Notes under the pieces: generated by a model
What the model was told of the DNA's origin: nothing
The model's database searches: none
The model's input: only the letters and a program-made list of their open reading frames with translations
From: Alphaproteobacteria bacterium
GTDB taxonomy: Bacteria; Pseudomonadota; Alphaproteobacteria; SHVP01
DNA length: 64,000 bases
Direction: 5' to 3'
Assembly: GCA_947473325.1 (NCBI GenBank)
Contig: CANJEJ010000004.1
Span: 4,060-68,059 of the forward strand
Made by a program: the position numbers and the translations under genes
Shown here: one piece after another, positions 1 through 64,000 of the stretch
Numbering within the stretch: the first letter of the stretch is position 1
How the letters are laid out: each line of letters starts with the position of its first letter

Positions 1-843
1 GGCGAAGATGTTGTGCAGCGCCGTGGTCGCGGTCTCGTGCATCATGATGCAGGAGACGACGAGATCGAAGGATTCGTCCGCGAAGTCCGTCTTCTCGGCA
101 TTCATCTGGTGGAAGTGCACCTTCTTGCCCAATGCTTCGGCGCGGGCATGGCCATAGCGCACGCAGGGCCCGGCCACGTCGATGGCATGCACCTCGGCAT
201 CGGGAAACACGTCGCACCACGGCAGGGTGGAGCCGCCGATGGTGGCGCCCATGTCGAGGATGCGCTTCGGCGTGAAGCCGGGATGCGCCTTCTTCAGATA
301 GTCGAAGAGCACGAAACCGCCATTGTCGTGCAGCGGCCCGCGCGAGCCCATGGCATAGATCCAGGCGCCGCGGTCAAACAACGCGCCCTGGTAGATGTCC
401 TCGTCCTCATGCTCGGTGTGGTAGTTGCCCGGCATGCTGTGAATATCGACCGCCGAGATGTAGCGCGGAATGTCGATAGCCGGATTCATGCGCAGCGAGC
501 CGAGCTTCTTGCCGCCTTTCTTCGCTTTCGCCTTGATGGCGTCGGCCTGGCGGTCGAGCGGCTCGATCACCGAAGCCCAGACCAGTTCCTGCGTGGTGCG
601 CTTGAGCGAGCTCCACATCTGGAAATAGGGCGCGCGCAGCAGCGCGTGGCGGGCTTCGGTGCGGTTCTTCAGCGGGCGCTTCTGCGCCTTCTCGAAAGCA
701 GGCGCCACTTCCTTTTCATAGACATGCCGGTTGCCGAACTGGATGTCGCTGGTCACGGCGAGGCGCATCGACTTGGCGAAATCCTGCCGCGCCGATTCGT
801 CATGGGTGGATTCCACCAGCAGCGGATGCTGAAGCTGCCTCAT
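1..843 (-). CDS. class I SAM-dependent methyltransferase, paralog 1 (partial; C-terminus lies beyond the window start)
   Basis: Minus-strand ATG at 843 with a GAGAGG SD 8 nt upstream. Manual translation gives MRQLQHPLL...FQMWSSLKRT...KLGSLRMNP...ILDMGATIGGST...VRYGHARAEALGKKVHFHQ. These motifs are shared with the two complete paralogs at 884-1987 and 18635-19762. The frame is open to the window edge. Confidence 0.6.
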   Translation of the reverse strand, partial: MRQLQHPLLVESTHDESARQDFAKSMRLAVTSDIQFGNRHVYEKEVAPAFEKAQKRPLKNRTEARHALLRAPYFQMWSSLKRTTQELVWASVIEPLDRQADAIKAKAKKGGKKLGSLRMNPAIDIPRYISAVDIHSMPGNYHTEHEDEDIYQGALFDRGAWIYAMGSRGPLHDNGGFVLFDYLKKAHPGFTPKRILDMGATIGGSTLPWCDVFPDAEVHAIDVAGPCVRYGHARAEALGKKVHFHQMNAEKTDFADESFDLVVSCIMMHETATTALHNIFA

Positions 844-883
844 GAAACGGTCCTCTCGAGAAGGCGAGAAGCGAACGGCTTTC

Positions 884-1987
884 CTATTTGCGGAAGGCGA
901 AGAAGCGGTTCTGCGGGCCGCCCTGCTTTGCCTTCTTGCGGTCGAAGCCGACGCGTTCGGCCACCGCATGACGGTCGGTGTCGATCCAGCCGTTGATGAA
1001 GGGTTCTGCCGCGTTATGCGTCATCCAGTCGAAGAAGAAGCTTGTCGTCTGCTCCATGCCGTTGCGGTCGGGGATGTCGTCGAGGAACATGACGCCGCCC
1101 GGCTTCAGCAGTCGATAGCCTTCGCGGAAGATGTTTTCCACGCCCGTGCGCGACGTCTCGTGGAACAGCAGGTGCGAGAAGATGAGGTCGAAGGACCCGT
1201 CCTTGAAGCGTGTCTTCTCGGCGTCCTGCTGGCTGAAATGCACCTTCTTGCCCAGCGCCTCGGCGCGGGCATGGCCATAGCGCAGCACCGGCGCGCCAAC
1301 GTCGATCGCATGGATCTCGGCATCGGGGAAGGCGTCGCAATAGGGCAGCGTGCTCTGGCCGATGGTGCAGCCGACATCGAGAATCTTCTTCGGCTTCAGG
1401 TCGGGGAACTGTTCCTTGATCCAGCTCGACGTCGCGATGCCGGGCAGGTCGCCCCATTCGCCACGGTCGGGTTCCCCAACGGTGTAGACGCGGTCCCACA
1501 GGGCACCGGCGAAGACATCGTCATGTTCCGTCACATCGACATGGTAGCCGCCGGGCTGGACGTGGATCTCGATCTCGCTGTTGTAGCGCGGCGTCACCAC
1601 CGTCGGGTCGAGTTCGAGCGAGCCGAGTTTCTGGTTCGAATCGCGATAGCGGCGCGCGGTGTCGATGAGGCGGCCGAGGTCGCGTTCGATGGCAAGGCCC
1701 GCCGCGTCCCACTGCGCTTCCCAGGTCGAACGGCGCAGCGACGACCACATCTGGATCTGCGGCTCGCTCTGCATGGCGCGGCGCAGTTCGGGGATCGTCG
1801 CCGGGCGGCCCGGCTTGTTCACCTTCGGCGCGACCTTCTTGTAGACCGCCGGGATCACCGGCTCGACCGTCTTGCGGATTTCCTGGCGCAGCGACCAGAC
1901 AAAGGTCTGGCGCGCCATTTCGTCATGGTCGGGTTGCGGCATCATGGCGTGCCAGCGCTGGCCGGCGCGGAGGGGGACTTCGGTCAT
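884..1987 (-). CDS. class I SAM-dependent methyltransferase, paralog 2
   Basis: The ORF track entry 884..2182 was trimmed to the first ATG (MTEVPLRAGQ...), which has a GGAG SD. The SAM-binding motif I is ILDVGCTIGQST; LRYGHARAEALGKKVHFSQQDAE and FDLIFSHLLFHETS are also present. It is divergent from the substrate-binding gene at 2206. Confidence 0.75.
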   Translation of the reverse strand: MTEVPLRAGQRWHAMMPQPDHDEMARQTFVWSLRQEIRKTVEPVIPAVYKKVAPKVNKPGRPATIPELRRAMQSEPQIQMWSSLRRSTWEAQWDAAGLAIERDLGRLIDTARRYRDSNQKLGSLELDPTVVTPRYNSEIEIHVQPGGYHVDVTEHDDVFAGALWDRVYTVGEPDRGEWGDLPGIATSSWIKEQFPDLKPKKILDVGCTIGQSTLPYCDAFPDAEIHAIDVGAPVLRYGHARAEALGKKVHFSQQDAEKTRFKDGSFDLIFSHLLFHETSRTGVENIFREGYRLLKPGGVMFLDDIPDRNGMEQTTSFFFDWMTHNAAEPFINGWIDTDRHAVAERVGFDRKKAKQGGPQNRFFAFRK

Positions 1988-2205
1988 CGGGAATCTCCGT
2001 GGATACAATCTGCTGCCAGCCAGTCTGGGACGGGAGAGCGCCAAAGGCAAACGCCAGAAAATGTCCAAGGCTTGGGCAATGGCCTGCCCGGCCGCCTCAG
2101 GATCACAATTTCGTGAGCAGAAAAAGGGTATACTGTCTCGCCGCTGGCCTATTCTGTCGCCCAGGCGGCCCGGTGGCCACAAACACGAAAAAACGGGAGG
2201 AAACG
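1988..2205. promoter_or_regulatory. divergent promoter region between the methyltransferase and the family-5 substrate-binding gene
   Basis: A 218-bp non-coding gap lies between divergent starts. A GGGAGG SD sits 5 nt before the ATG at 2206. Confidence 0.4.
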
Positions 2206-3750
2206 ATGAGGAAACAGACCCCCGCGCGATTCGCGCGCCTGGCCCGCCTTGCCGGCACCACCGCGCTCGCAGCCATCGCCGTCGCGGGCCTGGCGAGCCA
2301 GCCCGCCGCCGCCCAGCAGAAGACGCTGCGGATTTCGGCCTATGGCATTCCGCAGGGCCAGGGCAATCCCCACACCTCGACCGGCTCGCGCCCGACCATC
2401 TGGTGGTGGGCGCCGCTGTATGAGATGCCCAGCTTCATGGACGAAAAGGGCAACACGACGCCCTACCTGGCGACGAGCTGGGAAGCGCAGGGCAAGGACA
2501 CCTGGATCCTGAAGCTGCGGCCCAACGTCACCTTCCACAACGGCCAGCCCTTCAACGCCGAGGCGATGGCCGAGGTGATCAACTTCATCACCAGCGAAGA
2601 CGGCAAGAAGTTCCCCGTCTATGGCGAGATGCGCACGATGGTGGCGGCCCGTGCCGTCGACCCGCTGACCGTCGAGATCAAGACCTCGGAACCCGATGCC
2701 ATCCTGATCAAGAAGCTCGGCGTCCTGCGCGTCGTCGAGCCCAAGGCGTGGAAGGAAATGGGGCCGGCGGAATTCGCCAAGAAGCCGGTCGGCACCGGCT
2801 CGTTCCGCGTCACCAACTGGGGCGTCGATCGCGTGCAATACGCGGCCTTCGACAAGTCCTGGCGCAAGCCGAAGGTCGATGCGATCGAGTATGTCGGCAT
2901 CGAGGAAACCACCTCGCGCAACCAGGCCTTCCTGTCGGGCCAGGTCGACCTCGCGCTCGCGCTCAACCTCGACAACAAGCAGGCGGTGGAACGCGCCGGC
3001 GGGAAACTCGAGGCCTTCGCCATTCCGTCGGCCTGGGCAATGCCCTTCATCGTCACCGCGCCCGGCCCGCACCAGGACGTGCGGGTGCGCCGCGCGCTGA
3101 ACTACGCCGTCAACAAGCAGGCCTTCATCGATTCACTGCTCGGCGGCGCCTCCGCCGTGGTCAGCCAGCCGGCGACGCAGGGCACCTCGGGCTACCAGTC
3201 CGACATCAAGCCGTATGAATACGACCCGGCCAAGGCCAAGCAGCTTCTCGCCGAAGCCGGCTATGCCAATGGCTTCGAGATAACGGCGGCGATCACCAAC
3301 CAGGGCGGGCTTGGCGATATCTACCAGTGGGTGGCGCAGGACGTCGGCAAGCTGGGCGTCAAGATCCAGCTGCAGGAAATGCCCATCCAGGAGTTCACCC
3401 GCCGGCTGTTCAAGCAGACGCCCTGGGCGGCGACCATCTTCGGCATCGACTACGGCTCGTCGCCGACCATCGACGCGCTGCGCTCGATCAACTCGCTGCA
3501 TTCCTGCAAGTTCTTCAACGCGCATTACTGCGACCCGGATATCATGCCCACGATCGACGCCGCCAACCAGGAGTTCGACCCGGCGAAGCGCGCGCAGCTC
3601 GTGGCCCAGATCATGCGCCACTATCACGAGCAGGCACCGGCGATCTTCCTGCATGAGGTGCGCCAGTATGACGGCGTCGGCGCCAAGGTGCGCAACTACA
3701 AGCCGGTCAACATGATCATCAACTATCACGAGATCGATCTGGCGAACTGA
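2206..3750 (+). CDS. ABC transporter substrate-binding protein, family 5 (DppA/OppA-like), orphan
   Basis: The product begins MRKQTPARFARLARLAGTTALAAIAVAGLASQPAAAQQ, a signal peptide. Length (514 aa) and composition match family-5 binding proteins. A GGGAGG SD precedes the start. Confidence 0.85.
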   Translation: MRKQTPARFARLARLAGTTALAAIAVAGLASQPAAAQQKTLRISAYGIPQGQGNPHTSTGSRPTIWWWAPLYEMPSFMDEKGNTTPYLATSWEAQGKDTWILKLRPNVTFHNGQPFNAEAMAEVINFITSEDGKKFPVYGEMRTMVAARAVDPLTVEIKTSEPDAILIKKLGVLRVVEPKAWKEMGPAEFAKKPVGTGSFRVTNWGVDRVQYAAFDKSWRKPKVDAIEYVGIEETTSRNQAFLSGQVDLALALNLDNKQAVERAGGKLEAFAIPSAWAMPFIVTAPGPHQDVRVRRALNYAVNKQAFIDSLLGGASAVVSQPATQGTSGYQSDIKPYEYDPAKAKQLLAEAGYANGFEITAAITNQGGLGDIYQWVAQDVGKLGVKIQLQEMPIQEFTRRLFKQTPWAATIFGIDYGSSPTIDALRSINSLHSCKFFNAHYCDPDIMPTIDAANQEFDPAKRAQLVAQIMRHYHEQAPAIFLHEVRQYDGVGAKVRNYKPVNMIINYHEIDLAN

Positions 3751-3772
3751 TCGTCCGGTCTGTCGCGGTCGA

Positions 3773-3820
3773 GCGGGGCCCCCGGGGAGTGAATCCCCTC
3801 GCGGCCCCGCCTCTTTTCTG
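3773..3820 (+). terminator. imperfect GC hairpin followed by CTCTTTTCT
   Basis: The sequence is gcggggcccccgggga-gtgaa-tcccctcgcggccccgc followed by a T-rich run, 20 bp after the stop of the substrate-binding gene and 14 bp before the LLM start. Confidence 0.45.
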
Positions 3821-3833
3821 AGCGGGGAAGCCC

Positions 3834-4955
3834 ATGCGTTTTGGTTACATGCACCTGATGCCCTATGACGCGCTGAGCGATTCGGGCGACGACTGGCCGG
3901 TGGCGAACCGCCGCTTCGATCCGGCGACCGGCGCCGATCTCTACGACACCTATATCGAGAACATGGCCTTTGCCGAGACCTGCGGGCTCGACTGGGTCGG
4001 CTGCAACGAGCATCACATGAGCCCCTATGGGCTGATGGCGAACCCGAACATCATCGCCGCGGCGCTGATCCAGCGCACGAAGACGGCCGAGATCGCCGTG
4101 CTGGGCAGCCTGGTGCCGCTGCTGAACCCGATCCGCGTGGCCGAGGAATGCGCCATGCTCGACGTGATGAGCCGGGGCCGCGTGATCGCGGGCCTGCTGC
4201 GCGGCATCCCGCATGAATATGTCGCCTACAACGCCGCGCCCGACGAATCGCGGGCGCGGCTGGAAGAGGCGGTCAACCTGATCAAGAAATGCTGGACCGC
4301 CGAGGAACCCTTCGGCTGGGAGGGCGAGTATTACCAGTTCCGCGCCGTTTCGATCTGGCCACGGCCGTTCCAGAAGCCGCATCCGCGCATCCTGATGTCG
4401 GGCAGCAGCGAGGAATCGGCCGTGTTCTGCGCCAAGCACCACGCCATCCTGGGCCTGGTCACGCTCGGCGACGTCGACAGCGCGCGCCACCTGATCAAGG
4501 TCTACAAGGACGCCGCGAAGTCCTATGGCTGGGAGCCGACGCCCGACGACATCCTCGTCGGCATGTCCTGTTCGCTCGACAACGACGTTGACCGCGCCAA
4601 GGAGCGCATCACCGAGGGCCGCAAGTTCCTCGGCACCGTGCTGGGCGGCGGCATCCGCACCGCGCAGAAGCTTGTCGTGCAGAAGACGCGCTACTTCGAC
4701 GAGGCCAAGCGCGAGAAATGGGTCGATGCGCCGAAGCAGGCGCTCGCCGCCACCATCGACGACCTGATCGACCGCCACCTCATCCTGTGCGGCACGCCGA
4801 AGATGGTGGTGCAGCAGATCAAGGACATTCACGCCGCCATCGGCCATGGCCGCATGAACCTGAACTTCAAGGTTGGCAACGTGCCCAACGCCGACACCTT
4901 CCAGGGCCTCGCAATGCTGGGCAAAGAGGTACTGCCGCAGGTGCGCCACCTGTAG
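3834..4955 (+). CDS. LLM-class (luciferase-like) flavin-dependent oxidoreductase
   Basis: 373 aa. The product runs MRFGYMHLMPYD...GCNEHHMSPYG...LLNPIRVAEECAMLDVMSRGRV, matching the luciferase-like monooxygenase family. Confidence 0.8.
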   Translation: MRFGYMHLMPYDALSDSGDDWPVANRRFDPATGADLYDTYIENMAFAETCGLDWVGCNEHHMSPYGLMANPNIIAAALIQRTKTAEIAVLGSLVPLLNPIRVAEECAMLDVMSRGRVIAGLLRGIPHEYVAYNAAPDESRARLEEAVNLIKKCWTAEEPFGWEGEYYQFRAVSIWPRPFQKPHPRILMSGSSEESAVFCAKHHAILGLVTLGDVDSARHLIKVYKDAAKSYGWEPTPDDILVGMSCSLDNDVDRAKERITEGRKFLGTVLGGGIRTAQKLVVQKTRYFDEAKREKWVDAPKQALAATIDDLIDRHLILCGTPKMVVQQIKDIHAAIGHGRMNLNFKVGNVPNADTFQGLAMLGKEVLPQVRHL

Positions 4956-5002
4956 GAACGGTGCAGGGTTGCGCTACCATGCCCGCCGAACAGGAGGCGG
5001 AC

Positions 5003-5998
5003 ATGGCTGAGCAGACGATGCGCGCGGTGGTGGCGGAGGCCTATGGCGATCCCGACGTCCTGAAGGTCACGCGGCTGCCGGTGCCGGAACCCGGGCCGGG
5101 CGCGGTGCGCCTGCGCGTCGCCTATGTCAGCCTCAACCCCGTCGACGTCTTCGCCCGCCAGGGCCGCTGGGCCGCACCGCTGCCGCTGATTCCCGGCGTG
5201 TCGCATGACGGCGTGGTCGACAAGCTGGGCGCGGGTGTCGATGCCGGCTGGCTCGGCAAGCGCGTGCAGTCGAGCGGCAATTTCGGCGGCTGCGCCGACT
5301 ATTCCATCGCCAAACCTGGCACCTTCTCCGAACTGCCCGCCGGCATCGACTGGAAGGTGGGGGCGGTCTGGCGTGGCATGGTCGGCACTGCGTGGCATTC
5401 GGTGCACACCGCCGCCCAGGTGCAGGCCGGCCAGACCGTGGTGATTCATGCCGGCGCCGGTGCCATCGGCATCGTCATGACGCAGATCGCGCGCGAAGAG
5501 GGCGCCACGGTGATTGCGCTGTGCGGCGGCCCGGCCAAGATCGCCTTCGCCCGCCCCTATGGCGCGAAGCACTTCATCGACTATCGCGCCACCGACTGGG
5601 TGCCGGAAGTGATGCGCCTGACGAACGGGCGCGGCGCCGATGTCATCCTCGACGGCAATGGCGGCCCCGAGACGCCAAAGAACTACGACGCCATCGCGCC
5701 CAACGGCCTCGTGCTGGTGATGGGCGCGACGGCGGGGCGCGAAGGGCGCGGACCGGACGTGCCGGTCGAGCTGCTGATGAAGAAGTCCTTCAAGGTCGGC
5801 GCCATGAGCCTCAACGCGCTGGCCGCCGACCTCAAGGGCCGCGACGACGACCTGATGCTCGATGCCGTGCGCAGCGGCCGCTGGAAGATCCCCATCACCG
5901 ACGTGGTCGAACTGGAAGACGTGCCGGCGCTGCACGCGCGTTTCGAGCGCCGCGAGACCATGGGGCGGCCCATCATTCGCGTCGGTGGCGATTTGTAG
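5003..5998 (+). CDS. NAD(P)H:quinone oxidoreductase / zinc-type alcohol dehydrogenase (MDR superfamily)
   Basis: AGGAGG lies 5 nt before the ATG at 5003. MRAVVAEAYGDPDVLKV...VIHAGAGAIGIVMTQIA (Rossmann GxGxxG) is present. Confidence 0.8.
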   Translation: MAEQTMRAVVAEAYGDPDVLKVTRLPVPEPGPGAVRLRVAYVSLNPVDVFARQGRWAAPLPLIPGVSHDGVVDKLGAGVDAGWLGKRVQSSGNFGGCADYSIAKPGTFSELPAGIDWKVGAVWRGMVGTAWHSVHTAAQVQAGQTVVIHAGAGAIGIVMTQIAREEGATVIALCGGPAKIAFARPYGAKHFIDYRATDWVPEVMRLTNGRGADVILDGNGGPETPKNYDAIAPNGLVLVMGATAGREGRGPDVPVELLMKKSFKVGAMSLNALAADLKGRDDDLMLDAVRSGRWKIPITDVVELEDVPALHARFERRETMGRPIIRVGGDL

Positions 5999-6008
5999 CC
6001 GTTAGCGC

Positions 6009-7286
6009 TTGACGCAGGTCGCCGCCTGCATTCGACTGAGTCCCGCGCGATACCCTGTCGCGCTGCCCTGGGTGCCCGTGTCCGATTCAACGTCTGTTCC
6101 CGCCCCGTTGCTGCGCGACGGCGCCTTCCTGCGCCTGCTGGGTGTCGGCTTCACCGGCTCCACCCTGCGCTGGCACGAGCAGATCGCCATCGGCGTCTTC
6201 ACCTTTGCCGTCACCAATTCGGCGCTGGCCGTGGCGCTGGTGATGTTCGCGCGTTCGCTGCCCAGCCTGTTCCTCGGCGTCTTCGCCGGCCCGATCGCCG
6301 ACCGTTTCGACCGCCGCTGGCTGTTGCTGGGCGGCCAGTTCATCCTGGCCGCGAGCTGCGCCGGGCTGACGCTGCTCGCCTGGACCGGCGAAATCCAGCC
6401 CTGGCACATGGCCGTCAACGGCTTCATCAACGGCGTTGTCTTCTGCACCGAGTTCCCGGTGCGGCGCACCATGATGGGCGAGATCGCCGGCATGGACCGC
6501 ATCGGCCGCGGCATGGGCATCGACCTGACGTCCAACAACTCGACCCGTATCGTCGGGCCGGCGCTGGGCGGCCTTGTCTATGAACTGGGCGGCATCACCG
6601 GCACCTATGTCGTCTGCACCGCCGGCTACACGATCTGCATGCTGCTGATGGCGGGGCTGGTGCCGCCGCCGCGCGTGATGCTCGACCGTGCGGTCAGCAT
6701 CGGCACGCGCGTGATCGAGGGCCTGCGTTACGTGCGCAGCAACCGCGCGCTGATGGGCACCATGGCGATCACCGTGGTGATGAACATCTGGGGCTTTCCC
6801 TATGCCCAAATGGTGCCCGTGATCGGGCGCGGGGAGCTCGACCTGTCGGCCTTTCCCATCGGCCTGCTGCTGTCGTCGGAAGGGGTGGGCGCGCTGACCG
6901 GCTCGCTGCTGATCGCCGCCTATGCGCGCCAGCCGCATTTCAGCAAGCTCTACCTCTACGGCGCCCTGATGCTGATCGCCTGTGTGGGGCTGTTCGGCCT
7001 GTCGCGCATCTATGAACTGTCGCTGGTGCTGACGCTGGTCGGCGGCTTCGGCATCGCCGGCTTCAGCACGATGCAGTCGACGCTGCCCTATGTGCTGTCG
7101 GCGCCGGAGATGCGGGCGCGGGTGATGGGCGTGCTGTCGGTCGCCGTCGGCACCGGACCGCTGGGGGTGCTGCATGTCGGCCTGCTCGCCGAATGGCTCG
7201 GCGCGCCTGCCGCGCTGATGATCATGAGCCTCGAGGGCATCGCCATGCTGGCTGTGATCTTCTTCGTCTGGCGCGAGGCGCGCTAG
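6009..7286 (+). CDS. MFS transporter
   Basis: About 12 predicted TM helices and glycine-rich loops give an MFS-like topology. The start codon is uncertain (TTG at 6009; alternatives downstream). Confidence 0.7.
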   Translation: MTQVAACIRLSPARYPVALPWVPVSDSTSVPAPLLRDGAFLRLLGVGFTGSTLRWHEQIAIGVFTFAVTNSALAVALVMFARSLPSLFLGVFAGPIADRFDRRWLLLGGQFILAASCAGLTLLAWTGEIQPWHMAVNGFINGVVFCTEFPVRRTMMGEIAGMDRIGRGMGIDLTSNNSTRIVGPALGGLVYELGGITGTYVVCTAGYTICMLLMAGLVPPPRVMLDRAVSIGTRVIEGLRYVRSNRALMGTMAITVVMNIWGFPYAQMVPVIGRGELDLSAFPIGLLLSSEGVGALTGSLLIAAYARQPHFSKLYLYGALMLIACVGLFGLSRIYELSLVLTLVGGFGIAGFSTMQSTLPYVLSAPEMRARVMGVLSVAVGTGPLGVLHVGLLAEWLGAPAALMIMSLEGIAMLAVIFFVWREAR

Positions 7287-7296
7287 AGCTGGGAAA

Positions 7297-7680
7297 TCAT
7301 GTGCCGCGCCCGGACGGCGGCGTGCCGGGGCAGGGAAACGTCTCCTGCAGGAAGCGGATCACCGACAGCACGGTCATGATGTCGAGCGCGCCGGGCTTCG
7401 CCTTCGCCCAGGCGATGAAATCCGTGCGGTAGCGCTCGGTCGCATAGCTTTCCGACAGGCAGAGCGGCGGCTGCGTCATCGTCGTCGCCGCGCCCAGCAG
7501 GTAGCCCTCGCAGAAGGAATGATGAACGGCCTGCTCGCAATGGGCGATGAAGCGCGCCGTGGAATTGGGCGCATCGCGCCCCACCACTGCCTTGCCCTGG
7601 TCGTAGGCCTGGCCCCAGGCGGGGCCGGCCACGACCGCCAGGGCAAGGAGAGCGAGGCGCAGGCCGCGCGCCCGCTTCAC
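7297..7680 (-). CDS. hypothetical secreted protein with 4 conserved Cys
   Basis: The product begins MKRARGLRLALLALAVVAGPAWGQA (signal peptide). The mature domain is about 100 aa with Cys at AHCEQ, SFCEGY, PPLCLSE and FPCPG. Confidence 0.5.
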   Translation of the reverse strand: MKRARGLRLALLALAVVAGPAWGQAYDQGKAVVGRDAPNSTARFIAHCEQAVHHSFCEGYLLGAATTMTQPPLCLSESYATERYRTDFIAWAKAKPGALDIMTVLSVIRFLQETFPCPGTPPSGRGT

Positions 7681-7693
7681 CGCCTGCGCCCGG

Positions 7694-7819
7694 CTACTTC
7701 TTGCCCGGCTTCGGCTTGGCGAAGGCGCTGGTGCCGCTACTGGCGGTGACGGCCGCGGCCGGCTTGTCCTTCTTGGGTTTCTTCTTCTCGCGGTTGCTCT
7801 TCATCTGACCTTTGGCCAT
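7694..7819 (-). CDS. small lysine-rich basic protein (41 aa)
   Basis: The product is MAKGQMKSNREKKKPKKDKPAAAVTASSGTSAFAKPKPGKK. An AGGAGG SD lies 6 nt upstream. The stop is 13 nt before the downstream secreted-protein gene. It is not in the ORF track because it falls under the length cutoff. Confidence 0.35.
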   Translation of the reverse strand: MAKGQMKSNREKKKPKKDKPAAAVTASSGTSAFAKPKPGKK

Positions 7820-7939
7820 CGCATCCTCCTGTCATGCGCGGGCTGCGCATCAGCGCGACCATAGAGCAATTTCGACTTCCCGCCACGGCGATGACGCGCG
7901 ATCCTGCCTGCCGCAGTTATGATCCAGGGGGAGAATGCC

Positions 7940-8314
7940 ATGAACATCATCCGCAACCCGACCAGCGGCCACACGTTGCGCAGCGTGGAGATTCCGCCCA
8001 ATTCGCGCATCCTGTTCATCAGCGGCCAGACCGCGACCGACGACAAGGGATTCACGCCGCCCGACGCCGACACCCAGGCCGACATCGTCTATGCCAAGGT
8101 GGTTCAGACGCTGAAGGACGCCGGCATGGATGTGACCGACGTGGTGAAGACCAACCTCTACATGACCAACCCGGCCGACATCGGCGCCATCGTCAAGGCG
8201 GGCAAGAAATACTTCGGCAATCACGCCCAGGCCGGCACGCTGGTCTATGTCAGCGGGCTGGCAAAGCCCGAGGTGCTGCTGGAACTGGAGGCAGTGGCGG
8301 CGAAGAAGGCCTGA
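7940..8314 (+). CDS. ridA: RidA family protein (YjgF/TdcF/L-PSP)
   Basis: MNIIRNPTSGHTLRSVEIPPNSRILFISGQTA...LAKPEVLLELEAVA. The size and motifs are typical of RidA. Confidence 0.8.
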   Translation: MNIIRNPTSGHTLRSVEIPPNSRILFISGQTATDDKGFTPPDADTQADIVYAKVVQTLKDAGMDVTDVVKTNLYMTNPADIGAIVKAGKKYFGNHAQAGTLVYVSGLAKPEVLLELEAVAAKKA

Positions 8315-8380
8315 GGCGGCATCGCGCCCCTTGAGTCGCCCGGCCTCGTGCCCTTAGACTCGCCCCAGCTTCAACAATTG

Positions 8381-8467
8381 AGAGGAGGTGATCCAGTGTC
8401 TCATTGTCATTTTCGTGCGGTTGCCGGGACCTGGGTTATCGCCGCTGTGGTGAACAACAGCCGCTGA
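8381..8467 (+). CDS. 23-aa ORF preceded by an extended Shine-Dalgarno (13-nt perfect anti-16S match)
   Basis: agAGGAGGTGATCCa is the exact complement of the 16S 3' tail GGATCACCTCCT. A GTG start follows 7 nt later at 8396. The product is MSHCHFRAVAGTWVIAAVVNNSR, followed by hairpins and a terminator at 8512. Confidence 0.25.
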   Translation, partial: RGGDPVSHCHFRAVAGTWVIAAVVNNSR

Positions 8468-8511
8468 CCCGCGCTTCGGTCCTTCGGCACTGCCGAAAGA
8501 CGACCATGGAA

Positions 8512-8543
8512 GGGCCGCCCCGCAAGGGCGGCCCTTTTGCTTT
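8512..8543 (+). terminator. rho-independent terminator
   Basis: The hairpin is gggccgccc-cgcaa-gggcggccc followed by TTTTGCTTT. Confidence 0.55.
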
Positions 8544-8549
8544 GGCCGC

Positions 8550-9083
8550 CTATTTGTCCTGCGCGGCGGCCTTGAGACCCTTGCGGATCATCGTCATCGC
8601 CTTGTCGCGGTCGACCCATTTGACGATGGTCACCCACTTGCCCTTTTCCAGGTCCTTGTAGTGCTGGAAGAAGTGGGCGATCTGGTCGCGCAGGATTTCC
8701 GGCAGGTCCTTGTAGCTGTTCACGCCCTTGTAGAAGGGATGCAGCTTGTCGACCGGCACGGCAATGATCTTTTCATCCTCGCCCGCCTCGTCCGTCATCA
8801 TCAGTGCGCCGATCGGGCGGCATCGGATCACCGCGCCGGGCACCACCGGCGTCTGGCTCACCACCAGCACGTCGCAAGGGTCGCCATCGCCCGACAGCGT
8901 GTGCGGCACGAAGCCGTAGTTGGCCGGGTAGAGCATCGACGTGTGCAGGAAGCGATCGACGAAGAGCGCGCCGGACGCCTTGTCGAGCTCGTACTTCACC
9001 GGCAGGCCACCCTGCGGGATCTCGACCACGACATTGATGTCTTCGGGCGGATTGACCCCCGCCGGGATTTTCGAAAGGTCCAT
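8550..9083 (-). CDS. ppa: inorganic pyrophosphatase
   Basis: 177 aa. Canonical family-I PPase sequence is present: VVVEIPQGG..KYE, DGDPCDVLV, IIAVPVDKLHPFY. Confidence 0.9.
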   Translation of the reverse strand: MDLSKIPAGVNPPEDINVVVEIPQGGLPVKYELDKASGALFVDRFLHTSMLYPANYGFVPHTLSGDGDPCDVLVVSQTPVVPGAVIRCRPIGALMMTDEAGEDEKIIAVPVDKLHPFYKGVNSYKDLPEILRDQIAHFFQHYKDLEKGKWVTIVKWVDRDKAMTMIRKGLKAAAQDK

Positions 9084-9169
9084 GGCGGCCAGCTTATGAC
9101 GCCGCGGCCCGGCCCGTCTTCCCGCCTGCCGCGGCGCGAAAGCGCCCCGTGCCTGGTCCCCGGGCGGTA

Positions 9170-9200
9170 AATACTGGTTAACATATTAATATCGTTGCGA
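9170..9200. promoter_or_regulatory. AT-rich palindromic element (GTTAAC-ATATTAATAT) in the ppa/patatin divergent promoter region
   Basis: This is the only AT-rich 30-mer in the high-GC region. The perfect 10-bp palindrome ATATTAATAT is at 9183-9192. Confidence 0.3.
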
Positions 9201-9245
9201 AATTCTGGCGTCTGTGGATAACCTCACGGCGACGGCGGGGGCCTC

Positions 9246-10328
9246 ATGGACGACGACATCAAGACACCGGCTGCCGGGGCGCAAACCTGGAACGCGAAGA
9301 GTCCGCCGCCGGAAGACTACCGCACCATCAATCTGGCGCTGCAGGGCGGCGGCAGCCATGGCGCCTTCACCTGGGGCGTGCTCGACCGCCTGCTCGCCGA
9401 CAAGCGCATCTTCATCGAGGGCATCAGCGGCACCTCGGCCGGTGCGATGAACGGGGCGCTGCTTGCCTTCGGCATGGCGCATGGCGGGCGCGACGGCGCG
9501 CGCGAGGTGCTGCGCAAGTTCTGGGAGCGCATGGGCGAGGCGAGCCGCTATTCGCCATTCCAGCCCGCGCCCTTCGCGCATCTGATGGACAATCACAGCC
9601 TCGATCATTCGCCGGCCTATCACGCCTTCGATTTCATGAGCCGGCTGTTCTCGCCCTACCAGCTCAACCCGTCGGGCTATCACCCGGTGCGCGAGCTGCT
9701 CGACGACCTCATCGATTTCGACGTGCTGCGCAGCGTGCGGCATGTGCGCCTGTTCATTTCGGCGACCAACGTGCGCACGGGCAAGATCCGCGTCTTCACG
9801 ATGAAGGAGATCACGCCCGACGTGCTGCTCGCCTCCGCCTGCCTGCCGCAGCTGTTCAAGGCGGTGGAGATCGACGGCGAGCACTACTGGGACGGCGGCT
9901 TCATGGGCAACCCGACCATGTTCCCGCTGCTCTACCAGTGCAAGGCGAACGACATCCTGCTGGTCGAGATCAACCCGATCGCCGTCGACAAGGTGCCGCA
10001 GACCGCGCGCGACATCGCCGACCGCATGAATTCGATCAGCTTCAACGCCACCATGATGCGCGAGATGCGCACCATTGCCTTCGTCACCCAGATGCTGGAC
10101 CAGCATCGCCTGACCGGCCGCTCGCACCTGCGTCGCATCTACTTCCACATGATGCATGCCGAGAAGGAAATGGCGCGCTATGGCGCGTCGAGCAAGATGA
10201 ACGTGCACCCGCGCTTCATCGAACTGCTCTACACGCTGGGCTATCGCGTCGCCGACGAGTGGCTGGCCGAGAACTACGACAAGCTCGGCCGCGAATCGTC
10301 CATCGACCTGCAGAAAATGTTCTTCTGA
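9246..10328 (+). CDS. patatin-like phospholipase
   Basis: The GGGSHGAF glycine-rich loop and the GTSAGA nucleophile elbow are present. Length is 360 aa. Confidence 0.8.
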   Translation: MDDDIKTPAAGAQTWNAKSPPPEDYRTINLALQGGGSHGAFTWGVLDRLLADKRIFIEGISGTSAGAMNGALLAFGMAHGGRDGAREVLRKFWERMGEASRYSPFQPAPFAHLMDNHSLDHSPAYHAFDFMSRLFSPYQLNPSGYHPVRELLDDLIDFDVLRSVRHVRLFISATNVRTGKIRVFTMKEITPDVLLASACLPQLFKAVEIDGEHYWDGGFMGNPTMFPLLYQCKANDILLVEINPIAVDKVPQTARDIADRMNSISFNATMMREMRTIAFVTQMLDQHRLTGRSHLRRIYFHMMHAEKEMARYGASSKMNVHPRFIELLYTLGYRVADEWLAENYDKLGRESSIDLQKMFF

Positions 10329-10774
10329 TGCTGCCCCCCGACCGCACCATCGTGCCCGACGTGCTCAAGGCGCCGCAGGACCTTGTCACCGTACGCACGC
10401 ACACCACCGTCGAGCAGGCGGCCCAGATGATGGCGGAACGCCGCATCGGCGCCGTGCTGGTGGTGGGCGAGGACGGCAAGCTTGCCGGCATTTTCACCGA
10501 ACGCGACGCGCTGGTGCGCGTGGTGGCCTGGCAGCGTTCTCCCGCCGCCACGCTGGTGGCCGAGGTGATGACGCCCGGCCCCGACACCATCCAGACCGAC
10601 AGCTCGGTGCAGATCGCACTCGACCAGATGGCCGAGCGCGGCTATCGCCACCTGCCGGTACTCGACGGCGACAGGATCTACGGCATCATCTCCATCCGCG
10701 ACCTCTATCGCAGCATGAAGTCGCAGATGGAGGAAGACATCCTGATGCTGGCGGAAATGCTGATCCAGGGGTAG
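10328..10774 (+). CDS. CBS-domain protein
   Basis: An ATGA stop/start overlap links it to the patatin gene. The product runs MLPPDRTIVPDVL...VRTHTTVEQAAQMMAERRIGAVLVV...YRHLPVLDGDRIYGIISIRDL (CBS pair). Confidence 0.7.
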   Translation: MLPPDRTIVPDVLKAPQDLVTVRTHTTVEQAAQMMAERRIGAVLVVGEDGKLAGIFTERDALVRVVAWQRSPAATLVAEVMTPGPDTIQTDSSVQIALDQMAERGYRHLPVLDGDRIYGIISIRDLYRSMKSQMEEDILMLAEMLIQG

Positions 10775-10781
10775 GCGCGGA

Positions 10782-11048
10782 ATGACCGATGCGTTCACTG
10801 CCGAAGGGGGTTGCGTCTGTCTCGCGGTCCGCTATGGCCTGACCAGCCCGCCACTTTTCACCCATGCCTGCCATTGCCGCTGGTGCCAGCGCGAGACCGG
10901 CAGCGCTTTCGTGCTCAACGCCATGATCGAGACGGCGCGAGTCGTGTTGCCACCGGGCGTACCGGCCGTGCCGGAATTCCATGACCGGGAAACGGTCTGG
11001 CCGGCGGTGAGCCGCGCGCGTCGGCGGGCCGTGCTGGCCAATGGCTAA
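10782..11048 (+). CDS. GFA-family (CENP-V-like, Cys-rich zinc-binding) protein, short
   Basis: CVC...CHCRWC cysteine cluster in an 88-aa product. Confidence 0.45.
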   Translation: MTDAFTAEGGCVCLAVRYGLTSPPLFTHACHCRWCQRETGSAFVLNAMIETARVVLPPGVPAVPEFHDRETVWPAVSRARRRAVLANG

Positions 11049-11063
11049 CGGGAATATCGGCGG

Positions 11064-11693
11064 CTACAGCGCCTCGGCACCGGAATAGGCGACCCACAGT
11101 TCCGCGCCCGTGATGGCCAGCGACAGCAGGGCGCCGGTAACCGAACCCGCGAGCATCACCCCGTCGCGCTCGAGATAGGCGATGGCCATCGCCATGATGA
11201 CGATGGCCGGCACATATTGCGTGAAGGGGATCGGGCTCATCAGCGAGATGCCGAGCAGCAGCAGCAGGATGCCGAGCCCGCGCTGCGTTGCCGCGAAGGG
11301 CGTCGGCCACCGCGGGTGAATGAAACGCTCGACGAAGCGCATGGCGGGAATCAGCCGGCGCAGCAACCCGGCGAAGCGCCGGGTCGGCACCGCGCGGCGG
11401 CGCAGGACGCGCGGCATGGTGGGGGCGGGCCGCGCGAGGATCATCTGGCTCGCCATCCAGACGAGCAGGAGGCCGGCAACAAGGCTGAGCCCCGGCATCA
11501 GGGCCAGAAGCCCGAGCAGCAGCATGACGAGGCCATAGGAGCGCTGGCCAAGGCCGTCGATGATCCAGTCCGGCGTAACCGTTGCCGGCAGGTCGGCCGC
11601 CAGCAGGTTGGCCAGCACGGCCGATGTCGGCCGCGCGGGGGCAACGGTCTCGTCCGGCAGATCCGGGTAGCGCGCGTGTTCCATCGACGGCAT
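11064..11693 (-). CDS. exopolysaccharide synthesis ExoD-family membrane protein
   Basis: 209 aa with 4-5 TM helices. The proline-rich N-terminus is followed by hydrophobic segments typical of ExoD. Confidence 0.65.
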   Translation of the reverse strand: MPSMEHARYPDLPDETVAPARPTSAVLANLLAADLPATVTPDWIIDGLGQRSYGLVMLLLGLLALMPGLSLVAGLLLVWMASQMILARPAPTMPRVLRRRAVPTRRFAGLLRRLIPAMRFVERFIHPRWPTPFAATQRGLGILLLLLGISLMSPIPFTQYVPAIVIMAMAIAYLERDGVMLAGSVTGALLSLAITGAELWVAYSGAEAL

Positions 11694-11848
11694 GAACGGC
11701 CCGGCAATCGCTGGCGTGCTCCGATTGTATCAGGGCAAGCGAACGGAACGGCGACGCAGTTTTGAAGAGGGGCTATCCGCCGGCGCGATCAACGCGCCGG
11801 GCATTCCGGGGGACAAGCCAGCCCGGTGGCGGCCTGGAAAGGCGGTAA

Positions 11849-11877
11849 GCGGATGGCGGCACAAGGCCGCCATCCGC
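11849..11877 (-). terminator. rho-independent terminator for the cold-shock gene
   Basis: A perfect 12-bp stem (gcggatggcggc / gccgccatccgc) with a 5-nt loop lies 18 nt downstream of the csp stop on the minus strand. Confidence 0.5.
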
Positions 11878-11894
11878 CCGTTCGCAACGGCCTG

Positions 11895-12098
11895 TTAGGC
11901 GTTGCGGAGGTCAGACGCAGCGGGCTTGCCACGGTCCTGCGTGATGGAGAAGTGAACCTTCTGCCCTTCGCTCAGCGTGCCCATGCCGGCCTGGTTGACG
12001 GCCGAAACGTGGACGAACACGTCCTTGGAGCCATCATCCGGCTGGATAAAGCCAAAGCCGCGCTGCGCGTCGAAGAATTTCACGGTGCCTGTAGCCAT
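11895..12098 (-). CDS. cspA: cold-shock protein, CspA family
   Basis: MATGTVKFFDAQRGFGFIQPDDGSKDVFVHVSAV..GQKVHF, 67 aa, with RNP1/RNP2 motifs. A long 5' leader (about 380 nt to the next gene) follows on its strand. Confidence 0.85.
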   Translation of the reverse strand: MATGTVKFFDAQRGFGFIQPDDGSKDVFVHVSAVNQAGMGTLSEGQKVHFSITQDRGKPAASDLRNA

Positions 12099-12480
12099 TG
12101 TAGATCTCGATATGACAAGAGTTTTCGACCCCGGCGCACGTGCGCCGAGGCAGCAGTAGATTTCGGATGTTTGAAGAAGATGCCCTGTGGGCAAAGTCGG
12201 CAAGCGGCCGCCAAAAACTGTAAACCCACTCTACGCGCATAATTCCGCAATAGCCAGCCCCATCGGGCAGAATCATTTGCGCTCTATTTGGCCGTCAAAA
12301 CAACGCCAGTGATTCTGCCCTGAAAAGGGGCGACGCGCCAGCGTGCGAGACGCGTGGAATCGGCATTTCCTGCGGATAATGCCTGCGCCGCCGGGACCGC
12401 GGAAAATAAACGAATGGTAATTTCCAGCCCGAAACCCCATATCCACAAGACACCAATAAATAAAATCGGGGAGAGCAACT

Positions 12481-12831
12481 ATGGCTGAAGAAAAATCAAG
12501 CCGCGTGATGCCATTTCTACTTGGCGCCGGCAGCGGCATCGTCGGCGCCGTTGTCGTCGGGCTGATGAGCGGCTACCTGACCACAGGATCGGTGCGCGAC
12601 GTGCAGGTGAGCACCGCCCGCCTGGATGGCGAGGCGCGCGTCTGCGAAGCGCGCGTGACGGCCGACCGGCTGGCGCGCGGCGACAGCAGCGAGCTCCGCG
12701 GCTTCGGCGCCTCGGCCAACGATGCGCGCACGGCGCTGGCCCAGAACTTCTCGCAGCCCCTGAACGGTTCGAAGACCGCCGATCCGCAGAGCGTGCGCGC
12801 CTGCGCCGACCGCCTGAACACCACCGGCTGA
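12481..12831 (+). CDS. hypothetical membrane-anchored protein
   Basis: A GGGGAGAG SD precedes it. One N-terminal TM helix (LLGAGSGIVGAVVVGLMSGYL) is predicted. Confidence 0.45.
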   Translation: MAEEKSSRVMPFLLGAGSGIVGAVVVGLMSGYLTTGSVRDVQVSTARLDGEARVCEARVTADRLARGDSSELRGFGASANDARTALAQNFSQPLNGSKTADPQSVRACADRLNTTG

Positions 12832-12834
12832 ACC

Positions 12835-13050
12835 ATGGGAGACGGGGCGATGAAGAACGGCGACAACGTCATTTCCCCGGATCACGACCGCGGCCAGGTG
12901 GTCGCGGTCGAGCACAGCGGCCGTGGCTGGCGGCGCTCGACGCGCGTCACCGTGCGTTTCGCCGACGGCTCGATCGGCCACTACCCGCCGGAGAACCTGA
13001 TCCCGGTGGTGCCGCCGCAGCTGCGCCCGCGCATCGTCGTGTCGAACTGA
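12835..13050 (+). CDS. hypothetical small protein
   Basis: Codon usage is consistent with coding. The ORF is tightly spaced with its neighbours. Confidence 0.35.
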   Translation: MGDGAMKNGDNVISPDHDRGQVVAVEHSGRGWRRSTRVTVRFADGSIGHYPPENLIPVVPPQLRPRIVVSN

Positions 13051-13054
13051 CCGC

Positions 13055-13336
13055 ATGGCCGACACGCGCCTACAGACCCGCATCGTCCACTTCCGCCGCC
13101 CCTTCACGCTGCCCCAGGTCGATGGCGTGCTGCCGCCCGGCAGCTATTCGGTGGATGAAGAACACGAGCGGATCGACAGCGTTTCGATCACCGCCTTCCG
13201 CCGCGTGGCCACGGTGCTGCACCTGCGCACCACGCCCGGCCTGCGCGAAAGCATCGAGGTGGACGGGGCAGCCCTCGACGCCGCGCTGCTGCGCGACGCC
13301 ACGTCCGACACCGCGCCCGTCCCGCCTTCCGGATGA
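13055..13336 (+). CDS. hypothetical protein
   Basis: Sits 4 nt after the previous ORF. An ATGA overlap links it to the next ORF. Confidence 0.4.
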   Translation: MADTRLQTRIVHFRRPFTLPQVDGVLPPGSYSVDEEHERIDSVSITAFRRVATVLHLRTTPGLRESIEVDGAALDAALLRDATSDTAPVPPSG

Positions 13337-13656
13337 CAGCCAGCCCACTGCCGATCCCGTTCAACTACGCCGCGCCGGCGCAGCTGCTGTCACGCGACGC
13401 CGATCCTGAGCAGTTCATGCGCAAAGGCTGGAAGACGATCCAGCCGCTTGGCTTTGGCCAGTTCGCCCGCGCCGCCGATGCGCTGCGCTATGCCGTCGAG
13501 GAGCTGGCGCCCGAGCTGCGCGAGGCTGCCTACATGGAGGTCGGCGGCGCCGTCTTCGATTCGGCGGCGATGATCGCGCTCTATGACGACAGCCGCTATC
13601 CGTGGCCGCGCATGGGCCGCCTGCGCCAGCCGGCACCGCCGCCGCGCCGTCCCTGA
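13333..13656 (+). CDS. hypothetical protein
   Basis: Translationally coupled to the previous ORF (ATGA overlap). Confidence 0.4.
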   Translation: MTASPLPIPFNYAAPAQLLSRDADPEQFMRKGWKTIQPLGFGQFARAADALRYAVEELAPELREAAYMEVGGAVFDSAAMIALYDDSRYPWPRMGRLRQPAPPPRRP

Positions 13657-13709
13657 CATCTTCTGCCCGCGGCGCGATCCCGCGCCCGCATCCTGCCTGG
13701 AGAGTCGCC

Positions 13710-13892
13710 ATGACCCATCCCGCTTCGCTGACCACCGTGCCGACCCAGTCCGACATGATGACACGTCATGGCATCACCGAAGTGCCGGTGGCCTATTTCC
13801 ACTATGGTGACTTTCGCTACACCAACCTGAGGGACGCGCTGGCCCAGGCCGAGCGCGACACCAACCGGGGCGTCACCCGCGCACCGCGCTAG
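13710..13892 (+). CDS. hypothetical small protein (60 aa)
   Basis: A GGAGAG SD lies 5 nt before the ATG. The stop lies inside the palindrome at 13889. Confidence 0.3.
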   Translation: MTHPASLTTVPTQSDMMTRHGITEVPVAYFHYGDFRYTNLRDALAQAERDTNRGVTRAPR

Positions 13893-13912
13893 AGCACGGG
13901 GCCGTGCTCTAG
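13889..13912. terminator. perfect 11-bp-arm palindrome (CTAGAGCACGG-GG-CCGTGCTCTAG), putative bidirectional terminator
   Basis: Sits exactly between convergent genes (stops at 13892 and 13924). There is no U-tract. Confidence 0.4.
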
Positions 13913-13923
13913 GGCACGGCCCA

Positions 13924-14781
13924 TCACGCATCGAGGAACGCGTTGATCTCCGCGACATTGTTGCGGATGTCGTCGGCGGTCACCATGCCGCAGTCGATCA
14001 CCGGCGGATGCTTCTTCGCCACGGCGCCGGTGATCCGCTTCGCCACGTCTTCCGTCGCCAGTGTCGGCACCGCGATCATCGGCACGCGCTCGGCCGAGGG
14101 ATAGTTCAACCCCTGGCGGACGAAGAGGTGGTAGGTGGTGATGCCCTTCAGCATCTCCATCACCTTGTAGTGCAGGTGGCTGGCGTCGAGCAGCGTGCGG
14201 TTGAGGCTGCTCTGCGCCGTGCGCTTGTACCAGGGGAACCAGCTGAACTCGTCGCGCACGAACTGCCAGGCGAAGTTGAACTGCGTGCCAAGGTCGTCGA
14301 GCTCGACCTTGGGCGCGAAATTCTTCAGCCATTCGTCGCGTTCTTCCGCCGTCTGGAACGACACACGCTCCAGCACCAGCTTGCGCACGCGCTCCGGCTG
14401 CGACACGGCGAGCTCGATGGCGACGCGCGCGCCGGTCAGCATGCCGTGCAGATCGAACTGTTTGATGCCGAGACCATCGAGCGCCGCCAGCATTGCGCGG
14501 GCATAGACGGCGGTGTCGGGATTGTCGACCGCGGGCGGCGAGGAATCGCCCATGCCGAGCGCATCCAGCGCATAGGTCGGCCGCGACTTGCCGAACTCGG
14601 CCACCATCGGCGCCAGCACATAGGACGAGGCCGGCGCGCCATGCAACAGGACGAGCGGCACGCCCGATCCCGACCCCGCCGTGCGGTAGTGGATCTGGCC
14701 CTCGGGAACATCGATAAAACCGCGGCGCACCTTGCTCACTGGGACTCTCTCTTCATGGGGGTGGGGTGGCGCGATTCGCAC
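13924..14781 (-). CDS. alpha/beta hydrolase
   Basis: PLVLLHGAPASSY, LDALGMGDS and HGMLTGARVAIEL (Gly-x-nucleophile-x-Gly region) are present. The start is uncertain; an internal GTG at MSKVRRGF is an alternative. Confidence 0.75.
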   Translation of the reverse strand: MRIAPPHPHEERVPVSKVRRGFIDVPEGQIHYRTAGSGSGVPLVLLHGAPASSYVLAPMVAEFGKSRPTYALDALGMGDSSPPAVDNPDTAVYARAMLAALDGLGIKQFDLHGMLTGARVAIELAVSQPERVRKLVLERVSFQTAEERDEWLKNFAPKVELDDLGTQFNFAWQFVRDEFSWFPWYKRTAQSSLNRTLLDASHLHYKVMEMLKGITTYHLFVRQGLNYPSAERVPMIAVPTLATEDVAKRITGAVAKKHPPVIDCGMVTADDIRNNVAEINAFLDA

Positions 14782-14836
14782 GCCGATCCGGAAGGCCCGA
14801 GACTACAGAGCGCGCCGGAAAGTTGCGCGCCCGAAG

Positions 14837-16278
14837 TCAGGTGCCGCAGAAGGTCTGGTACGCGCCGGGTTCCGCGGGGTTGGGTTCGGTGTAGGCCGCA
14901 AGCCCCGCCCGCTCGACATAGGGCAGCGCCAGCACGTCGAGCAGCCGGTGCAGGGGCTGCAGGTCACCGCCCGCCACCGCCGCGTCCAGCGCCGCCTCGA
15001 CCTGATGATTGCGCGGAATGTAGACCGGATTGGCCTGCCGCATCAGGTCGCGCGACGCTTCGATCGCCCCGGCACCCTGGGCCCGCCGCGCCTGCCAGCG
15101 GTCGTGCCAGGGGCGAAGGCCCTCGACCGGCAGGTCTCCCCGCGAGAGTGCGCGGAACGTGTTGGTGTAATCGGCGCCCTGCGCCTGCATACCGGCGAGC
15201 AGGTCCGCGGCCAGCGCCGCATCGCCGGCATCCTCGCCCAGGAGGCCGAGCTTGCGCCGCATCATGGCGAGCCAGCGCGCCTCATAGAGATCCTGGAACG
15301 CACGCAGCGCCGGCTCGGCCCGTTCGACCGCCTTGTCCGGATCCTCATGGATGAGCGGCAGCAGGGTTTCGGCAAAACGGGCCAGATTCCACTGGGCGAT
15401 GCGGGGCTGGCGGCCAAAGGCATAGCGACCGCCCTGGTCGATGGAGCTGAAGACAGTGGTCGGATCATAGGCGTCGATGAAGGCGCAGGGGCCATAGTCG
15501 ATGGTCTCGCCCGAGATCGTCATGTTGTCGGTGTTCATCACGCCATGGACGAAGCCGACGCGCATCCAGTCGACGACCAGGCTGGCCTGGCGGTCGACCA
15601 CGGCGCGCAGCAGCGCCAGCGCCGGCGCGTCGGTGTCGCGGCACGCCGGGTAGTGACGGTCGATGGCGTGGGTGACGAGTGCACGCAGCGATTCGATGTC
15701 GCGATGGGCGGCGGCAAATTGGAAGGTGCCGACGCGCAGGTGGCTTGCCGCCACACGCGTGAGCACGGCACCCGGCTGCGTTTCTTCGCGATACACCGGC
15801 TCGCCGGTCGCGACCACGGCCAGGCTGCGGGTGGTGGCAATTCCCAGCGCATGCATCGCCTCGCTGATGACATATTCGCGCAGCATCGGCCCGAGCGCCG
15901 CACGCCCGTCGCCGCGGCGCGAATAGGGCGTCGGGCCCGATCCCTTGAGCTGGATGTCGAAGCGCCGGCCGTCCGGTGCGATGTGCTCGCCAAGCGCAAT
16001 GGCGCGGCCATCGCCCAGCACGGTGAAATGCCCGAACTGGTGCCCGGCATAGGCCTGCGCGATCGGCATGGCACCGTCGGGCACCATGTTGCCGGCGAAG
16101 AGCGGCGCCAGGCCGTCGGCCGCCGTGCCCGCCTCGAGCCCCAGCGTGTCGGCCAGCGCATGGTTGAAGATCACCAGGCGCGGCGCGCGCACCGGCGTCG
16201 GCCGCTGGCGCGAGAACAACGCCTCGGGCAGGCGGGCATAGCTGTTGTCGAAGTGCCACCGCAGAGCCGACATCGGCA
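14837..16278 (-). CDS. selO: protein adenylyltransferase SelO (YdiU/UPF0061)
   Basis: About 480 aa. The product begins MSALRWHFDNSYARLPEALF and contains AQAYAGHQFGHF, HGVMNTDNMTISGETIDYGPCAF and PVYIPRNH, diagnostic SelO motifs. Confidence 0.9.
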
Positions 16279-16314
16279 TGTCATCCTTCCCGCCAGTATT
16301 CCGCCACGGGGACG

Positions 16315-16570
16315 GTCCGTAGGAACATACTTGGTCCGCCTCGCCAGCCCTCCCCATACTCGCGTCTTTTCTAACAAATCTTCGCTGCCAATCTACATTC
16401 CGGGCATTCCCCGCGCTGTTTGCCTGTTTCGGACTGGCGAACGGAGCGCGGACATGACGGTGCTCGCAGCACAGCGTCACAAGATGACAACACTGGTCAG
16501 CACGGCAGTTGGCCTCGCAATCCTCGTCATCAACACAGCCAGCACGGCGGCGCCAGCGCAAGGGAAGGTG
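16315..16570 (+). repeat. copy A of a ~256-bp duplicated block (promoter/5'UTR plus signal peptide of a family-5 substrate-binding protein); copy B is at 27328-27583
   Basis: Direct alignment by eye gives about 80% identity over 256 bp. This includes a 19/19 match over TTTTCTAACAAATCTTCGC and GGACATGACGGTGCT...AGCGTCACAAGA. The copies diverge right after AAGGGAAGGTGC. Confidence 0.7.
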
Positions 16571-16729
16571 CCGGCATGGTCGAGCGAGGGCGACAGCGGG
16601 GGCGACTCAACCGGCCGCTGGTGTCCCAATACGCAAAAAAGCCCCGCCAAATCGGCGGGGCGAGGAAGGTGCCGATTCGTATGGGGTATGAAGCGGCAGC
16701 AACATTCTGCTTCTGCCTCTTGCTTGTGA
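16454..16729 (+). pseudogene. truncated N-terminal fragment of a family-5 substrate-binding gene (signal peptide only, then unrelated frame)
   Basis: MTVLAAQRHKMTTLVSTAVGLAILVINTASTAAPAQGKV matches the N-terminus of the 27475 gene. The downstream 50 aa is low-complexity and has no binding-protein body. Confidence 0.5.
16633..16661 (-). terminator. rho-independent terminator with no obvious upstream gene on its strand
   Basis: On the minus strand it reads GCCCCGCC-GATTT-GGCGGGGC followed by TTTTTTGCG. Confidence 0.4.
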
Positions 16730-16925
16730 GTACGAACAATAGTGCCGCACCCAGAAGGGAAGCATGGTGTTGGATGCATAGCTGCCCAACACTGTCTGCC
16801 CCATGCGCGGAGGATTGCCTTGGCCCGGGCCACTGCGCCCGGCAGTTGGCAATAACCAAGCCCCCCTATCGTTTGTTACATTGCCCGGACGTCAATGCAT
16901 CAAGGTTCCCAAGGCTCACTCATCC

Positions 16926-17801
16926 ATGCCGAAGCCAATTCCCCATATCGCCGTCATCGACACCATGGTCAACATGATGACCCCGGAGGCGCTCAAGACG
17001 CAGCCTGACGACCGTCAGGAGTTCTTCGTGGACAAGATCGGTGTCGATACAGAAACCTATCGCGGCATCACGATTGGCGACCTGCTGCAACGCATGGACT
17101 CTGCCGGGGTGGAACGCAGCTTTCTGATCGCGTCCCGTGCCGGAGCAGCCCACGTTTCCCATTCACATCACGTCCCCTATGAACTTGTGGTGGAGGCAGT
17201 GAAGCAGCATCCGGATCGCTTCTCCGGCATTGCCGGGATCGATCCGACCATGGGCCGGAAGGGTGTCGTCGAGTTGCAGCGCGCGATTGAAGACCAGGGT
17301 TTTGTCGGCGCTCACTTCTACCCACACTGGTTCGAACTGCCACCCGACCATGCGCGGTGGTACCCGTTCTATGCCAAATGTGTCGAGCTCGACGTGCCAG
17401 TCCAGCTGCAGGTGGGCCAGTCGATGATCTATTCACCGAATTATCGCCTGCGTACCGTCGGTCAGCCGATCACGCTCGACGCCGTGGCCTGCGACTTCCC
17501 CGAACTGAAGCTGATCGGCAGCCATGTCGGCATCCCATGGACTGGCGAGATGATCGCCATGGCCTGGAAGCACGCCAACGTCTTCATCATGTCGGACGCA
17601 CATGGCCCGAAGTACTGGCCGAAGGAATTCGTCCACTACATCAACACCTATGGCCAGGACAAAGTCATGTTCGCGAGCGGCTTCCCCGTGCTCGGATTCG
17701 AACGGACGCTGCAGGACATTGCCGATCTGAACCTCCGCCCAGAGCCTTTGTACAAGTTTCTGCGCGGGAACACCGAACGGCTCTACCGGATCAGGCACTA
17801 G
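16926..17801 (+). CDS. amidohydrolase-2 family metal-dependent hydrolase
   Basis: 291 aa from the ATG at 16926 (MPKPIPHIAVIDTMVNMM). The HxH-like start and GAHFYPHWFE / FASGFPV motifs are typical of the ACMSD-like family. Confidence 0.7.
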   Translation: MPKPIPHIAVIDTMVNMMTPEALKTQPDDRQEFFVDKIGVDTETYRGITIGDLLQRMDSAGVERSFLIASRAGAAHVSHSHHVPYELVVEAVKQHPDRFSGIAGIDPTMGRKGVVELQRAIEDQGFVGAHFYPHWFELPPDHARWYPFYAKCVELDVPVQLQVGQSMIYSPNYRLRTVGQPITLDAVACDFPELKLIGSHVGIPWTGEMIAMAWKHANVFIMSDAHGPKYWPKEFVHYINTYGQDKVMFASGFPVLGFERTLQDIADLNLRPEPLYKFLRGNTERLYRIRH

Positions 17802-17948
17802 GTGATAGCCGGCCCCTTCGCCGATGTATTGCGACGGGACGCCGCCATGAAATTGATGTGAGGTTCTTGCAAGGAACCCGACAATCCTGGCTCCGGTTTT
17901 CACACGTCGCGAGGCGGGTCGTTTGCGGTGATCGAAGGGGGCGGCGAC

Positions 17949-18608
17949 ATGAAGTTTGGCGTGCTAGGGACGGGAATGGTCGGCCGGGCTATCGCCAGCA
18001 AGCTGGTATCGCGCGGCCATCATGTGATGATGGGCGCGCGTGCGCGCGGCAACATACCGGCAACGGAATGGGCGGCGGCCGCGGGCAACAATGCACGAGC
18101 CGGAAGCTTTTCCGAGGCAGCGTCCTTTGGCGATATTCTCTTCAACTGCGTGCATGGCGCCCACACGCTGGAAGCGCTGGAGGCGGCCGGCCACGACGCG
18201 TTGCGCGGGAAAATTCTGATCGACATTGCCAATCCCATGGACTACAGCCAGGGTGATCCGCCGTTGCTCCTGTACTGCAACGACGACTCGCTGGGCGAGC
18301 GCATCCAGCGCGCCTTTCCGGAAGTTCGCGTGGTCAAGACGCTGAACACCGTGGGCTTTCCCTCGATGGTCGATGGCACGCGCATTCCCGGCGAACACGA
18401 CATGTTCGTCTGCGGCAACGATGTGGCGGCGAAAGCCGAGGTCAGCCTGCTTCTGCGCGAGGAGTTCCGCTGGTCAAACGTAATCGATCTTGGCAACATT
18501 TCCTCGGCGCGGGCGACGGAAATGCTGATGCCATTGTTCCTTCGTCTCTGGAAGACGCTTGGCACATTCGACTTCAACATACAGGTGGTGGTGAAGCCGA
18601 AGGCTTAG
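17949..18608 (+). CDS. NAD(P)-binding oxidoreductase (F420-dependent NADP reductase / ProC-like Rossmann domain)
   Basis: The product begins MKFGVLGTGMVGRAIASKLVSRGHHV, a GxGxxG Rossmann motif at the N-terminus. Confidence 0.6.
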   Translation: MKFGVLGTGMVGRAIASKLVSRGHHVMMGARARGNIPATEWAAAAGNNARAGSFSEAASFGDILFNCVHGAHTLEALEAAGHDALRGKILIDIANPMDYSQGDPPLLLYCNDDSLGERIQRAFPEVRVVKTLNTVGFPSMVDGTRIPGEHDMFVCGNDVAAKAEVSLLLREEFRWSNVIDLGNISSARATEMLMPLFLRLWKTLGTFDFNIQVVVKPKA

Positions 18609-18634
18609 CCACCCAGGGTGGACCCCGTGGGGCG

Positions 18635-19762
18635 CTATTTCCGGCCCACCACCATATAACCCGCGCCGCCAATCACGCTGACGCCCCGGCTCAGGTTCTC
18701 GCTCGTGTAGGCGTGCCGCACCTGGTCGGGACGCCAGCCGGCTTCCACGGCCCATTCCGTCAGATCGGAAGCGCGCATCTTGCTGATGAATGGTTCCGCA
18801 TTGAATTGCGTGTCCCAGTCGGGAACAACGCGTTCCAGGGGCGTCAGGTCGCGGAAAGGCGTGCCGTCGTTGTGCACCATCAAACCACCCGGCTTCAGGA
18901 TGCGGAGGGACTCCGCAAAGATATTGTGCAAGGCCGCGGTCGAGGTTTCGTGGATCATGGCGTGCGAGGCAACGATATCGAAGTGGTTGTCCGGAAAACC
19001 GGTCCGTTCGGCGTCCTGCTGGCTGAAGTGGATGTGCCGGCCCAGGGCCTCTGCACGCGCATGGCCATACCGCAGGCAGGGGGCCGCGACATCGATGCCA
19101 TAAATCTCGGCATCCGGGTATTCGTCCACCCAGGCGACCGTCGACTGGCCAATCGTACAGCCCATCTCCAGGATGCGCCTGGGCTTGAGCTGCGGGTGGC
19201 TTCGCTTCACCCACTGCGCCACGTCCTTCCCCAGCCTGTCCATCACGGGTCCTAGCAACCCGGCGGTGTTGAGGTAGGTGGTGCGATCATATTCGGCGCC
19301 GGCAAAAACGTCGTCGGCCGTGAGCTCCGTGTGATAGCCACCCGGCTTGCAGTGAATCTCGATCTCCGTGTTGTAGCGCGGGGCCTTCACATCGGGGGCA
19401 AGCTGCAGGGATCCGATCTTGCGATTGGAGGACCGGTACTTCCTGGCCTTTTCGATCAGGTCCGGCAATTGCCTCTCGACCGCGGGACCGACCGCTTCGC
19501 AGGTGAATTCGCGTGCGATGCGGCGCAGGCTTGACCACATCTGGCCATAGGGGTGCTTCAGGATGCGGCGGCGCTGCTCCACAACCTGCTTCAGGGACGC
19601 CGGCGTGCCCTCGGTGTCGCAGAGCGGCTTGAGCCCGCCCTGGAGCCGAAAGTTGATGTCCTGAATGTAGCTCTGCACGAACAGCTGATAGGCAAGCTCG
19701 TCGTGGTTCACGTCCATCATCATGTCGTGCTGGTGCTGGCCGGCGATGGATCCAGTCTTCAT
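18635..19762 (-). CDS. class I SAM-dependent methyltransferase, paralog 3
   Basis: Trimmed to the ATG at 19762, which has a GAGGTG SD. It shares MWSSLRR, KIGSLQL, EIEIH.KPGGYH, ILEMGCTIGQST, LRYGHARAEALG and HFSQQDAE with paralogs 1 and 2. Confidence 0.75.
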   Translation of the reverse strand: MKTGSIAGQHQHDMMMDVNHDELAYQLFVQSYIQDINFRLQGGLKPLCDTEGTPASLKQVVEQRRRILKHPYGQMWSSLRRIAREFTCEAVGPAVERQLPDLIEKARKYRSSNRKIGSLQLAPDVKAPRYNTEIEIHCKPGGYHTELTADDVFAGAEYDRTTYLNTAGLLGPVMDRLGKDVAQWVKRSHPQLKPRRILEMGCTIGQSTVAWVDEYPDAEIYGIDVAAPCLRYGHARAEALGRHIHFSQQDAERTGFPDNHFDIVASHAMIHETSTAALHNIFAESLRILKPGGLMVHNDGTPFRDLTPLERVVPDWDTQFNAEPFISKMRASDLTEWAVEAGWRPDQVRHAYTSENLSRGVSVIGGAGYMVVGRK

Positions 19763-19895
19763 GGGGACACCTCGATCTGGCAGGAATTGGCCAAGTATCG
19801 GCCAGCTTCTGAACTCAGGCAATGTTGTCGCTTAGGGTATATGGTCCCCGGTGCCCGGGAGTGCGGGCAGCTGAACACCGCGGGTATGTTGCACC

Positions 19896-20348
19896 ATGAG
19901 CCATCGCCTTGCCCTGATTGTGTTCGTCGTGCTTGTTGTCGGTGGCGGCCTCGTCATCGGCTATCTGACAGCGCCGGGCGACTGGTACGCCGCCCTCGAG
20001 AAGCCCTCGTTCAATCCGCCGAGCTGGGTGTTCGCGCCGGCCTGGACCCTGCTCTATGTCGCCATCGCCATCGCGGGCTGGAGAGCCTGGAAGAGCGACA
20101 GCCCCCGATGGCCCATGAGACTTTGGTGGACTCAGCTCGCTCTGAACTTCCTCTGGTCACCCGTGTTTTTCGCCGCCCATCGGATCGGGCTCGCGCTGCT
20201 CGTCATCAGCTTGCTGCTCGCCACCATCCTTGCGTTCATCGCCGTGTCCTGGCGGCAGGATCGCGTTGCGGCCTGGCTGTTTGCGCCCTATGCCGCGTGG
20301 GTATCCTTCGCCTCGCTGCTGAACGCATCAATCCTAGCGCTGAACTGA
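19896..20348 (+). CDS. tspO: TspO/MBR family tryptophan-rich sensory protein
   Basis: 150 aa with 5 TM helices and a W-rich sequence (WYAALEKPSFNPPSWVFAPAWTLLY...). Confidence 0.85.
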   Translation: MSHRLALIVFVVLVVGGGLVIGYLTAPGDWYAALEKPSFNPPSWVFAPAWTLLYVAIAIAGWRAWKSDSPRWPMRLWWTQLALNFLWSPVFFAAHRIGLALLVISLLLATILAFIAVSWRQDRVAAWLFAPYAAWVSFASLLNASILALN

Positions 20349-20412
20349 GCGGGAGGCTTGGCCCTGCCACGCAACGCCCGCCCGGCTGCCGGCCCATTCC
20401 GCCCGCGAGAGG

Positions 20413-20450
20413 AAAAAGGATGCAGATGAAAAGACATCCGCATCCTCTTC
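20413..20450. terminator. bidirectional terminator-like hairpin between convergent genes
   Basis: AAAAA-ggatgcagatg-aaaaga-catccgcatcc-TCTTCC, with one mismatch in the stem. Confidence 0.4.
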
Positions 20451-20465
20451 CAGAGGGGGTTGCCG

Positions 20466-22010
20466 TCAGCCGTCGATGGACATGGCTTCGTAGTGAATGA
20501 TCTTGTTCCAGTTCTTGTAGCCCTTCACACGCTTGGCGACGCCGGTCACGTCGAAGCCTTCATTCAGCGGCAAGGCCATCGCTTCGTCATGCTGGCGCTG
20601 CATCAGCTCCTGCAGGATGGCGAGGCGCTTCTTCACATCCATTTCCTTCTCCTGTGCCTGGATGAGGGGCGTCAGAGACGGAATGCAGGTGAACGTGTTG
20701 GGAAGGTTGCACCCGTAGACGGAGTAAGGGATCGAGGCGTCCATCATCGGCGAGAAGAACATCGCGAACGACGTCAGATCCCCAGCCCAGCTGTTGCCGT
20801 TGAATCGCTTGGACCTTTCCGCGAACGGCATCACCTGGACGCTGACATTGATCCCGACCCGCTTGAGATCGTCCGCCATGATCTGGAGGATGTCGCTGGC
20901 ACCGCTGGTCACTGCCGTTGTTTCCATCAGTAGCGTCAGTCCGTTCGGGTGGCCGGCATCCGCCAAGAGCTGCCTGGCCTTCGCCGGATCATAGGGATAG
21001 GGCTTTACATTCGGGTTGTAGCCGAAGGTAGAGGGCGTGGCCGGCTGTGCTGCGGCAGGCGCCATGCCTTTCAGATAGTCCTTCGACAATGCCTCGCGGT
21101 TGATTGCGTAGTTGGCGGCCTGGCGGACACGCTTGTCAGAGAACGGTGCCTTTCCGCCCCACTTCTTGGCGAAGTCCTCGGTGAACAAGCCGACGGCGGA
21201 CACGAAGGGCGCGCCTTCGACAGCCGCGACATGGCCCGCCGCGCGAACTGCGGGAACATCGTCGGGGCCAAGATTGAAGGAGACATCGACTTCGTTGGAG
21301 ATGAGGGCTGACAGCCGTGTCGCCGCCTCCGGCACGTTGAGGATGCGCAGGTTTCTGGTCTTGGCCGGACGCCAGCTCTTGCTGAATGCGGTCGCCGTCA
21401 TTTCCTGGTCCGTCCAGGACTGCACCTGGAATGGGCCGGACGTCACGGGTTTCACCGAGAATGCCGCGACCCCCATTTCGGTAAACGCTGCCATGTCCAC
21501 CACATAGAACGCCGCCAGCTTGGGCACGAACAGCGGGTCTGGTTCAGCGGTCACAAACTCCACGGTCTGGGGCCCGATCGCCCGATAACTTGCAAGCTTC
21601 ATGTTGCGCATGATTCCGGCGCCCTTGGCCGGCTCGGAATGCAAGTACTTAAAGGCCTTGACCACGTTGGCGGCATCGTTCATCCGGCCGCTGCCAAATG
21701 CGATATCGCTGCGAAATGTCATGCGCCACGTCGTCGGGTTTACCAGTTCCCAACTTTGCGCGGCGAAGGGCAGGATCTGCGCCTTGTCGTCGATCCGGAC
21801 GAACGAATCGAACACGCCTTCCCACCAATAGTTGTGGGGCCAGATGTACTGAATGCCATAGACGTTTCCGCGTGGCGTCGCCTGCTGATACATCGCGACA
21901 CGAAGCGTCTCCTTCGCCCCGTCCTGGGCATGTGCGACAGACACTGGCAGAAGCGTGCCAAGGCTTGCCATGGCGCCCAACAACCATCCAACCGGTGTAT
22001 TTCTCGTCAT
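20466..22010 (-). CDS. ABC transporter substrate-binding protein, family 5, orphan
   Basis: Trimmed to MTRNTPVGWLLGAMASLGTLLPVSVAHAQ (signal peptide). The fold-typical length is 514 aa. Confidence 0.8.
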   Translation of the reverse strand: MTRNTPVGWLLGAMASLGTLLPVSVAHAQDGAKETLRVAMYQQATPRGNVYGIQYIWPHNYWWEGVFDSFVRIDDKAQILPFAAQSWELVNPTTWRMTFRSDIAFGSGRMNDAANVVKAFKYLHSEPAKGAGIMRNMKLASYRAIGPQTVEFVTAEPDPLFVPKLAAFYVVDMAAFTEMGVAAFSVKPVTSGPFQVQSWTDQEMTATAFSKSWRPAKTRNLRILNVPEAATRLSALISNEVDVSFNLGPDDVPAVRAAGHVAAVEGAPFVSAVGLFTEDFAKKWGGKAPFSDKRVRQAANYAINREALSKDYLKGMAPAAAQPATPSTFGYNPNVKPYPYDPAKARQLLADAGHPNGLTLLMETTAVTSGASDILQIMADDLKRVGINVSVQVMPFAERSKRFNGNSWAGDLTSFAMFFSPMMDASIPYSVYGCNLPNTFTCIPSLTPLIQAQEKEMDVKKRLAILQELMQRQHDEAMALPLNEGFDVTGVAKRVKGYKNWNKIIHYEAMSIDG

Positions 22011-22110
22011 TGCATTCTTTCCTTCCGCCTTCGTTTTTACGTACAAGATGCCTACCGTGTGGGTGTCGATGCGAAACTGCAACGGCGTCTTCAGCTTTGA
22101 TTTCTGGATG

Positions 22111-23526
22111 TCAGAATTGGGCCGCGAGTTCGCGGACGTCGCCTACTTGATCAATTCGCCAGAGTGCCTTCAGGAGCTGGCGGGCTCGGGTCTCCGGCAT
22201 GGACAGCGACGTGGATTCGCAGAACTTTTGTTCGACACTGTCCTTCGACATCGGTCGATCCGCCCCGCCCTCGGTCTCGCCAAGCGTGCATTCCGAGACA
22301 TGGGTTTGGTGGGCAACCCGGACTTCCGCGCTTCCCTTCACATCTGGGCGACGAAATTCCCGGTACGCGACCGTGGCGTCCTTGTCTTCAATGACATGGA
22401 CAGACGCAGCGATGCGCCGGCTCAATGGATCCTGGAGCCTGTCCTGGCTCAGCCATTTTGGTCCCGGCGGGATACCCTGGAGAACCATCGCGGCAGCCCA
22501 TTGCAGGGAGTAAGCGGCCTGCTCCCAGGACTCCGGGTCTGGCTCAAACTGGTGTGGCACGGTGGCCACGCCGGGCACACGCAAGGTTATCGCAGAGACG
22601 GCGTCGGCATCGATGGAGTGCGTCCGAACTAGCTCACGCAGTGCCTGGATTGCGCCCTGTGCCGGACGCGCGCAGGGCCATGGCTTGAGCTCCATCTGTC
22701 TGACGACATGGAAGGGCGTGGGCCCGCCCGTCAAGATCTCCGGGTCGTAGTCCGCCGCATGTTCGTCAACTTCATCCGCCACGCTTGAGAACCCGTGGCT
22801 CACCATGAGGGCCGCCTGGATTCCCGCCCGCGCGTGAAACAGTGGCGTCGCCAGCTCGCCGGGCGTGCCCAGGGGCGAGACACGCTTGCGCCGGAACAAG
22901 GGAGTCGAATTCCCCGGTCGCGACCCGGATCGCGCGCGATGCGGCAGCTCCCAGGCCAGACTGATCGTTCGGGCTGTCTCGTCTGTATCTTGTCCGAGCA
23001 GCCGCGCCGCGATCGCGGCGGCCACGACGCGATGATGCGGCAAGCCATTTTCGACGCGTTGTGCGAAATGGAACCGGCTGCCCAGCACATATCCAAGCAC
23101 AGCGGCGGCGAGCACCGCCCGTCCCGTTGCGCTCACGCGTTGTCCCACGGCCAGGGCTGTGTGGACGCAAAGCGGCCCGAGATGACGGCCCGGGCCGCTT
23201 TCCTCGAAATTCGTCATCCGGCAGTGCTGGCCGTTCACGCCCGCCGCCATTTCGGCCGGGACTCGTGCGCCATCACCAATCAGGACGGCATCCGCGCGAC
23301 CGCCGAGGTCGCGTGCATAGCCAAAGAGCGCCGGTCCGCTCAGCGCCGCACCCATGTAGGTAATTCCGACATGATCAACGAACAGGCCCGTGAAGCTTTC
23401 TATCGCAAACCCGGGAATTGCTTCGACCGGCGTTGTCGCCATCTCGCGCGCCAATTTCCGGGTCAGGGATTCTTGCAATCCAGGGTTCATCGAGACGCCC
23501 ACAATTGACTGGCCGCTACGGAGCAT
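22111..23526 (-). CDS. MmgE/PrpD family protein, paralog 1
   Basis: DHVGITYMGAA, NFEESGPG.H.GPLC.HTALAVGQRV and AAAIAARLLGQD are shared with the paralog at 24371. The start is uncertain. Confidence 0.8.
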   Translation of the reverse strand: MLRSGQSIVGVSMNPGLQESLTRKLAREMATTPVEAIPGFAIESFTGLFVDHVGITYMGAALSGPALFGYARDLGGRADAVLIGDGARVPAEMAAGVNGQHCRMTNFEESGPGRHLGPLCVHTALAVGQRVSATGRAVLAAAVLGYVLGSRFHFAQRVENGLPHHRVVAAAIAARLLGQDTDETARTISLAWELPHRARSGSRPGNSTPLFRRKRVSPLGTPGELATPLFHARAGIQAALMVSHGFSSVADEVDEHAADYDPEILTGGPTPFHVVRQMELKPWPCARPAQGAIQALRELVRTHSIDADAVSAITLRVPGVATVPHQFEPDPESWEQAAYSLQWAAAMVLQGIPPGPKWLSQDRLQDPLSRRIAASVHVIEDKDATVAYREFRRPDVKGSAEVRVAHQTHVSECTLGETEGGADRPMSKDSVEQKFCESTSLSMPETRARQLLKALWRIDQVGDVRELAAQF

Positions 23527-23564
23527 GGTGCAGACGGGACGGTCCCATACCCTTCCGGTCCAGT

Positions 23565-24227
23565 TCAGACTTTCGGCGCGCCCTGTGATTGAATGCCGAG
23601 ATGCGATGGCCGCAACTGCAGCGATGGTCTGCGGATGGCTTGCTCATACCAGACGGCCAGGTGCGGATATCGGGCGCGCCAGTCGAAATCTGCGTCTTCG
23701 GGAACAAGCATCACGCGGCCAAGCGGTTTCCGAAGGTCAAAGAAGTTCAGGCCGCCGGCAAAGCAGACATGGCCGATGTGGAAGTCCCCGGGGGCGAACT
23801 CGCGCGCCGCGCGCTCCATGGCTGGCAGGACATGCAGAATCCGTTCCCGATGACGCGCCATGTCGGGACCGTTCCGTTCTGTCACGGGACGCAGCCCCTG
23901 CACCACGAGCGCTGAGGTGGCATCGAACAGGCCATCCCCCAGGATCATTTGCGCCATGGCTTTCCAGCGCCGCTCATCCTGGGGAAACAGGCGCGGTCCC
24001 TTGCCGAGCGAGTCGAGATATTCGCAACACAGCAGTCCATGGTTCAGGACAAGCCCGTCGTCGAGCACGAGCACTGGATGCCGGCCCAAGGGATTGACCT
24101 TCCAGATGGGCGCATCCCGGTCGATGGGATTCTCTGTTTCGAATTCGAGCAGATCGAGCACGCCGGCTTCCGCCGCGACCACCAGGACCTTGTGAATGTA
24201 GTCCCTGCCACTGAAATAGAGCTTCAT
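23565..24227 (-). CDS. glutathione S-transferase family protein
   Basis: The product begins MKLYFSGRDYIHKVLVVAAEAG and continues HPVLVLDDGLVLNHGLLCCEYL. 220 aa. A 38-nt gap separates it from the downstream PrpD-like gene. Confidence 0.75.
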   Translation of the reverse strand: MKLYFSGRDYIHKVLVVAAEAGVLDLLEFETENPIDRDAPIWKVNPLGRHPVLVLDDGLVLNHGLLCCEYLDSLGKGPRLFPQDERRWKAMAQMILGDGLFDATSALVVQGLRPVTERNGPDMARHRERILHVLPAMERAAREFAPGDFHIGHVCFAGGLNFFDLRKPLGRVMLVPEDADFDWRARYPHLAVWYEQAIRRPSLQLRPSHLGIQSQGAPKV

Positions 24228-24332
24228 GTGCCCGCCATTGCTCCATGCCAGATACCATCTTATTGGAATTTACACTGCTGAAAAGCTTAATTCGGCATAC
24301 CAATCTTCAGCCGGCCCGGTAGGATGAGATGC

Positions 24333-24350
24333 GGAACAAGAACTGGTTCC
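24333..24350. promoter_or_regulatory. inverted repeat GGAAC-N8-GTTCC upstream of the second PrpD-like gene
   Basis: Lies 21 bp upstream of the GTG start at 24371 (AGGAG SD at 24357), in the divergent GST/PrpD promoter region, which is also relatively AT-rich. Confidence 0.3.
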
Positions 24351-24370
24351 GATGAAGCAGGAGTCTCGAA

Positions 24371-25777
24371 GTGGTGTCCCCTACTGGATCTGGCGGCAAC
24401 CCCGATCTCGCGCCCGGCGATCACGTGACCGGGGCGCTCGCGGCAGAGATTGCGAACACGCCGTTCGACTCGATTCCCGCCACCGCCCTGGCGGCGGCCA
24501 AGCGTCTACTGATCGACCACGTCGGGATTACATACATGGGCGCGGCCTTTACGGGTTCGGCGCTGCACGCCTATGCGCGCGAAGTCGGCGGTCGGCCGGA
24601 AGCTGTCCTGATCGGGACTGATCTGCGCGTGCCCGCGGAACTCGCGGCAGGGATCAACGCGCAGGTCTGTCGAAACACGGATTTCGAGGAGACCGGGCCC
24701 GGCACGCATGTCGGGCCGTTGTGCTTACACACCGCGTTGGCCGTCGGGCAGCGCGTGGGTGCATCGGGCAGGGCGGTGCTTGGGGCCATTGCACTTGGCT
24801 ATGCCTTGTGTGCGCGATTTCACTTCGCGCGCGGTTCGGATTGGCCGCGTACCAGCATGGTTCACCACAGAACGGTCGCGGCGGCCATCGCCGCGCGGCT
24901 GCTCGGCCAGGATGCGGAAACGACAGCACGCACGTTGAGCCTCGCTTGGGAGATTCCGCCACGAACCCATCAAGCGGGTGGTGTTGAATTCATGCACAAG
25001 CGGATTTCTCCGCTGGCATTGTCTTCCGGAGTCGGCGCGCCCCTGTTTGGCGCACGTCACGGCGTCCAGGCAGCCGTTATGGCGCAGCTCGGATTCGAAA
25101 GCGTACCCGCTGAAATTGACCATCACCTGAAAGGATACGACCTCGATATTCTGGCCGGTGGCCCGCCCCCCTTTCACCATGTCGATGGACAGATGGAACT
25201 CAAGCCATGGGTTTGCAGCCGCCATTGTCAGTGCGGGATCCAGGCCCTTGCGAATCTGGTTCGAACCCATGCGATCGACGCGCGCGAGGTAAGAGGCTTG
25301 CGTCTGCGCCTTTCCAACATGTACCAGCGCGCCTGGCTGAATGAGCCCGCGCCGCAGTCATACTGGCAGGCGATCTATTCGACGCAGTGGGCTGCCGCCA
25401 TGGTCGTTCAGGGAATCCCGGCCGGACCCAGGTGGGTGACACCGGAACGCCTGGCCGATCCCTTCTCGCGGGACCTGGCGGCCAAGATCGAGATCACGGA
25501 GGATCCCGTAGCCTCCCAGGCCTATTGGGATCTCGACTGGCTGTCGATTCGCGGCACCGCGGAAATTGATGTCGGTGGAAAAACCTATCAGGCGATCTGC
25601 ACCATGCGTGAAACCTGGGGCAGCCCAGGGATGGACATGCCGGATTCCGTCGCCAGGGAGAAGTTTATGGAATGCACATCCATGTCACGGCCGGCGGCGC
25701 CACCGAGCGAACTGTTTGAAGCGCTCGACCGCATAGAGATATGCGGCAACGTGAACGAGATCGCGGCGCTTATGTGA
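24371..25777 (+). CDS. MmgE/PrpD family protein, paralog 2
   Basis: 468 aa. GTG start with an AGGAG SD. Motifs as for paralog 1. Confidence 0.8.
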   Translation: MVSPTGSGGNPDLAPGDHVTGALAAEIANTPFDSIPATALAAAKRLLIDHVGITYMGAAFTGSALHAYAREVGGRPEAVLIGTDLRVPAELAAGINAQVCRNTDFEETGPGTHVGPLCLHTALAVGQRVGASGRAVLGAIALGYALCARFHFARGSDWPRTSMVHHRTVAAAIAARLLGQDAETTARTLSLAWEIPPRTHQAGGVEFMHKRISPLALSSGVGAPLFGARHGVQAAVMAQLGFESVPAEIDHHLKGYDLDILAGGPPPFHHVDGQMELKPWVCSRHCQCGIQALANLVRTHAIDAREVRGLRLRLSNMYQRAWLNEPAPQSYWQAIYSTQWAAAMVVQGIPAGPRWVTPERLADPFSRDLAAKIEITEDPVASQAYWDLDWLSIRGTAEIDVGGKTYQAICTMRETWGSPGMDMPDSVAREKFMECTSMSRPAAPPSELFEALDRIEICGNVNEIAALM

Positions 25778-26114
25778 TGACGAGGGAATCAAGAGGGGAA
25801 CTTGAGGTGGGCGAGCATGGGCCGGACACTCATCCGGCCTTGTTGCGGCCGGATGGCGGGGTGATCGTGACCATAGGGATTGGTTCGACCAAACGATTTC
25901 ACGGCCGTTGAGGTAGCGTCTGCCGGCTCGTTCTGTCAGCACGGATGCGCTGGCGGAGGGGCCGAAACCGACATGAAACACTCTCTGCTCGTCAAATCTG
26001 GCCCCAGATGCACCCTCCGGAAACCGAAGATTCTCTGAGATCAACAGCCTGATCAGATCGCCTGAGAGAATAGCCCCCTATATTACCTCCCAAACGCAAG
26101 CGTAGGGGAACGCC

Positions 26115-26942
26115 ATGGCCATGACCGGAGCCGCCCAGCAGGCACTGACTATCCTTGATACCCGGAGGATGCCCTGGGAGGGGCACATCCTGCACAAGGG
26201 GTCCCTTCGCAAGATCCTGTCCGTCGATCCCGCGACGGGCGGCTATGTCCACCTGCGCTACTTTCCGCCCGGCGCAGCCGATCAGACGGCGCGCGTCTAT
26301 CACAAAACGGTTCGGGAGAGCTTCTTTTTCCTGAGCGGCGATTACCCCTGCTGGGAGTTCACGTCGCCGGCCGATCGCGACGGTCGCATCCTTACCTTCC
26401 GCCAGAACACGTATATGGATCGCCGACCCATGGGCCTGCACGCACGGCCACCGGGAGTGCATTCCGAGACCGGTAGCGAGATGCTGATGTGGTGCTCGCA
26501 TGGCGGCAACTTCGATGCCGACCCAAAGGAAACCATCCGCGTGCCTTTCGAGGCCGACGTCACGATGTTCGGCAACGCCTTCACCGACCCTGCGGTGGTG
26601 GAAACGGACGCCCTTTCCTGGCAACCCCATGCACGGGCCGGTCTCAAAATCAGGTCGGTCGCGGCCAGCTCAGCCAATGGCGCCGGTCCTGTTGCGCTCG
26701 TCTACCTGCCGCCCGGCTTGGTCGAAACGCCCTCCCGGGCGCGGGTCGCGCCTCGCGCCGGCCGGCAGTTCATCTATGTCCTGTGGGGCAGCTTTGGCGT
26801 GCGCGCCAATGGCAAGGAGCAGAAGCTGGGTACGGGCTCCTACATCGAGTGGCTACCGCCCACGGAAATTGCCTTGGGCAGCACTCCGGCCGCGGAGGAG
26901 GGCTGCGTCCTTCTTTGCGTGGGAAACGACCTGAGTGCCTGA
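26115..26942 (+). CDS. hypothetical protein, possible cupin fold
   Basis: 275 aa with coding-like codon usage. The opposite-strand ORF 25992-26630 is judged a shadow. Confidence 0.45.
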   Translation: MAMTGAAQQALTILDTRRMPWEGHILHKGSLRKILSVDPATGGYVHLRYFPPGAADQTARVYHKTVRESFFFLSGDYPCWEFTSPADRDGRILTFRQNTYMDRRPMGLHARPPGVHSETGSEMLMWCSHGGNFDADPKETIRVPFEADVTMFGNAFTDPAVVETDALSWQPHARAGLKIRSVAASSANGAGPVALVYLPPGLVETPSRARVAPRAGRQFIYVLWGSFGVRANGKEQKLGTGSYIEWLPPTEIALGSTPAAEEGCVLLCVGNDLSA

Positions 26943-27327
26943 TCAGTTGATCTCTATCAAGTGAAGCACCCCAGCCGCTGGAGGTGGGGGTAGCGGGCCG
27001 CGATGAGCTGGCACCGTCCATTAGGGGCTACCACTTCAGACGGAGAATGCTAAACGCTCTCTGCCCAAGACATCTTATGCCGGCCGAGCTAGACGGAACG
27101 CGAGCGACATCAGTACCCCAACTCGGATCTTATGGGGACCGTGCTGAAGAAGGAGCAGGTGGCCCGAGGTGCCCGTGCGTGATCTAGCGATGCCCTCCCT
27201 CAAGTCCTTCAGGCTGAGTCTGAATGTTGCTGTCGGGCAATTTGTTATGCGAAAGAATTAGCGATTGGCTGCAATCAGCATGGCTCGCAGCATGGTCAGT
27301 CCCTTCCAACCGATGGCGAATGGGTGA

Positions 27328-27583
27328 TCCGTAGGAAACTGCCTGGTCCTACTTGCCAGTCCGCCACCATACTCACGTCTTTTCTAACAAATCTTCGCAG
27401 CAAATCTACGTTCCCGACATTCCCGGCACTGCTAGCGTATTCGCCTGTTTCGGACAGTCGAACGGGAGGCGGACATGACGGTGCTTGCATCACAGCGTCA
27501 CAAGACGACAAATCTGGTAAGCGCGGCAATTGTTCTCGCAGCCCTCGTCATCAGCACGGCGGCGCAGGCGCAAGGGAAGGTGC
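27328..27583 (+). repeat. copy B of the duplicated block (functional promoter/5' end of the substrate-binding gene)
   Basis: See the feature at 16315-16570. Confidence 0.7.
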
Positions 27584-29040
27584 TGCGTGTCGGCGCGACC
27601 CAGATGCCGCCGACGCGCGGCAATGTCTATGGCGGCACGGGCGCCCCCAGCACCGTCCTGTGGGCCGCCACCTTTGATTGGGTCACGACACTCGACGAAA
27701 AAAGCGTGACCCGCCCGTCCCTGGCGGAAAGCTGGGCCCTGACGGAAGCGAAGAACTGGCGCTTCAAGATGCGGCCAAACGCAACTTTCTGGAACGGCAG
27801 GCAGGTGACCGCCCAGCACGTGGCAGACGGGCTCAACTACCTGCTGTCGGAGGAAGGCCGCAAGACCAATGTCAGCGGCCATTTCCGCATTGCAGGTGTG
27901 ACAGGAGCGAAGGCAATCGACCTAATGACGGTTGAGGTGAGCACGAGCAATCCGTCCCCACTCATTCCCGCGTATATGGCGGTTCTGCCCGTTATCGACA
28001 TGCAGCACTTCAACGACGTGGGTATCGAGACCTTCGCCACCCAACCCATGGCTTCCGGCCCCTTCCAGATGGATGGCTGGTCAACCAATGGTGCGAAGGT
28101 GAAGGCATTCAAGGCCTATTGGCGCGGGGTGCCACGCATTGACGCGATCGAGTTCACCGAGATCCCGGAGAGTTCCTCACGGGTCAACGCGCTGGTATCC
28201 AAGCAAATAGACATCGACAACGCCGCCCAGCCTGATTCCTTCGCTGCAGTGAAGGCGGCCGGCGGCAAGATTTTCTTCGGGCCTACCGCGCGTATCCAGG
28301 GGATTTCCTTCGTCACCGCCCCGATGGCCGACAACCGGGGCGACAAATCTCATTTCCGCGACAAACGCCTCCGCCAGGCGGCGAACTACGCTGTCAACAA
28401 GCAGCAGATGCTCGACACGATCTTTGAAGGTCAGGGTGCCATCAACTCGCAAGCCGGCACGGTCAATTCCTACGGCTACAACCCGAAGATAAAGCCCTAT
28501 CCCTATGACCCCGCCAAGGCGAAGGCGCTTATGGCCGAGGCCGGCTATCCGAACGGGTTCGACTTCATCATCGAGGCGCGCACCGACGATCCTGTCGCCA
28601 AGCTTATGTATGAAGCGATGGTGGAGGACCTGACGAAGGTCGGTCTGCGCGCCAAGCTGCACTCCATCCCCTTTGCGCAGCAACTCAAGAACTTCGGCGC
28701 CGGTACCTGGGAAGGCGAAGGGTTCGGCATTGGCTACAATGTCACGCCAACCATGGACGTGAGCGCGACGTTCAGGCTGGGTTCCTGCCTGAAGACGCCG
28801 CCGGTCTCGGTTTACTACTGCGACAAGGAGGAAACCGAGCTGGTACTTGCCGCCAACAGCGAATTCGACCCGGACAAGCGGCTGGCAATCCTGCATCGCC
28901 TTCTCGAAGTGAACCACGAGAACGCGCCGGTTCTGATGCTTCTTGAAGTGCCATCAATGATGTCATACGGGCCGCGGGTGCGAAACTTCACCACGCTCAA
29001 CGAGAGCATCGACTATTTCGGAGTTGACCTCGCCAACTGA
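27475..29040 (+). CDS. ABC transporter substrate-binding protein, family 5, orphan
   Basis: A GGGAGG SD precedes it. The product begins MTVLASQRHKTTNLVSAAIVLAALVISTAAQAQGKV (signal peptide). 521 aa. Confidence 0.85.
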   Translation: MTVLASQRHKTTNLVSAAIVLAALVISTAAQAQGKVLRVGATQMPPTRGNVYGGTGAPSTVLWAATFDWVTTLDEKSVTRPSLAESWALTEAKNWRFKMRPNATFWNGRQVTAQHVADGLNYLLSEEGRKTNVSGHFRIAGVTGAKAIDLMTVEVSTSNPSPLIPAYMAVLPVIDMQHFNDVGIETFATQPMASGPFQMDGWSTNGAKVKAFKAYWRGVPRIDAIEFTEIPESSSRVNALVSKQIDIDNAAQPDSFAAVKAAGGKIFFGPTARIQGISFVTAPMADNRGDKSHFRDKRLRQAANYAVNKQQMLDTIFEGQGAINSQAGTVNSYGYNPKIKPYPYDPAKAKALMAEAGYPNGFDFIIEARTDDPVAKLMYEAMVEDLTKVGLRAKLHSIPFAQQLKNFGAGTWEGEGFGIGYNVTPTMDVSATFRLGSCLKTPPVSVYYCDKEETELVLAANSEFDPDKRLAILHRLLEVNHENAPVLMLLEVPSMMSYGPRVRNFTTLNESIDYFGVDLAN

Positions 29041-29080
29041 TGCTGTTTCCGCCAAGCCCCGTTGCACAAGGTCCTATAAA

Positions 29081-29617
29081 ATGCCCAGCAAGATTCGCCG
29101 CGTTGTGACCGGACACGACGCACAGGGAAAGTCGATTGTCTTTGATGATCGGGTGCTTCCGGAAGCCACGCGCGTGGGCATCTGGTTCACGGGACCAGGC
29201 CCGTCGAAGAATGATGACGACCGCGCTCTTGAATTCCACCCCACCAAACTCGAGCCGCCGCCAGGTGGCTCCACCCTGAGGATCAACGAAGCGATGCCGA
29301 AGCAGGGCGGCGATTCGTTAAGCTTCGCCGAGAAGAAACAGCAGGCGCGCCAACGCTTCCGCAGCATGGACGCTGAACATTGCCTGGTCGATTCCGACAG
29401 GTATGCTGGCATGCACCGATCCAAGACAACAGACTACATCCTGGTCCTGCAGGGAGAACTTACGTTGATCCTGGACGACGGTGAGGCCGTTCTGAAGGCC
29501 GGCGATGTCGTGATCCAGCGCGGCACTTCGCATGCCTGGGAAAACCGTGGAACGGCACTGGCACGCTGGTACGTCATCATGATCGACGCCGAAACGCATC
29601 CCCATTTCCGAAAGTAG
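29081..29617 (+). CDS. cupin-domain protein
   Basis: 178 aa. The C-terminal GDVVIQRGTSHAWEN motif fits a cupin barrel. Confidence 0.6.
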   Translation: MPSKIRRVVTGHDAQGKSIVFDDRVLPEATRVGIWFTGPGPSKNDDDRALEFHPTKLEPPPGGSTLRINEAMPKQGGDSLSFAEKKQQARQRFRSMDAEHCLVDSDRYAGMHRSKTTDYILVLQGELTLILDDGEAVLKAGDVVIQRGTSHAWENRGTALARWYVIMIDAETHPHFRK

Positions 29618-29627
29618 GCGGACCCCC

Positions 29628-30485
29628 ATGATCAAGCTGCGGCGCGCCTATGCGGACACGGCATTGGGCCAGATTCACTACCAGCATGGCGGCAAGGGGC
29701 CTCCATTGCTGCTCCTTCATCCGGGGCCACGCTCGTCCCGGTTCTACTGGAAGCTCGCGCCAATTCTGGCAGAACACTTTTCAGTGCTGGTCCCCGACAC
29801 GCTGGGCTACGGCGCTTCCGACGCCCCGCCCACCGGTATCAGCATTGAGGGCCTGGCCGACAACATGGGCGACTTCCTCAGTGCCGTGGGCGTGTCCCGC
29901 GCCCATGTTTTCGGCCTGCACACCGGCAACAAGACCGCCACCGCCTTCGCCGTGCGCCAGCCGGAAAGGATTGACGGCCTGATCCTGTGCGGCATGACGC
30001 ACAGCCTGGTGCTCGACCACGAGACACGCAACAATGAAATCACGAAGCTGGTCGGACACTTCCGCACACCGCCGCCACCCGATGAGCTCCAGCGCATGGT
30101 TGACTGGGCCGCCAATTTCAAGTCGATCTCCAGTGAATACTGGAATCTCGACATCCTTAAGAATGCTGCGTTAGGCACCGACCGCTTCACACAGATCGAA
30201 CAGCGCGTGATTGACGTGATGTTGTGCCTTCACACCATGGCCGACGTGCGGCGCGCGATCCTCGACTACAATCTTGCTGAGGGGCTCCGCGCCATCACCA
30301 TTCCCACGCTGATCATCGAGCTGGCGGATTCAAAGGAAGCGCATTTGGGCCGGCAGGGCCCAAAGCTCCTGGAATTACTGCGGAAAGGCGAGCTGCAGAC
30401 GATTGAGGGTGCCGACCGAGACTTCCTGGAGTTCGAAGCTCCGAAGATGGCCGCGATCATTCGCCAGCACTTGGGCGGTCGCTGA
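29628..30485 (+). CDS. alpha/beta hydrolase (paralog of the one at 13924-14781)
   Basis: GQIHYQHGGKGPPLLLLHPGP...FGLHTGNKTA. The N-terminal segment GQIHY...LLHG.P is shared with the hydrolase at 13924. Confidence 0.75.
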   Translation: MIKLRRAYADTALGQIHYQHGGKGPPLLLLHPGPRSSRFYWKLAPILAEHFSVLVPDTLGYGASDAPPTGISIEGLADNMGDFLSAVGVSRAHVFGLHTGNKTATAFAVRQPERIDGLILCGMTHSLVLDHETRNNEITKLVGHFRTPPPPDELQRMVDWAANFKSISSEYWNLDILKNAALGTDRFTQIEQRVIDVMLCLHTMADVRRAILDYNLAEGLRAITIPTLIIELADSKEAHLGRQGPKLLELLRKGELQTIEGADRDFLEFEAPKMAAIIRQHLGGR

Positions 30486-30576
30486 GCCGGGCGCCGGGGA
30501 CCAATGCGAGAATGCCTGTGGTTCGAGGCCAAGTGATGCAGCTGACTGCCCGCGCCCGGTGAGCGTTCTCCATCAC

Positions 30577-31554
30577 CTAGTGGAGGTGACACGCCGCTCG
30601 ATGCCCCGGTGCGATCTCGCGATATTGAGGCTCCTCCACGAAACATTTCTTGAAGGCGAAAGGGCAGCGGGTGTGAAAACGACAACCTGGCGGCAACTTA
30701 ACCGCCGATGGAAGCTCCCCAGAGAGAATGATTTCGTCCGTCTTCTCTCCCGGCCGGATCGTCAGGGCGGCAGAGATCAGGGCCTTGGTATAGGGATGCT
30801 GCGGGTTGCGGAACAATTCTTCTGAGTCGGCCTCTTCCACGATGCGCCCCAGATACATCACGGCCACCCTGTCGCTGAGATAGCGCACGGTAGCCAGGTT
30901 GTGCGCGATCAGGAGATAGCTGATTCCGCGCGATGCCTGAATGTCCCTGAGCATGTTCATGATCTGGGCCCCGATCGACACGTCGAGCGCCGAAACCGGC
31001 TCGTCCAGTACGACCACCTGAGGATCGAGGGCAAGGGCTCGCGCGACAGCCACGCGCTGGCGCTGGCCGCCGCTGAATTCATGGGGAAAATTCGCGGCAG
31101 AGGCAGGATCCAGTCCCACGCTCACCAGCAAGGACCTGACGCGCTCGTCAATCTCCGGCCGCGATAGCGCGGTGTTGACAGCGAGAGGCTCGCCGATGAA
31201 CCGGGCCGTCCGCATACGCGGGTTCAGCGAACTCCAGGGATCCTGAAACACCGCCTGAACCGCGCCGCGGTAATCGCGCAGCCGCTGGCCTGTCAGGCTG
31301 GAAAGCTCTTGCCCGCGAAAGCGCATGCTCCCCGCGGTCGGGGCCTCCATCATCAACGTCATCTTGGCCGTGGTGGTCTTGCCGCAACCGGATTCGCCCA
31401 CCAAGCTCAGGGTTTCCCCCGCGCGGACCGTGAATGACACATCGTCCACCGCATGCACCCAGGCCTTGGCCGAACTGAAGGGAATGCGAGAGCGCACCGG
31501 AAAGTATTTCTTCACGTGGCTGGCCTCGAGCAGGGTGTCGCTCTGTCCGCTCAT
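30577..31554 (-). CDS. ABC transporter ATP-binding protein (DppF/OppF-like)
   Basis: Walker A is GESGCGKTT; the signature is FSGGQRQRVAVARA; Walker B is VVLDEPVSALD. A GGAGG SD is present. An ATGA overlap links it to the upstream ATPase. Confidence 0.85.
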   Translation of the reverse strand: MSGQSDTLLEASHVKKYFPVRSRIPFSSAKAWVHAVDDVSFTVRAGETLSLVGESGCGKTTTAKMTLMMEAPTAGSMRFRGQELSSLTGQRLRDYRGAVQAVFQDPWSSLNPRMRTARFIGEPLAVNTALSRPEIDERVRSLLVSVGLDPASAANFPHEFSGGQRQRVAVARALALDPQVVVLDEPVSALDVSIGAQIMNMLRDIQASRGISYLLIAHNLATVRYLSDRVAVMYLGRIVEEADSEELFRNPQHPYTKALISAALTIRPGEKTDEIILSGELPSAVKLPPGCRFHTRCPFAFKKCFVEEPQYREIAPGHRAACHLH

Positions 31555-32570
31555 GCATGCCTCCAGCAGCGCACCGTCTGGTCTTGCGCCAGACGTATCT
31601 CCGACGGGTATTCGACCCGGCAGCGATCCATCACATGAGGACACCGGGGAGCGAATGCGCAACCCTGCGACAGCGCGAAGATCGACGGCGGCTGGCCTTC
31701 GATCGACGCCAGCCGTTCCGTTTCGACCAGCACGTCGGGAACGGACCTCAGAAGCGCCTGCGTATAGGGATGGGCGGGCGACCGGAATAGCGTGGCGGTG
31801 CTCGCCTTTTCGACGATCTTGCCCGCATACATGACCGCTACCGTGTCGCACATGCGGGCAACGATGCCGAAGTCATGGGTCACGAACAGGATAGGAAAGC
31901 CCGCCTCCCGCTGCAGATCCTTGAGCAACTTGAGCAGCGCTGCCTGGACGGTGACGTCGAGCGCGGTGGTGGGTTCATCGGCCAGCAGCACCTCCGGTTC
32001 GCAGGAGAGCGCAATGGCGGATACGATCCGCTGGCGCATGCCGCCGCTGAGCTGGTGGGGATAACTGTTCAGCCGCCGCTCCGGATCCGATATGCGCAGT
32101 TTCTTCAGCAATTCGACGGCGCGCTGCCACAGCGTGCGGCCGCGAAGCCCTTGATGAAGCCTGAGCGTTTCCCCGACCTGGTCCTTGATCGTGAGCACCG
32201 GGTTGAGCGCGGTCATCGGGTCCTGCAGGACAATCGCGATGCGGCGCCCCCGCACCGTCCGCATCTCCGAATCGGTTTTCTGCAACAGATCTTCACCGCG
32301 CAGCAGGATCTGGCCGCCGACGATACGGGAGGCCGGTTCGGGATTGAGTCGCAGCACCGAGAGGCATGTCATGCTCTTGCCGCTGCCGGACTCACCTACC
32401 AGGCCCAGCGTCTCACCCCGCCGCAGATCGAAGCTGACGCCATCGACCGCCTTACCGACACCTCGCTTGGTATAGAGGTAGGTCTTCAGGTCGCGCACGC
32501 GCAACACGACATCGTCGTCGCGCGCCGGGGCCGCTGCGGATTCGAGGGATTGCGAATCGAGGATCGTCAT
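31551..32570 (-). CDS. ABC transporter ATP-binding protein (DppD/OppD-like)
   Basis: Trimmed to MTILDSQ. Walker A is GESGSGKS; the signature is LSGGMRQR. The first 113 aa of the track ORF overlap the permease in another frame and were rejected. Confidence 0.85.
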   Translation of the reverse strand: MTILDSQSLESAAAPARDDDVVLRVRDLKTYLYTKRGVGKAVDGVSFDLRRGETLGLVGESGSGKSMTCLSVLRLNPEPASRIVGGQILLRGEDLLQKTDSEMRTVRGRRIAIVLQDPMTALNPVLTIKDQVGETLRLHQGLRGRTLWQRAVELLKKLRISDPERRLNSYPHQLSGGMRQRIVSAIALSCEPEVLLADEPTTALDVTVQAALLKLLKDLQREAGFPILFVTHDFGIVARMCDTVAVMYAGKIVEKASTATLFRSPAHPYTQALLRSVPDVLVETERLASIEGQPPSIFALSQGCAFAPRCPHVMDRCRVEYPSEIRLAQDQTVRCWRHA

Positions 32571-32577
32571 CGACTTG

Positions 32578-33462
32578 CTACAGCGCCCGCAGCTTGGGAT
32601 CGAGCACATCGCGTGCCCAGTCGCCCAGGCTGTTGAAGGCCAGAACCACCGAGATGATCGCCAGCCCCGGCATCGCTGAAATCCACCACGCAGAATCGAG
32701 AAGGTTGCGGCCATCGTCCAGCATCCGGCCCCAGGTCGGCATGCTTTCAGGCACGCCAACGCCGAGGAAGGTGAGCGAGGATTCCGTGATGATGACGTTG
32801 CCGATCTGCAAGGTCGCCAGGACGATAATGGTGTTGGCCACGTTGGGCAGCAGATGCACGAAGATGATGCGCGCGGGCGAGCATCCAGCGATGCGGGCGA
32901 GCGCCACAAAATCGCGCTCCTTGAGCAGCAGCACCTCGCCCCGGATCAGGCGGGCGTAGCGCGCCCAGGACACGAGGCCGATCACCGCCACCACGGTCCA
33001 GAAGCTGGGGCCCGCCGTGACGCCAAACACCAGGGCCAGAAGCAGGGAGGGAAAGGCAAGCGTGCCGTCCACGATTCGCATGATGACGCTGTCTACGGTG
33101 CCGCCGGCATAGCCGGACACCAGGCCCATGACCGTGCCAATCACCACGCTGAGCACGACGCAGATAAACGCCACCGCCATGGAGACGCGTGCGCCCATGA
33201 TAAGGCGACTCAGGATGTCGCGGCCCTGGCGGTCGGTGCCGAGGGCATAGTCGAAGAGGCCGTCCTCCATGAAAGCCGGCGGCTTCTGCTGCAGGGCCAG
33301 GACGCCCATGTTGGGATCGTGCGGCGTCAGCACGGGTGCAAAGAGCGCCACCAGCAGCACAAGGACCACCATGGCGAGTGGAAGCTTAGGTGCATCCTTC
33401 ATCCAGCCAAAGGCACGCATTAGGGTCATGGGCTTGCTGGCCGGCAGGACACGTGCATCCAC
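32578..33462 (-). CDS. ABC transporter permease (DppC/OppC-like)
   Basis: 6 TM helices. The product starts MTLMRAF..KDAPKLPLAMVVLVLL. Confidence 0.85.
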   Translation of the reverse strand: MDARVLPASKPMTLMRAFGWMKDAPKLPLAMVVLVLLVALFAPVLTPHDPNMGVLALQQKPPAFMEDGLFDYALGTDRQGRDILSRLIMGARVSMAVAFICVVLSVVIGTVMGLVSGYAGGTVDSVIMRIVDGTLAFPSLLLALVFGVTAGPSFWTVVAVIGLVSWARYARLIRGEVLLLKERDFVALARIAGCSPARIIFVHLLPNVANTIIVLATLQIGNVIITESSLTFLGVGVPESMPTWGRMLDDGRNLLDSAWWISAMPGLAIISVVLAFNSLGDWARDVLDPKLRAL

Positions 33463-33464
33463 CG

Positions 33465-34379
33465 TCAGGCTCGGATGCGCGGGTCGAGCAGCGCATAGCT
33501 GACGTCGACCAGGAAATTCAGCCCGATGATCAGCGCGGCGAAGATCAGCACGCAGAATTGTACGAGCGGGAAATCACGCGACAGCACGGCATTGTAGGCG
33601 AGCCGGCCAAGGCCCGGCCAGGTGAACACCACCTCGGTCGTGATCGCGCCGGTCAGCAGCACGCCATAGGTCATGCCGATGATCGTCACCACCGGCACCA
33701 GCGCGTTGCGCAGCGCGTGCTTGAAGACCACCGTGCGTTTGCCGAGGCCCTTCGCCCGCGCGAGCTTGATGAACTCGCTGTCCAACACCTCGAGCATGCT
33801 GGAACGCAGGAGACGCGTCACCGATGCGGTGACGACCCAGCCGAGCGTGATGACGGGTAGCACGTAATGCGCCGGCCCACCCAGTCCGGACGTGGGCAAC
33901 CAACCCAGGGTGACCGAGAAGACAAGGATGAAGATGATGCCGACGGCGAAGGCTGGCAACGACTGGCCGAGAAGCGAGACCAGCATGGCGACGCGATCCG
34001 GCCATCGGCCGCGATTGGTCGCTGCGAGCACACCCAGGATGACTCCGACAACGGAGGAGAAGATGATGGCCGATGTCGCCAGCCACAGCGTGTTCAGCAG
34101 GGGCTGGCCCACGACATCGGTCACCGGCCGCCGGTAGCGGAAGGAGCGGCCGAAATCCCCCTGCGCCACATTCTGGAGATAGACCCAGTACTGGTGGGCG
34201 ATGCTGCGGTCGAGGCCCAACTCCTTCGACAGCGCCGCCAGTTCCTGGCTGCTCGCTTCCATCGGCATCAGGATGATGACGGGGTCGCCGCTTACCCGCG
34301 CGATCACGAAGACCGCGAGGCTCAGCAACCACAGCGTAATCAGTGCCTGCAGAAGGCGGCCCGCCACGAACCTCAGCAT
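33465..34379 (-). CDS. ABC transporter permease (DppB/OppB-like)
   Basis: The product begins MLRFVAGRLLQALITLWLLSLAVFV and contains an EAA-like loop (ARAKGL...). Confidence 0.85.
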   Translation of the reverse strand: MLRFVAGRLLQALITLWLLSLAVFVIARVSGDPVIILMPMEASSQELAALSKELGLDRSIAHQYWVYLQNVAQGDFGRSFRYRRPVTDVVGQPLLNTLWLATSAIIFSSVVGVILGVLAATNRGRWPDRVAMLVSLLGQSLPAFAVGIIFILVFSVTLGWLPTSGLGGPAHYVLPVITLGWVVTASVTRLLRSSMLEVLDSEFIKLARAKGLGKRTVVFKHALRNALVPVVTIIGMTYGVLLTGAITTEVVFTWPGLGRLAYNAVLSRDFPLVQFCVLIFAALIIGLNFLVDVSYALLDPRIRA

Positions 34380-34410
34380 AGCCGTTATCGCCAGCGGTAC
34401 GCGAAAGGCA

Positions 34411-36051
34411 TCAGTTCCGGACGCTTTCGGACGGCTTCAGCGTGTCAAAGCGCAGGTAGTCGGACGTCCCGTTCACCGGCTCCCAGCCCGCGATCCGCTT
34501 GCTCGCGGCCCAGCCGCCGTGGCGCCACACGACCGGCATGGCCCAGTAGTCGTTGTAGAGATCCTTGCCGAACGCGCGCAGTGCATTGTCGCGTTCCTTG
34601 ACGTCGACGATGGCGCTGATGCGATCATAAGCCGTCTTGATCTTTGCGGCTTCGGACGCGGCGGCGACCGCACCGCCATCGCTCTTGGCGAGCATATAGA
34701 CCCGGATGTTCCCGAGCAGGGACGGTCGCGGCTGCGCACCGGTCTGGATCAGCGCAGCGGGCGGATCAACAACCCGGCGGCTGGGCGAAAAGGTGGTGAA
34801 GTCGACGTCGATGAGCTTCACGTTCAGGCCAACCTGGCGCAGATAGTTGGCGATGGCGACGTTGACTTCCGGCATCTCCGGTGCACCGGGGAAACCGGCC
34901 ATGTTGTAGAAGCTGACAAGTTCCCCGTTGTAACCAGCGCTCTTGAGCAGCCGCTTCGACTCTTCGGGATCGTATTTATAGGCCGGCAGCGACGCGTCAT
35001 AGCCCATGGTCACCGGGCTGAAGCCCGGGGTGCCAGTCGTCGGTTCCGCCGTGCCCGGCGGGTAGAAACCCTTCACAACCGCCGGCATGTCGACTGCGAG
35101 GACAATCGCCTTGCGGAAATCCAGCTTGTTGGTCAGGAAAGCCGTGTCGCCCGACTGCATGAAGTTGACCATCGGATAAGCGGTGTAGCGCGGGCCGACG
35201 ATGCGGAAACCATCCTTCTCCATCTGAGGCGCGTCACTCGGGTTGATCTGGATCAGGTCGATCTCGCCCGCGCGCAACTTGGCCTTGCGCGAGGTGATGT
35301 CGGGAACCAGCTCCAGCCGCAGCGTCTTGAAGCCAGGGACGCGTGCCTTGTTCCAGTAGTTTTCGTTCGCCTCGTATTCGATATATTCGCCCAGCTGGCG
35401 CTTGGAGAACTTCCACGGCCCGCTGCCGACCGGCTTCTTCTCGAAGCCGCTGTCCGTTGCCTTCAGAAAGTAGGCCTTCGGGTAGATCACCAGATCGGAT
35501 TCCACCGGCGCGATCATGGTGGGAAATTCCACGTCCTTGCGCTTGAGAGAGACCTTAAGCGTATGGGCATCAATGACTTCGACCTTGTCCAAGTTGGCGC
35601 GGAGATAGATCGCCGATTGGCCGCCGACATCCTTGGTCTCGACGATGTAGTCCATTGTCCATTTGACGTCCTCGGCGGTCAGGTCCGTGCCGTCGTGGAA
35701 CTTGACACCCTGGCGCAGGGCCAGCGTGTAGAACTGTGCGTCGCTCGTCTCGATGCGCGTGAGCAGCCCGTTGTTGAAATTGGTCGACCCGTCCGCGTTG
35801 ACACCGACCAACGGGTCATAAAGAGCTTCGCCGTATCCCCGCGTGCCCATCCGGACGACGCCGAGCGGGCTGAGGAGATCGCGGCCGAAATCGACATAGG
35901 CCACGCGCACGGTGCCGCGCGGCTTCGCCGCGGTCGCGCTGGACTGGGCCCAGGCCGAGCCGGAGCCGGCGACAAGCGCCAGCACGCCCACCGCACCCAG
36001 AAACGCCGCGAGCTGCGGCAGACGTCGAGAACCGGAGGTCATGGTCGTCAC
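34411..36051 (-). CDS. ABC transporter substrate-binding protein, family 5 (cognate of the complete transporter)
   Basis: The signal peptide reads LAAFLGAVGVLALVAGSGSAWAQ. 546 aa. Confidence 0.8.
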   Translation of the reverse strand: MTTMTSGSRRLPQLAAFLGAVGVLALVAGSGSAWAQSSATAAKPRGTVRVAYVDFGRDLLSPLGVVRMGTRGYGEALYDPLVGVNADGSTNFNNGLLTRIETSDAQFYTLALRQGVKFHDGTDLTAEDVKWTMDYIVETKDVGGQSAIYLRANLDKVEVIDAHTLKVSLKRKDVEFPTMIAPVESDLVIYPKAYFLKATDSGFEKKPVGSGPWKFSKRQLGEYIEYEANENYWNKARVPGFKTLRLELVPDITSRKAKLRAGEIDLIQINPSDAPQMEKDGFRIVGPRYTAYPMVNFMQSGDTAFLTNKLDFRKAIVLAVDMPAVVKGFYPPGTAEPTTGTPGFSPVTMGYDASLPAYKYDPEESKRLLKSAGYNGELVSFYNMAGFPGAPEMPEVNVAIANYLRQVGLNVKLIDVDFTTFSPSRRVVDPPAALIQTGAQPRPSLLGNIRVYMLAKSDGGAVAAASEAAKIKTAYDRISAIVDVKERDNALRAFGKDLYNDYWAMPVVWRHGGWAASKRIAGWEPVNGTSDYLRFDTLKPSESVRN

Positions 36052-36085
36052 CCCTGTGTGTCAATGGTTGTTGTCGGATGGCCCG

Positions 36086-36964
36086 TCACGCAGGCCACAG
36101 GTTCAGGTTTTCAAGGAACTTGCGCACTTCCGCGACGCAGACCTGCGGATACTGGTACGCGATCTGGCCGCCCGTCCCCTCGATCTCCCGGAAGCGGATC
36201 TTCGGGTGGCTCTTGATGATGTCGGCGCCGGCGTCTTCGGTCAGGACGGGCTTGTTCGTCGCATCCAGCCACAGGACCGGAACGCCGATGTCCTTGAGCA
36301 GCGGAATGACGTTGATGTCCACCATGCTGTCACGGAACGCCGCATAGACCAGCGGATCTTCCTGGGCCATCTGGTCGAGGTACCACGCGTTGTAGGCGGG
36401 TGAGAACTGCGGGCCAGCGCCGTGACCATTGGCGCCATATTTGACGCTGTCGATGTACCATTGCCGCATGCCGCGCTTGCGCATGTATTCCGGGCTCTCG
36501 CGCAAACCTAGTACCTCCTGCCTGGCGGAGGTTTCGTCCGTCTTGTACTTGGTCATAGCGAGCGGCCGGGGCGGCGCGCCCATGACGCCGACGGCGTGCA
36601 GGCGGTCGGGCACGCGCATCGACAGCATCAGCCCGACCAGCGCACCGGTATGTTCGCCCACCCACACCACCTTCTTCACCTTGAGGTGCTCGAGCAGGGC
36701 GATCGCATCCGCCGTCAGCGTGTCCGGCCAGACGTTCTTGTAGGATGCGAGGGGAATATGTGAAAGGCCAAGCCCACGCAGGTCAACGCGCACGACCTTG
36801 AAGTGTGCGCCGAGGAGGGGAACCCAGGAATACCAGCGCGCCGAGAAACCGCCGAAGCCGTGCGCCAGAACGATGGTCGGCGCGTCTTTCCACGGGTCGG
36901 TGAAGTCGTCATAGCGGTAGTGCAACTGCGCCCCACCTGGCGCACGGAAACTTTCAATACTCAT
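36086..36964 (-). CDS. alpha/beta hydrolase
   Basis: IVLAHGFGGFS (oxyanion region) and VGEHTGALVG (nucleophile elbow) are present. Confidence 0.75.
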   Translation of the reverse strand: MSIESFRAPGGAQLHYRYDDFTDPWKDAPTIVLAHGFGGFSARWYSWVPLLGAHFKVVRVDLRGLGLSHIPLASYKNVWPDTLTADAIALLEHLKVKKVVWVGEHTGALVGLMLSMRVPDRLHAVGVMGAPPRPLAMTKYKTDETSARQEVLGLRESPEYMRKRGMRQWYIDSVKYGANGHGAGPQFSPAYNAWYLDQMAQEDPLVYAAFRDSMVDINVIPLLKDIGVPVLWLDATNKPVLTEDAGADIIKSHPKIRFREIEGTGGQIAYQYPQVCVAEVRKFLENLNLWPA

Positions 36965-36997
36965 CTTTTCTTCCCTGGTGGGGCGAGGCCCCGCCGG

Positions 36998-38578
36998 TCA
37001 GTCGGCCAGCGACATCTCGTGGTAGTTCAGGTAGCGGTTGACGTTCTTGAAGTCGCGCAGCTTGTTGGAGATCGCATCCAGGTCCTGTGCCTCGTACAGG
37101 AACAGCGCGATCGCGTCGTCCCTCTGGATCTGGATGAGGTCGTGGATGAGCTGCTTGCGCTTGGCGACGTCGAATTCAGAGTTGATCTGCGTCACCAGCT
37201 TCTGCTCCTTCTCGACGCAACGGTAGACCTTGCCGCCCTTGTCACAGGTGTGGAACTGAATGGCGCCCATCGCGTCCATGGCCGGGGCGGAGTTCCAGCC
37301 GCTGATCCAGGCCGCGCCATCCCACGTCACATCGACGAACTTTTTCAGCCATTCCGGCAACTGGATGAGCTGCACCTTGGTGCGGATGCCGATCTTCTGC
37401 AGGTCGGCGCCCGCGCGCTGATGCCATTCCAGGTCGCCGGCCATATAGCCTTCGCGCACTTCGGCCAAGAGGTCGAAGCCATTGGGATAGCCCGCTTCGG
37501 CAAGCAGCGCCCTCGCCTTCACCGGATCATATGGATACGCCTTGACGTTCGGGTTGTGGCCGAAGGTGGGTGAGGCAACGCCCTGCCCCATACCCTGGCC
37601 ATAGCCCTGCAGCACTTCCTTCACCATGTCGTCACGGCTGATCGCCATGTTCATCGCCTGGCGCACGCGCGGGTCGGCCAGCGGCTTGATGTCGACGCCG
37701 GCTTTTGCGTTCATCTGGGTCAGCGCCCAGGTCAGCACCGTGGGCCCGGGCAGCGCGATGACCTTGCCGTTGGCCGCCTGCACTTCCTTGATGTTGTCGG
37801 GAGAGATGCCGATGATGACGTCGAGTTGGCCGGACGTGAACGCCTGGAAGCGGGCGGCACGCTCCGGCAGGTTGTTCACTTCAAGGCGCCGCACTTTCGG
37901 CGCACGGAACGACCCTTCGAAGGCGGTCATCTTCGCGGCATTTTCCTGCCAGGCGCCTTCCAGCTTGTAGGGCCCGGTCCCAACGGGGGCGTTGGCAAAG
38001 GCATCCACGCCGAGGTCAGCCCAGGCCTTTGGTGGCGTAACCAGCACGATGGAAATCTCGTTGGGCACGATCGGGTTCGGCGTCACCGTCTCGATCACCA
38101 CCGTCGTGTCGTCGACTGCCCGTGCGCTCTTGATGAACTTGGTGCGGCCGGCGACGACCGCTCCTTTGGCAAGTCCTTCCGGCGAGATCAGCCAGTTGAG
38201 CGTGGCGACGAGCGCGTTGGCGTTGAAGGCTTCGCCATTGGAGAACCTCACGTCAGAGCGCAGCTTGAATTCCCAGGTGCTGGGGCTCGTGTTCTTCCAC
38301 GACGAGGCGAGCGATGGAATCGGGTTGCCACCGCCATCCACCAGCGTCACGGGATCGAACATCGCATACCAGGTGAACATGCTGGGCGAGCCGAACAGCG
38401 TGTAGACATTGCCACGGCCCGGCGGCAGGCTGGCCACGCCGACGCGGATGGTTTTCTCCTGCGTGACGGCCTTGGCCTCGGGGCTCAGGGAGAAACCGGC
38501 CAGCAAGGCCGCGGCGCCAAACGCCAGCGTGCGCATCCCGGTGCGAACGGCATATCCAATGGGTTGATGCTCGGTCAT
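36998..38578 (-). CDS. ABC transporter substrate-binding protein, family 5
   Basis: The signal peptide reads MRTLAFGAAALLAGFSLSPEAKA. 526 aa. It is the first gene of the minus-strand operon. Confidence 0.8.
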   Translation of the reverse strand: MTEHQPIGYAVRTGMRTLAFGAAALLAGFSLSPEAKAVTQEKTIRVGVASLPPGRGNVYTLFGSPSMFTWYAMFDPVTLVDGGGNPIPSLASSWKNTSPSTWEFKLRSDVRFSNGEAFNANALVATLNWLISPEGLAKGAVVAGRTKFIKSARAVDDTTVVIETVTPNPIVPNEISIVLVTPPKAWADLGVDAFANAPVGTGPYKLEGAWQENAAKMTAFEGSFRAPKVRRLEVNNLPERAARFQAFTSGQLDVIIGISPDNIKEVQAANGKVIALPGPTVLTWALTQMNAKAGVDIKPLADPRVRQAMNMAISRDDMVKEVLQGYGQGMGQGVASPTFGHNPNVKAYPYDPVKARALLAEAGYPNGFDLLAEVREGYMAGDLEWHQRAGADLQKIGIRTKVQLIQLPEWLKKFVDVTWDGAAWISGWNSAPAMDAMGAIQFHTCDKGGKVYRCVEKEQKLVTQINSEFDVAKRKQLIHDLIQIQRDDAIALFLYEAQDLDAISNKLRDFKNVNRYLNYHEMSLAD

Positions 38579-38848
38579 GGCAACGCTCCCCTGTTCCCGT
38601 TGGTTTCGCCGCGCTCTGGGTCACGGTCACTTGCAGCTTAGCTGCAGACCACAACAGGAGAACCGAGGGGCAAGGGGCGGACAACCAACATCTGTTGAGG
38701 GGTAAATGCTAGTTTTTCTTTAGTCCGTCTTGCCAGACCAATTGTTCATACGAGCGGATGCCTGTTGATCGCGCGCCCACCGGGCGACGCACAACCGAGG
38801 CGCGTCCGGAACATCGAGTCCTTCCCGTGGCAGGAGGCTGGATGCGTG

Positions 38849-39283
38849 TCAGCGGGCTTCGGCTTTCAGGCCCGCCGCTTCGATGCCCGCGATGGCGCAG
38901 ACCTCGTCCTTGGGGGCTACGTCTCCCGCCACGCCGACAGCGCCCAGCAAACGACCCTCGGCATCGCGAATCAGCACGCCGCCGCCCGCGGGCATGAAAC
39001 GGCCCCCGGAAATCTGGCCGATGACGCTCATTACGCCAGGTCGTTCCATCAATCGTTCACCCGTCACCCCGGCCGGCCGCCGCATCGACACGCTGGCCCA
39101 GGCCTTGCCGATCGCCATATCGACATAGAGGAAACCCGCGTTGTCCTCGCGCTTCACCACAATGACGTGGCCGCCTGTGTCCACCACGGCGACTGCCTGA
39201 GGCTTGGTGCTGGTTTCCCGCGCCTTGGCAATTGCGGCATCGACAATGATGGTGGCACGGGCGAGGTCGAGGTCCAACGGCAT
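38849..39283 (-). CDS. GlcG/HbpS-like heme-binding protein (DUF336)
   Basis: 144 aa. AIAKARETSTKPQAVAVVDTGGHVIVVKREDNAG and the GG..I.D..G pattern are typical of the family. Confidence 0.65.
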   Translation of the reverse strand: MPLDLDLARATIIVDAAIAKARETSTKPQAVAVVDTGGHVIVVKREDNAGFLYVDMAIGKAWASVSMRRPAGVTGERLMERPGVMSVIGQISGGRFMPAGGGVLIRDAEGRLLGAVGVAGDVAPKDEVCAIAGIEAAGLKAEAR

Positions 39284-39286
39284 CTC

Positions 39287-40798
39287 CTATTCGGCGGCGA
39301 CTTTGGGGGCGCGCGCCCGGTCTTCCGCCACGACCTTGGCGGCTTCGGCCTCGATCGGCGTGCCCTTGAAGAAATTCGGGTTCATGCCGGTGTGCAGACG
39401 GACCGAGTTACGGAAGACGAAGTCCTTGTAGTCTTCGTCACTCATCTGGCCATGTTCGACGAATTCGTAGGATTCGGCCAGCGTCTCACGCGCCTCCTCG
39501 ACATCCCAGTGGCTGATGTCGGAACTGAAGATGGCGTTCAGTTTGGCGCCACGGCGGTTCACCTTGTCGGCGAAGGCCCAGGGCACCATGCGGTCATCGG
39601 CTTCGCAGCCGAAGAAGAAGTTGGGGATAAAGCGGTCGACAATGTCCTGTTTGCGCGTGATGCCGGAGAGGGCAAACTCCTCGAGATCCTCAGGCTTTTC
39701 CGGCCGCGACGTCCAGTAGTAGCCGTCCGTCGTGCGCAGCTGATCGAGCGCGCCCTGATGTGGCGCATCGCCGTATTTCGCCACCAGGTCGACCAGCAGC
39801 TTGCGGTCGATCGTTTCCGGCGCCAGATTCTCGCGCAGCGCGGTAGCGTTGCGTTTTTCCCAATGTTCGAACAGGTCGTTGTAGAGGCTACAGGCCCAGC
39901 CCACGCCGCCTTCCAGGAAGGCAACGCGCAAGCTCGGGAAGCGCTTCGTCACGCCGCCCATGAACATCGCCTTGCAGAAGGCCTCGCCAGCGGCGGCGAA
40001 ATGGCCAAGGTGATTGTAGACATAGCTCGAGATCGACGTGCGGTTCGGCCACCCCATGGTGCCCGAGTGGCAGGTCGGGGCGACACCAAGCTCGACGCAT
40101 TTGCGCCACAGCGGGTCGTAGTCATACTGGCTTTCGAATGCGAGCGGGTCGATCCAGTAGGCAAGCCCGCCGCGCGTGAGCGCCGCCGCCTTGCGGTCTT
40201 CCTCGGTGATCGGCCGGCGCACATTGCCTTCCATCACCATGCCCTTGAAGCCGAGCGTCTTGACGGCGAACTCAAGCTCTTCCACCGCCTCTTCCGGCGT
40301 GTAGACGGGAACCATCGCCGGCACGATCAACCGGTCCTTGTACGGACCATAGAGGTCGGCGTGCATCATGTTCATGGCGCGGCAGATACCGCGGCGCATC
40401 TCGGTGTTGTCGAGGCCGAGGAACAGCAGGCCCTGGCTCGGATACACGATCGACACGTCGACGCCGAATTCGTCGAGGCGCTCATACATCAGGCGTGGGA
40501 TCATGCCTGTCGCGCGGTCATGCGTGTTACGGGCGGGGATGAGGTAAAAGGGCGGCCGCTTCGTCGCGGTGCGGCGGCGCTGCTCCCAGCTCATGTCGTA
40601 CCAGCCCCAGGCCTTGCCGTCCTTCACCATGTCGACATAGCTATCAACCATGCCCTGGCCGCCGACACGCTTGATGTAGTCGATCAGGATGGGCTCGACC
40701 TCGATCAGGTGGCCGTCGCCATCGATCACGGGATGCCCAATTTTCGCCCTGACTTCTGCGGAAGGTGAGCGACCGCCGGTCTGCCTGCTGCGCGTCAT
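39287..40798 (-). CDS. amidohydrolase-family metal-dependent hydrolase
   Basis: 503 aa. IDGDGHLIE (HxH-equivalent) is near the N-terminus. A TIM-barrel hydrolase-like pattern is present. It lies 3 nt upstream of the glcG-like gene. Confidence 0.7.
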   Translation of the reverse strand: MTRSRQTGGRSPSAEVRAKIGHPVIDGDGHLIEVEPILIDYIKRVGGQGMVDSYVDMVKDGKAWGWYDMSWEQRRRTATKRPPFYLIPARNTHDRATGMIPRLMYERLDEFGVDVSIVYPSQGLLFLGLDNTEMRRGICRAMNMMHADLYGPYKDRLIVPAMVPVYTPEEAVEELEFAVKTLGFKGMVMEGNVRRPITEEDRKAAALTRGGLAYWIDPLAFESQYDYDPLWRKCVELGVAPTCHSGTMGWPNRTSISSYVYNHLGHFAAAGEAFCKAMFMGGVTKRFPSLRVAFLEGGVGWACSLYNDLFEHWEKRNATALRENLAPETIDRKLLVDLVAKYGDAPHQGALDQLRTTDGYYWTSRPEKPEDLEEFALSGITRKQDIVDRFIPNFFFGCEADDRMVPWAFADKVNRRGAKLNAIFSSDISHWDVEEARETLAESYEFVEHGQMSDEDYKDFVFRNSVRLHTGMNPNFFKGTPIEAEAAKVVAEDRARAPKVAAE

Positions 40799-40953
40799 TC
40801 GAGCATCCCCTTTGAAGGTGCGATCTTTTTGATCCTATGATCCGATCCGGCGCTCCTGCTGAGGCGCCTGTGTCGGTTCCGCACACGACTACTTGGACAG
40901 CACGCGTCGCACAAACGAGATTTGGTTTACGAATTTCATAGCGAGGCTAGGGG

Positions 40954-41874
40954 ATGCAGATAGGCCGCCGGATGCCACCGCTGAACGCCCTTCGTGCATT
41001 CGAGGCGGCAGGCCGCCATTTGAGCTTCACCAAGGCGGCCGACGAGCTCTGCGTAACCCCCGCGGCGATCAGCCAGCAGGTAAAGACCCTCGAGGGTTAT
41101 CTGGGCGTAAAGCTTCTGCGCCGCAAGGGCAGAGGTCTGGAGCTGACAGACAAGGGGCGCGCTTGTCTGCCTGAGGTGCATGAGGGATTTGACCGCCTTT
41201 CCGCAAGCATGGAACGACTGGCGCAACGCGATGCCGGCGAACTTCTGACTGTGAGCGTATCCCCCTGCTTTGGAAACATCTGGCTGGCGCCGCGACTGCC
41301 CCGCTTTCAGGCCATGTATCCCGATATCGACGTGCGCGTGCTCGCCATCATTCATCAGCTCGCCGCCGGCCGCGACAATTCCGACATCGCGATCCGATAC
41401 ATTCCAGGCCCCTTTCCTGCTTCAAAGGTGGAAGCCTTGATGCCGGAGCACGTGTTTCCGGTGTGCAGCCCCGAGCTCGCCGAGAGCAAGCCGCCTCTGC
41501 GAGTGCCGCACGATTTGCGCCACCACCGCTTGCTGCATGACGAGACGGCGCGCGCGATCGAAGGATTTCCGGATTGGCAGCGATGGCTGATGGCGGCGGG
41601 CGTGAAAGGCGTCGATTTGCAGCGCGGATCCCGCCTCACGCTCTCATCCATGGTCGTGCAGGCGGCGATCCGGGGCGAGGGCGTAGCCCTGGCGCGCAGC
41701 GTCCTGGTTGAAGACGATCTTGCCTCTGGCCGACTCGTGCGGCCATTCGCCTTCGACTACCCGCAATCGTTCAGCTACTACCTGGTGACCGCAGAGGCTG
41801 ACTATCAGCAGAAGAAAATTCGTGCTTTCTGGAGCTGGATATTGGACGAGGCGCGTGCCGCCTCGGGCATCTAG
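40954..41874 (+). CDS. LysR-family transcriptional regulator (GcvA-like)
   Basis: The N-terminal HTH reads LNALRAFEAAGRHLSFTKAADELCVTPAAISQQVKTLE. A C-terminal substrate-binding domain follows. Confidence 0.85.
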   Translation: MQIGRRMPPLNALRAFEAAGRHLSFTKAADELCVTPAAISQQVKTLEGYLGVKLLRRKGRGLELTDKGRACLPEVHEGFDRLSASMERLAQRDAGELLTVSVSPCFGNIWLAPRLPRFQAMYPDIDVRVLAIIHQLAAGRDNSDIAIRYIPGPFPASKVEALMPEHVFPVCSPELAESKPPLRVPHDLRHHRLLHDETARAIEGFPDWQRWLMAAGVKGVDLQRGSRLTLSSMVVQAAIRGEGVALARSVLVEDDLASGRLVRPFAFDYPQSFSYYLVTAEADYQQKKIRAFWSWILDEARAASGI

Positions 41875-42128
41875 GCCTCCCTTCGTCGTTTAGATTTTCT
41901 TCATTGTGCATGGCATGCGGCGTCTTCAGACTCCCCGCATCTTTTTGACAACCTGCGTGTTTTCAGTGAACTCGCAAGCCGGCTGAACGAACTTCTGCAA
42001 AACAGTCTGGGCCTGCGAGTTTGGGCATGTCGTGAAAATCTGAGATCTGTCCAGCCATGAAATGGTCCCTGGCGGCCATTCCTCGGCGCATGCACCGCTC
42101 GGCTCCAAACGATTTCTGGGAGGCAAGA

Positions 42129-43301
42129 ATGAAACAAATTTCTCGCGCAGCTGCCGTTGTGGCCGTGCTGTCGGGTTTTTCCTTTTCGACGAGCTTTGCG
42201 CAAGCTCCCTCGGGCGAACCAATCGTCATTGGCGTGCCAATTCCCATCAGCGGTGGCAGCGCCGAAGTTGGTGAACGGTCCCGCCGCGGCGCTATTCTTG
42301 CCATGGAAGAGATCAACGCCAAGGGTGGCATTCTTGGCCGCCCCCTCAAGCTCGACATTCAGGACGACAAGTGCGACCCAGCGCAGGGCGTCAGCGCCGT
42401 TCGCAAGCTCATGTCGCAGCCGGAGGTTGCCGTCCTGCTGGGCGGCGCCTGCTCGTCGGTCGTGCTCGCCGCCATGCCCATAATCAAGGGCAACATCGCC
42501 TTCCTGACTTCGCAGGCGAGTTCTCCGGCGATTTCCAAGCAAGCGGGCGTGGGCGGCAACGAATGGATGTTCCGCACCAACCCGCCGGACGACTTCGCCG
42601 CCGCGACGATCGTCGAAGTGATGATCAAGGATCACAAGAAGACCAAGGTCGTCATCACGGCCCAGAATGACGAGTTCGGCCGCGGCGCCGCCGAAGGCTT
42701 CAAGAACGCCGTCGAGCAGCAGGGCGGAACAGTCCTCGGCATCGAATACTTCCCCGTTGCCGGCCCGTACGACTTCTCCAGCATCATCACCAAGTTCAAG
42801 GCGCGCTCGCCGGAAGCCGTGATCTTCGCCGGTACGATCGAAAGCGGCGTGCCTATGGTCAAGGAAATGGGCACACAGTCGATGAAGCTGCCAATCTATG
42901 GCCGCGGCCTGCCACTCGTGGAGGCCACTTTCAAGGCGATCGGACCAACGTTGGCGGACGGCATCCATGGCGCCGACCAGTGGTATGCAGAGGTCTCTGA
43001 GCCTAAGAGCCGAGAGTTCGCCCAGAAATATGAAAAGCGCTGGGGCGAGGCGCCGCGCTTCAACTCCTTCGCCATGTATGAGGCGCTCGACGTCGCCAAA
43101 GCAGCCATCACGTCCGCTGGTTCTACCGACCGTGCCAAGATCCGCGATGCCATCGCCAAGACGACCTATGTGTCGCTGACCGGCGTGCCGATGAAGTTCG
43201 ACGCGAACAATCAGGCGCACAACAAGATCTATGTCGGCCGCGTCAACTGCAGCGGGGGCGATTGCAAGGTCACCGTGGTGGGCGACCGGATCCAGCCCTG
43301 A
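42129..43301 (+). CDS. Liv-type (branched-chain amino acid/amide family) ABC substrate-binding protein
   Basis: A GGGAGG SD precedes it. A signal peptide is present. IVIGVPIPISGGSAEVGE...LDIQDDKCDP is the type I periplasmic-binding-protein pattern. Confidence 0.85.
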   Translation: MKQISRAAAVVAVLSGFSFSTSFAQAPSGEPIVIGVPIPISGGSAEVGERSRRGAILAMEEINAKGGILGRPLKLDIQDDKCDPAQGVSAVRKLMSQPEVAVLLGGACSSVVLAAMPIIKGNIAFLTSQASSPAISKQAGVGGNEWMFRTNPPDDFAAATIVEVMIKDHKKTKVVITAQNDEFGRGAAEGFKNAVEQQGGTVLGIEYFPVAGPYDFSSIITKFKARSPEAVIFAGTIESGVPMVKEMGTQSMKLPIYGRGLPLVEATFKAIGPTLADGIHGADQWYAEVSEPKSREFAQKYEKRWGEAPRFNSFAMYEALDVAKAAITSAGSTDRAKIRDAIAKTTYVSLTGVPMKFDANNQAHNKIYVGRVNCSGGDCKVTVVGDRIQP

Positions 43302-43314
43302 GCGCCAATCCTGA

Positions 43315-43518
43315 GTGAGTAAGTCGATGTCGGATCCTCTGGTCGAATCGCTGCGCATGCTGGCGCGCCAACCGGGTATTTCCCCCCTTGGCGACGACCT
43401 GGAGCGCGCCGCGGCTCTCTATCGCCACTTTGATGGCGCCATCGTAGACCTTCGGAAGGAAGCACAGGCCGTGCTCGAAGCCGAAACGCACGATTCCTCA
43501 CGCACAACGAAGCCATGA
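43315..43518 (+). CDS. small protein (63-67 aa), AtzG/DUF4089-like partner of the downstream amidase
   Basis: GTG at 43315 or ATG at 43327. An ATGA overlap links it to the amidase start. Its size and position mirror the AtzG-AtzE arrangement. Confidence 0.4.
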   Translation: MSKSMSDPLVESLRMLARQPGISPLGDDLERAAALYRHFDGAIVDLRKEAQAVLEAETHDSSRTTKP

Positions 43519-44894
43519 CTTCGCCCTGTGACCTGACGGCCGCCGCGCTGCTGGCGGCCTATCGCGCACGACAGCTTTCGCCCGTGGACGTCGTGCGTGC
43601 CTGCCTCGACCGGGCTGCCGCGCAGGACAAGCGGCTGAACGCCGTGCTCTGCCGGGCCGGCGAGATGGCCCTGCAGATCGCGCAACGCGCCGAGACACGC
43701 TGGAAGGACGGCAGCGCCGGACTGCTCGAAGGCATTCCCTTCGGCCTGAAGGACGTCATCGAAACTGGCGACATGCCGACCACCTATGGCACCAAGGGCT
43801 TGGTAGGGCCGCGACGCGACGCCGAGGTTGTGCGCCGCCTGAAGGCTGCCGGTGCCATTCCGCTGTTCAAGCTGCAGACCAACGAAATCGCCTTCGGCGC
43901 CGTGCAGAACCCGCACAACGGATCGGTCGCCAACCCGTGGAACGCTGCGCGAATGGCGGGCGGTTCCTCCTCCGGGTCGGGTGCCGCCGTCGCCGCCGGC
44001 TATGTGCCCCTCGCCCTCGGCACCGACACCGGCGGATCCGTCCGTTCGCCGTCGGCCTATTGCGGCATCACCGGCCTGAAGCCGACCTCTGGCCTCCTGC
44101 CCGTAAGCGGCATCAGCGCGGTGGCGCCCAACCTCGACGCCGTCGGCCCGATGGCCCGCAGCGCGGAAGACATTGGCCTCGCCATGGCGGCGCTGACTGC
44201 TACCGGGTCGGCGTCTGGTTCTTCCGCGGCAATCATCAGAACCACAGACAGCCTGAAGGGTATTCGCATCGGCGTCGTGGAAGGCTGGGCCTTCGATGTG
44301 CTCGAACCTGACGTCGACCGCCTGTCGCGGGCAGCCATTCAGGATCTCGCCCGCCTGGGGGCGCAGGTGTCCCCCGCTGCTGACACCCGCCTCGATCTTG
44401 CCTGGCAGGCAGGCTGGATCATCATGATCGCCGAATCGAGCGGCGAGTATGTCGACCACCTGCGTCACGGCGCCGCCGTCGACCCGTCGCTGCGTGTGCG
44501 GCTGTGGTCGGGCACGCTGATCAGCAGCACCGACTATCTGGCCGCGCGGCGCGTGCAGGATCGCCTGGTTGCCGGATTGCCAAACGTGTTTGCGCAGCAC
44601 GACGTTTTGGTACTGCCGACCTCGGTCACGGCGGCGCCCGGCGTGGCAGCCACCGCCGTCAAGCTGAACGGCAAGGAATACCCACGCATCGACATCGCGA
44701 CCCGGCTGACGATCGGAGCCAACGTGCTCGGCGTGCCCGCGCTCACCCTGCCCTGCGGGTTCGACCGCGACGGCCTGCCCGTCGGGCTGCAGTTCCTTGG
44801 CCCCCGGAACGGGGAAGCGAAGGTCATCGCCGTTGCGCAGGCCTACCAGGCTGCGACAGACTTCCACCAGCTACGCCCCGCAGCACACGCCTGA
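43515..44894 (+). CDS. amidase-signature family amidase (GatA/AtzE-like)
   Basis: GGSSSGSGAAVAAG, LGTDTGGSVRSPSAYCG and the Ser-cisSer-Lys triad context are present. 459 aa. Confidence 0.85.
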   Translation: MTSPCDLTAAALLAAYRARQLSPVDVVRACLDRAAAQDKRLNAVLCRAGEMALQIAQRAETRWKDGSAGLLEGIPFGLKDVIETGDMPTTYGTKGLVGPRRDAEVVRRLKAAGAIPLFKLQTNEIAFGAVQNPHNGSVANPWNAARMAGGSSSGSGAAVAAGYVPLALGTDTGGSVRSPSAYCGITGLKPTSGLLPVSGISAVAPNLDAVGPMARSAEDIGLAMAALTATGSASGSSAAIIRTTDSLKGIRIGVVEGWAFDVLEPDVDRLSRAAIQDLARLGAQVSPAADTRLDLAWQAGWIIMIAESSGEYVDHLRHGAAVDPSLRVRLWSGTLISSTDYLAARRVQDRLVAGLPNVFAQHDVLVLPTSVTAAPGVAATAVKLNGKEYPRIDIATRLTIGANVLGVPALTLPCGFDRDGLPVGLQFLGPRNGEAKVIAVAQAYQAATDFHQLRPAAHA

Positions 44895-44956
44895 TGCGCT
44901 TTCCTCAATGACGGTCCGGACGCCCTGCCTGGGCGCGGGACAAGAATACGGACGGC

Positions 44957-45826
44957 ATGATTGAGTTCATCCAGCAGGTTCTGAACGGCGTCGGCCTTGG
45001 CGCGTCCTATGCGCTGCTCGCCGTCGGCCTCGCACTGCTTCTGGGCGTCGGCCGCGTAGGCAATTTCGCGCATGGTGACATTGCGATGCTCGGTGGCTAT
45101 GCCCTGCAGATCATCGTCGCAGCGGGCTTCGCCTATTATTACGCCAGCATTGCCGCCGTCGTAGTTGCCGCAATCATCAGCTGGATCGCCTATCACGTGG
45201 TGTTTCGCTACCTGGTGCTGAGCAGAAACACCAACGTTGTCTTTGTCGGGTCCATGGCGCTCAGCGTCGCGATCGAGAGCGCCGCTCTGCTGCTGCTCGA
45301 TGCCACGCCGCGGCAGGTGACAAGCCCGCTGGCGGGCTCGCCGCTGATCATGGGACCCTTCGTCATGAGTGGGCCGCGCTGGTTCTCGGTCGTGGTCGGT
45401 GGCGGTGTCGTCCTCGCGCTGGTCGCCTTCCTGCGCTACACCGATCTTGGCCGCAAGATCACGGCAGTGGGCGAGAACCGCGAAGCCGCCCAAGTGATCG
45501 GGATCAGCCCGGAACATGCGCTCGCCATGACCTTCGTGGTCGCAGGCCTGCTTGCCGGCGTGGCCGCCATCCTGCTGGTTCCCATCCTTGGCGTTTTCCC
45601 GGCCATGGGCATCCGCCTCATGCTGAAAGGCTTTGCCATCGTCATCATGGGCGGGATGAGTTCCATCCCCGGCGCCTTTGCGATGGCGATGCTGGTCGGC
45701 ATCAGCGAAAGCCTGGCAGTTGGCTATGTCGCCTCCGACCTCGGCGACGGCGCCGTCTTCCTGCTGCTGATCGTATTCCTGCTGCTTCGGCCGACCGGGC
45801 TTGCCCGCTTGACGGCCCAGTCATGA
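44957..45826 (+). CDS. Liv-type ABC permease (LivH-like)
   Basis: The product begins MIEFIQQVLNGVGLGASYALLAVGLAL. 289 aa with 8 TM helices. Confidence 0.85.
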   Translation: MIEFIQQVLNGVGLGASYALLAVGLALLLGVGRVGNFAHGDIAMLGGYALQIIVAAGFAYYYASIAAVVVAAIISWIAYHVVFRYLVLSRNTNVVFVGSMALSVAIESAALLLLDATPRQVTSPLAGSPLIMGPFVMSGPRWFSVVVGGGVVLALVAFLRYTDLGRKITAVGENREAAQVIGISPEHALAMTFVVAGLLAGVAAILLVPILGVFPAMGIRLMLKGFAIVIMGGMSSIPGAFAMAMLVGISESLAVGYVASDLGDGAVFLLLIVFLLLRPTGLARLTAQS

Positions 45827-46815
45827 CTGACCTCGCGTCGGGGCGCGCGGGCACGGTGCAACCCACCTCGCCCACTAAGTGGCCGGTGCGGCTGGCCGTC
45901 GCGGTCGCGGCTCTGGGCTTTCCCTTTGTCGTTGCCAACGACTACCAGCTTCACGTCGGCATCTTCGCGCTGTTCGTCGTCGGCATCGGCATTGCCTATG
46001 ACAGCTTTGTCGGCGCCACCGGCTACCGCTCCTTCGCCCATGCCGCCTTCCTGGCGGTTTCCGCCTACGCCACCGCCATCCTGTCGACTAACGGCATCGA
46101 TGTCGGGCTGGCCTGGCTGGCCGGCGTCGTCGCCAGTGCGGTGACGGCGCTGGCGATCGGCGCGGTCGTCTTACGCCGGGTGCGCGGCTTCGTTTTCAGC
46201 ATCGTGACGCTCGGCTTCGGTGTGATCGTCTATGTCGTCGCCAACGCCTGGGTGGAGGTGACGCGCGGGCCGCAGGGCATCTACCAGATCCCGTCGCTCA
46301 GCATCGGCACCTTCGGGCTCAACAGCCTGACGCGCTACTACTACGCGGTGCTGGTGCTGGCGATGCTCGTGCATATCGTCTCGCTGCTGTGGCTGCGTGG
46401 CGCGCGCGGCCGGCGCCTGCTCGCCATTCGCGAGAACGAAGACCTTGCCGAGGCCTGTGGCCTCAACGCCTATCTGGCCAAGCTCTCGGCCTTCGTCTTC
46501 AGCGCCGTTCTGATGGGCGTGATGGGTGGCTTCTATGCCCAGTACTACACGATCGTGACCCCCGATCTCGCCTGGCTGCAGTGGATCATGCTGCTGATGG
46601 CGATCGTCGTCATCGCCGGTCCCGGCCACCGCATCGGTGTGATCTGCGCCTCGCTCTTCCTGGTGATCGGACCGGAAATCCTGCGCGCGGGCCAGTCCTT
46701 CCGCGAGCTGCTGTCGGGCCTGCTCATGCTCATCACCGTGCTCGTCTCGCCGGAAGGCTGGACCCCCACCATCAAGCGTTACCTGGCGAGGCGCCGTGCT
46801 GCTGCACGCCGATAA
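45823..46815 (+). CDS. Liv-type ABC permease (LivM-like)
   Basis: An ATGA overlap links it to the LivH-like gene. 330 aa. Confidence 0.85.
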   Translation: MTDLASGRAGTVQPTSPTKWPVRLAVAVAALGFPFVVANDYQLHVGIFALFVVGIGIAYDSFVGATGYRSFAHAAFLAVSAYATAILSTNGIDVGLAWLAGVVASAVTALAIGAVVLRRVRGFVFSIVTLGFGVIVYVVANAWVEVTRGPQGIYQIPSLSIGTFGLNSLTRYYYAVLVLAMLVHIVSLLWLRGARGRRLLAIRENEDLAEACGLNAYLAKLSAFVFSAVLMGVMGGFYAQYYTIVTPDLAWLQWIMLLMAIVVIAGPGHRIGVICASLFLVIGPEILRAGQSFRELLSGLLMLITVLVSPEGWTPTIKRYLARRRAAARR

Positions 46816-47527
46816 TGTTCGTGTCCGCTTCGGCGGCGTCACCGCCGTCGACGGCGCCAGCCTGCAGGTCGCGGCCGGGGAATTCCTTGGCCTGATCGGA
46901 CCCAATGGGTCGGGCAAGACGACGCTGTTCAACAGCATCACCGGCGACCAGAAGGTCTCGGAAGGCCGCATCCACTTCAACGGTCAGGACGTGACCGGAT
47001 GGGCCAAGTACAAGCGGGCGCGCGCTGGCCTCGCACGCACCTACCAGAACGTCCAGGTCTTCCCGGAAATGCTGGTGACGGAGAACCTGATCTTCGCGGC
47101 AGAGGCGCGCGGCCAGTCGCCGTCGCCCCAACGCGTCCGCGAGCTGGTCGATTTCCTGTCGCTGACGCATCTCGCCCATGAGCGGGCGGGCAACCTGTCC
47201 TATGGCCAGAAGAAACTACTCAGCATCGGCCTTGCGGTCATAAGCGACCCGCAGATCCTGTTGCTCGATGAGCCGATGGCGGCGGTCAATCCCGTCATGG
47301 TGGACCTGATCGCGGAGCGGTTGGACGCCCTCAACAAACTGGGCGTCACCATCGTGCTGGTTGAGCACAACCTTCCCATCGTGCTGAAGCATTGCAGCCG
47401 CGTGGCCGTGCTGAATTTCGGCCGCATCATCTACAACGGCCCGGCGACGGGTGTGCGAGCGGACGACGGTGTGGCCGAAGCCTATCTGGGTCGAGCCTAC
47501 AGTCTGCCCGCCAAGGTGCCGTCATGA
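46796..47527 (+). CDS. Liv-type ABC ATPase (LivG-like)
   Basis: GTG start overlapping the LivM-like gene by 20 nt. Walker A is GPNGSGKTT; the signature is LSYGQKKLL. Confidence 0.85.
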   Translation: MLLHADNVRVRFGGVTAVDGASLQVAAGEFLGLIGPNGSGKTTLFNSITGDQKVSEGRIHFNGQDVTGWAKYKRARAGLARTYQNVQVFPEMLVTENLIFAAEARGQSPSPQRVRELVDFLSLTHLAHERAGNLSYGQKKLLSIGLAVISDPQILLLDEPMAAVNPVMVDLIAERLDALNKLGVTIVLVEHNLPIVLKHCSRVAVLNFGRIIYNGPATGVRADDGVAEAYLGRAYSLPAKVPS

Positions 47528-48276
47528 CGGCCGTGGGCCTGCCTGCGCTCAAGGCCACGGGCATCCGCGCCAGCTATGGCGTCGGCGAGATCATTCGCGG
47601 CATCGATTTCGAGGTCGCCGCCGGCGAGGTGGTCGTGATCATCGGTCCGAACGGCGCCGGCAAGTCGACCTTCCTGCGCGCGCTCTACGGTCTCATCCAG
47701 ACGACCGGCCTGGTGATGCTGGGCGGCCAGCGGATCGATGACGTGGCGGCAGACCGGCGGCTCGACCTCGGCCTTGCCTTCGTGCCGCAGGGCCGCTGCA
47801 ATTTCGCCGGACTGACGGTGCTGCAGAACCTTGAGGCCGCCTTGCTGCGCCTGCCGCGCGCCAAACGGGCCGCCGCGCTGGAAAGCACGCTTGAGCTGTT
47901 CCCGCCGCTGCGCCGGCTGTTGCGCCGCCGCGCGGGAAACGCCAGCGGCGGCGAGCAGCAGCTTGTCGAGATGGCGATGGCGCTGGTGAGCCAGCCCAAG
48001 GTCGTGTTGCTGGACGAACCGACGCTCGGCCTGTCGCCCATCGCCAGCGAATTCGTCTTCGACACCATCAAGGCGCTGCGCAAGACCGGGACCGGCGTCG
48101 TTATCGTCGAACAGAACGCCCGCCAGGCGCTGGAGATCGGCGACCGCGCCTATGTCTTCGAACAGGGCGTCAGCCGCATCGTCGACCGTTGCGACCGGCT
48201 GCTGGGCGACCGGCGCATCCGCGAAGTCTTCCTTGGCGGCAGCGTCGACGACCTTCCCCTCACGACCGAGTCATAA
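47524..48276 (+). CDS. Liv-type ABC ATPase (LivF-like)
   Basis: ATGA overlap. Walker A is GPNGAGKST; the signature is ASGGEQQ. Confidence 0.85.
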   Translation: MTAVGLPALKATGIRASYGVGEIIRGIDFEVAAGEVVVIIGPNGAGKSTFLRALYGLIQTTGLVMLGGQRIDDVAADRRLDLGLAFVPQGRCNFAGLTVLQNLEAALLRLPRAKRAAALESTLELFPPLRRLLRRRAGNASGGEQQLVEMAMALVSQPKVVLLDEPTLGLSPIASEFVFDTIKALRKTGTGVVIVEQNARQALEIGDRAYVFEQGVSRIVDRCDRLLGDRRIREVFLGGSVDDLPLTTES

Positions 48277-48392
48277 GGGCGGCAGGCGATCGGCCTAGCG
48301 CGGAACAGCACGTCAAAGCGTTCCAGTGTTTTCCGTAACCGCGTCGGCCAGCACACGCCGCGCTTGCAGCGCTCGCAAATAGTCGGCCGCGC

Positions 48393-49037
48393 CTAGGAAG
48401 GCGCCGAAGGCAAAACGATGCCGCCTGAGCGAGCAAGCTCCTCTCGAAGAGACTTGAGCAATGCTTCCTTCGATAGCAGTCCCGGGATGGCAATCCTCGC
48501 GTCGATCACGAAGGTCGGCACCGACCCAATTCCCCATTGCTCCCGGGTCAGGCGCAGCAGACCCTCACATTCCTTCCGGTATGTGTCGTTATCGAGAGCT
48601 GACCTGAAGGATTGAGCGTCAAGGCCCAGCTCCTGGGCGCATCGGGTAAGAACTTCGGGTTTTCCAATATCCAGTTCGTCCTGAAAAAACGCCGTGAACA
48701 TACGGTGGTTGTACTCGCGAGCCCTTCCCTGATCGCGTGCAAACAGCGCTCCTTCAAAGGCAAGACGAGTGTAGGGCTGAGGCGAAACGCGCGGGAGAAC
48801 GATCTTGATGCCCATCCGCTCGGCGAGCGGGTAGACCGAGTTACGCCAGCCGTCCTGGAGATAATCGTCTTCTGGCTTGAGCGTGGGAGTGGGATGGGGT
48901 CTCAGCTCGAATGGCAGCCACTCGACCACCGCATCGCTACCGAGCTCCTTGATTGCCTCGTCGAGAGGGCCCTCGGCCAGAAAGCAGTAGGGGCAGACGT
49001 AATCCGAAACGACTTGAATCTTCATAGGCACTGTCAC
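48393..49037 (-). CDS. DsbA-family thiol:disulfide oxidoreductase (FrnE/HCCA-isomerase-like)
   Basis: The CPYC active site lies in IQVVSDYVCPYCFLAEGPL. Confidence 0.75.
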   Translation of the reverse strand: MTVPMKIQVVSDYVCPYCFLAEGPLDEAIKELGSDAVVEWLPFELRPHPTPTLKPEDDYLQDGWRNSVYPLAERMGIKIVLPRVSPQPYTRLAFEGALFARDQGRAREYNHRMFTAFFQDELDIGKPEVLTRCAQELGLDAQSFRSALDNDTYRKECEGLLRLTREQWGIGSVPTFVIDARIAIPGLLSKEALLKSLREELARSGGIVLPSAPS

Positions 49038-49389
49038 GCGTACCGCTCCCGGTCCTGTTCATGGGAAAGATAAAATGATCGCAGGCGGTGCGCCAGAGGG
49101 CACGATCCGCGTGGAGGTTCAGCAGCTTGTCGTGGCCCTGAGCACGATTGTGGTGCGACGCGAGTCGGATCAGCCTGGGAACCGCCAGACATGGATCGAT
49201 CCCAATTGACACTCATGGGCTTCCTGGGACGCTTGGCAATCAGTGAGCTGCCGCCGCGCTGCGAGTCTGGGAACAAAATCGCGTAGCCTTTGGGGTATGA
49301 TCCTCTTGTCCTGCCAGAGCCGACCTCACCGATGCTTCATACGAACACTGCTTACTTGCTGAAACGACCAGCTGACAGAGGGCTCAATC

Positions 49390-52300
49390 GTGCTGACCCT
49401 TTTTAGGCCCAAAGCATCCGGTCCGCCCCAAGGTTACAAATACTGGGCGTTTATCAGCTACAGCCATCGCGATTCGTCGTGGGGCGATTGGCTACACCGC
49501 AAGCTGGAGACTTTCGTCGTACCGGCCCAGATCATTGGGAAGGACATCAGCGCTGGTGTGCCGCGGCGTCTTTATCCAGTGTTTCGCGACCGCGAAGAAC
49601 TACCAACGGCAGCGGCCCTCAGCTCCAACATCGAGACGGCGCTGCGTGAGTCGAAATATCTCATCGTCATCGGTTCACCGAATGCGGCACGTTCGCTCTG
49701 GGTCAACAATGAGATCGAGACCTTCAAACGACTTGGGGGTTCGGACCGAATCCTTTGTCTTGTCGTCGACGGAGAGCCGAATGCCTCGGCTGACCGTGCC
49801 GGCGAAGAGTGTTTTCCGCTCGCTCTGCGCTACCGCTATGACGCCGCGGGCCAGCGCACCGACGTGCGCAGCGAACCGCTGGCGGCGGATGCCCGTCCGG
49901 GCAAGGATGGCAAACGCAACGCGCTGTTGAAGATCATTGCCGGTGTACTCGGCATCGACTATGCGAAGCTCAAGGATCGTGAAGGTCGTCGCCGTGCAAG
50001 ACAGCTGGCCGCAGTCGGCTCCCTTGTCGGCGCGGCCATTCTACTGTTCGCCGGGCAGCAATTTCTTGCCTACCGCAATCTTGCCGTCGAGCACGCCGCG
50101 ACCGAGCGGGCGTTGCTGGAATCCGAACTCCGCCTCGCTGAAAGCCAGGTGGCGCGGGGTGGGATGCTGGAAGAACGCAATGACTACACCGGGGCGAAGA
50201 ATGCCTATGCCCAGGCCTATGCCATACAGGCGCGTCATGCGGTGTCAGACCTGGCGGCGCGGCTCGGCTACCTTTCGGCGCAGGAACATCTGCCGGACCC
50301 GCTGCTGCGCTTCAGGGCTGACACGCCAGTTTCCGCGCTTGCCGTTGATGGTACAGGTTGCTGCCTGGTCACCGGACATGACGACGGCAGTATTGCGGTC
50401 TGGAAGACAGACGCCGGCCAGCCGCGCAGAACCCCTGTATCGACCGCCCCGATTGCGGGATTGGGGCTCATCGCAGGTTCGTCTCAGGCGGTTGTCGTCG
50501 ATCGTCTCGGCCGCGTTGTAGTCGTCGATATCGACGCCGGTAGTAGTCGCGTGGCGAGCGATGGCGCACTCGGCACAGTGAGTGCGGTTGTCGTCATGCC
50601 GAACGGTCAGGTGCTTTTGGCCGTGACATTGCCGCCCGCCCCTTCGGCCGCCGACCCGAGCAAGCAGGAACCCCGCTCTCGGGTTATTCACTACGACGCT
50701 CTGACCCAGAACATAGTACGGGACTTCCTGTTTCCCGGACCGGTCCGCGCGCTGGCTCTAAGCCCTGACGGCACATCGATCTTTGTTGCCGACGAGATCG
50801 CAGTAGAAATCGTCTTTGACCCTGGCCCCGCTATTCGACGCCGTTTTGTCGGCAACAAGGCGAGCAAAGACTTTTCCAGCCATGGCTTCGTCTATCAGTT
50901 CCGCATCGACAGCATGGCGGTCTCGGCGGACGGCGGCACACTCGCGCTGGGCTATAGCGATGGCATCCTGGAGTTTTGGGATCTCAATACAGGCAAACAG
51001 ACCTACGGCACGCGGGTGCTCGTTGGCAGCATCGGTACCCTTCACGATGGCAACGAGGGAAAAGCCTTTCTCTTCGGCGACAATGACGGTCGAGTGAGAG
51101 CGGTGGAACAAAAGAAGCGGCGCAACCTGCACCGTCACATTGCGCCAGTCGTTGCGCTGGCGCTGACGCCCGACGGCACCACGATCGTCAGCACGGATGG
51201 CCATGATATTGCGCTGTACAGTGGCGGTGACAGCGCCACATGGCTGCACCGGATCGGGCACGACGCTGGCATGATGCCGACCGCGGATTTCTCGCCCGAC
51301 TCGCGTCTGATGGTTACCCACGAATTGCTTGATGAGACGATTCACGTTTGGAGTGTCGCCAGCCAAGTCCGGCTGGTTTCTATTGCTTTTGACGATACGG
51401 TGACGGCGGCGTACTTCGTCAGCGCTAACGAACTGTTAGTGGCATTGAGCAGCGGCAGGGTGTTTTTGTACGATCTCGTCAAGCGCCAGGAGACTAGCCG
51501 CCTGCGAGAAGCAGGTGGCTCAGAGATCGACGCCTTCACCCTCTCTAAGAATCGGCAGCGTTGGGCAGTCATGTCGGGCGCACAGGTCACCGTCGCTGAT
51601 GTGCACGGTAAGAATCAGACCCATCTGCCCGTCGCCGTCAGCAAGCAAGGGGCTGTCCTGACATTGTCGCACGACGGCTCACGCATCGCCGTCGCCGCTG
51701 CTGGCCAAGTGACGGTTTGGACGGCTGCCGATCGTCGTCGCTTGCAGCAAATCGATCTCCCTCCGGGCCAAGCCATCGGTGCGATGGTACTAAGTGACGA
51801 CGACACCATGCTGGTGACGGCACATGAGGACGCTCGCCTCAGAGTCTGGGACATTCCCAGTGGTCGCATGGTGCGCACGATCCGCGGTCATGAAGGCGGT
51901 CTTGTGACCGCACTTGCGTTGATGCCGGACAATCGGACCGTCATTTCTGGCGGGTTCAACGGCGATCTCCGTTTCTGGGAAATCGGCGAAGGCAATGAAC
52001 TGCACAAGGTAGACGTCGGTCCGCCGATTCGGAAACTGACGGTTTCGCCGACGGGTGTCCTTGCCTTAGGCGTCTTCGGTGACTCTAACGTCTATGGCGA
52101 GATCGATCTCGTCCTGCTCGACAGTACGCCCGGTCGAACCTTAATCGAAGCATCCGGTTCGTTCAGCCGCGGACCGCAGGCTATTGCAACGCGTAAGCAA
52201 GCCTTCGTGAGCATGGCCGATTGGTACCGGACGCGCGGCCGTTGTCCTGAGGCGATCAGACTTTACGATCTTGCCTGGCAAGTGGACCGGCGATTCCCGG

Positions 52301-52449
52301 GCGAGCCAGATGGCATGATCGATTGCCTGACCAAGACTGACAATGAAGCAAGGGCATTGTCCGTGCTTGAGACGATTGCTGCGAACGGCGCGGAGCGGGA
52401 CAACGACATCGCCGCTCGGCTTTGGCTTCGATATCTTGAGGCAAGGTGA
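49390..52449 (+). CDS. TIR-domain / transmembrane / TPR-like / WD40-repeat protein (1019 aa), candidate anti-phage effector
   Basis: GTG start with an AGAGGG SD. YWAFISYSHRDSS...VFRDREELP...YLIVIGSPNAARSLWVNNEIETF is a TIR_2-type pattern. A TM helix (LAAVGSLVGAAILLFAG) is at about residue 205. WD motifs (IAVWKTD, LEFWDLNTG, RVWDIPSG, LRFWEIG) span residues about 330-900. Confidence 0.75.
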   Translation: MLTLFRPKASGPPQGYKYWAFISYSHRDSSWGDWLHRKLETFVVPAQIIGKDISAGVPRRLYPVFRDREELPTAAALSSNIETALRESKYLIVIGSPNAARSLWVNNEIETFKRLGGSDRILCLVVDGEPNASADRAGEECFPLALRYRYDAAGQRTDVRSEPLAADARPGKDGKRNALLKIIAGVLGIDYAKLKDREGRRRARQLAAVGSLVGAAILLFAGQQFLAYRNLAVEHAATERALLESELRLAESQVARGGMLEERNDYTGAKNAYAQAYAIQARHAVSDLAARLGYLSAQEHLPDPLLRFRADTPVSALAVDGTGCCLVTGHDDGSIAVWKTDAGQPRRTPVSTAPIAGLGLIAGSSQAVVVDRLGRVVVVDIDAGSSRVASDGALGTVSAVVVMPNGQVLLAVTLPPAPSAADPSKQEPRSRVIHYDALTQNIVRDFLFPGPVRALALSPDGTSIFVADEIAVEIVFDPGPAIRRRFVGNKASKDFSSHGFVYQFRIDSMAVSADGGTLALGYSDGILEFWDLNTGKQTYGTRVLVGSIGTLHDGNEGKAFLFGDNDGRVRAVEQKKRRNLHRHIAPVVALALTPDGTTIVSTDGHDIALYSGGDSATWLHRIGHDAGMMPTADFSPDSRLMVTHELLDETIHVWSVASQVRLVSIAFDDTVTAAYFVSANELLVALSSGRVFLYDLVKRQETSRLREAGGSEIDAFTLSKNRQRWAVMSGAQVTVADVHGKNQTHLPVAVSKQGAVLTLSHDGSRIAVAAAGQVTVWTAADRRRLQQIDLPPGQAIGAMVLSDDDTMLVTAHEDARLRVWDIPSGRMVRTIRGHEGGLVTALALMPDNRTVISGGFNGDLRFWEIGEGNELHKVDVGPPIRKLTVSPTGVLALGVFGDSNVYGEIDLVLLDSTPGRTLIEASGSFSRGPQAIATRKQAFVSMADWYRTRGRCPEAIRLYDLAWQVDRRFPGEPDGMIDCLTKTDNEARALSVLETIAANGAERDNDIAARLWLRYLEAR

Positions 52450-52576
52450 GCGCCGTCTGCGAGACTTCCGGAAGATTGCACTGGTGTCAGTGACGGCCGC
52501 GGGCAGGGGGTCGAAATCTCTACAGCTTTTCGACTCCTAGACCGTCCCCCAATCTCCGGTGTGCTCCCGCGAAATT

Positions 52577-52638
52577 GGGGGTGGGGGGGGTTCGGAAGGT
52601 AAGGGGTTCGGAAGGCCCGGTGTGCACGCCGTGCACAC
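52577..52638. repeat. G5TG8 homopolymeric tract, 11-bp tandem direct repeat (GGTTCGGAAGG x2) and 19-bp perfect palindrome (GTGTGCACG-C-CGTGCACAC)
   Basis: All read directly from the sequence, inside the 460-bp convergent intergenic spacer between the TIR gene and the P-loop gene. Confidence 0.6.
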
Positions 52639-52910
52639 AAGCCAGACACGCAAGCCGCCCATCCGTTGTGTTGAATTTTCTTATGCCGCAATGGTTTCGC
52701 GGTGGAATAGCAACAGCGACAACGCCCGCCGAGCAACCAGAGCTGCTGTAGATGAACCTCTCACCCTCTCTTCTAGGATAAGACGTTGTCAGTGTAGCCA
52801 AAGACAGCTGAAACCATTGATTCCACGAGATCTGTTGGTCACGAAGAACTTGCAACAGCGATGGCACCATCGCCACGCCACCGCTGGTGGGCGCGAAAGC
52901 AACCGATCAG

Positions 52911-55154
52911 CTAGTTGTTCTCGTCGGTGTCGGTGGACGGCTTGGGAGAGACCGTTTTTGGGGCCGGCGGCGGATCTATCGGCAGCGCATCCAGGGGCAG
53001 GCAGGCCGCCCGCGATTTGGTGCCGGCAAAGGTGAGGGGGTGGCCGGACGGCGTGGCGCCGGAAACACGGCGGAGGGACTGACTCCAGACCCCGTTGGCC
53101 CAACGGCTCCCCCGATAGATCTGAGTCAAACCCTGATCGTTCTCGCTGTTGGACACCGCCAACGCCGCGGCGTCCCTGATCGAGCGACTCACCTTGCCGT
53201 CCCGTGTAACGACCAACAGGCCGTGACGCCTAAGATTTGCATGGGCCCAGCGATTGCCATTGAGAGCCGCCACGATGACTTCGCCAACAGTCAGGGTTTG
53301 TCTCCTCGTGACCTTCACCGTGCCTTGCTTTTCTTCATACTCGACAACGATGCGGCTACTGCAGAGATGGTTCAGGCATTGCTCGGGATCACCCTCCCCG
53401 TCGGCGCCTGTCACATCCTCGACCGCGAAGAGTCGCACCACGGTCTCGGCGTCGGATGCCGTCGCGACTTTGTCAGAGTAGAAGATCTCGGCCGCGCCGA
53501 GCAGTGGTGCCATTCGGTCGATTGAGCGGGGGCTGTGCCCCGCTTCGGCGAGAACCATCTCATAGAGGTCGATGTTTGCCTGGAGGCGGCCATCAGCAGC
53601 GGCATCAAGAACACGACGCATAAAACGCGGGCCGAGGTCTGAGAAGTCGCGAAGGCGCTCTCTATGAGCGCGGCCGATGGGCTCGCCACTCTCATCCGAT
53701 CCGGTGGGCAGCGGTAGAAGCTCGAGCTTGTAGAAGCGACTTTGATCTTGCGGTCGCAGGGTCACATGCAGAATGGACGTGATGCAGATGATGGCGTTGA
53801 CTGGCCACTGCGTGGCGACACCGCCGGCGCTTCCCCGCCCCACCGGCGCCTGGTCGGCGGTCGAAGCGAGACGAGAGAGGTCATAGACGTCGCGGGCCCG
53901 CCCCTGACGATCGGTTTCCAGCTCATCAATCAGCACCGCGCGGGCGCCAGAACCCAATTGCTGACGGATGCCGGCCTCCGTCGGTGCCGAGAGGCAAAGG
54001 GCGGTGCTGCCCAGCAGTTTCTTGAGTAGTCCATCAAGCGTGCTCTTGCCGCTGCCGCTGCGCCCTGTCACGAGCAAATGCGGCCGCCACGAAAGCAAGC
54101 CCGGGATCATTGCGCAGGCAATCCAACCCAGAAGGATCCGGGGTGCGGTGAGAGGCGCTGCCCAGACCCAACTCTCGACGAAATTCAGCAGGTCTTGCGC
54201 TTGCGCTAGCGTCGCAGCTTCGTTAGCCGGCCGCGTCACCGGGATGCTGCGCGGATAGACATAACCGCCGAGCAGGAAGCCGGGTTCGCGCCACGTCTTG
54301 TCCACCAACACCGCATCGCCACAATGAACAATCAGGGTGCGCCGTCCTGCAGTCTCCGGACCCCGCCACACGCCAACGTCCCGGATCTGCCGAGGCGGGT
54401 CAAAACTGCCTGCCGCCGCCGCTTCATGGATTAGGAAGTCCCGGGCCTTGTCGGGCACCCAACCGACTACAGAACCTTCCTTGTATTTCGGGAAAGTTTT
54501 GCGCAGCCACTCGACGTCACCATCGAAGAGACCTGAAATTTCGTGCGCCGTGAAGTCCCGCGCCTTCAACTTCCTCAGTTGCCCATCCTTCTGGATGAAA
54601 TGATAGGCGCCCTCGCTGTCCTTCCCGATCGGTGTGATCGGTATGCCATCATGCGGCAAACCATCACCTTCATTCCTGTGGCCTCTGTGCGCGTTGTCCT
54701 TCGACCTGTGCGCGCTGCCGCCGACATGTGACTCCCCACCGCCGTCACCACCGGATGTTTGCTCGCCGACATGCGAGGCCTGCTCGTCTTGATTTCCCAT
54801 GATTTCCCGATGGGGATCTGCACTGCGGTCCTCAGCGGCCACGATGGCGCGGCTCCCACCTGCGGAGGTGCGTGGTTCGTTTGCGTGCTCCGACGGGGCC
54901 GGCACGTGCAGCTCAGCTTTCTGGATGAGGTCCCTGATTCGCTGTTCCCCCACTCGGGATTCCGATGAGGCGTCCGCGCTTCGTCGTTTCGATGCCATGA
55001 CGGTACCCGGTCGCGAGTCGCGCCAAGCGGAATCCAAAGCGTACTCAGTCGCGCGCTGCGGCCATGATCCACAAGTCTGATGATTCCGGGAATTGTGATG
55101 TTGGTTCCTATTCATTCCCTGTTGTTCCGCAAGATCGATGGCTAATATGGCCAC
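52911..55154 (-). CDS. P-loop NTPase, putative mobile-element replication/primase-helicase-like protein
   Basis: 747 aa. Walker A is LVTGRSGSGKSTL; Walker B-like is VLIDELE. A Gly/His-rich low-complexity N-terminal region is present. The start is uncertain (GTG at 55154 or ATG at 54998). Confidence 0.55.
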   Translation of the reverse strand: MAILAIDLAEQQGMNRNQHHNSRNHQTCGSWPQRATEYALDSAWRDSRPGTVMASKRRSADASSESRVGEQRIRDLIQKAELHVPAPSEHANEPRTSAGGSRAIVAAEDRSADPHREIMGNQDEQASHVGEQTSGGDGGGESHVGGSAHRSKDNAHRGHRNEGDGLPHDGIPITPIGKDSEGAYHFIQKDGQLRKLKARDFTAHEISGLFDGDVEWLRKTFPKYKEGSVVGWVPDKARDFLIHEAAAAGSFDPPRQIRDVGVWRGPETAGRRTLIVHCGDAVLVDKTWREPGFLLGGYVYPRSIPVTRPANEAATLAQAQDLLNFVESWVWAAPLTAPRILLGWIACAMIPGLLSWRPHLLVTGRSGSGKSTLDGLLKKLLGSTALCLSAPTEAGIRQQLGSGARAVLIDELETDRQGRARDVYDLSRLASTADQAPVGRGSAGGVATQWPVNAIICITSILHVTLRPQDQSRFYKLELLPLPTGSDESGEPIGRAHRERLRDFSDLGPRFMRRVLDAAADGRLQANIDLYEMVLAEAGHSPRSIDRMAPLLGAAEIFYSDKVATASDAETVVRLFAVEDVTGADGEGDPEQCLNHLCSSRIVVEYEEKQGTVKVTRRQTLTVGEVIVAALNGNRWAHANLRRHGLLVVTRDGKVSRSIRDAAALAVSNSENDQGLTQIYRGSRWANGVWSQSLRRVSGATPSGHPLTFAGTKSRAACLPLDALPIDPPPAPKTVSPKPSTDTDENN

Positions 55155-55210
55155 CGGTGGGACCAGTCGACCGCTGAACTGAGATCAGCGATGTTTCGAA
55201 GGTTCTTGCC

Positions 55211-55885
55211 ATGACCCATTCCTCACCAAGTGCATTTAACGCAGCGGGGGCACCACCAGCCGAAGGCGGCGAATACATCAACACGACCTCCGCCTGGTTG
55301 GCAGCCGAGCTGGAGCGATATCACCAAGCCCACGTAGCGGGTCATCTTGGAGCCGCACCCTCCGCCTTACTGTTTTGTCGTGATTACAAGCTGCCGATCC
55401 CTATGTGGGTTGCCCGCCACTGCTACCTCCACATTGTCAGCCAGGGAAAAGCGGGCAAACGTTTCGGCCGCACCGGCGGCGTGGTCGGTCAAGCGCGGCA
55501 GCAGGTCGTTGCGCATCTGCGATGGGACACCGTGATCCGGTTGCGCGAATTGCAGGGCCTCCTGCGCGTGTGGATTGAGCGCTACGGCGATGTCGTACCG
55601 CCCAGACGATTGGCCCGGTGGCGTGCGAGTCGTGCCAGGCTCGGGCAGAGTTGGGAGCGGGTCTTCATCTGCGCTCCGGTCCTGCTTCGTGGGGCCGCCG
55701 CTCACGGCTCACCAGCGACAATCCAGGAAAGTTACGAGCGCGTGAAAAACGCCTATCGAAGTGACGAGGTCGACCCGTTGGTTTGGCTACCGGCCGGGCC
55801 CTTTCTTGAGGATCTTGGTCTCATGGAAATGGTCGGGTTGCGCGACCAGAAACTCAACGAGTTGTTCCCCCCAGTTTTTGGATAG
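55211..55885 (+). CDS. hypothetical protein (island cargo)
   Basis: 224 aa, coding-like. First gene of the plus-strand run. Confidence 0.4.
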   Translation: MTHSSPSAFNAAGAPPAEGGEYINTTSAWLAAELERYHQAHVAGHLGAAPSALLFCRDYKLPIPMWVARHCYLHIVSQGKAGKRFGRTGGVVGQARQQVVAHLRWDTVIRLRELQGLLRVWIERYGDVVPPRRLARWRASRARLGQSWERVFICAPVLLRGAAAHGSPATIQESYERVKNAYRSDEVDPLVWLPAGPFLEDLGLMEMVGLRDQKLNELFPPVFG

Positions 55886-55928
55886 GCAATCTGCCACGCT
55901 CCATCTCCGCGCATCGTGAGGTGTGGAG

Positions 55929-56165
55929 ATGGCCAAAGTAGACGAGCCGCTTGAGCGGTTGGGTACGAAGGAAGTTGCCGCGTATTTGGGACTCGCGTCC
56001 TCCACGTTGAGAAAGTGGCGCATGACGGGCGATGGCCCGCCGTTCCACCGTCTGGGCAAGCGCCTGATCTTCTACAAGCTGGCCGATCTGGAAGCCTGGC
56101 TAGAGGAATGCAGCCGCCAGCGCCCTCCGGGCTATAACCTGCAGGGTGCGACGGGGCATGAGTAA
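55929..56165 (+). CDS. AlpA-family HTH transcriptional regulator / excisionase-like
   Basis: LGTKEVAAYLGLASSTLRKWRMTGDGPPFHRLGKRLIFYKLADLEAWL matches the AlpA/Xis MerR-type HTH pattern. A GAGGTG SD is present. The inverted repeat CCATCTCC...GGAGATGG overlaps the start. Confidence 0.6.
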   Translation: MAKVDEPLERLGTKEVAAYLGLASSTLRKWRMTGDGPPFHRLGKRLIFYKLADLEAWLEECSRQRPPGYNLQGATGHE

Positions 56166-56361
56166 CGGGCTCGCCCCCGATCTGCTCACGCCCACCGAGC
56201 GCATCGCCGAGTTGGGCGCCCTGCTGGCCGCCGGCCTCATCCGTCTCCACGCTTCCCAGTCAAGTCGAACATCTGCCGTGTCCCGAGACAGTTCGGTGGA
56301 CTGTGCCGCCGACCAGAGCGTCGATGCGACCGCCCTCAACGAGACGGAGGAAGACGCATGA
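56158..56361 (+). CDS. small hypothetical protein (67 aa)
   Basis: The start overlaps the AlpA-like stop. Its stop overlaps the next start (ATGA). Confidence 0.3.
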   Translation: MSNGLAPDLLTPTERIAELGALLAAGLIRLHASQSSRTSAVSRDSSVDCAADQSVDATALNETEEDA

Positions 56362-56807
56362 CAGACAGCGTGCTGGCCCGCCTGGCGGCCCTCAAGACCA
56401 CGCCCACGGCCGAGCTCAAGAAACAGTGGCAGGCTCTCTTCGAGACGCCCCCGCCCCGCTACAACCGCCGTTTCCTCGAGAACCGCCTCGCCTACCGGAT
56501 TCAGGAGCTGGCCTATGGCGGGCTCAAGCCTGAGACTCTCAAGACCCTGGCGACGCTCGCCGTACAGCTCGAGGCGAAGACGCCCGCAGGGCGTGCGAAG
56601 CCCGATTCCGACATGCCGGTCGAAGGCACCCAGCTCCTGCGTGAGTGGGGCGGCGTCATGCACCGGGTGACCGTGCTTCGCAACGGTTTTGAGTGGGAAG
56701 GCCGGTCCTACAAGTCCCTGTCGATTATCGCGCGGACCATCACGGGCACCCAGTGGAACGGCCCTGCCTTCTTCGGCCTACGCCGCAAACCCCGGAGCGC
56801 CGAATGA
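56358..56807 (+). CDS. DUF2924-like protein (typically found immediately upstream of large serine recombinases)
   Basis: 149 aa. Its position is ATGA-coupled to the recombinase. LKKQWQALFETPPPRYNRRFLENRLAYRIQE and WNGPAFFGL are recalled as characteristic of the family. Confidence 0.5.
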   Translation: MTDSVLARLAALKTTPTAELKKQWQALFETPPPRYNRRFLENRLAYRIQELAYGGLKPETLKTLATLAVQLEAKTPAGRAKPDSDMPVEGTQLLREWGGVMHRVTVLRNGFEWEGRSYKSLSIIARTITGTQWNGPAFFGLRRKPRSAE

Positions 56808-58180
56808 CCACGCCCGCCCGGCGGCTCCGTTGTGCCGTCTACACGCGCAAGAGTTCCGAAGAAGGATTGGATCAGGCCTTCAACTCGCTCGACGCCCAGC
56901 GCGAGGCCTGTGCCGCCTATATCGCCAGCCAGAAGGGCGAAGGCTGGTCCCTGGTGATGGACCCCTATGACGATGGCGGTGTCTCTGGCGCCACCCTGGA
57001 GCGCCCCGCGCTCAAGCGCCTGCTGGCCGATATCGAGGCTAGTCGCGTCGATATGGTGGTGGTCTACAAGATCGACCGCCTCTCCCGCTCCCTGATGGAC
57101 TTCGCCCGGCTGGTCGAGGTCTTCGACCGCCAGCAGGTAACCTTCGTGTCGGTGACGCAGGCCTTCAACACCACGACCAGCATGGGCCGGCTCACCCTCA
57201 ACGTGTTGCTCAGCTTCGCCCAGTTCGAGCGCGAGGTCATCGGCGAGCGCATCCGCGACAAGTTCGCCGCTTCACGCAAGCGCGGCATGTGGATGGGTGG
57301 CACGGTGCCCTTCGGCTACCGGGTGGAGGCCCGCAAGCTGGTCATCCGCGAGGATGAGGCCGCCATCGTGCACAAGGTCTATGACCGCTTCCTCAAGCTG
57401 GGCTCGGCCACCCTGCTGGCGCAGGAGCTGGCGAAGCAGGGGGTCTGCATGCGCCGCGGCGGACCCATCGACAAGGGCGCAATTTACAAGCTGCTGCACA
57501 ACCCGGTCTATGTCGGGGAGGCGGTTCACAAGGGCGTCAGTTACCCGGGCGAGCACGAGGCCATTGTCAGCCGGGCCCAGTGGGACAAGGTGCGGGCGGT
57601 CCTGGCCGAGAACCCCAACCTTCGGGCGGGGCGGGTCCGGGCCAAGACGCCCTTCCTGCTGAAGGGCCTGATCTTCGGCCCCACTGGCGAGGCGATGTCG
57701 CCGAGCCATACCAGGCGGGGCAGCAAACTGTACCGGTATTACGTCAGCCAAGCGGTGCTGCGGCGCGGCAAGGATGCCTGCCCGTTGGGGCGGGTGCCGG
57801 CGGCGCTGATCGAGGGTGCGGTCATCGGCCAGCTGCGGGCGCTGCTGAAGCAGCCGGAGGTCATCGTCAGCACCTGGCGGGCCACGCGGGGGCAGGTCGA
57901 GCACTTCAGCGAGCAGCAGGTGACCGAGGCCCTCACCAGACTGGACCCGTTATGGGAGCATCTCTTTCCGGCCGAGCAGGCGCGCATCGTGCAGCTGCTG
58001 GTCGAGCGGGTCGATGTGCAGGAGACGGCCATCGAGATCCGGCTGCGCACGGCCGGGCTGGCATCGGTGGTGGAAGAGCTCTCGCAGTTGCGGGGTACCA
58101 ACGACGTCGGGGCAGCGGCGAAGCCCCAGGCCGGCCGGCGCCGCCGGACAGAAAACGACCCACGGCGAGAGGCTGCGTGA
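56804..58180 (+). CDS. large serine recombinase (resolvase/invertase N-terminal domain plus recombinase and zinc-ribbon domains)
   Basis: VYTRKSSEEGLDQAFNSLDAQREAC contains the catalytic Ser. VVYKIDRLSRSLMDF and the recombinase domain (GGTVPFGYRV...) are present. 458 aa. Confidence 0.85.
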   Translation: MTTPARRLRCAVYTRKSSEEGLDQAFNSLDAQREACAAYIASQKGEGWSLVMDPYDDGGVSGATLERPALKRLLADIEASRVDMVVVYKIDRLSRSLMDFARLVEVFDRQQVTFVSVTQAFNTTTSMGRLTLNVLLSFAQFEREVIGERIRDKFAASRKRGMWMGGTVPFGYRVEARKLVIREDEAAIVHKVYDRFLKLGSATLLAQELAKQGVCMRRGGPIDKGAIYKLLHNPVYVGEAVHKGVSYPGEHEAIVSRAQWDKVRAVLAENPNLRAGRVRAKTPFLLKGLIFGPTGEAMSPSHTRRGSKLYRYYVSQAVLRRGKDACPLGRVPAALIEGAVIGQLRALLKQPEVIVSTWRATRGQVEHFSEQQVTEALTRLDPLWEHLFPAEQARIVQLLVERVDVQETAIEIRLRTAGLASVVEELSQLRGTNDVGAAAKPQAGRRRRTENDPRREAA

Positions 58181-58653
58181 TGAGCACGGCGGTCCGCCGA
58201 ACCTCCGACACCCTGGTCGTGCGTGTGCCGATGACGTTCCGGAAGCGCGGCGGGCGGCGGATGGTCATCCTGCCCGACGGTGCAGAAGCCTTCGAGCCGA
58301 CCGCCGCGCGCCCACAGCCGGTGAGTGCAAGTCTCAAGGCCATGGTGAAGGCGTTCCGCTGGCGGCACCTGCTGGAGACCGGGGTGTATGCGGAGATTGA
58401 TGACATTGCTGAGGCCGAGGGTGTGAACCCCTCCTATGCCAGCCGGATCTTCCGACTCACGCTGCTGGCACCAGACATCGTCGAGGCGATTGTTGAGAAC
58501 CGGCAGCCGGAGGCGCTCACGCTGGCGAAACTGCTCGCGCCGTCACCGGTGAAATGGAGCCTCCAACTCCAGCACTTCAACCTGCTGAGGGACGCGCGAA
58601 CGGTTGACGTGCCTGAAATGGCGTTAGGGAACGCTTCTGAATCAAGCACTTGA
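58180..58653 (+). CDS. hypothetical DNA-binding protein downstream of the recombinase
   Basis: A TGATG overlap links it to the recombinase stop. IDDIAEAEGVNPSYASRIFRLTLLAPDIVEAIVENRQP is an HTH-like segment. Confidence 0.4.
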   Translation: MSTAVRRTSDTLVVRVPMTFRKRGGRRMVILPDGAEAFEPTAARPQPVSASLKAMVKAFRWRHLLETGVYAEIDDIAEAEGVNPSYASRIFRLTLLAPDIVEAIVENRQPEALTLAKLLAPSPVKWSLQLQHFNLLRDARTVDVPEMALGNASESST

Positions 58654-58759
58654 GAAGCTAATGCTCCAGCCTCCTCCATTGCATCGCTATATCGGTTGAC
58701 ACCTACGAAGTTTCCGCCTCTACCCTTGGTAGCATCAACGAGACGAGCTACCGGGCAAC

Positions 58760-61621
58760 GTGACGACCGATTACCACGCGAAATATTTTGCCTACGAGCT
58801 GACCAGAAGGCACGCGCCCGGAAGTGGCGACAAACTTGCGGGTGCAGTCGCCGGCGCGCAGGTGGACCTGAACCCGCACCAGGTCGATGCTGCGCTTTTC
58901 GCCTTTTCCTCCCCGCTCTCCAAGGGCGCACTTCTGGCCGACGAGGTAGGCCTAGGAAAGACGATCGAAGCTGGTCTCGTCATTTCACAGCGGTGGGCGG
59001 AACGAAAACACTGCGTCCTGATCATCACGCCCTCGAACCTCCGAAAGCAGTGGCACCAAGAACTTAGCGAGAAGTTCTTCCTTCCATGCGTGATTCTGGA
59101 GTCGCGTTCCTACAACGAGGCAATCAAGTCGGGACGCTTTCGTCCGTTCGACGTAAAGGACACCGTTGTCATTTGCTCCTATCAGTTTGCGCGGAACAAG
59201 GCGGCCGATGTGCAGGCCATGCCGTGGGACCTCGTCGTTATTGATGAGGCGCATCGGCTCCGCAATGTTTACAAGCCGGGAAACGTCATCGCGAATACGC
59301 TGAAGCAGGCGCTCGCGCAGAAGCAGAAGCTGCTCCTGACGGCGACGCCGCTGCAGAACTCCCTGCTGGAGCTATTTGGCCTCGTAAGCTTTATCGACGA
59401 ACACACATTCGGCGATCTCAAGAGCTTCCGCGAGCAATTCGCCAACCTCGCGCAGGATCGCGTGTTCCATGTTCTCAAAGAGCGGCTGAAACCGCTCTGC
59501 CATCGCACCTTGCGTCGGCAGGTCACCGCCTACGTCCCCTACACGCGGCGCCTGGCGCTCGTTGAGGAGTTCACGCCAACCGATGGCGAGGATCGGCTGT
59601 ACGAGCTCGTGTCGGAGTATCTGCGGCGGGACAACCTGCAAGCCCTCCCGGCCAGCCAGCGCTCCCTGATGACGCTCGTTCTTCGGAAGCTGCTCGCGTC
59701 CTCAACCTTCGCCATCGCCGGGGCGCTGTCGTCCATCTCGCGGCGGATGCAGGCCAAGCTCAAGAAGCACGAGGTCGATGCGCCGCTAGAGGATGATCTC
59801 GGCCAAGACTATGAGAGCCTCGATGCCACGGCCGAGGAGTGGACCGAGGACGAGGAGCTTGAACCCCTGACGGACGCAGATCGCAAGGCGATCGAGTCCG
59901 AAATCGCTGATCTGAACGAGTTCGCTCGGCTCGCCACGTCGATCGACCACAATGCCAAGGGGAAGGCGCTGCTGAAGGCGTTAGGTGTGGCTTTCGCGAA
60001 GGCCGAGGAACTTGGCGCCGAACCAAAAGCAATCATCTTCACCGAGTCACGAAAGACACAGGCCTATCTGCTACGGGTCCTCGCCGACAGCCCCTACGCC
60101 GACGGCGTTGTACTGTTCAACGGCACGAACACTGACGACCGCTCGAAACAAATTTACGCCCGATGGATCGAGCGTCATCAAGGCTCGGATCGCGTCAGCG
60201 GGTCGAAGACGGCCGACATGCGATCGGCCCTGGTGGACTATTTCCGCGAGGAAGGCCGCATCATGATCGCGACCGAGGCTGGCGCCGAGGGGATTAATCT
60301 TCAGTTCTGCTCTCTGGTCGTGAACTACGACCTCCCTTGGAACCCGCAGCGCATCGAGCAGCGAATTGGCCGGTGTCATCGCTACGGCCAGAAGCACGAC
60401 GTGGTGGTCGTCAACTTCCTCAATCGCAAGAACGAAGCCGATCAGCGCGTTTATCAGCTTCTGTCTGAGAAGTTCAAACTCTTCGAAGGTGTGTTCGGAG
60501 CGAGCGATGAAGTGCTGGGCGCCATCGAGTCCGGCGTGGACTTCGAAAAGCGGATCAGCGCCATCTATCAGCAATGCCGACAAACGGAAGAGATCAAGAC
60601 AGCCTTCGATAAGCTCCAGTTGGAGCTCAGCCTCGAGATCAACGAGGCGATGAGCGAGACCCGGCAAAAGCTGCTGGAGAACTTCGACGACGAAGTCCGC
60701 GAGAAACTCAAGATTCGGGACGAGGATGCCAAGGTCTACCTCGACCGCTTCGAGCAGCTGCTCATGCGCCTCACCCGGCATGAGCTGAACGACAGCGCCG
60801 AGTTCCTAAACGTGTCGTCCTTCCGCTTGAAGTCGAAACCGCCTTGGGCCGACGGCCGGGCCGTTCCGCTCGGCCTCTACGAGTTGCCGCGCCGTTCTGG
60901 CGAAGCCCACCTTTACCGGCTGAGCCACCCCCTGGGCGAAGCCATCGTCGAACGGGCCAAGGCGCGAGAGCTTGCCGTTGCGGAGCTGATCTTCGAATAC
61001 AGCAAACATACTGGCAAGGTGAGCGCGCTTGAGCCTCTCAATGGCAAGACCGGGTGGCTCACCGCAGCCATGGTCACCATCGAAGCCCTCGACCAGGCCG
61101 AAGATCATCTCCTCTTGTCCGGCTTGTCGGATGCCGGCGAGCCGTTGAGCGACGACGCCGCGTTACGCCTACTGACGCTGGCGGGACACGTTGGGGCAGC
61201 GGCAGCGCCGCCAGTTGATATGATCGATCGGCTAAAAGGAGATCTCCACCTCCGGCAGCAGGTCATCCAGCGCTCGATCTCGGAGCGCAATGCACGCTTC
61301 TTCGAAGCCGAGGCGGACAAGCTCGACGGCTGGGCGGATGATCTCAAAGTCGGCCTCGAACGTGAAATCAAGGAAATCGACAGGCTGATCAAGGAAGCAC
61401 GCCGCGCCGCCACGGCGGCGCTCACACTTGAGGAGAAGCTCGCCGGTCAGAAGGCAGTCAAGGCATTGGAGGCCGACCGCAGCACCAAGCGCCGAACACT
61501 TTTCGAGGCGCAAGATCGCATCGACGCTGACCGCGCCAAACTAATCGCCGACATTGAAGGCAAATTGGACCAGAAGATTTCCGAGGAGCACCTCTTCACT
61601 ATTCGATGGAGGGTCGTCTGA
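58760..61621 (+). CDS. SNF2-family helicase (953 aa)
   Basis: LADEVGLGKTIEAG (motif I), DLVVIDEAHRLRN (DEAH), LLLTATPLQNSLLELFGL (SNF2 motif III) and the helicase-C region (MIATEAGAEGINLQ...QRIGRCHRYGQ) are present. A long coiled-coil C-terminus follows. Confidence 0.85.
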   Translation: MTTDYHAKYFAYELTRRHAPGSGDKLAGAVAGAQVDLNPHQVDAALFAFSSPLSKGALLADEVGLGKTIEAGLVISQRWAERKHCVLIITPSNLRKQWHQELSEKFFLPCVILESRSYNEAIKSGRFRPFDVKDTVVICSYQFARNKAADVQAMPWDLVVIDEAHRLRNVYKPGNVIANTLKQALAQKQKLLLTATPLQNSLLELFGLVSFIDEHTFGDLKSFREQFANLAQDRVFHVLKERLKPLCHRTLRRQVTAYVPYTRRLALVEEFTPTDGEDRLYELVSEYLRRDNLQALPASQRSLMTLVLRKLLASSTFAIAGALSSISRRMQAKLKKHEVDAPLEDDLGQDYESLDATAEEWTEDEELEPLTDADRKAIESEIADLNEFARLATSIDHNAKGKALLKALGVAFAKAEELGAEPKAIIFTESRKTQAYLLRVLADSPYADGVVLFNGTNTDDRSKQIYARWIERHQGSDRVSGSKTADMRSALVDYFREEGRIMIATEAGAEGINLQFCSLVVNYDLPWNPQRIEQRIGRCHRYGQKHDVVVVNFLNRKNEADQRVYQLLSEKFKLFEGVFGASDEVLGAIESGVDFEKRISAIYQQCRQTEEIKTAFDKLQLELSLEINEAMSETRQKLLENFDDEVREKLKIRDEDAKVYLDRFEQLLMRLTRHELNDSAEFLNVSSFRLKSKPPWADGRAVPLGLYELPRRSGEAHLYRLSHPLGEAIVERAKARELAVAELIFEYSKHTGKVSALEPLNGKTGWLTAAMVTIEALDQAEDHLLLSGLSDAGEPLSDDAALRLLTLAGHVGAAAAPPVDMIDRLKGDLHLRQQVIQRSISERNARFFEAEADKLDGWADDLKVGLEREIKEIDRLIKEARRAATAALTLEEKLAGQKAVKALEADRSTKRRTLFEAQDRIDADRAKLIADIEGKLDQKISEEHLFTIRWRVV

Positions 61622-63438
61622 TGGTTGACCGTCCCGTAGAGATATTGGCGCTCCCCCCGAAGCTCCATGCATTGTTCGATGCCACCGTTCCGAAGAAGAC
61701 GAACGGGGACGCGAACCAAAACGAACGCGACTTTTTGAGCCGCGCTTTATCCTCTTACGCAATTCACAAGTTGACAGATGCGGACATTGCACAGTCCGCT
61801 GCATCGCTCGTCGACGGCGGAGGGGACGGCGGTATAGATGGGGTTTTTTTCTCTGCAACCACGGATACCCTCTGGCTTGTTCAAAGCAAATACATTCACT
61901 CCGGAGTCGGCGAGCCCGATCTCGGCGAGGTGACCAAGTTCAAAGCCGGTGTCGAATTTCTGTTGGAAGGCAGGTTCGAGGCCTTCGCGGATAGCAAAGC
62001 CTGGCAAGCGATCATGCCTCAGATCGAGGCTGCCCTGAAGAATTCGTCGCACGTCCGTGCCGTGCTTTGCTATTCGGGCCTGGGCCTGGTTTCCGAGGAT
62101 CGGAAGCGTCTATTCGAATCACTTCGGGCCAAAGTGTCGAAGGATGCAAACGACGATTACTTCGGATTTCAATCCATCAATCTCACCACGCTCAACGATT
62201 GGATTACGGGCGGCGGAGACCCCCGCGGCGTGGAATCTGTCGAGCTGGAGCTTCTCCGGCCTGGGCTTGTTACAGAGCCCCATGAGACCATCTATGGTTT
62301 GGTTTCGCTCGATGCGCTCGACGCTTTGCACAGGAAACATGGAAAGAAGCTTGTCGCCGCAAATCTACGCGGCTTCAAGGGGCGCACGGATGTAAACGAC
62401 GAGATTCAAAAGACGGTCAGCGATGAAGCTGATTTGTTTTTCTACCTGAACAACGGCCTGACAGCCTACTGCGATAGGCTTGAAATAAATAACATTGATC
62501 GCGCCAACGCCGAAAGGAAGCGCCTGACCGCCAAGGGCTTCGCGATCATCAATGGCGCGCAGACGCTGGGCTCCATCGTGAAGAGTTTTGACGGTAAGCC
62601 GCTCGAAAGGCAGCCCAAGGGCTACGCTTTCATCAAGATTATTTCGTTGGAGAAGTGCGAAGATGACCGCGCGTTTGCGGATCGTATCTCCCGCACGGCC
62701 AACTTCCAGAATCATGTGGAGCTCAGAGACTTCGCCGCCGCTTATGAATTCCATCAAGAAGTTTCGAGGGCGCTTTCAGTGAATGGGGTGGGCTACCACT
62801 ACAAAACTGATGAGGACACGCCCCCGAATGACGCTTCCAACTTCGATATGGAAGAAGCGCTGACAGCGTGCGCCTGTCTTCAGAATACAGCCGACTGCGA
62901 CTTTATCACCCGCGTTGCGGCGAACCGCGACTCGCTTCGCTCTTTGGAAATGGTCTTTCCGGCCGGCGAGGTTCTGCGAAGCCGCCACGAGCGAGTCTTT
63001 CCTCACAGCCTGTCCGCCCGTTCGGTATGGCGCGCGGTTCAGGTGCAGCGGATCGCACTGGACGCCATGAAGGGCGCGGCCGGCGCGGCAACCGGAGCAA
63101 CCAAGTCGTTCTATACGAATGCGCGTTGGGTCGTACTCGCAGGGCTGTTCAACCGCCTCAAGCCGCAGAATGGAGAGGCTCTTGCGGTGACGGCTAAAGA
63201 GCAAGCCGACGTTTCGGCCGCCACCGCAGAATATGCAGAGAAGCTGCTGGCTCTGAGTGTGGCTAAGGGGTTTGCGAGCTACGAACAGCAGCCAGGGGGA
63301 ATTCAGGTTCTGAAGTCCACTCGCGACTTTCAGTCCGTGTTTAAGACACAAGGCGATTGCCAAACCCTGTTCGGCGCGCTCAAGGCGGAAATTTGGAAAG
63401 CAGAGTATCCCGCGCAACCACAGATGGGGGCGCAGTGA
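61621..63438 (+). CDS. hypothetical protein with putative PD-(D/E)xK nuclease-like N-terminal motif (possibly AIPR/Abi-like)
   Basis: The start overlaps the SNF2 stop (GGAGGG SD 7 nt upstream). GGGDGGIDGVFF...TLWLVQSKY fits a D...(E/Q)xK pattern. About 605 aa. The family assignment is from memory and is not verified. Confidence 0.45.
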   Translation: MVDRPVEILALPPKLHALFDATVPKKTNGDANQNERDFLSRALSSYAIHKLTDADIAQSAASLVDGGGDGGIDGVFFSATTDTLWLVQSKYIHSGVGEPDLGEVTKFKAGVEFLLEGRFEAFADSKAWQAIMPQIEAALKNSSHVRAVLCYSGLGLVSEDRKRLFESLRAKVSKDANDDYFGFQSINLTTLNDWITGGGDPRGVESVELELLRPGLVTEPHETIYGLVSLDALDALHRKHGKKLVAANLRGFKGRTDVNDEIQKTVSDEADLFFYLNNGLTAYCDRLEINNIDRANAERKRLTAKGFAIINGAQTLGSIVKSFDGKPLERQPKGYAFIKIISLEKCEDDRAFADRISRTANFQNHVELRDFAAAYEFHQEVSRALSVNGVGYHYKTDEDTPPNDASNFDMEEALTACACLQNTADCDFITRVAANRDSLRSLEMVFPAGEVLRSRHERVFPHSLSARSVWRAVQVQRIALDAMKGAAGAATGATKSFYTNARWVVLAGLFNRLKPQNGEALAVTAKEQADVSAATAEYAEKLLALSVAKGFASYEQQPGGIQVLKSTRDFQSVFKTQGDCQTLFGALKAEIWKAEYPAQPQMGAQ

Positions 63439-63445
63439 GGCAGAA

Positions 63446-64000
63446 ATGACAAAGAAGAAAAAACTCGAACTGACGTGGGTGGGCAAGGAAAACCTGCCGC
63501 GCCTGGAGCCGCGCATCCTGCTCGAAGAGTCCGAGAGGTCGTATCATGCCGCGCATCGGGTCGGCGACGAAGACATCTTCGACAATCGGCTGATCTTTGG
63601 CGACAACCTGCTCGCACTGAAGGCGCTGGAGCAGGAATTTTCTGGCCAGATCAAATGTGTCTACATTGATCCACCTTTCAATACCGGAGCAATGTTTGAG
63701 CATTACGACGATGGATTGGAGCATTCTCTATGGCTGCAGCAAATGAGCGATCGGCTTTCCATTCTGCAAAGATTGCTACACAGAAGCGGCGTCATTTGGA
63801 TTCATATTGATGATAAGGAAGTAGCATACCTGCGAGTTGTCTGTGACGAGATTTTCGGGCGTCGTAATTTTTTGAATATGATCGTCGTTAAGACATCCGA
63901 TCCTTCTGGACATAAAACGGTTAACCCATCTCCCTATTCTCAAACAGAATACATTTTGATGTATGCGAAGGAGCGCGCCGAATTTCAATACGAACAAAGA
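63446..64000 (+). CDS. Type III restriction-modification Mod-like N6-adenine DNA methyltransferase (partial; continues beyond the window)
   Basis: TGAGG lies 5 nt before the ATG. LELTWVGKE, CVYIDPPFNTG (DPPY-type motif IV) and VCDEIFG closely parallel EcoP15I Mod (LNWLGK, IYIDPPYNTG, VCDEIFG). Confidence 0.75.
   Translation, partial: MTKKKKLELTWVGKENLPRLEPRILLEESERSYHAAHRVGDEDIFDNRLIFGDNLLALKALEQEFSGQIKCVYIDPPFNTGAMFEHYDDGLEHSLWLQQMSDRLSILQRLLHRSGVIWIHIDDKEVAYLRVVCDEIFGRRNFLNMIVVKTSDPSGHKTVNPSPYSQTEYILMYAKERAEFQYEQR

Follow-up and report, generated by a model that had tools for sequence, protein, structure and literature searches.

An intergenic block at positions 16316-16571 of the window (the whole 64,000-nucleotide stretch of alphaproteobacterial DNA analysed here) duplicates the upstream region, 5′ leader and signal-peptide codons of an intact family-5 substrate-binding protein gene, and is probably a non-coding relic of a partial duplication, that is, an ordinary gene remnant. 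Its homology to the intact gene stops abruptly at both edges, nothing from the rest of the binding protein follows it, it lies at the boundary of a rearranged region, the reading frame that runs on beyond it has a non-coding composition, and the substitutions in its codons follow a near-neutral pattern. The block is referred to below as copy A, and the corresponding block at the head of the intact gene as copy B.

Copy A (16316-16571) and copy B (27328-27583) both lie on the plus strand, in direct orientation and 11 kb apart. Comparison of 16100-17000 with the window using blastn aligns them at 79.2% identity over 265 columns (E = 2e-63), or 85% if gaps are left out, and an alignment of both regions with MAFFT returns the same pair of intervals; a repeat search within the window also recovers the pair, as two gap-free pieces (D2 and D3). 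The duplication of about 80% identity described in the original prediction is therefore real, with an identity above background. The window holds only these two copies, their flanks have no homology to each other, and the rest of 16100-17000 produces only noise against the window (E above 0.001). In a refined global alignment, 115 of 138 upstream positions are identical (83.3%), with 10 gap columns and indels of 8 nt and 1 nt, and 95 of 109 positions are identical in the coding part (87.2%), where there is a single in-frame indel of 9 nt. Transitions and transversions over the whole block stand at 19:18. The upstream part is longer than the approximately 125 bp first proposed, measuring 139 nt in copy A and 147 nt in copy B, and the number of shared codons, put at 37, was close to the corrected values of 39 in copy A and 36 in copy B.

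Copy B constitutes the native upstream region, 5′UTR and signal peptide of an intact SBP_bac_5 gene (27475-29040, plus strand; Pfam 1.5e-66) encoding a 521-residue protein, as had been correctly recognised, and this gene is followed by Cupin_2 and Abhydrolase_1 (alpha/beta-hydrolase) genes identified by Pfam. Among its orthologues, the binding protein is closest to P0001, which is encoded at locus L014, shares about 90% amino acid identity with it and has the same genes downstream. The nucleotide alignment of L014 with the 27475 gene begins only at window position 27568, where the block ends, and the region upstream of the L014 binding-protein gene differs from the upstream region of copy B. 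At the protein level, the copy B signal peptide ends in AQAQ(G/E)KV in common with a second orthologue, P0002, and the shorter form AQ.KV is common to copy B, copy A, P0001 and P0002, which places the coding part of the block in this lineage of binding proteins. The block as a whole appears to be part of the same lineage, and copy A would have been derived either from copy B or from a lost paralogue of it.

The window contains five SBP_bac_5 genes in all (1999-3750, 20466-22082, 27475-29040, 34411-36051 and 36998-38578) and one complete ABC system. Permease and ATPase genes are present as a single set (30577-34379, minus strand), so that several of the binding proteins may share one transporter.

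Copy A retains only the beginning of a binding-protein gene, and its homology ends sharply after the 39 signal-peptide codons. A tblastn search of 16280-16925 matches residues 1-36 of the copy B protein (E = 7e-11), and 122 family-5 proteins searched against the same interval find nothing beyond residue 36 in any frame; no frameshifted remainder of the binding protein therefore follows the break. The relic signal-peptide codons (MTVLAAQRHKMTTLVSTAVGLAILVINTASTAAPAQGKV; 16454-16570, plus strand) retain a Sec-like shape and continue in frame into a 52-codon tail (16571-16729, plus strand) that is unrelated to the binding protein, giving an open reading frame of 91 codons (16454-16729). A truncated copy had been predicted here, as indeed it is, but with 92 residues and a 50-residue tail rather than 91 and 52.

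The composition of the tail is non-coding, with G+C fractions of 0.51, 0.72 and 0.64 at the first, second and third codon positions, set against a GC3 of 0.77-0.78 and a GC2 of about 0.4 in the real genes of this region; three-base periodicity is absent from the tail, and its GC2 exceeds its GC3. In 45% of cases, a random position and frame in the window is followed by 52 or more open codons (P = 0.45), and we infer that the 91-codon frame is an accident of high G+C content. The 14 substitutions within the shared codons fall 4/5/5 by codon position with a dN/dS of 0.75, a number of changes that gives little power; the pattern is near-neutral, and signal peptides are loosely constrained in any case. 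With so few changes, retention of a Sec-like shape is not evidence of selection. The Shine-Dalgarno sequence, as read from the sequence, is weaker in copy A (GGAG) than in copy B (GGGAGG).

Copy A lies between two divergent transcription units. To its left is selO (14837-16279, minus strand; Pfam SelO 2.4e-106), with its ATG at 16279 and a Shine-Dalgarno sequence, GGAAGGA, at 16284-16290; the edge of the block is 36 nt from the selO start codon. Copy A had been described as lying upstream of selO, and it does adjoin that gene, but selO is on the minus strand and the two are thus divergent. To the right, the first real gene is an Amidohydro_2 gene (16926-17801, plus strand; Pfam) whose start is set by a 100%-identical 291-residue database protein (P0241) and lies 355 nt past the block; it is followed by an F420_oxidored gene (17928-18608, plus strand; Pfam). 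None of the small open reading frames in the intergenic regions around copies A and B matches a Pfam family. The original prediction took account neither of the amidohydrolase operon to the right of copy A nor of the need for the selO promoter to be situated inside or beside the block.

A terminator scan identifies an intrinsic terminator on the minus strand at 16635-16661 (GCCCCGCC-GATTT-GGCGGGGC followed by U6), which is inside the tail of the 91-codon frame. The minus-strand fold from 16770 to 16625 has a z score of -3.4, and the minus strand of 16625-16800 folds beyond all shuffles (0/200) into several hairpins that end in a textbook terminator at 16661-16641 plus U6. There is no minus-strand gene upstream of this terminator, and the interval between copy A and the amidohydrolase gene could harbour a gene for a minus-strand small RNA.

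Comparison with related genomes places copy A at a rearranged site. The selO region of the window is 90.6% identical at the nucleotide level to that of its closest relative, L021, over 3.9 kb, with the homology stopping at the selO start codon, and homology to L022 likewise stops there. The block is missing upstream of selO in both L021 and L022; in L021 its place is taken by fragments of a transposase and of a dioxygenase, which implies that the same junction has been rearranged in that genome too. Positions 1-400 of L021 start with a fragment resembling an IS3-type transposase, and a 72-residue DIOX_N fragment is also present. The G+C content is 0.68-0.69 on the selO side and drops to 0.60-0.62 from 16.5 to 30.5 kb. 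Together, the end of synteny and the step in G+C content at selO put copy A on the border of a catabolic region that is rearranged and distinct in composition, and this 14-kb catabolic cluster may have a separate history. Upstream of the amidohydrolase relative at 69% identity there is a mechanosensitive-channel gene and no binding-protein gene, and the idea that a full binding-protein gene formerly preceded the amidohydrolase gene was set aside as unsupported on this ground. No related locus was found in a plasmid database.

The divergence between copies A and B (about 15%; Jukes-Cantor distance about 0.17) can be set against distances at four-fold sites of 0.25 between the window and L021 for selO and of 0.95 between the window and L014 for the binding protein. 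By this measure the duplication appears to have clearly post-dated the split from L014, and to be of about the same age as the split from L021 or more recent.

The source of copy A would be the 5′ end of the 27475 gene or of its lost paralogue, comprising upstream region, leader and signal-peptide codons. Two kinds of event could have put this fragment at its present site, 11 kb away and in direct orientation: a partial duplication, or duplication of a larger segment with subsequent deletion. The routes envisaged are direct copying of the patch, tandem duplication of ~11 kb with later deletion, and truncation of what had been a full paralogue. Both the order and the direction of the duplication events are given as we infer them. 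The resulting relic would then have been left in the intergenic gap that separates selO (minus strand) from the amidohydrolase operon (plus strand), where it may possibly retain some promoter activity toward either.

Several features count against a simple relic. The fragment has survived for ~0.17 substitutions per site without being deleted, it has an open Sec-like signal peptide and a sole coding indel that preserves the frame, its 3′ breakpoint lies immediately past the predicted signal-peptide cleavage site, and its most conserved stretches are an AT-rich run and the surroundings of the start codon. The position of the breakpoint right after the predicted cleavage site could be a hint of modular reuse.

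The AT-rich run comprises 23 identical nucleotides (16363-16385 in copy A, 27376-27398 in copy B, plus strand) and includes a 19-mer, TTTTCTAACAAATCTTCGC, present without mismatch at 16367-16385 and at 27380-27398; the two copies agree fully over GCCTGTTTCGGAC as well. Its AT-richness within a genome of 63% G+C fits a promoter or operator region, and the 23-nt run is a possible -35/spacer region or operator. The length of the run is unexceptional, however, as a run at least as long arises in 18% of shuffles of the matches and mismatches (permutation P = 0.18). When up to three mismatches are allowed, the 19-mer occurs in the window only in the two block copies and is therefore absent upstream of the other four family-5 genes (0/4), the kind of place where the original prediction had suggested searching for it. 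Exact scans of 185,579 species genomes (13 loci) and of JGI metagenomes (14 loci) give chance matches only: all 27 are in unrelated, mostly low-GC taxa, with similarity ending at 19-24 nt, and beyond these chance 19-mers no copies of the block were found in the public genome and metagenome collections. Conservation thus does not single out the 19-mer, and its promotion to a regulator-binding candidate on the strength of being strictly conserved is not borne out, although a regulatory role for it is possible.

A consensus scan finds no sigma-70-like site in copy A or copy B, the scan being weak for other promoter types, and matches to the sigma-54 and sigma-70 consensus sought by eye were both discarded as unconvincing. 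TTCTAA and CTACAT/CTACGT separated by 18 nt can loosely be read as possible -35 and -10 elements. The heptamer TTTGTTA/TAACAAA occurs four times in the 64 kb where 0.92 occurrences are expected (at 16372, 16872, 27241 and 27385), in every case within one or other of the intergenic regions where copies A and B lie. Each block contains one site, and the two extra sites, both on the plus strand, lie 48 nt upstream of the amidohydrolase ATG (16872-16878) and 81 nt left of the edge of copy B (27241-27247). The heptamer was chosen after seeing the data, and we treat it as a lead rather than a result, and a weak one at the two extra sites; no longer motif is shared around the four sites.

One alternative to a relic, which we consider possible but unlikely, is that copy A has been kept as a promoter/operator module placing the amidohydrolase/F420 oxidoreductase operon (16926-18608) under common control with the binding-protein/cupin/hydrolase operon, the signal-peptide frame being merely a translated leader. 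The amidohydrolase gene is the next real gene on the same strand, and the intervening hairpin carries its U-run on the minus strand only, so it should be an inefficient stop for plus-strand transcripts and transcription from copy A could reach that gene. The -150 to -50 regions are 83.9% identical over 87 nt, a level of similarity that falls within the mobile-promoter definition outlined in PMC3575422. The fairly long persistence of the fragment and the restricted distribution of TTTGTTA point the same way. Against such a role, neither copy contains a promoter-like site in the consensus scan, conservation is not higher upstream (83%) than in the coding part (87%), the identical run is of a length expected by chance, and only the heptamer itself is common around its extra sites. 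The relatives, moreover, show no link between this amidohydrolase and a family-5 binding protein, and no regulator gene adjoins either copy, the nearest one found being a LysR gene at 40954.

In a more specific version, the block would be a working promoter-operator cassette that ties the amidohydrolase/oxidoreductase operon, and perhaps selO, to the regulator of the binding-protein operon; TAACAAA/TTTGTTA would then be operator half-sites and the relic frame solely a translated leader. We rate this version as unlikely. If true, it would represent natural growth of a regulon by promoter copying, independent of insertion sequences, in an uncultured alphaproteobacterium. Surveys and experimental evolution have both documented the rewiring of regulons by copied promoters in which no insertion sequence takes part, but to our knowledge it has rarely been dissected in environmental bacteria.

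It is decidedly unlikely that the minus strand of the block supplies or contains the promoter of selO. The selO ATG is only 36 nt from the block edge, homology with the relatives stops at the selO start codon, and the terminator at 16661-16635 isolates selO and so confines its promoter to 16280-16635, most of which (256 nt) is block. The scan, however, finds no promoter-like site on the minus strand, and the minus strand of copy B faces the 3′ end of a plus-strand gene, where an antisense promoter would have no role; the selO promoter may instead sit in 16571-16635 or in the 36-nt spacer.

An assembly artefact, in which sequences from two populations would have been joined into a chimeric contig near 16.3 kb, is very improbable. 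The fall in G+C content from 0.68 to 0.61 at the selO start and the end of synteny with the closest relative at the same point would both accord with a join, as would L023, a 3-kb contig from the same population in another sample that is 99.87% identical to window positions 16925-19992 and begins at 16925. But the two copies, at only 79% identity, are not a duplicate made by the assembler, no long exact repeat that could cause a false join was seen in the window at 16280-16320, and the transposase debris at the same spot in L021 points to a site of biological rearrangement. The two breaks of L023, one base ahead of the amidohydrolase ATG and within the TspO gene, may correspond to junctions that vary among strains in that population.

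That copy A encodes a young secreted peptide of 91 residues, expressed from a recruited promoter and signal peptide, is scarcely credible: the ATG is intact with GGAG 7 nt upstream, the frame is open to 16729, and the signal peptide as read from the sequence retains a net charge of +2 over its first 11 residues, a hydrophobic core (best 12-residue hydropathy mean 2.57) and an A-x-A motif (APA, preceding QGKV), but the tail lacks periodicity and is open by chance, a minus-strand terminator hairpin lies within the frame, the signal-peptide codons show a near-neutral substitution pattern, the product matches no Pfam family, and an exhaustive HMMER search of 1.84 billion representatives yields no true homologue for it. 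The only three HMMER matches are multi-stretch low-complexity alignments to very long proteins. An exact-protein look-up finds no record of the 91-residue product, nor of the binding protein or SelO. The original prediction had left two readings side by side, a decaying remnant of a binding-protein gene duplication and a new small secreted product, and it is the decaying remnant that fits the evidence.

Three other classes of element were considered and set aside. A riboswitch or structured leader RNA was rejected given that Rfam reports nothing at the gathering threshold over the whole window and that the 5′UTRs fold no better than shuffled sequences (z = -0.87 for copy A and +0.80 for copy B); a relaxed Rfam search (E up to 5) of 16150-17000 yields only sub-threshold noise, and a two-sequence consensus fold of the leaders, with one compensatory pair, is uninformative. 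A MITE or other small mobile repeat was rejected on the presence of only two copies in the window and on block ends, TCCGTAGGAA and GGGAAGGTGC, that are not inverted repeats of each other. The copies were also rejected as attL and attR of an integrated island, being repeats of only 79% identity with no integrase-family match among the scanned open reading frames between them.

Two further sets of repeated sequences are present in the window. A 279-nt stretch occurs in three copies of 68-74% identity (4-282, 1127-1405 and 18917-19195), the second and third of which are covered by Pfam-confirmed methyltransferase genes (884-2182 and 18635-19822); the first is at the window edge, outside the Pfam scan. 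A methyltransferase gene is also located near a family-5 binding-protein gene in L014 and L015. Two paralogous genes of the MmgE/PrpD family, at 22111-23526 (minus strand) and 24371-25777 (plus strand), are divergently oriented with a GST gene between them, and contain an 85-nt inverted repeat of 75% identity (I3).

The importance of copy A is mostly slight. It does show clearly how partial duplication in G+C-rich DNA leaves a promoter and signal-peptide stub that resembles the open reading frame of a small secreted protein, and because the stub reads as a plausible secreted open reading frame, annotators and genome scans should not accept such frames at face value.

Among known systems, the activation of citT in the E. 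coli long-term evolution experiment, cited in PMC3575422, is a case of promoter capture by duplication. Copy A is similar in that a duplication puts the upstream region of one gene before other genes; it differs from citT, as described there, in that no benefit or change in expression is evident and the copies are old, at about 15% divergence.

A second comparison is with putative mobile promoters, or promoter reuse (Matus-Garcia, Nijveen and van Passel 2012; commentary PMC3575422), which according to the commentary are sequences sharing 80% or more identity across 50 nt or more within the -150 to -50 regions of two start codons in one genome. The block resembles these in the similarity of its upstream regions, in the unrelated real genes that follow its two copies, and in that no known mobile element is involved. 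It departs from them in that its homology extends into the first 36-39 codons, a situation that the 2012 survey excluded as paralogy, whereas adjacent coding sequences are required to be unrelated; and with the amidohydrolase start 355 nt past its end, the block lies outside the -150 to -50 region of that gene. As for secreted proteins, copy A does have a signal peptide of Sec type, but its would-be mature part has neither a coding signature nor a homologue.

The closest likeness is to a gene remnant or truncated paralogue. Copy A differs from a typical remnant in carrying a whole upstream region, in ending just past the cleavage site and in keeping its frame open. It is nevertheless homologous to the 5′ part of an intact gene of the same genome, loses that homology abruptly with the rest of the gene absent in all frames, is not conserved elsewhere as a gene and lies in a rearranged region of distinct composition, as is characteristic of such remnants; the near-neutral pattern of its few coding substitutions would fit as well.

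Follow-up and report, generated by a model that had tools for sequence, protein, structure and literature searches.

The locus described here lies within a 64,000-nucleotide stretch of DNA, hereafter the window, and comprises a forward-strand operon in which a mini-protein gene and an amidase gene are enclosed by the genes of a Liv-type ABC importer (Table 1). The mini-ORF frame runs from GTG 43315 or ATG 43327 to 43518 (67 or 63 aa), and its last four nucleotides, ATGA, also open the amidase gene. An initial annotation had described this overlap with a 459-aa amidase, the position of the pair between a Liv-type binding gene and LivHMGF-like genes, and a LysR regulator upstream; the ORFs and the shared nucleotides were read from the sequence, the Pfam matches agree, and the regulator is of the GcvA type and on the same strand. 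The binding-protein ORF is open from 42057, while its homologues are called at the length tabulated. The LivF/UrtE-like gene is followed by a DSBA-family gene on the opposite strand. Rfam gave no match within 40500-49500, and promoter and terminator scans returned signal at or below chance level.

Table 1. Features of the amidase operon and its upstream regulator, in window coordinates
Feature	Position	Strand	Basis
LysR-family (GcvA-type) transcriptional regulator	40954..41874	+	HTH_1 and LysR_substrate domains
Liv/HAAT-type periplasmic binding protein, 390 aa, with signal peptide	42129..43301	+	Peripla_BP_6 E=4e-69
Mini-protein gene, 63 aa	43327 (ATG)..43518	+	conservation, dN/dS, hhalign
ATGA stop/start overlap of mini-protein and amidase genes	43515..43518	+	read from sequence
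Amidase-signature (Ser-cisSer-Lys) amidase, 459 aa	43515..44894	+	PF01425 E=9e-98
LivH-like ABC permease	44957..45826	+	BPD_transp_2 E=1e-30
LivM-like ABC permease; 4-nt overlap with LivH-like gene	45823..46815	+	BPD_transp_2 E=7e-30
LivG/UrtD-like ABC ATPase	46796..47527	+	ABC_tran E=3e-32
LivF/UrtE-like ABC ATPase; 4-nt overlap with LivG/UrtD-like gene; last gene of the operon	47524..48276	+	ABC_tran E=2e-28

The gene order binding protein, mini-ORF, amidase, LivHMGF is common to the homologous loci L001, L005, L128, L129 and L044, and the overlap is kept as ATGA or GTGA in L001, L128, L129, L044 and L047. The reading given in the initial annotation depended on such conservation of the mini-ORF, which is indeed retained with the same overlap. 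Flanking genes vary from locus to locus, LysR excepted; in L001 the LysR orthologue (67% identical) adjoins the same operon in inverted, divergent orientation, so the linkage survives rearrangement. The window LysR scores 335 bits against NF008352 GcvA (cut-off 288) and is likely the regulator of the operon. The five transporter components match at Pfam or superfamily level only, the Liv/Urt equivalog cut-offs being unmet: the binding protein reaches 108 bits against the LivJ-type model (cut-off 477) and 102 against UrtA (cut-off 493), and the LivG/UrtD-like ATPase scores 180 bits with both UrtD and LivG, each under its cut-off. The solved structures nearest to the binding protein are amino-acid-binding LivJ-like proteins.

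The 459-aa ORF had been called an amidase-signature enzyme from its GGSSSGSGAAVAAG motif, which occupies residues 149-162, and PF01425 matches the protein over its full length. K79, S151-S153 (GGSSSGSG) and S175 (TDTGGSVR) do not vary among its relatives and coincide in alignment with the catalytic motifs of GatA and AtzE, and both the family profile and the Lys, cis-Ser, Ser triad are present. The best PDB sequence match is GatA 4wj3 (E=7e-58). R329 aligns with GatA Arg358, the arginine being kept, and Thr396 with GatA Asp425. The amidase falls under every NCBIfam cut-off, and the contigs of species-representative genomes, scanned with it, held no relative above 37% identity.

The length of the mini-ORF alone is weak evidence for a gene, since in this DNA of 65% GC it is itself overlapped by two antisense frames, 95 and 73 aa long. 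Such frames evidently arise easily here, and the mini-protein has no Pfam, NCBIfam or PDB sequence match, two points in favour of a chance frame in GC-rich DNA within a merely long intergenic region. That explanation is refuted by the evidence from relatives and retains next to no probability. Differences per codon position (8/9/22 and 13/5/24) show a third-position bias in the mini-ORF frame, and dN/dS against three relatives is 0.22, 0.18 and 0.22, the amidase and the binding protein ranging lower, at 0.08-0.13 and 0.06-0.08 respectively. Read in its alternative frames, the same stretch yields 0.77-3.0 in four cases out of five, the exception being an antisense frame at 0.28-0.34. Constraint is concentrated in the first 47 codons (dN/dS 0.13-0.15), and the C-terminal tail is poorly conserved (0.27-0.49). 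Independent gene calls place homologues in 5 protein clusters with 67-95% identity, and the mini-protein is still recognisable in L044, beside an amidase of 57% identity, and is homologous to a large family described below. ATG 43327 is the likely start, since the homologues all open with MSDPLVESL and gene callers give 63 aa. The substitution pattern thus indicates that the 63-aa ORF encodes a real mini-protein under purifying selection. Its gene co-occurs and co-diverges with that of the amidase and the coupling is conserved, the mini-protein evolving more quickly than the adjoining proteins (its identity is 76%, that of the amidase 92%). A six-sequence alignment, run exhaustively as a profile against 1.8 billion representatives, recovered the protein's own cluster; five further matches were repetitive proteins hit through multiple short stretches and were judged spurious. 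This subtype, here termed the window type, has so far been found only in Liv-type operons on a handful of metagenome contigs.

A metagenome scan revealed ORFs of 68-80 aa upstream of amidases that are 36-50% identical to the window amidase. We define their products here as the 'WIENGG' family, proteins of 68-80 aa for which Pfam and NCBIfam have no model, with the consensus ..AaDRGL.l...l..A...H..fR..L..LR.v.L.flPPYIEP.TA..WIENGG and with members from metagenomes of soil and other sources (e.g. L049-L126, L130, L131). A family HMM built from 23 WIENGG-type proteins, the window type excluded, picks the window-type proteins out of a background of 15,375 six-frame decoys (E=3e-4 to 9e-3), and hhalign aligns the window mini-protein with the family over 47 columns (Prob 94.1%, E=1.3e-7). 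Homology covers the N-terminal ~47 residues, the alignments stopping near residue 47: the helix-loop-helix pattern ..A.drGL.l....l..A...H..fR..L..LR is present in the window mini-protein, and the C-terminal L.flPPYIEP.TA..WIENGG motif is absent from it and from all six close homologues. The pair in the window also shares with the family the position directly upstream of the amidase and the 4-nt (A/G)TGA overlap, but where other members have the C-terminal motif, the window type extends the helix and ends in a polar tail that varies. Should the family bind the amidase chiefly through PPYIEP..WIENGG, the window type may bind differently or less tightly.

Genomic context ties the family to the amidase. 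A 4-nt stop/start overlap ends 37 of the 40 non-redundant HMM hits, and in 33 of these 37 the downstream frame is of amidase length or runs to the contig end; conversely, a mini-ORF is detectable beside 35 of the 43 amidases of the combined clade for which upstream DNA is available. Pairs adjoin Opp-type ABC, MFS, CoA-transferase or Liv-type genes, so the amidase, not the transporter, is the constant partner. In the amidase tree, mini-protein type tracks amidase clade, the window type, WIENGG type, AtzG and GatC each having a clade of its own, and the partner amidases of the window and WIENGG types form sister clades. P0014, which at 45% identity is the nearest amidase beyond the subtype, lacks a neighbouring mini-ORF, so the partner may be dispensable in some members. 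Profiles and gene neighbourhood together place the window mini-protein in a widespread amidase-coupled family that lacks a Pfam or NCBIfam model.

The initial annotation held that the locus mirrors AtzG-AtzE. The arrangement does so, with a coupled small ORF, an amidase, a Liv operon and a LysR gene; the family label does not hold, as profiles, cut-offs, the lack of atzH in the operon and the tree all indicate. An affinity of the small ORF for DUF4089/AtzG or GatC was not borne out by profile searches: the mini-protein matches neither PF13318 (AtzG-like/DUF4089) nor HpxX (NF033624) in its 63-aa or its 67-aa form, nor GatC, even at E<=10, and the hhalign comparisons were not significant (P=0.035 and Prob 1.5% against a 16-sequence AtzG-family alignment; P=0.22 against GatC). 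The same tests matched pADP-1 AtzG to PF13318 at E=8e-9 and to HpxX at E=2e-4, and the GatC of metagenome locus L085 to the GatC profile at E=6e-23. More distant kinship is suggested by hhalign of the WIENGG family against AtzG (P=0.0037; weak, in register) and by the family HMM, against which 13 of the 16 AtzG-family proteins score higher than any amidase does. Literature searches found nothing on DUF4089, nor on the amidase signature with GatC and a small subunit, and those on 'GatC-like' found fungal GatF work only.

Were the pair nevertheless a true orthologue of AtzG/AtzE or HpxX/HpxY, it would act on 1-carboxybiuret, oxalurate or a related ureido compound. The gene order with LysR and ABC transporter genes, as seen around many atzG-atzE-atzH clusters (PMC6219798), the presence of AtzE 6c62 among the best PDB sequence matches of the amidase (E=9e-52) and a P...RA.A..HF motif in the mini-protein that is in register with the AtzG alignment speak for such orthology. 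The amidase, however, scores 262.5 bits on NF006631 (cut-off 461) and 243.3 on TIGR02715 (cut-off 425.75), and the generic models PRK06169 and PRK07488 outscore both while likewise staying under their own cut-offs; in the tree it joins the WIENGG-type clade rather than AtzE. Neither the window protein nor its homologues carry the C-terminal E.AEIYRPAPFPA, which is invariant in the 16 AtzG-family proteins. The operon also lacks atzD, atzF and atzH/hpxZ (DUF3225, NTF2-like), a LivH-like permease gene following that of the amidase where hpxZ follows atzE in pADP-1, and the binding protein is closer to amino-acid binders than to urea binders. Taken with the failure of the mini-protein to match the PF13318 and HpxX models that real AtzG matches, these observations make orthology very improbable.

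An AF2 monomer model of the mini-protein (pLDDT 81) consists of a helix at residues 4-13, a loop and a helix at residues 22-59. This succession of short helix, loop and long helix is what we take to be the N-terminal layout of GatC and AtzG. Foldseek of the model against the PDB gave a best match of E=4, with no GatC or AtzG chain among the hits; the weak matches (E=4-10) were generic helical proteins, bHLH factors included. The same layout is predicted in a natural fusion protein (P0044, 557 aa), which bears an N-terminal GatC-like module joined to an amidase part 40% identical to the window amidase; AF2 models the module with helices at 6-15 and 25-43 at pLDDT 85-91, no other sequence of the alignment covering it.

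The mini-ORF might instead be a leader or coupling device that feeds ribosomes to the amidase start, its peptide being without function. No feature of the family is better conserved than the 4-nt overlap, the stretch leading up to the amidase start (...caacgaagccATGA) contains no clear Shine-Dalgarno sequence, and the tail is the poorly conserved part noted above, all of which would suit a pure device. Such a device would not preserve the peptide, whereas the first 47 residues are under purifying selection, the N-terminal region is homologous across amidase clades that are merely 36-57% identical, and the mini-protein is confidently predicted to fold; we regard a functionless peptide as quite improbable. 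A real protein with another role, such as a regulator, a chaperone for some other component of the operon or an adaptor between amidase and transporter, is also unlikely, if less markedly so. The isolated model is a helix-loop-helix with the generic matches just described, the subtype no longer carries the C-terminal motif found elsewhere in the family and ends in its variable tail, and the loop accounts for three of the four changes that separate the mini-protein from that of a near-identical assembly, all of which would accord with such a role. Against it, the family accompanies amidases whichever transporter or regulator adjoins and nearly always overlaps the amidase start by 4 nt, a natural fusion to an amidase exists, and Pfam and NCBIfam searches detect no DNA-binding or other domain.

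We consider it probable, by analogy with better-known small subunits, that the mini-protein serves the adjacent amidase as a stabilising, non-catalytic subunit, within an operon for amide import and hydrolysis. AtzE, which acts as 1-carboxybiuret hydrolase with AtzG in Pseudomonas sp. ADP, is insoluble without its tiny partner, and small subunits hold the amidase soluble and folded in both cases, AtzG for AtzE and GatC for GatA. In the operon described here, ribosomes finishing the mini-protein would restart on the amidase at the ATGA overlap, giving the two chains side by side and in roughly equal amounts. The N-terminal helix-loop-helix would then pack on the amidase and keep it soluble and folded. 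Under LysR control, the Liv-type ABC importer would take up an amide compound, which the Ser-cisSer-Lys amidase would cleave to ammonia and an acid, serving as a nitrogen source. We infer physical binding and the stabilising role, and likewise the direction of transport and the class of substrate. As to the latter, weak clues point to an amino-acid-like amide, for example one similar to glutamine or isoglutamine, whose configuration may be D; these clues depend on residue roles taken in part from general background. Among neighbouring genes, the only one suggestive of a substrate is a D-Glu_cyclase gene in L044.

We give roughly even chances to the broader proposal that the window-type and WIENGG-type proteins form a third, widespread lineage of GatC-derived obligate amidase subunits for which no Pfam or NCBIfam model exists. 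If so, a large share of the soil 'GatA-like amidases' would be two-subunit enzymes whose small subunit annotation has missed, and the window type, which does without the C-terminal clamp motif, would represent a minimal subunit. Biocatalysis and the degradation of pollutants and plastics both draw widely on amidase-signature enzymes, examples being urethanases, nylon hydrolases and herbicide pathways. Should the partners be required, co-expressing them would be a simple fix for many failed expressions of 'GatA-like' amidases, genome annotation should gain a family model, and the window type would be useful for mapping the essential part of the partner. The operon itself appears to be an ordinary uptake-and-hydrolysis system; the locus and its relatives suggest that small amidase partners are far from confined to those annotated as AtzG or GatC.

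Three known systems bear comparison with the operon. Importers of the Liv/HAAT type that are linked to amide use (LivJHMGF, UrtABCDE, AmiC/FmdD-type) share its five-component architecture and Pfam families; here, in contrast to all of these, the binding-protein gene is separated from the permease genes by those of a cytoplasmic enzyme pair, and, compared with LivJHMGF and UrtABCDE, every component lies far under the equivalog cut-offs. GatC-GatA offers the parallel of a non-catalytic small subunit encoded just upstream of an amidase-signature enzyme. The window mini-protein is nevertheless of 63 aa, not ~95 aa, without the long C-terminal extension of GatC; the amidase scores 247 bits on the GatA model TIGR00132 (cut-off 481), the operon contains no GatB gene, and its setting is catabolic transport, not translation as for GatCAB. 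AtzG-AtzE resembles the pair in that the gene of a ~65-aa protein directly precedes that of an amidase-signature amidase, the operon serving nitrogen-compound catabolism and having a LysR regulator nearby, and apparently also in the short helix, proline-containing loop and long helix, modelled for the window protein and inferred from alignments for AtzG. In the tree, AtzE and the window amidase both belong to a wider small-partner group next to GatA. The atzG and atzE genes of pADP-1 are 2 nt apart, whereas the window pair overlaps by ATGA, and the window operon has its own Liv-type importer and lacks the atzH that completes atzG-atzE-atzH clusters, many of which have a LysR regulator and an ABC transporter nearby (PMC6219798). 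Judged by sequence, the mini-protein resembles AtzG and GatC yet is a member of neither family, and by analogy a functional resemblance to both is plausible.

The small ORF and the 459-aa amidase-signature ORF that the initial annotation had described as overlapping in an ATGA are both present in the sequence, and its account of the neighbours (a Liv-type binding gene, LivHMGF-like genes and a LysR regulator) is borne out by Pfam and NCBIfam. The amidase start codon opens one base before the mini-ORF stop codon, so the two genes share the ATGA. An orthologue of the LysR regulator, 67% identical, also adjoins the operon in the related contig L001, though inverted there. The regulator could control the divergent amidohydrolase cluster besides, or in place of, the amidase operon; that cluster is missing from the L001 version of the locus. 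Further along the window lies an ORF of TIR-WD40 architecture, which may encode a defence or signalling protein; its domain calls were taken from Pfam marks on the identical gene of L005, a contig from another metagenome assembly.

Coordinates of the features discussed, in the window unless a relative's contig is named
Feature	Contig	Coordinates (strand)	Description
Amidohydrolase cluster	window	36998-40798 (-)	Divergent from LysR gene; 503-aa Amidohydro_2, HbpS/GlcG-like, SBP_bac_5 binding protein
LysR regulator	window		GcvA-type; directly upstream of operon, same strand
Binding protein	window	likely start 42129	Peripla_BP_6; upstream of mini-ORF; 390-aa precursor with signal peptide; same call in homologues
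Mini-ORF	window	GTG 43315 or ATG 43327 to TGA 43516-43518 (+)
Amidase ORF	window	start ATG 43515	459 aa
Permeases and ATPases	window		Two BPD_transp_2 permeases, two ABC ATPases; downstream of amidase, joined by 4-nt or 20-nt overlaps
TIR-WD40 ORF	window	49390-52449 (+)	1019 aa; N-terminal TIR domain (ThsB_TIR/TIR_2), then WD40 beta-propeller repeats
D-Glu_cyclase gene	L044	7299-8096	PF07286; between amidase and permeases, overlapping stop/start
Small coupled ORF	L021	5669-6004	...LSDARAxELAxEVxRLNAxxxxxxxxLxFxDEPxxF...
Small coupled ORF	L023	290-532	Same type as in L021
Mini-protein homologue	L045	~3520-3703 (+)	Window type, without gene call
Triple amidase cluster	L130	7001-13098	Three amidase-signature genes in a row, on a 3.9-Mb genome contig
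Coupled ORF	L029	5625-5969	~115 aa, before amidase
Coupled ORF	L030	5586-5933	~115 aa, before amidase

The amidase matches the amidase-signature family over its full length (PF01425, E=9e-98) and carries GGSSSGSGAAVAAG; Lys79, Ser151-153 and Ser175 are all conserved, lining up with the catalytic motifs of GatA and AtzE. Against NCBIfam it scored under every curated cut-off: 300 bits for PRK06169 (cut-off 506), 298 for indoleacetamide hydrolase (532), 262 for AtzE (NF006631; 461) and 247 for GatA (TIGR00132; 481).

A 63-codon open frame alone is no proof of a gene in DNA of 65% GC, and two further ORFs (95 and 73 aa) overlap the mini-ORF in antisense. The comparative data settle its status. Five protein clusters of homologues (67-95% identity, 62-66 aa) were found among 5.8 billion proteins, and the order binding protein, mini-ORF, amidase, permeases is kept on every contig long enough to show it; conservation in homologous loci, on which the initial annotation had staked its proposal, was thus found. 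Compared with three relatives, the mini-ORF gave dN/dS of 0.22, 0.18 and 0.22 (amidase 0.08-0.13, binding protein 0.06-0.08), with differences by codon position of 8/9/22 and 13/5/24. Four of the five other frames gave 0.77-3.0, the exception being an antisense frame at 0.28-0.34. Constraint sits in the first 47 codons (0.13-0.15), the tail being looser (0.27-0.49). All homologues open with MSDPLVESL, so translation probably begins at the ATG. The window shares its ATGA stop/start overlap with L001, L128, L129 and L047; L044 has GTGA instead. Most informative among the relatives is this last contig, where the amidase has diverged to 57% identity and an ORF of 70 aa still stands at the same place with the same overlap (38% identity to the window mini-protein over 39 residues, pairwise E=1e-6). 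We are highly confident that the mini-ORF is a genuine gene and linked to the amidase.

Over 16,192 aligned bases, the window and L005 differ at only four positions (37521, 43373, 43381 and 43387), the last three falling within 15 bp in the mini-protein loop. All three are non-synonymous, giving QPGISPL in the window and QRGIAPV in L005, and the R...V version also occurs in other homologues. Each adjoins a C or G run, so these substitutions could stem from errors in sequencing, from a multi-nucleotide event or from genuine differences between strains.

The mini-protein itself matched nothing in Pfam, NCBIfam or PDB sequences, even at E<=10, and when its profile was run against 1.8 billion cluster representatives, only its own cluster and repetitive false positives came back. 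Proteins P0006-P0010 (220-571 aa, with 53-63-residue repeats) matched the profile through many short stretches, with E down to 2e-7, and were set aside as repeat or low-complexity artefacts. Metagenome contigs were then scanned with an alignment of the closest amidases, yielding 80 loci. Amidases 36-50% identical to the query almost always have a 68-80-aa ORF directly before them, with the approximate consensus ..E.f.aiAaDRGL.l..erle.A...H.kfR.eL..LR.v.L.flPPYIEP.TA.rWIENGGR; neither Pfam nor NCBIfam has a model for this WIENGG family. Trained on 23 members but no window-type sequence, an HMM picked the window-type proteins out from among 15,375 six-frame decoy ORFs at E=3e-4 to 9e-3, and profile-profile comparison of the family with the window type gave Prob 94% and E=1.3e-7 over 47 columns. 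By these sequence profiles, the window mini-protein is a divergent member of the wider family. Its N-terminal two thirds are common to the family; in place of the conserved C-terminal PPYIEP..WIENGG it has a longer helix and a polar tail that varies. It represents a truncated subtype, so far seen in few metagenome assemblies only.

A neighbour-joining tree of 100 amidases from the fetched loci, built without bootstrap, placed the window-type amidases with P0014 and P0013, sister to the WIENGG-associated clade. AtzE forms the next group together with some alphaproteobacterial amidases that have yet another coupled small ORF type (L021, L023), and beyond it lies the GatA clade with true GatC. 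Neither the L021 nor the L023 small ORF matched our locally built AtzG, GatC and WIENGG HMMs, and that of L021 had no Pfam match. The small-protein type tracks the amidase clade, as would be expected of co-evolving partners. Upstream sequence is available for 43 amidases of the window-plus-WIENGG clade: a mini-ORF is detected by HMM before 35 of them, and of the other eight, three are coupled to a small ORF whose sequence was not recognised. Of 40 HMM hits left after removal of redundancy, 37 finish in an (A/G/T)TGA overlap. In 33 of these, the frame that follows is as long as an amidase or reaches the contig end; the four exceptions are L126 and L068, whose amidases start a few bases further upstream, L008, truncated by the contig end, and an orphan ORF in L045. 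The pairs adjoin Opp-type ABC, MFS, CoA-transferase or Liv-type genes, which leaves the amidase as the constant neighbour of the mini-ORF.

P0014 (45% identical) is the closest amidase without an adjacent mini-ORF. About 4 kb upstream of it, across an oppositely oriented transporter and asparaginase block, lies the L045 mini-protein homologue (...VLRALAAERGWHPEDDQIDRALARYEEIASALRQLRSDW..., HMM domain E=4e-10), which may have been left as a relic or may serve as a trans-acting partner. In L130, the first amidase is preceded by a coupled 69-aa ORF, and the second and third each have a small ORF coupled to the 3' end (59 and 58 aa, respectively); this cluster adjoins Opp-type ABC and MFS transporter genes.

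The evidence on the substrate amounts to hints. The structures nearest to the binding protein are LivJ-like amino-acid binders, not urea or amide binders; of the LivJ positions that we take to be functionally important, Ser79 is kept, Thr102 is Ser, Glu226 is Asp, and Tyr202 and Tyr18 are changed. At the positions of GatA Arg358 and Asp425, both presumably functional residues there, the amidase has a retained arginine and a Thr, respectively. The D-Glu_cyclase gene of L044 is the only gene-context clue to the amidase product (D-glutamate?). Together these point loosely to an amide resembling an amino acid; such a substrate, possibly glutamine- or isoglutamine-like and possibly in the D form, is a tentative and rather doubtful candidate.

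The best-supported reading, which we consider moderately probable, is that the mini-protein is a non-catalytic amidase subunit. Translational coupling would produce it in step with the amidase, which its helix-loop-helix would bind and stabilise; the operon, presumably under control of the LysR protein, would take up an amide and hydrolyse it as nitrogen source. There is nothing unusual about the amidase/importer operon itself; of more interest are how broad the unannotated partner family is and how nearly universal its 4-nt coupling, both of which bear on the annotation and expression of environmental amidases.

AtzG offers a precedent for the proposed role: with AtzE it forms an obligate heterotetramer, AtzE being insoluble without it (PMC6219798). 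The AtzG-AtzE label of the initial annotation itself found no support, as neither the defining profile matches, the AtzG C-terminal motif, an AtzE equivalog score nor, in the operon, an accompanying atzH was found. In the same tests real AtzG from plasmid pADP-1 matches PF13318 (E=8e-9) and HpxX (E=2e-4) whereas the mini-protein does not, which places it outside the AtzG-like family as defined. Sequence links to AtzG and GatC are weak yet consistent in register: hhalign gave P=0.0037 for the WIENGG family and P=0.035 for the window type against AtzG, the WIENGG HMM ranked 13 of 16 AtzG-family proteins above all ~120 amidases of a mixed set, and the aligned positions are identical across the comparisons. 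AtzG and GatC, accepted as related on structural grounds (PMC6219798), reached only P=0.029 by the same method, so undetected homology at such distance says little.

The AF2 model of the mini-protein (pLDDT 81) has a helix at 4-13, a loop and a helix at 22-59, and Foldseek against the PDB returned generic helical matches only. P0044 is a natural fusion of 557 aa whose amidase part is 40% identical to that of the window; its first 55 residues are GatC-like (HMM E=0.0012, in a single comparison) and, in a region not covered by other sequences of the alignment, are modelled by AF2 as helices 6-15 and 25-43 (pLDDT 85-91), followed by a disordered linker and the amidase body. In two Vulcanimicrobiota MAGs (L029, L030), the coupled ORF has, by eye, an N-terminus like a twin-arginine signal peptide and a GatC-like remainder, which would hint at export of an amidase that has a small partner. 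The mini-protein/amidase pair of the window probably works like AtzG-AtzE and GatC-GatA, while being a member of neither family.

Follow-up and report, generated by a model that had tools for sequence, protein, structure and literature searches.

In TIR-STAND or NLR-like proteins, SPARTA, SpbK, TIR-STING and SARM1, the NADase activity of the TIR domain is switched on by oligomerisation, and the known TIR NADases need an oligomeric state for activity. Bacterial TIR systems are usually triggered by cytoplasmic phage proteins; in the literature that we covered, all bacterial TIR enzymes act in conflict or immunity, and all bacterial TIR immune proteins sense something intracellular. A WxxxE motif has been identified as the catalytic and cyclisation motif in AbTir and SARM1 (10.1101/2022.05.07.491051), the combination of a TIR protein, a SLATT effector and a cADPR signal constitutes type VII Thoeris (Yirmiya et al., 2025, preprint), and RyR domains bind or cleave cADPR isomers (PMC13232231). 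In addition, the receptor Ser/Thr kinases of Planctomycetota display a layout of kinase, transmembrane (TM) helix and WD40 or TPR repeats, with the repeats predicted to be periplasmic (PMC11032199), and such receptors are expanded in Verrucomicrobiota, Planctomycetota and Acidobacteriota. Here we describe a TIR protein whose WD40 sensor is placed outside the cytoplasm by topology predicted from sequence, unlike those of the known bacterial TIR defence proteins.

The window, by which we mean the whole 64-kb stretch of DNA that was analysed, contains an intact open reading frame with a GTG start (49390-52449, forward strand), encoding a 1019-residue protein in which a TIR domain is followed by a predicted TM helix, a linker, two WD40 propellers and a helical bundle, all given below in forward-strand coordinates. 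This open reading frame had been delimited correctly in the initial annotation, which also quoted motifs that are indeed present (FISYSHRD at residues 21-28, VFRDREELP at 64-72 and LIVIGSPNAARSLWVNNEIETF at 91-112), and its view of a single polypeptide joining TIR, predicted membrane helix and WD40 repeats is supported by Pfam, AF2 and Foldseek. The AF2 model of the whole protein (pLDDT 82) comprises a TIR fold at 18-187, a long helix at 191-262, a helical linker up to 298 and propellers at 306-910, and no NTPase domain was found either in this model or among the best 25 Pfam matches. The product is probably a single-pass membrane protein, with a predicted NAD-cleaving TIR domain inside and the two WD40 propellers outside.

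Pfam, AF2, Foldseek and residue conservation together delimit an extended TIR domain at residues ~16-190 (49435-49959). Pfam TIR_2 matches residues 21-130 with 45.8 bits (cut-off 28) and ThsB_TIR matches with 33 bits (cut-off 21.2), and the AF2 model of the TIR module (pLDDT 90) adopts a flavodoxin-like TIR fold. The best Foldseek matches to the module are all TIR domains (E = 1e-4 to 1e-2), with SPARTA TIR-APAZ at the top and TLR1/15, L6, RPP1, AbTir and ThsB among them, so that the TIR_2-type assignment made earlier holds. A family-specific extension (residues 130-190) contains the invariant residues E140, C141, D167 and R169. In the alignment with plant TIRs, E108 of the stretch S-x-W104-V-N-N-E108 coincides with their catalytic Glu (SWCLxEL), and within this WxxxE motif, which lies at the start of helix alphaC (49699-49713), W104 and E108 are each invariant (120/120 relatives). 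Thus, from the alignment, E108 is predicted to be the catalytic Glu and W104 the cyclisation-linked Trp. The catalytic Glu had previously been sought in RDREEL (residues 66-71; 49585-49602), which was the wrong position: this motif, of which R68, E70 and L71 are invariant among relatives, corresponds in the alignment to the BB-loop region that follows strand betaB, and it is E108 that falls at the catalytic-Glu site.

The helical juxtamembrane linker (residues 228-300; 50071-50289) is covered by the AF2 helices 191-262, 266-282 and 288-298; the region had been described as a helical TPR-like linker, of which the helical part stands, whereas no support was found for the TPR character. Beyond it, the multi-blade WD40 beta-propeller that had been recognised before proved to be two 7-bladed units according to Pfam, AF2 and Foldseek, the first at residues ~303-612 (50296-51225; 28 strands in AF2) and the second at ~618-911 (51241-52122). 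In total, AF2 models 56 strands, equal to 14 blades and two propellers, between residues 306 and 910. Pfam WD40 reaches 86 bits, many beta-propeller families match over residues ~310-890, the best canonical WD40 repeats lie at 826-863 within the second propeller, and Foldseek retrieves tandem WD40 propellers, including those of Apaf-1. A C-terminal TPR-like bundle of five helices (residues 935-1018; 52192-52443), absent from the earlier description, is seen in the AF2 model and has a weak NCBIfam LcrH/SycD TPR match at 933-1003; by per-region identity, it is common to the closest homolog, P0002, and missing in P0003.

The predicted single TM helix (residues 203-227, LAAVGSLVGAAILLFAGQQFLAY; 49996-50070) falls within the one continuous AF2 helix of residues 191-262, is preceded by RRRAR and carries a GxxxG motif at G210-G214. 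One hydrophobic helix is therefore present, as had been claimed, but in this copy it is weaker than the family mean (Kyte-Doolittle 1.69 vs 2.2), and the Ala/Gly-rich segment is marginal in the query protein and its two closest relatives (1.69, 1.33 and 1.5). Among 186 family members, 93% have a hydrophobic helix of 19-30 residues at the same position, and K+R counts average 6.2 on the TIR side vs 2.8 on the far side, with the TIR side richer in 97%. This family-wide positive-inside charge bias suggests that the TIR domain is cytoplasmic and the repeats are outside, and since the TIR domain is N-terminal, the orientation would be type II. The other C-terminal modules of the family include PEGA, FG-GAP and PQQ/BamB-like domains, which are typically extracytoplasmic. 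The marginal hydrophobicity of the query subfamily (1.33-1.69) could also indicate a cytoplasmic sensor-effector, whose hydrophobic segment is a membrane tether or coiled-coil flanked on both sides by cytoplasmic sequence and whose propellers recognise an intracellular phage protein, in the manner of repeats in STAND/Avs or Apaf-1-type proteins; the occurrence of Apaf-1 propellers among the Foldseek matches would agree with this, as would the canonical GH/WD-type WD40 repeats, which are best known in cytoplasmic proteins. We consider this arrangement improbable, in view of the strong hydrophobicity over 19-30 residues and the marked positive-inside asymmetry of 93% of members, the PEGA, FG-GAP and PQQ domains in sister architectures, the missing NTPase domain, and the periplasmic WD40/TPR arrays predicted in analogous kinases (PMC11032199).

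The fusion is not an unusual one-off: the query is an ordinary member (E = 4e-105 to the family profile) of a family that comprises no fewer than 9,022 clusters at 50% identity. The family is defined by a profile built from alignment A1, with clusters counted at E <= 1e-30, and its common feature is a conserved TIR module of ~200 residues followed by one hydrophobic helix at residues ~195-230. Beyond the TM helix, this module is fused to WD40, TPR, FG-GAP/PQQ or unannotated domains, and cross-phylum identity is 56-66% in the TIR domain vs 20-44% in the ectodomain; judged from the sequences, this identity contrast and the swapping of ectodomains (WD40, TPR and others) amount to receptor-like evolution. 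Members of this very large, uncharacterised family have the layout of a Toll-like receptor, and they are very numerous in Verrucomicrobiota, Planctomycetota and Acidobacteriota. The query subfamily itself is very rare, with just two relatives that exceed 30% full-length identity, and of two metagenome scans for close ectodomain relatives, the first returned none and the second nine weak partial matches. No family relatives were found in the phage genomes searched.

Upstream, the TIR gene is divergent from a gene for a DsbA-like thioredoxin-fold protein (48393-49037, reverse strand), and downstream it is convergent with a gene for a P-loop protein of 680-747 residues, depending on start choice (52911-55154, reverse strand); because both flanking genes are on the opposite strand, the TIR gene is monocistronic by orientation. 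The P-loop protein is likely the replication protein of the element, as its relatives occur on small plasmids. Further downstream, on the forward strand, an HTH_17/AlpA-like gene, a DUF2924 gene and a large serine recombinase gene (55923-58180, with the recombinase at 56804-58180) precede the genes for a DrmD-like SNF2 helicase (58760-61621) and an AIPR/AbiU-like protein (to 63438), past which the source contig continues with an N6_N4 methylase and then a ResIII helicase. The proposed location beside a mobile element is supported, since the TIR gene adjoins the replication/serine-recombinase module and defence-type genes, and within this window it is a further cargo candidate of a mobile element with restriction/abortive-infection-type genes. 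The drop in composition had been put at 49.04 kb and in fact occurs at ~48.3 kb, one gene upstream: GC3 is 0.80-0.88 in the amidase and liv genes, already 0.66 in the dsbA-like gene, 0.67 in the TIR gene, and back to 0.84-0.86 in the recombinase module. Around the TIR gene, searches for tRNAs, Rfam families and att-like repeats found none, and no promoter or terminator signal rose above chance. A search for an empty integration site with the exact DsbA-like protein retrieved the same arrangement only, and when the liv operon was compared with plasmids by blastn, the matches were confined to generic proteobacterial ABC transporters.

Analysis of the relatives' neighbourhoods revealed recurrent partner genes. 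About 8 of 20 distinct contexts of WD40-type relatives have a TPR-S plus cyclase gene, with or without RyR, or a 2TM, TrkA_N and RyR gene, adjacent or nearby, and this linkage suggests a cADPR-type signal; at 26 loci, a TPR-type relative is accompanied by a DUF4231/SLATT_3 protein. For the N-terminal domain of the F1 partner family, a sequence-profile search of the PDB gave no match, and its SLOG-like assignment therefore comes from motif resemblance and from the homology that hhalign detects to the F2 middle domain. None of the partner genes (F1, F2, RyR, TPR-S/cyclase or SLATT-type) was found in the 64-kb window by tblastn and profile HMMs; without such a neighbour, the likely output of this copy is direct NAD+ depletion, or a signal to an unlinked partner. 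The missing partner gene would also suit a TIR domain that is non-catalytic, serving as an oligomerisation or adaptor module only, or a decaying and non-functional copy, and the same applies to the rarity of the subfamily, with its two closer relatives and nearly empty metagenome scans, and to C95G, a Gly in the query at a 98%-conserved position where 118/120 relatives have Cys. Both are very unlikely, given that the 1019 codons are intact, the AF2 model is confident, and every invariant family position, including W104 and E108, is kept.

The wider gene contexts point in two directions. Housekeeping contexts are stable in the well-sampled relatives P0025 (20 contigs) and P0106 (24 contigs), and the closest relative (45% identity) is surrounded by metabolic genes. 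Among 106 neighbours of 15 propeller-type loci, a small sample with no statistical control, only two matched PADLOC families among the 25 matches listed; both are reverse transcriptases with additional matches to homing-endonuclease models and were taken as intron-type. These stable contexts and the lack of visible enrichment of PADLOC families at the 15 loci favour a physiological signal-transduction receptor rather than an immune one, that is, a TIR counterpart of the receptor Ser/Thr kinases, in which the repeats sense an environmental or envelope cue and the TIR domain makes an NAD-derived messenger that feeds into cNMP or ion-channel signalling. The signalling-type partner genes (TPR-S with guanylate/adenylate cyclase, and TrkA_N with RyR) and the abundance of the family in phyla that also expand kinase-TM-WD40/TPR receptors agree with such a role, which is possible, although we hold it to be clearly the less probable one. 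This copy adjoins the recombinase/replication module and the DrmD-like/AIPR/methylase/Res genes, relatives on rhizobial megaplasmids belong to clusters that combine several TIR genes with DUF4071 and patatin, P0064 is adjoined by TIR and nSTAND1-WD40 genes, and a physiological receptor would depart from the conflict or immune roles of the bacterial TIR enzymes in the literature covered. The contexts of this copy, of P0064 and of some plasmid relatives look defence- or conflict-like.

With a probability of roughly 0.5, we propose that the query is a type-II, single-pass, receptor-like TIR NADase of the membrane with an outside WD40 sensor, likely a conflict or stress sensor of the envelope. The N-terminal TIR domain would be cytoplasmic and cleave NAD+ via E108, and the TM helix and helical stalk would link it to the two WD40 propellers and the small helical bundle outside the cytoplasmic membrane, which may together form the ligand-binding sensor. 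An envelope-level ligand, once bound, would cluster the ectodomains and TM helices, and this clustering would allow the TIR domains to assemble into an active oligomeric state. The output may be NAD+ consumption and/or an ADP-ribose-derived messenger, for example a cADPR isomer, which in many relatives would be read by the neighbouring RyR-, TPR-S/cyclase- or SLATT-domain proteins. Borne beside a mobile element, the protein might serve as an envelope sensor of phage or competitor attack, and it is a plausible candidate for a role in phage defence. It counts against this explanation that an extracytoplasmic sensor cannot detect cytoplasmic phage proteins. Further points against it are the marginal hydrophobic segment, the C95G substitution, the missing partner gene, the mostly housekeeping or metabolic neighbours of the relatives, and the empty search of phage genomes for relatives. 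If the explanation is true, a family of >9,000 clusters extends TIR/NAD+ signalling to cell-envelope surveillance. The repeated RyR/cyclase linkage of the relatives makes a possible bacterial cADPR-RyR connection accessible to testing.

A more far-reaching suggestion, which we advance only tentatively and regard as rather unlikely in its full form, is that the family is the bacterial counterpart of Toll-like receptors. In this case, an extracytoplasmic WD40, TPR or other sensor module would perceive threats at the envelope, for example the adsorption or ejection step of a phage, or attack by a competitor, and would then activate the cytoplasmic TIR enzyme. The readers of its cADPR-type product would be channel-like proteins with RyR domains, a SLOG-like domain that is shared and fused to cyclases, or SLATT pores. 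This would amount to a prokaryotic TIR-cADPR-RyR signalling axis, in which the present partner-less, mobile-element-borne copy would kill or arrest the cell by NAD+ depletion.

Comparison with named systems confirmed the initial impression that none matches, as no full-length PADLOC or NCBIfam model was found for the protein and no description of the TIR-TM-ectodomain family was found in the searchable literature. The query resembles Thoeris ThsB in its ThsB_TIR match (33 bits) and its WxxxE motif, and its relatives, like Thoeris, pair TIR with a signal-reading-type gene (DUF4231/SLATT_3 for the TPR type, RyR/TPR-S/cyclase for the WD40 type). In contrast to Thoeris, its TIR domain is predicted to be membrane-anchored and is fused to a large repeat sensor that is probably extracytoplasmic. 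Membership in Thoeris was rejected, as the flanking genes are DsbA-like and replication-like, both on the opposite strand, and no F1-, F2-, RyR- or SLATT-type gene was found in the 64 kb; the PADLOC ThsB models gave no significant match (E = 0.019). A CBASS or Pycsar TIR effector was likewise rejected, with no cyclase in the neighbourhood and a weak PADLOC SAVED_TIR match (E = 4.5e-4, TIR residues 63-126 only), and so was a secreted Tcp-like virulence TIR, because neither a signal peptide nor a secretion context is present and the query is predicted to be a large receptor in the membrane.

The query shares effector-sensor fusion with TIR-STAND/NLR-like proteins (TIR-NTPase-WD40/TPR), SPARTA TIR-APAZ, SpbK, TIR-STING and SARM1, but differs from them in having a TM helix and a sensor that is probably outside the cytoplasm, and in lacking an NTPase, an Argonaute partner and a STING or SAVED domain. 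A STAND/NLR-like TIR-NTPase-repeat protein was rejected because AF2 places only the TM helix and helical linker between TIR and propellers. As in the receptor kinases of Planctomycetota, a cytoplasmic catalytic domain and one TM helix are followed by C-terminal tandem WD40 or TPR repeats, types that alternate in both, whereas the catalytic domain is a protein kinase there and a predicted TIR NADase here, with unrelated output chemistry. Animal Toll-like/IL-1 receptors are also single-pass, with a repeat ectodomain outside and TIR inside, which is the topology predicted for the query; ligand-induced clustering, by which they are activated, is expected for the query as well, and the TIR domains of TLR1 and TLR15 are among the best structural matches of its TIR. 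However, Toll-like receptors are type I with LRR/Ig ectodomains, and their TIR domains are adaptors, whereas the query is predicted to be N-in type II with WD40 repeats and keeps the catalytic WxxxE motif. On account of the two WD40 propellers and the type II orientation, membership among the Toll-like receptors was rejected, and we see no evidence for common descent of the whole architectures. If the proposed envelope receptor is real, this protein would nevertheless represent the closest bacterial analogue, in layout, of Toll-like receptors.

An uninterrupted open reading frame at 49390-52449 on the forward strand, with a GTG start, encodes a protein of 1019 aa, and both the frame and the motifs quoted in the initial annotation are present exactly in the translated window. 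Since the two flanking genes, encoding a DsbA-like protein (48393-49037) and a P-loop protein of 680-747 aa (52911-55154), both lie on the opposite strand, the TIR gene forms a stand-alone transcription unit; simple scans for a promoter and a terminator around it returned nothing above chance. The TIR and WD40 domains first read from the sequence were recovered with Pfam profiles (TIR_2 at residues 21-130, 45.8 bits against a cut-off of 28; WD40, 86 bits), as were ThsB_TIR (33 bits) and many beta-propeller families over residues ~310-890. No NCBIfam model matched above its cut-off, with only a weak TPR-type match at 933-1003, and PADLOC gave weak partial matches only. In an AlphaFold2 model based on an alignment of 45 relatives (mean pLDDT 82), a TIR fold (residues 18-187) is followed by an unbroken helix (191-262) enclosing the hydrophobic stretch 203-227, two further helices up to residue 298, 56 strands forming the 14 blades of two 7-bladed propellers (306-910), a disordered loop and a five-helix bundle (935-1018). 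Foldseek searches of the PDB matched the whole model to tandem WD40 propellers, and a separate model of the TIR module (pLDDT 90) matched TIR domains only, including SPARTA TIR-APAZ, TLR1/TLR15, L6, RPP1, AbTir and ThsB. The architecture is real.

The catalytic Glu had been tentatively placed in the RDREEL motif, which is indeed conserved, yet aligns with the BB-loop region; in a sequence alignment, the catalytic Glu of plant TIRs (SWCLxEL) falls instead on E108, within S-L-W104-V-N-N-E108. Neither W104 nor E108 varies in any of 120 relatives. The same WxxxE motif is represented by W204/E208 in AbTir and W638/E642 in SARM1, the Glu being catalytic and the Trp required for ADPR cyclisation (10.1101/2022.05.07.491051). 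At residue 95, where the family almost always has Cys, the present protein has Gly. The TIR domain looks catalytically competent.

Across 186 family members, the 15 residues before the transmembrane (TM) helix contain a mean of 6.2 Lys+Arg versus 2.8 after it, and the N-terminal side is the richer one in 97% of them. By the positive-inside rule, this asymmetry would place the TIR domain in the cytoplasm, where NAD+ is located, and the repeats outside. The helix of the present protein is Ala/Gly-rich and of marginal hydrophobicity (1.69; 1.33 and 1.5 in relatives), though it is free of charges over more than 20 residues and has a GxxxG motif. An identical layout of catalytic domain, TM helix and WD40/TPR repeats, the latter predicted to be periplasmic, has been described for Ser/Thr kinases of Planctomycetota (PMC11032199).

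This protein is no one-off but a member of a very large, uncharacterised family. A word-indexed search found at least 2,210 relatives, most of them 850-1400 aa long and annotated no further than “TIR domain-containing protein” or “WD40 repeat protein”, in Verrucomicrobiota, Deltaproteobacteria, Magnetococcales, Planctomycetota and Bacteroidales; of the top 120, about 90% share a single hydrophobic stretch at residues ~195-230. With a profile built on the TIR-TM module, which matches the present protein with E = 4e-105, 9,022 clusters (50% identity) were collected at E<=1e-30, and the module occurs in at least 570 species-representative genomes. The subfamily of the present protein is rare, its nearest relatives being 45% and 35% identical, and two metagenome scans found none closer. 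When ectodomains were classified over 79 genomic loci from the part C-terminal to the TM helix, TPR arrays were found at 42 loci (mostly Gammaproteobacteria), WD40 propellers in 19 entries including the present one, an unannotated ~400-aa domain at nine loci, a PEGA+FG-GAP+PQQ/BamB-like ectodomain at two and PQQ/WD40 at one. Between phyla, identity is 56-66% in the TIR domain and only 20-44% in the ectodomain.

Clustering of the genes neighbouring the relatives revealed two recurrent families. The first (~590 aa; 26 loci, nearly all TPR-type) contains a DUF4231/SLATT_3 domain, and the second (~590-760 aa) combines TPR-S/MAP3K_TRAF_bd with an adenylate/guanylate cyclase domain, often behind an N-terminal RyR domain. 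The N-terminal domain of the first is homologous to the middle domain of the second (hhalign 96.8%, E = 2.5e-10). This common domain of ~150 aa (AEGxD ... WDG ... GGTA), found for example in the products of partner genes at loci L072 (13216-14901), L042 (11925-14201), L006 (5339-7618) and L102 (6201-7958), is fused to a two-TM SLATT_3 module in one family and to a class III cyclase in the other. Its motifs recall SLOG/LOG proteins, a likeness for which a PDB sequence search and Pfam gave no match, and it looks like a common ligand-sensing domain. Among ~20 distinct WD40-type contexts, the TPR-S-cyclase gene occurs in six (L006, L013, L047, L074, L078 and the loci of homologue P0106, where it lies directly upstream and co-directional), and a 2TM+TrkA_N+RyR protein in two (homologues P0003 and P0064). 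At L099 (5749-7479, reverse strand) and L081 (5224-7242, reverse strand), genes for such proteins, with two N-terminal TM helices, TrkA_N (RCK) and a C-terminal RyR domain, are divergent from the WD40-type TIR-TM genes.

TIR+SLATT pairs constitute type VII Thoeris, in which the signal is cADPR. RyR-domain proteins bind or cleave 2'/3'cADPR (PMC13232231). Taken with this literature, the RyR, cyclase and SLATT partners argue that the TIR domains of the family would make an ADPR-derived messenger, and the divergent TrkA_N-RyR neighbours, together with RyR binding of cADPR isomers, hint at a TIR-cADPR-RyR link in bacteria. Within the window, tblastn and profile HMMs found no RyR, TPR-S/cyclase or SLATT-type partner. 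Other neighbours also recur. A ~550-aa multi-pass membrane protein (N-terminal motif GFNPTDDGF.LAY.RR.LDG) is encoded 0.4-2.3 kb downstream of WD40-type genes at L099 (11188-12840) and L102 (13116-14768), with 41% identity between these two unrelated contexts. Downstream of TPR-type genes there is often a gene for a protein of ~150 aa (families F8/F10) or for a Cys-rich one of ~800-1000 aa (F5), as at L072 (12233-12685) and L045 (12467-14797); neither Pfam nor PADLOC matched these proteins.

The present copy adjoins genes for a replication-like protein, HTH_17, DUF2924 and a large serine recombinase. The replication-like protein is the P-loop protein named above, which belongs to no Pfam family. 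Small plasmids of Arsenophonus (8 kb), Phaeobacter (40 kb) and Atlantibacter (19 kb) encode relatives of 25-29% identity, one annotated there as a CHC2 zinc-finger protein; the P-loop protein probably serves an integrative element in replication. Directly 3' of the recombinase lies a 157-aa ORF (58177-58653, forward strand) without a Pfam match, which was also predicted as a gene on the source contig. Further downstream, defence-type genes at 58760-63438 encode a DrmD-like SNF2 helicase (PADLOC DrmD, E about 1e-204) and an AIPR/AbiU-like protein, and beyond the window (16643-21111 of locus L096; ENA ERZ28612979 scaffold_2068, 93,884 bp) follow an N6_N4 methyltransferase (589 aa) and a ResIII helicase (900 aa). 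This gene combination fits neither textbook DISARM nor simple type III restriction-modification.

The composition shift had been set at 49.04 kb; GC3 places it at about 48.3 kb, between livF and the DsbA-like gene (48276-48393), and depicts a mosaic region. GC3 is 0.80-0.88 in the amidase and liv genes (livF 0.88), 0.66 at the dsbA-like gene, 0.67 at the TIR gene and 0.67-0.69 at the next two genes, returns to a host-like 0.84-0.86 in the DUF2924 and recombinase genes, and declines to 0.76 in the DrmD-like and 0.66 in the AIPR gene. The DsbA-like protein carries CPYC at residue ~15, with no obvious signal peptide, and its gene may have arrived together with the TIR gene. Searches for a tRNA, an att-like repeat or an Rfam element marking the island edge found none, and no empty integration site was recovered.

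A candidate novel anti-phage system had been proposed, for which homologues should be enriched near defence genes. No such enrichment was visible in the small sample covered, 15 propeller-type loci with 106 neighbours, for which the only PADLOC matches (among the 25 listed) were two reverse transcriptases, taken as intron-type from their matches to homing-endonuclease models, and the other neighbours have housekeeping functions by Pfam. The closest relative is located among TauD, SGL, MarR, PhoD and RND genes; tRNA-modification, ribosomal, Tat and aminoacyl-tRNA synthetase genes surround homologues P0025, seen in 20 contigs, and P0106, seen in 24. Phage genomes yielded no relative, no PADLOC model covers the TIR-TM family or its partner genes, and no description of the TIR-TM-WD40 architecture was found in the searchable literature. 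In favour of a defence role, the present copy lies beside the mobile-element and defence-type genes described above, and on rhizobial megaplasmids relatives form clusters of two to four TIR genes (Sinorhizobium pK101b; Rhizobium leguminosarum p_2), with genes for patatin, a serine protease, a UvrD-like helicase, a DUF4071 protein and hypothetical proteins in between. Anti-phage activity is possible, though neighbourhood statistics do not support it, and a broader role in envelope conflict or signalling fits the data equally well.

The best reading of the protein is a receptor-like TIR NADase, anchored in the membrane and equipped with a double-propeller sensor facing outside. Within its family, in which others are often paired with RyR, cyclase or SLATT partners, this member stands alone and is associated with an element. 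Membership in Thoeris, CBASS/Pycsar, STAND/NLR and TLR systems was excluded in each case, as their defining features are absent; in layout the protein resembles TLRs and receptor kinases, and in its predicted chemistry it resembles Thoeris.
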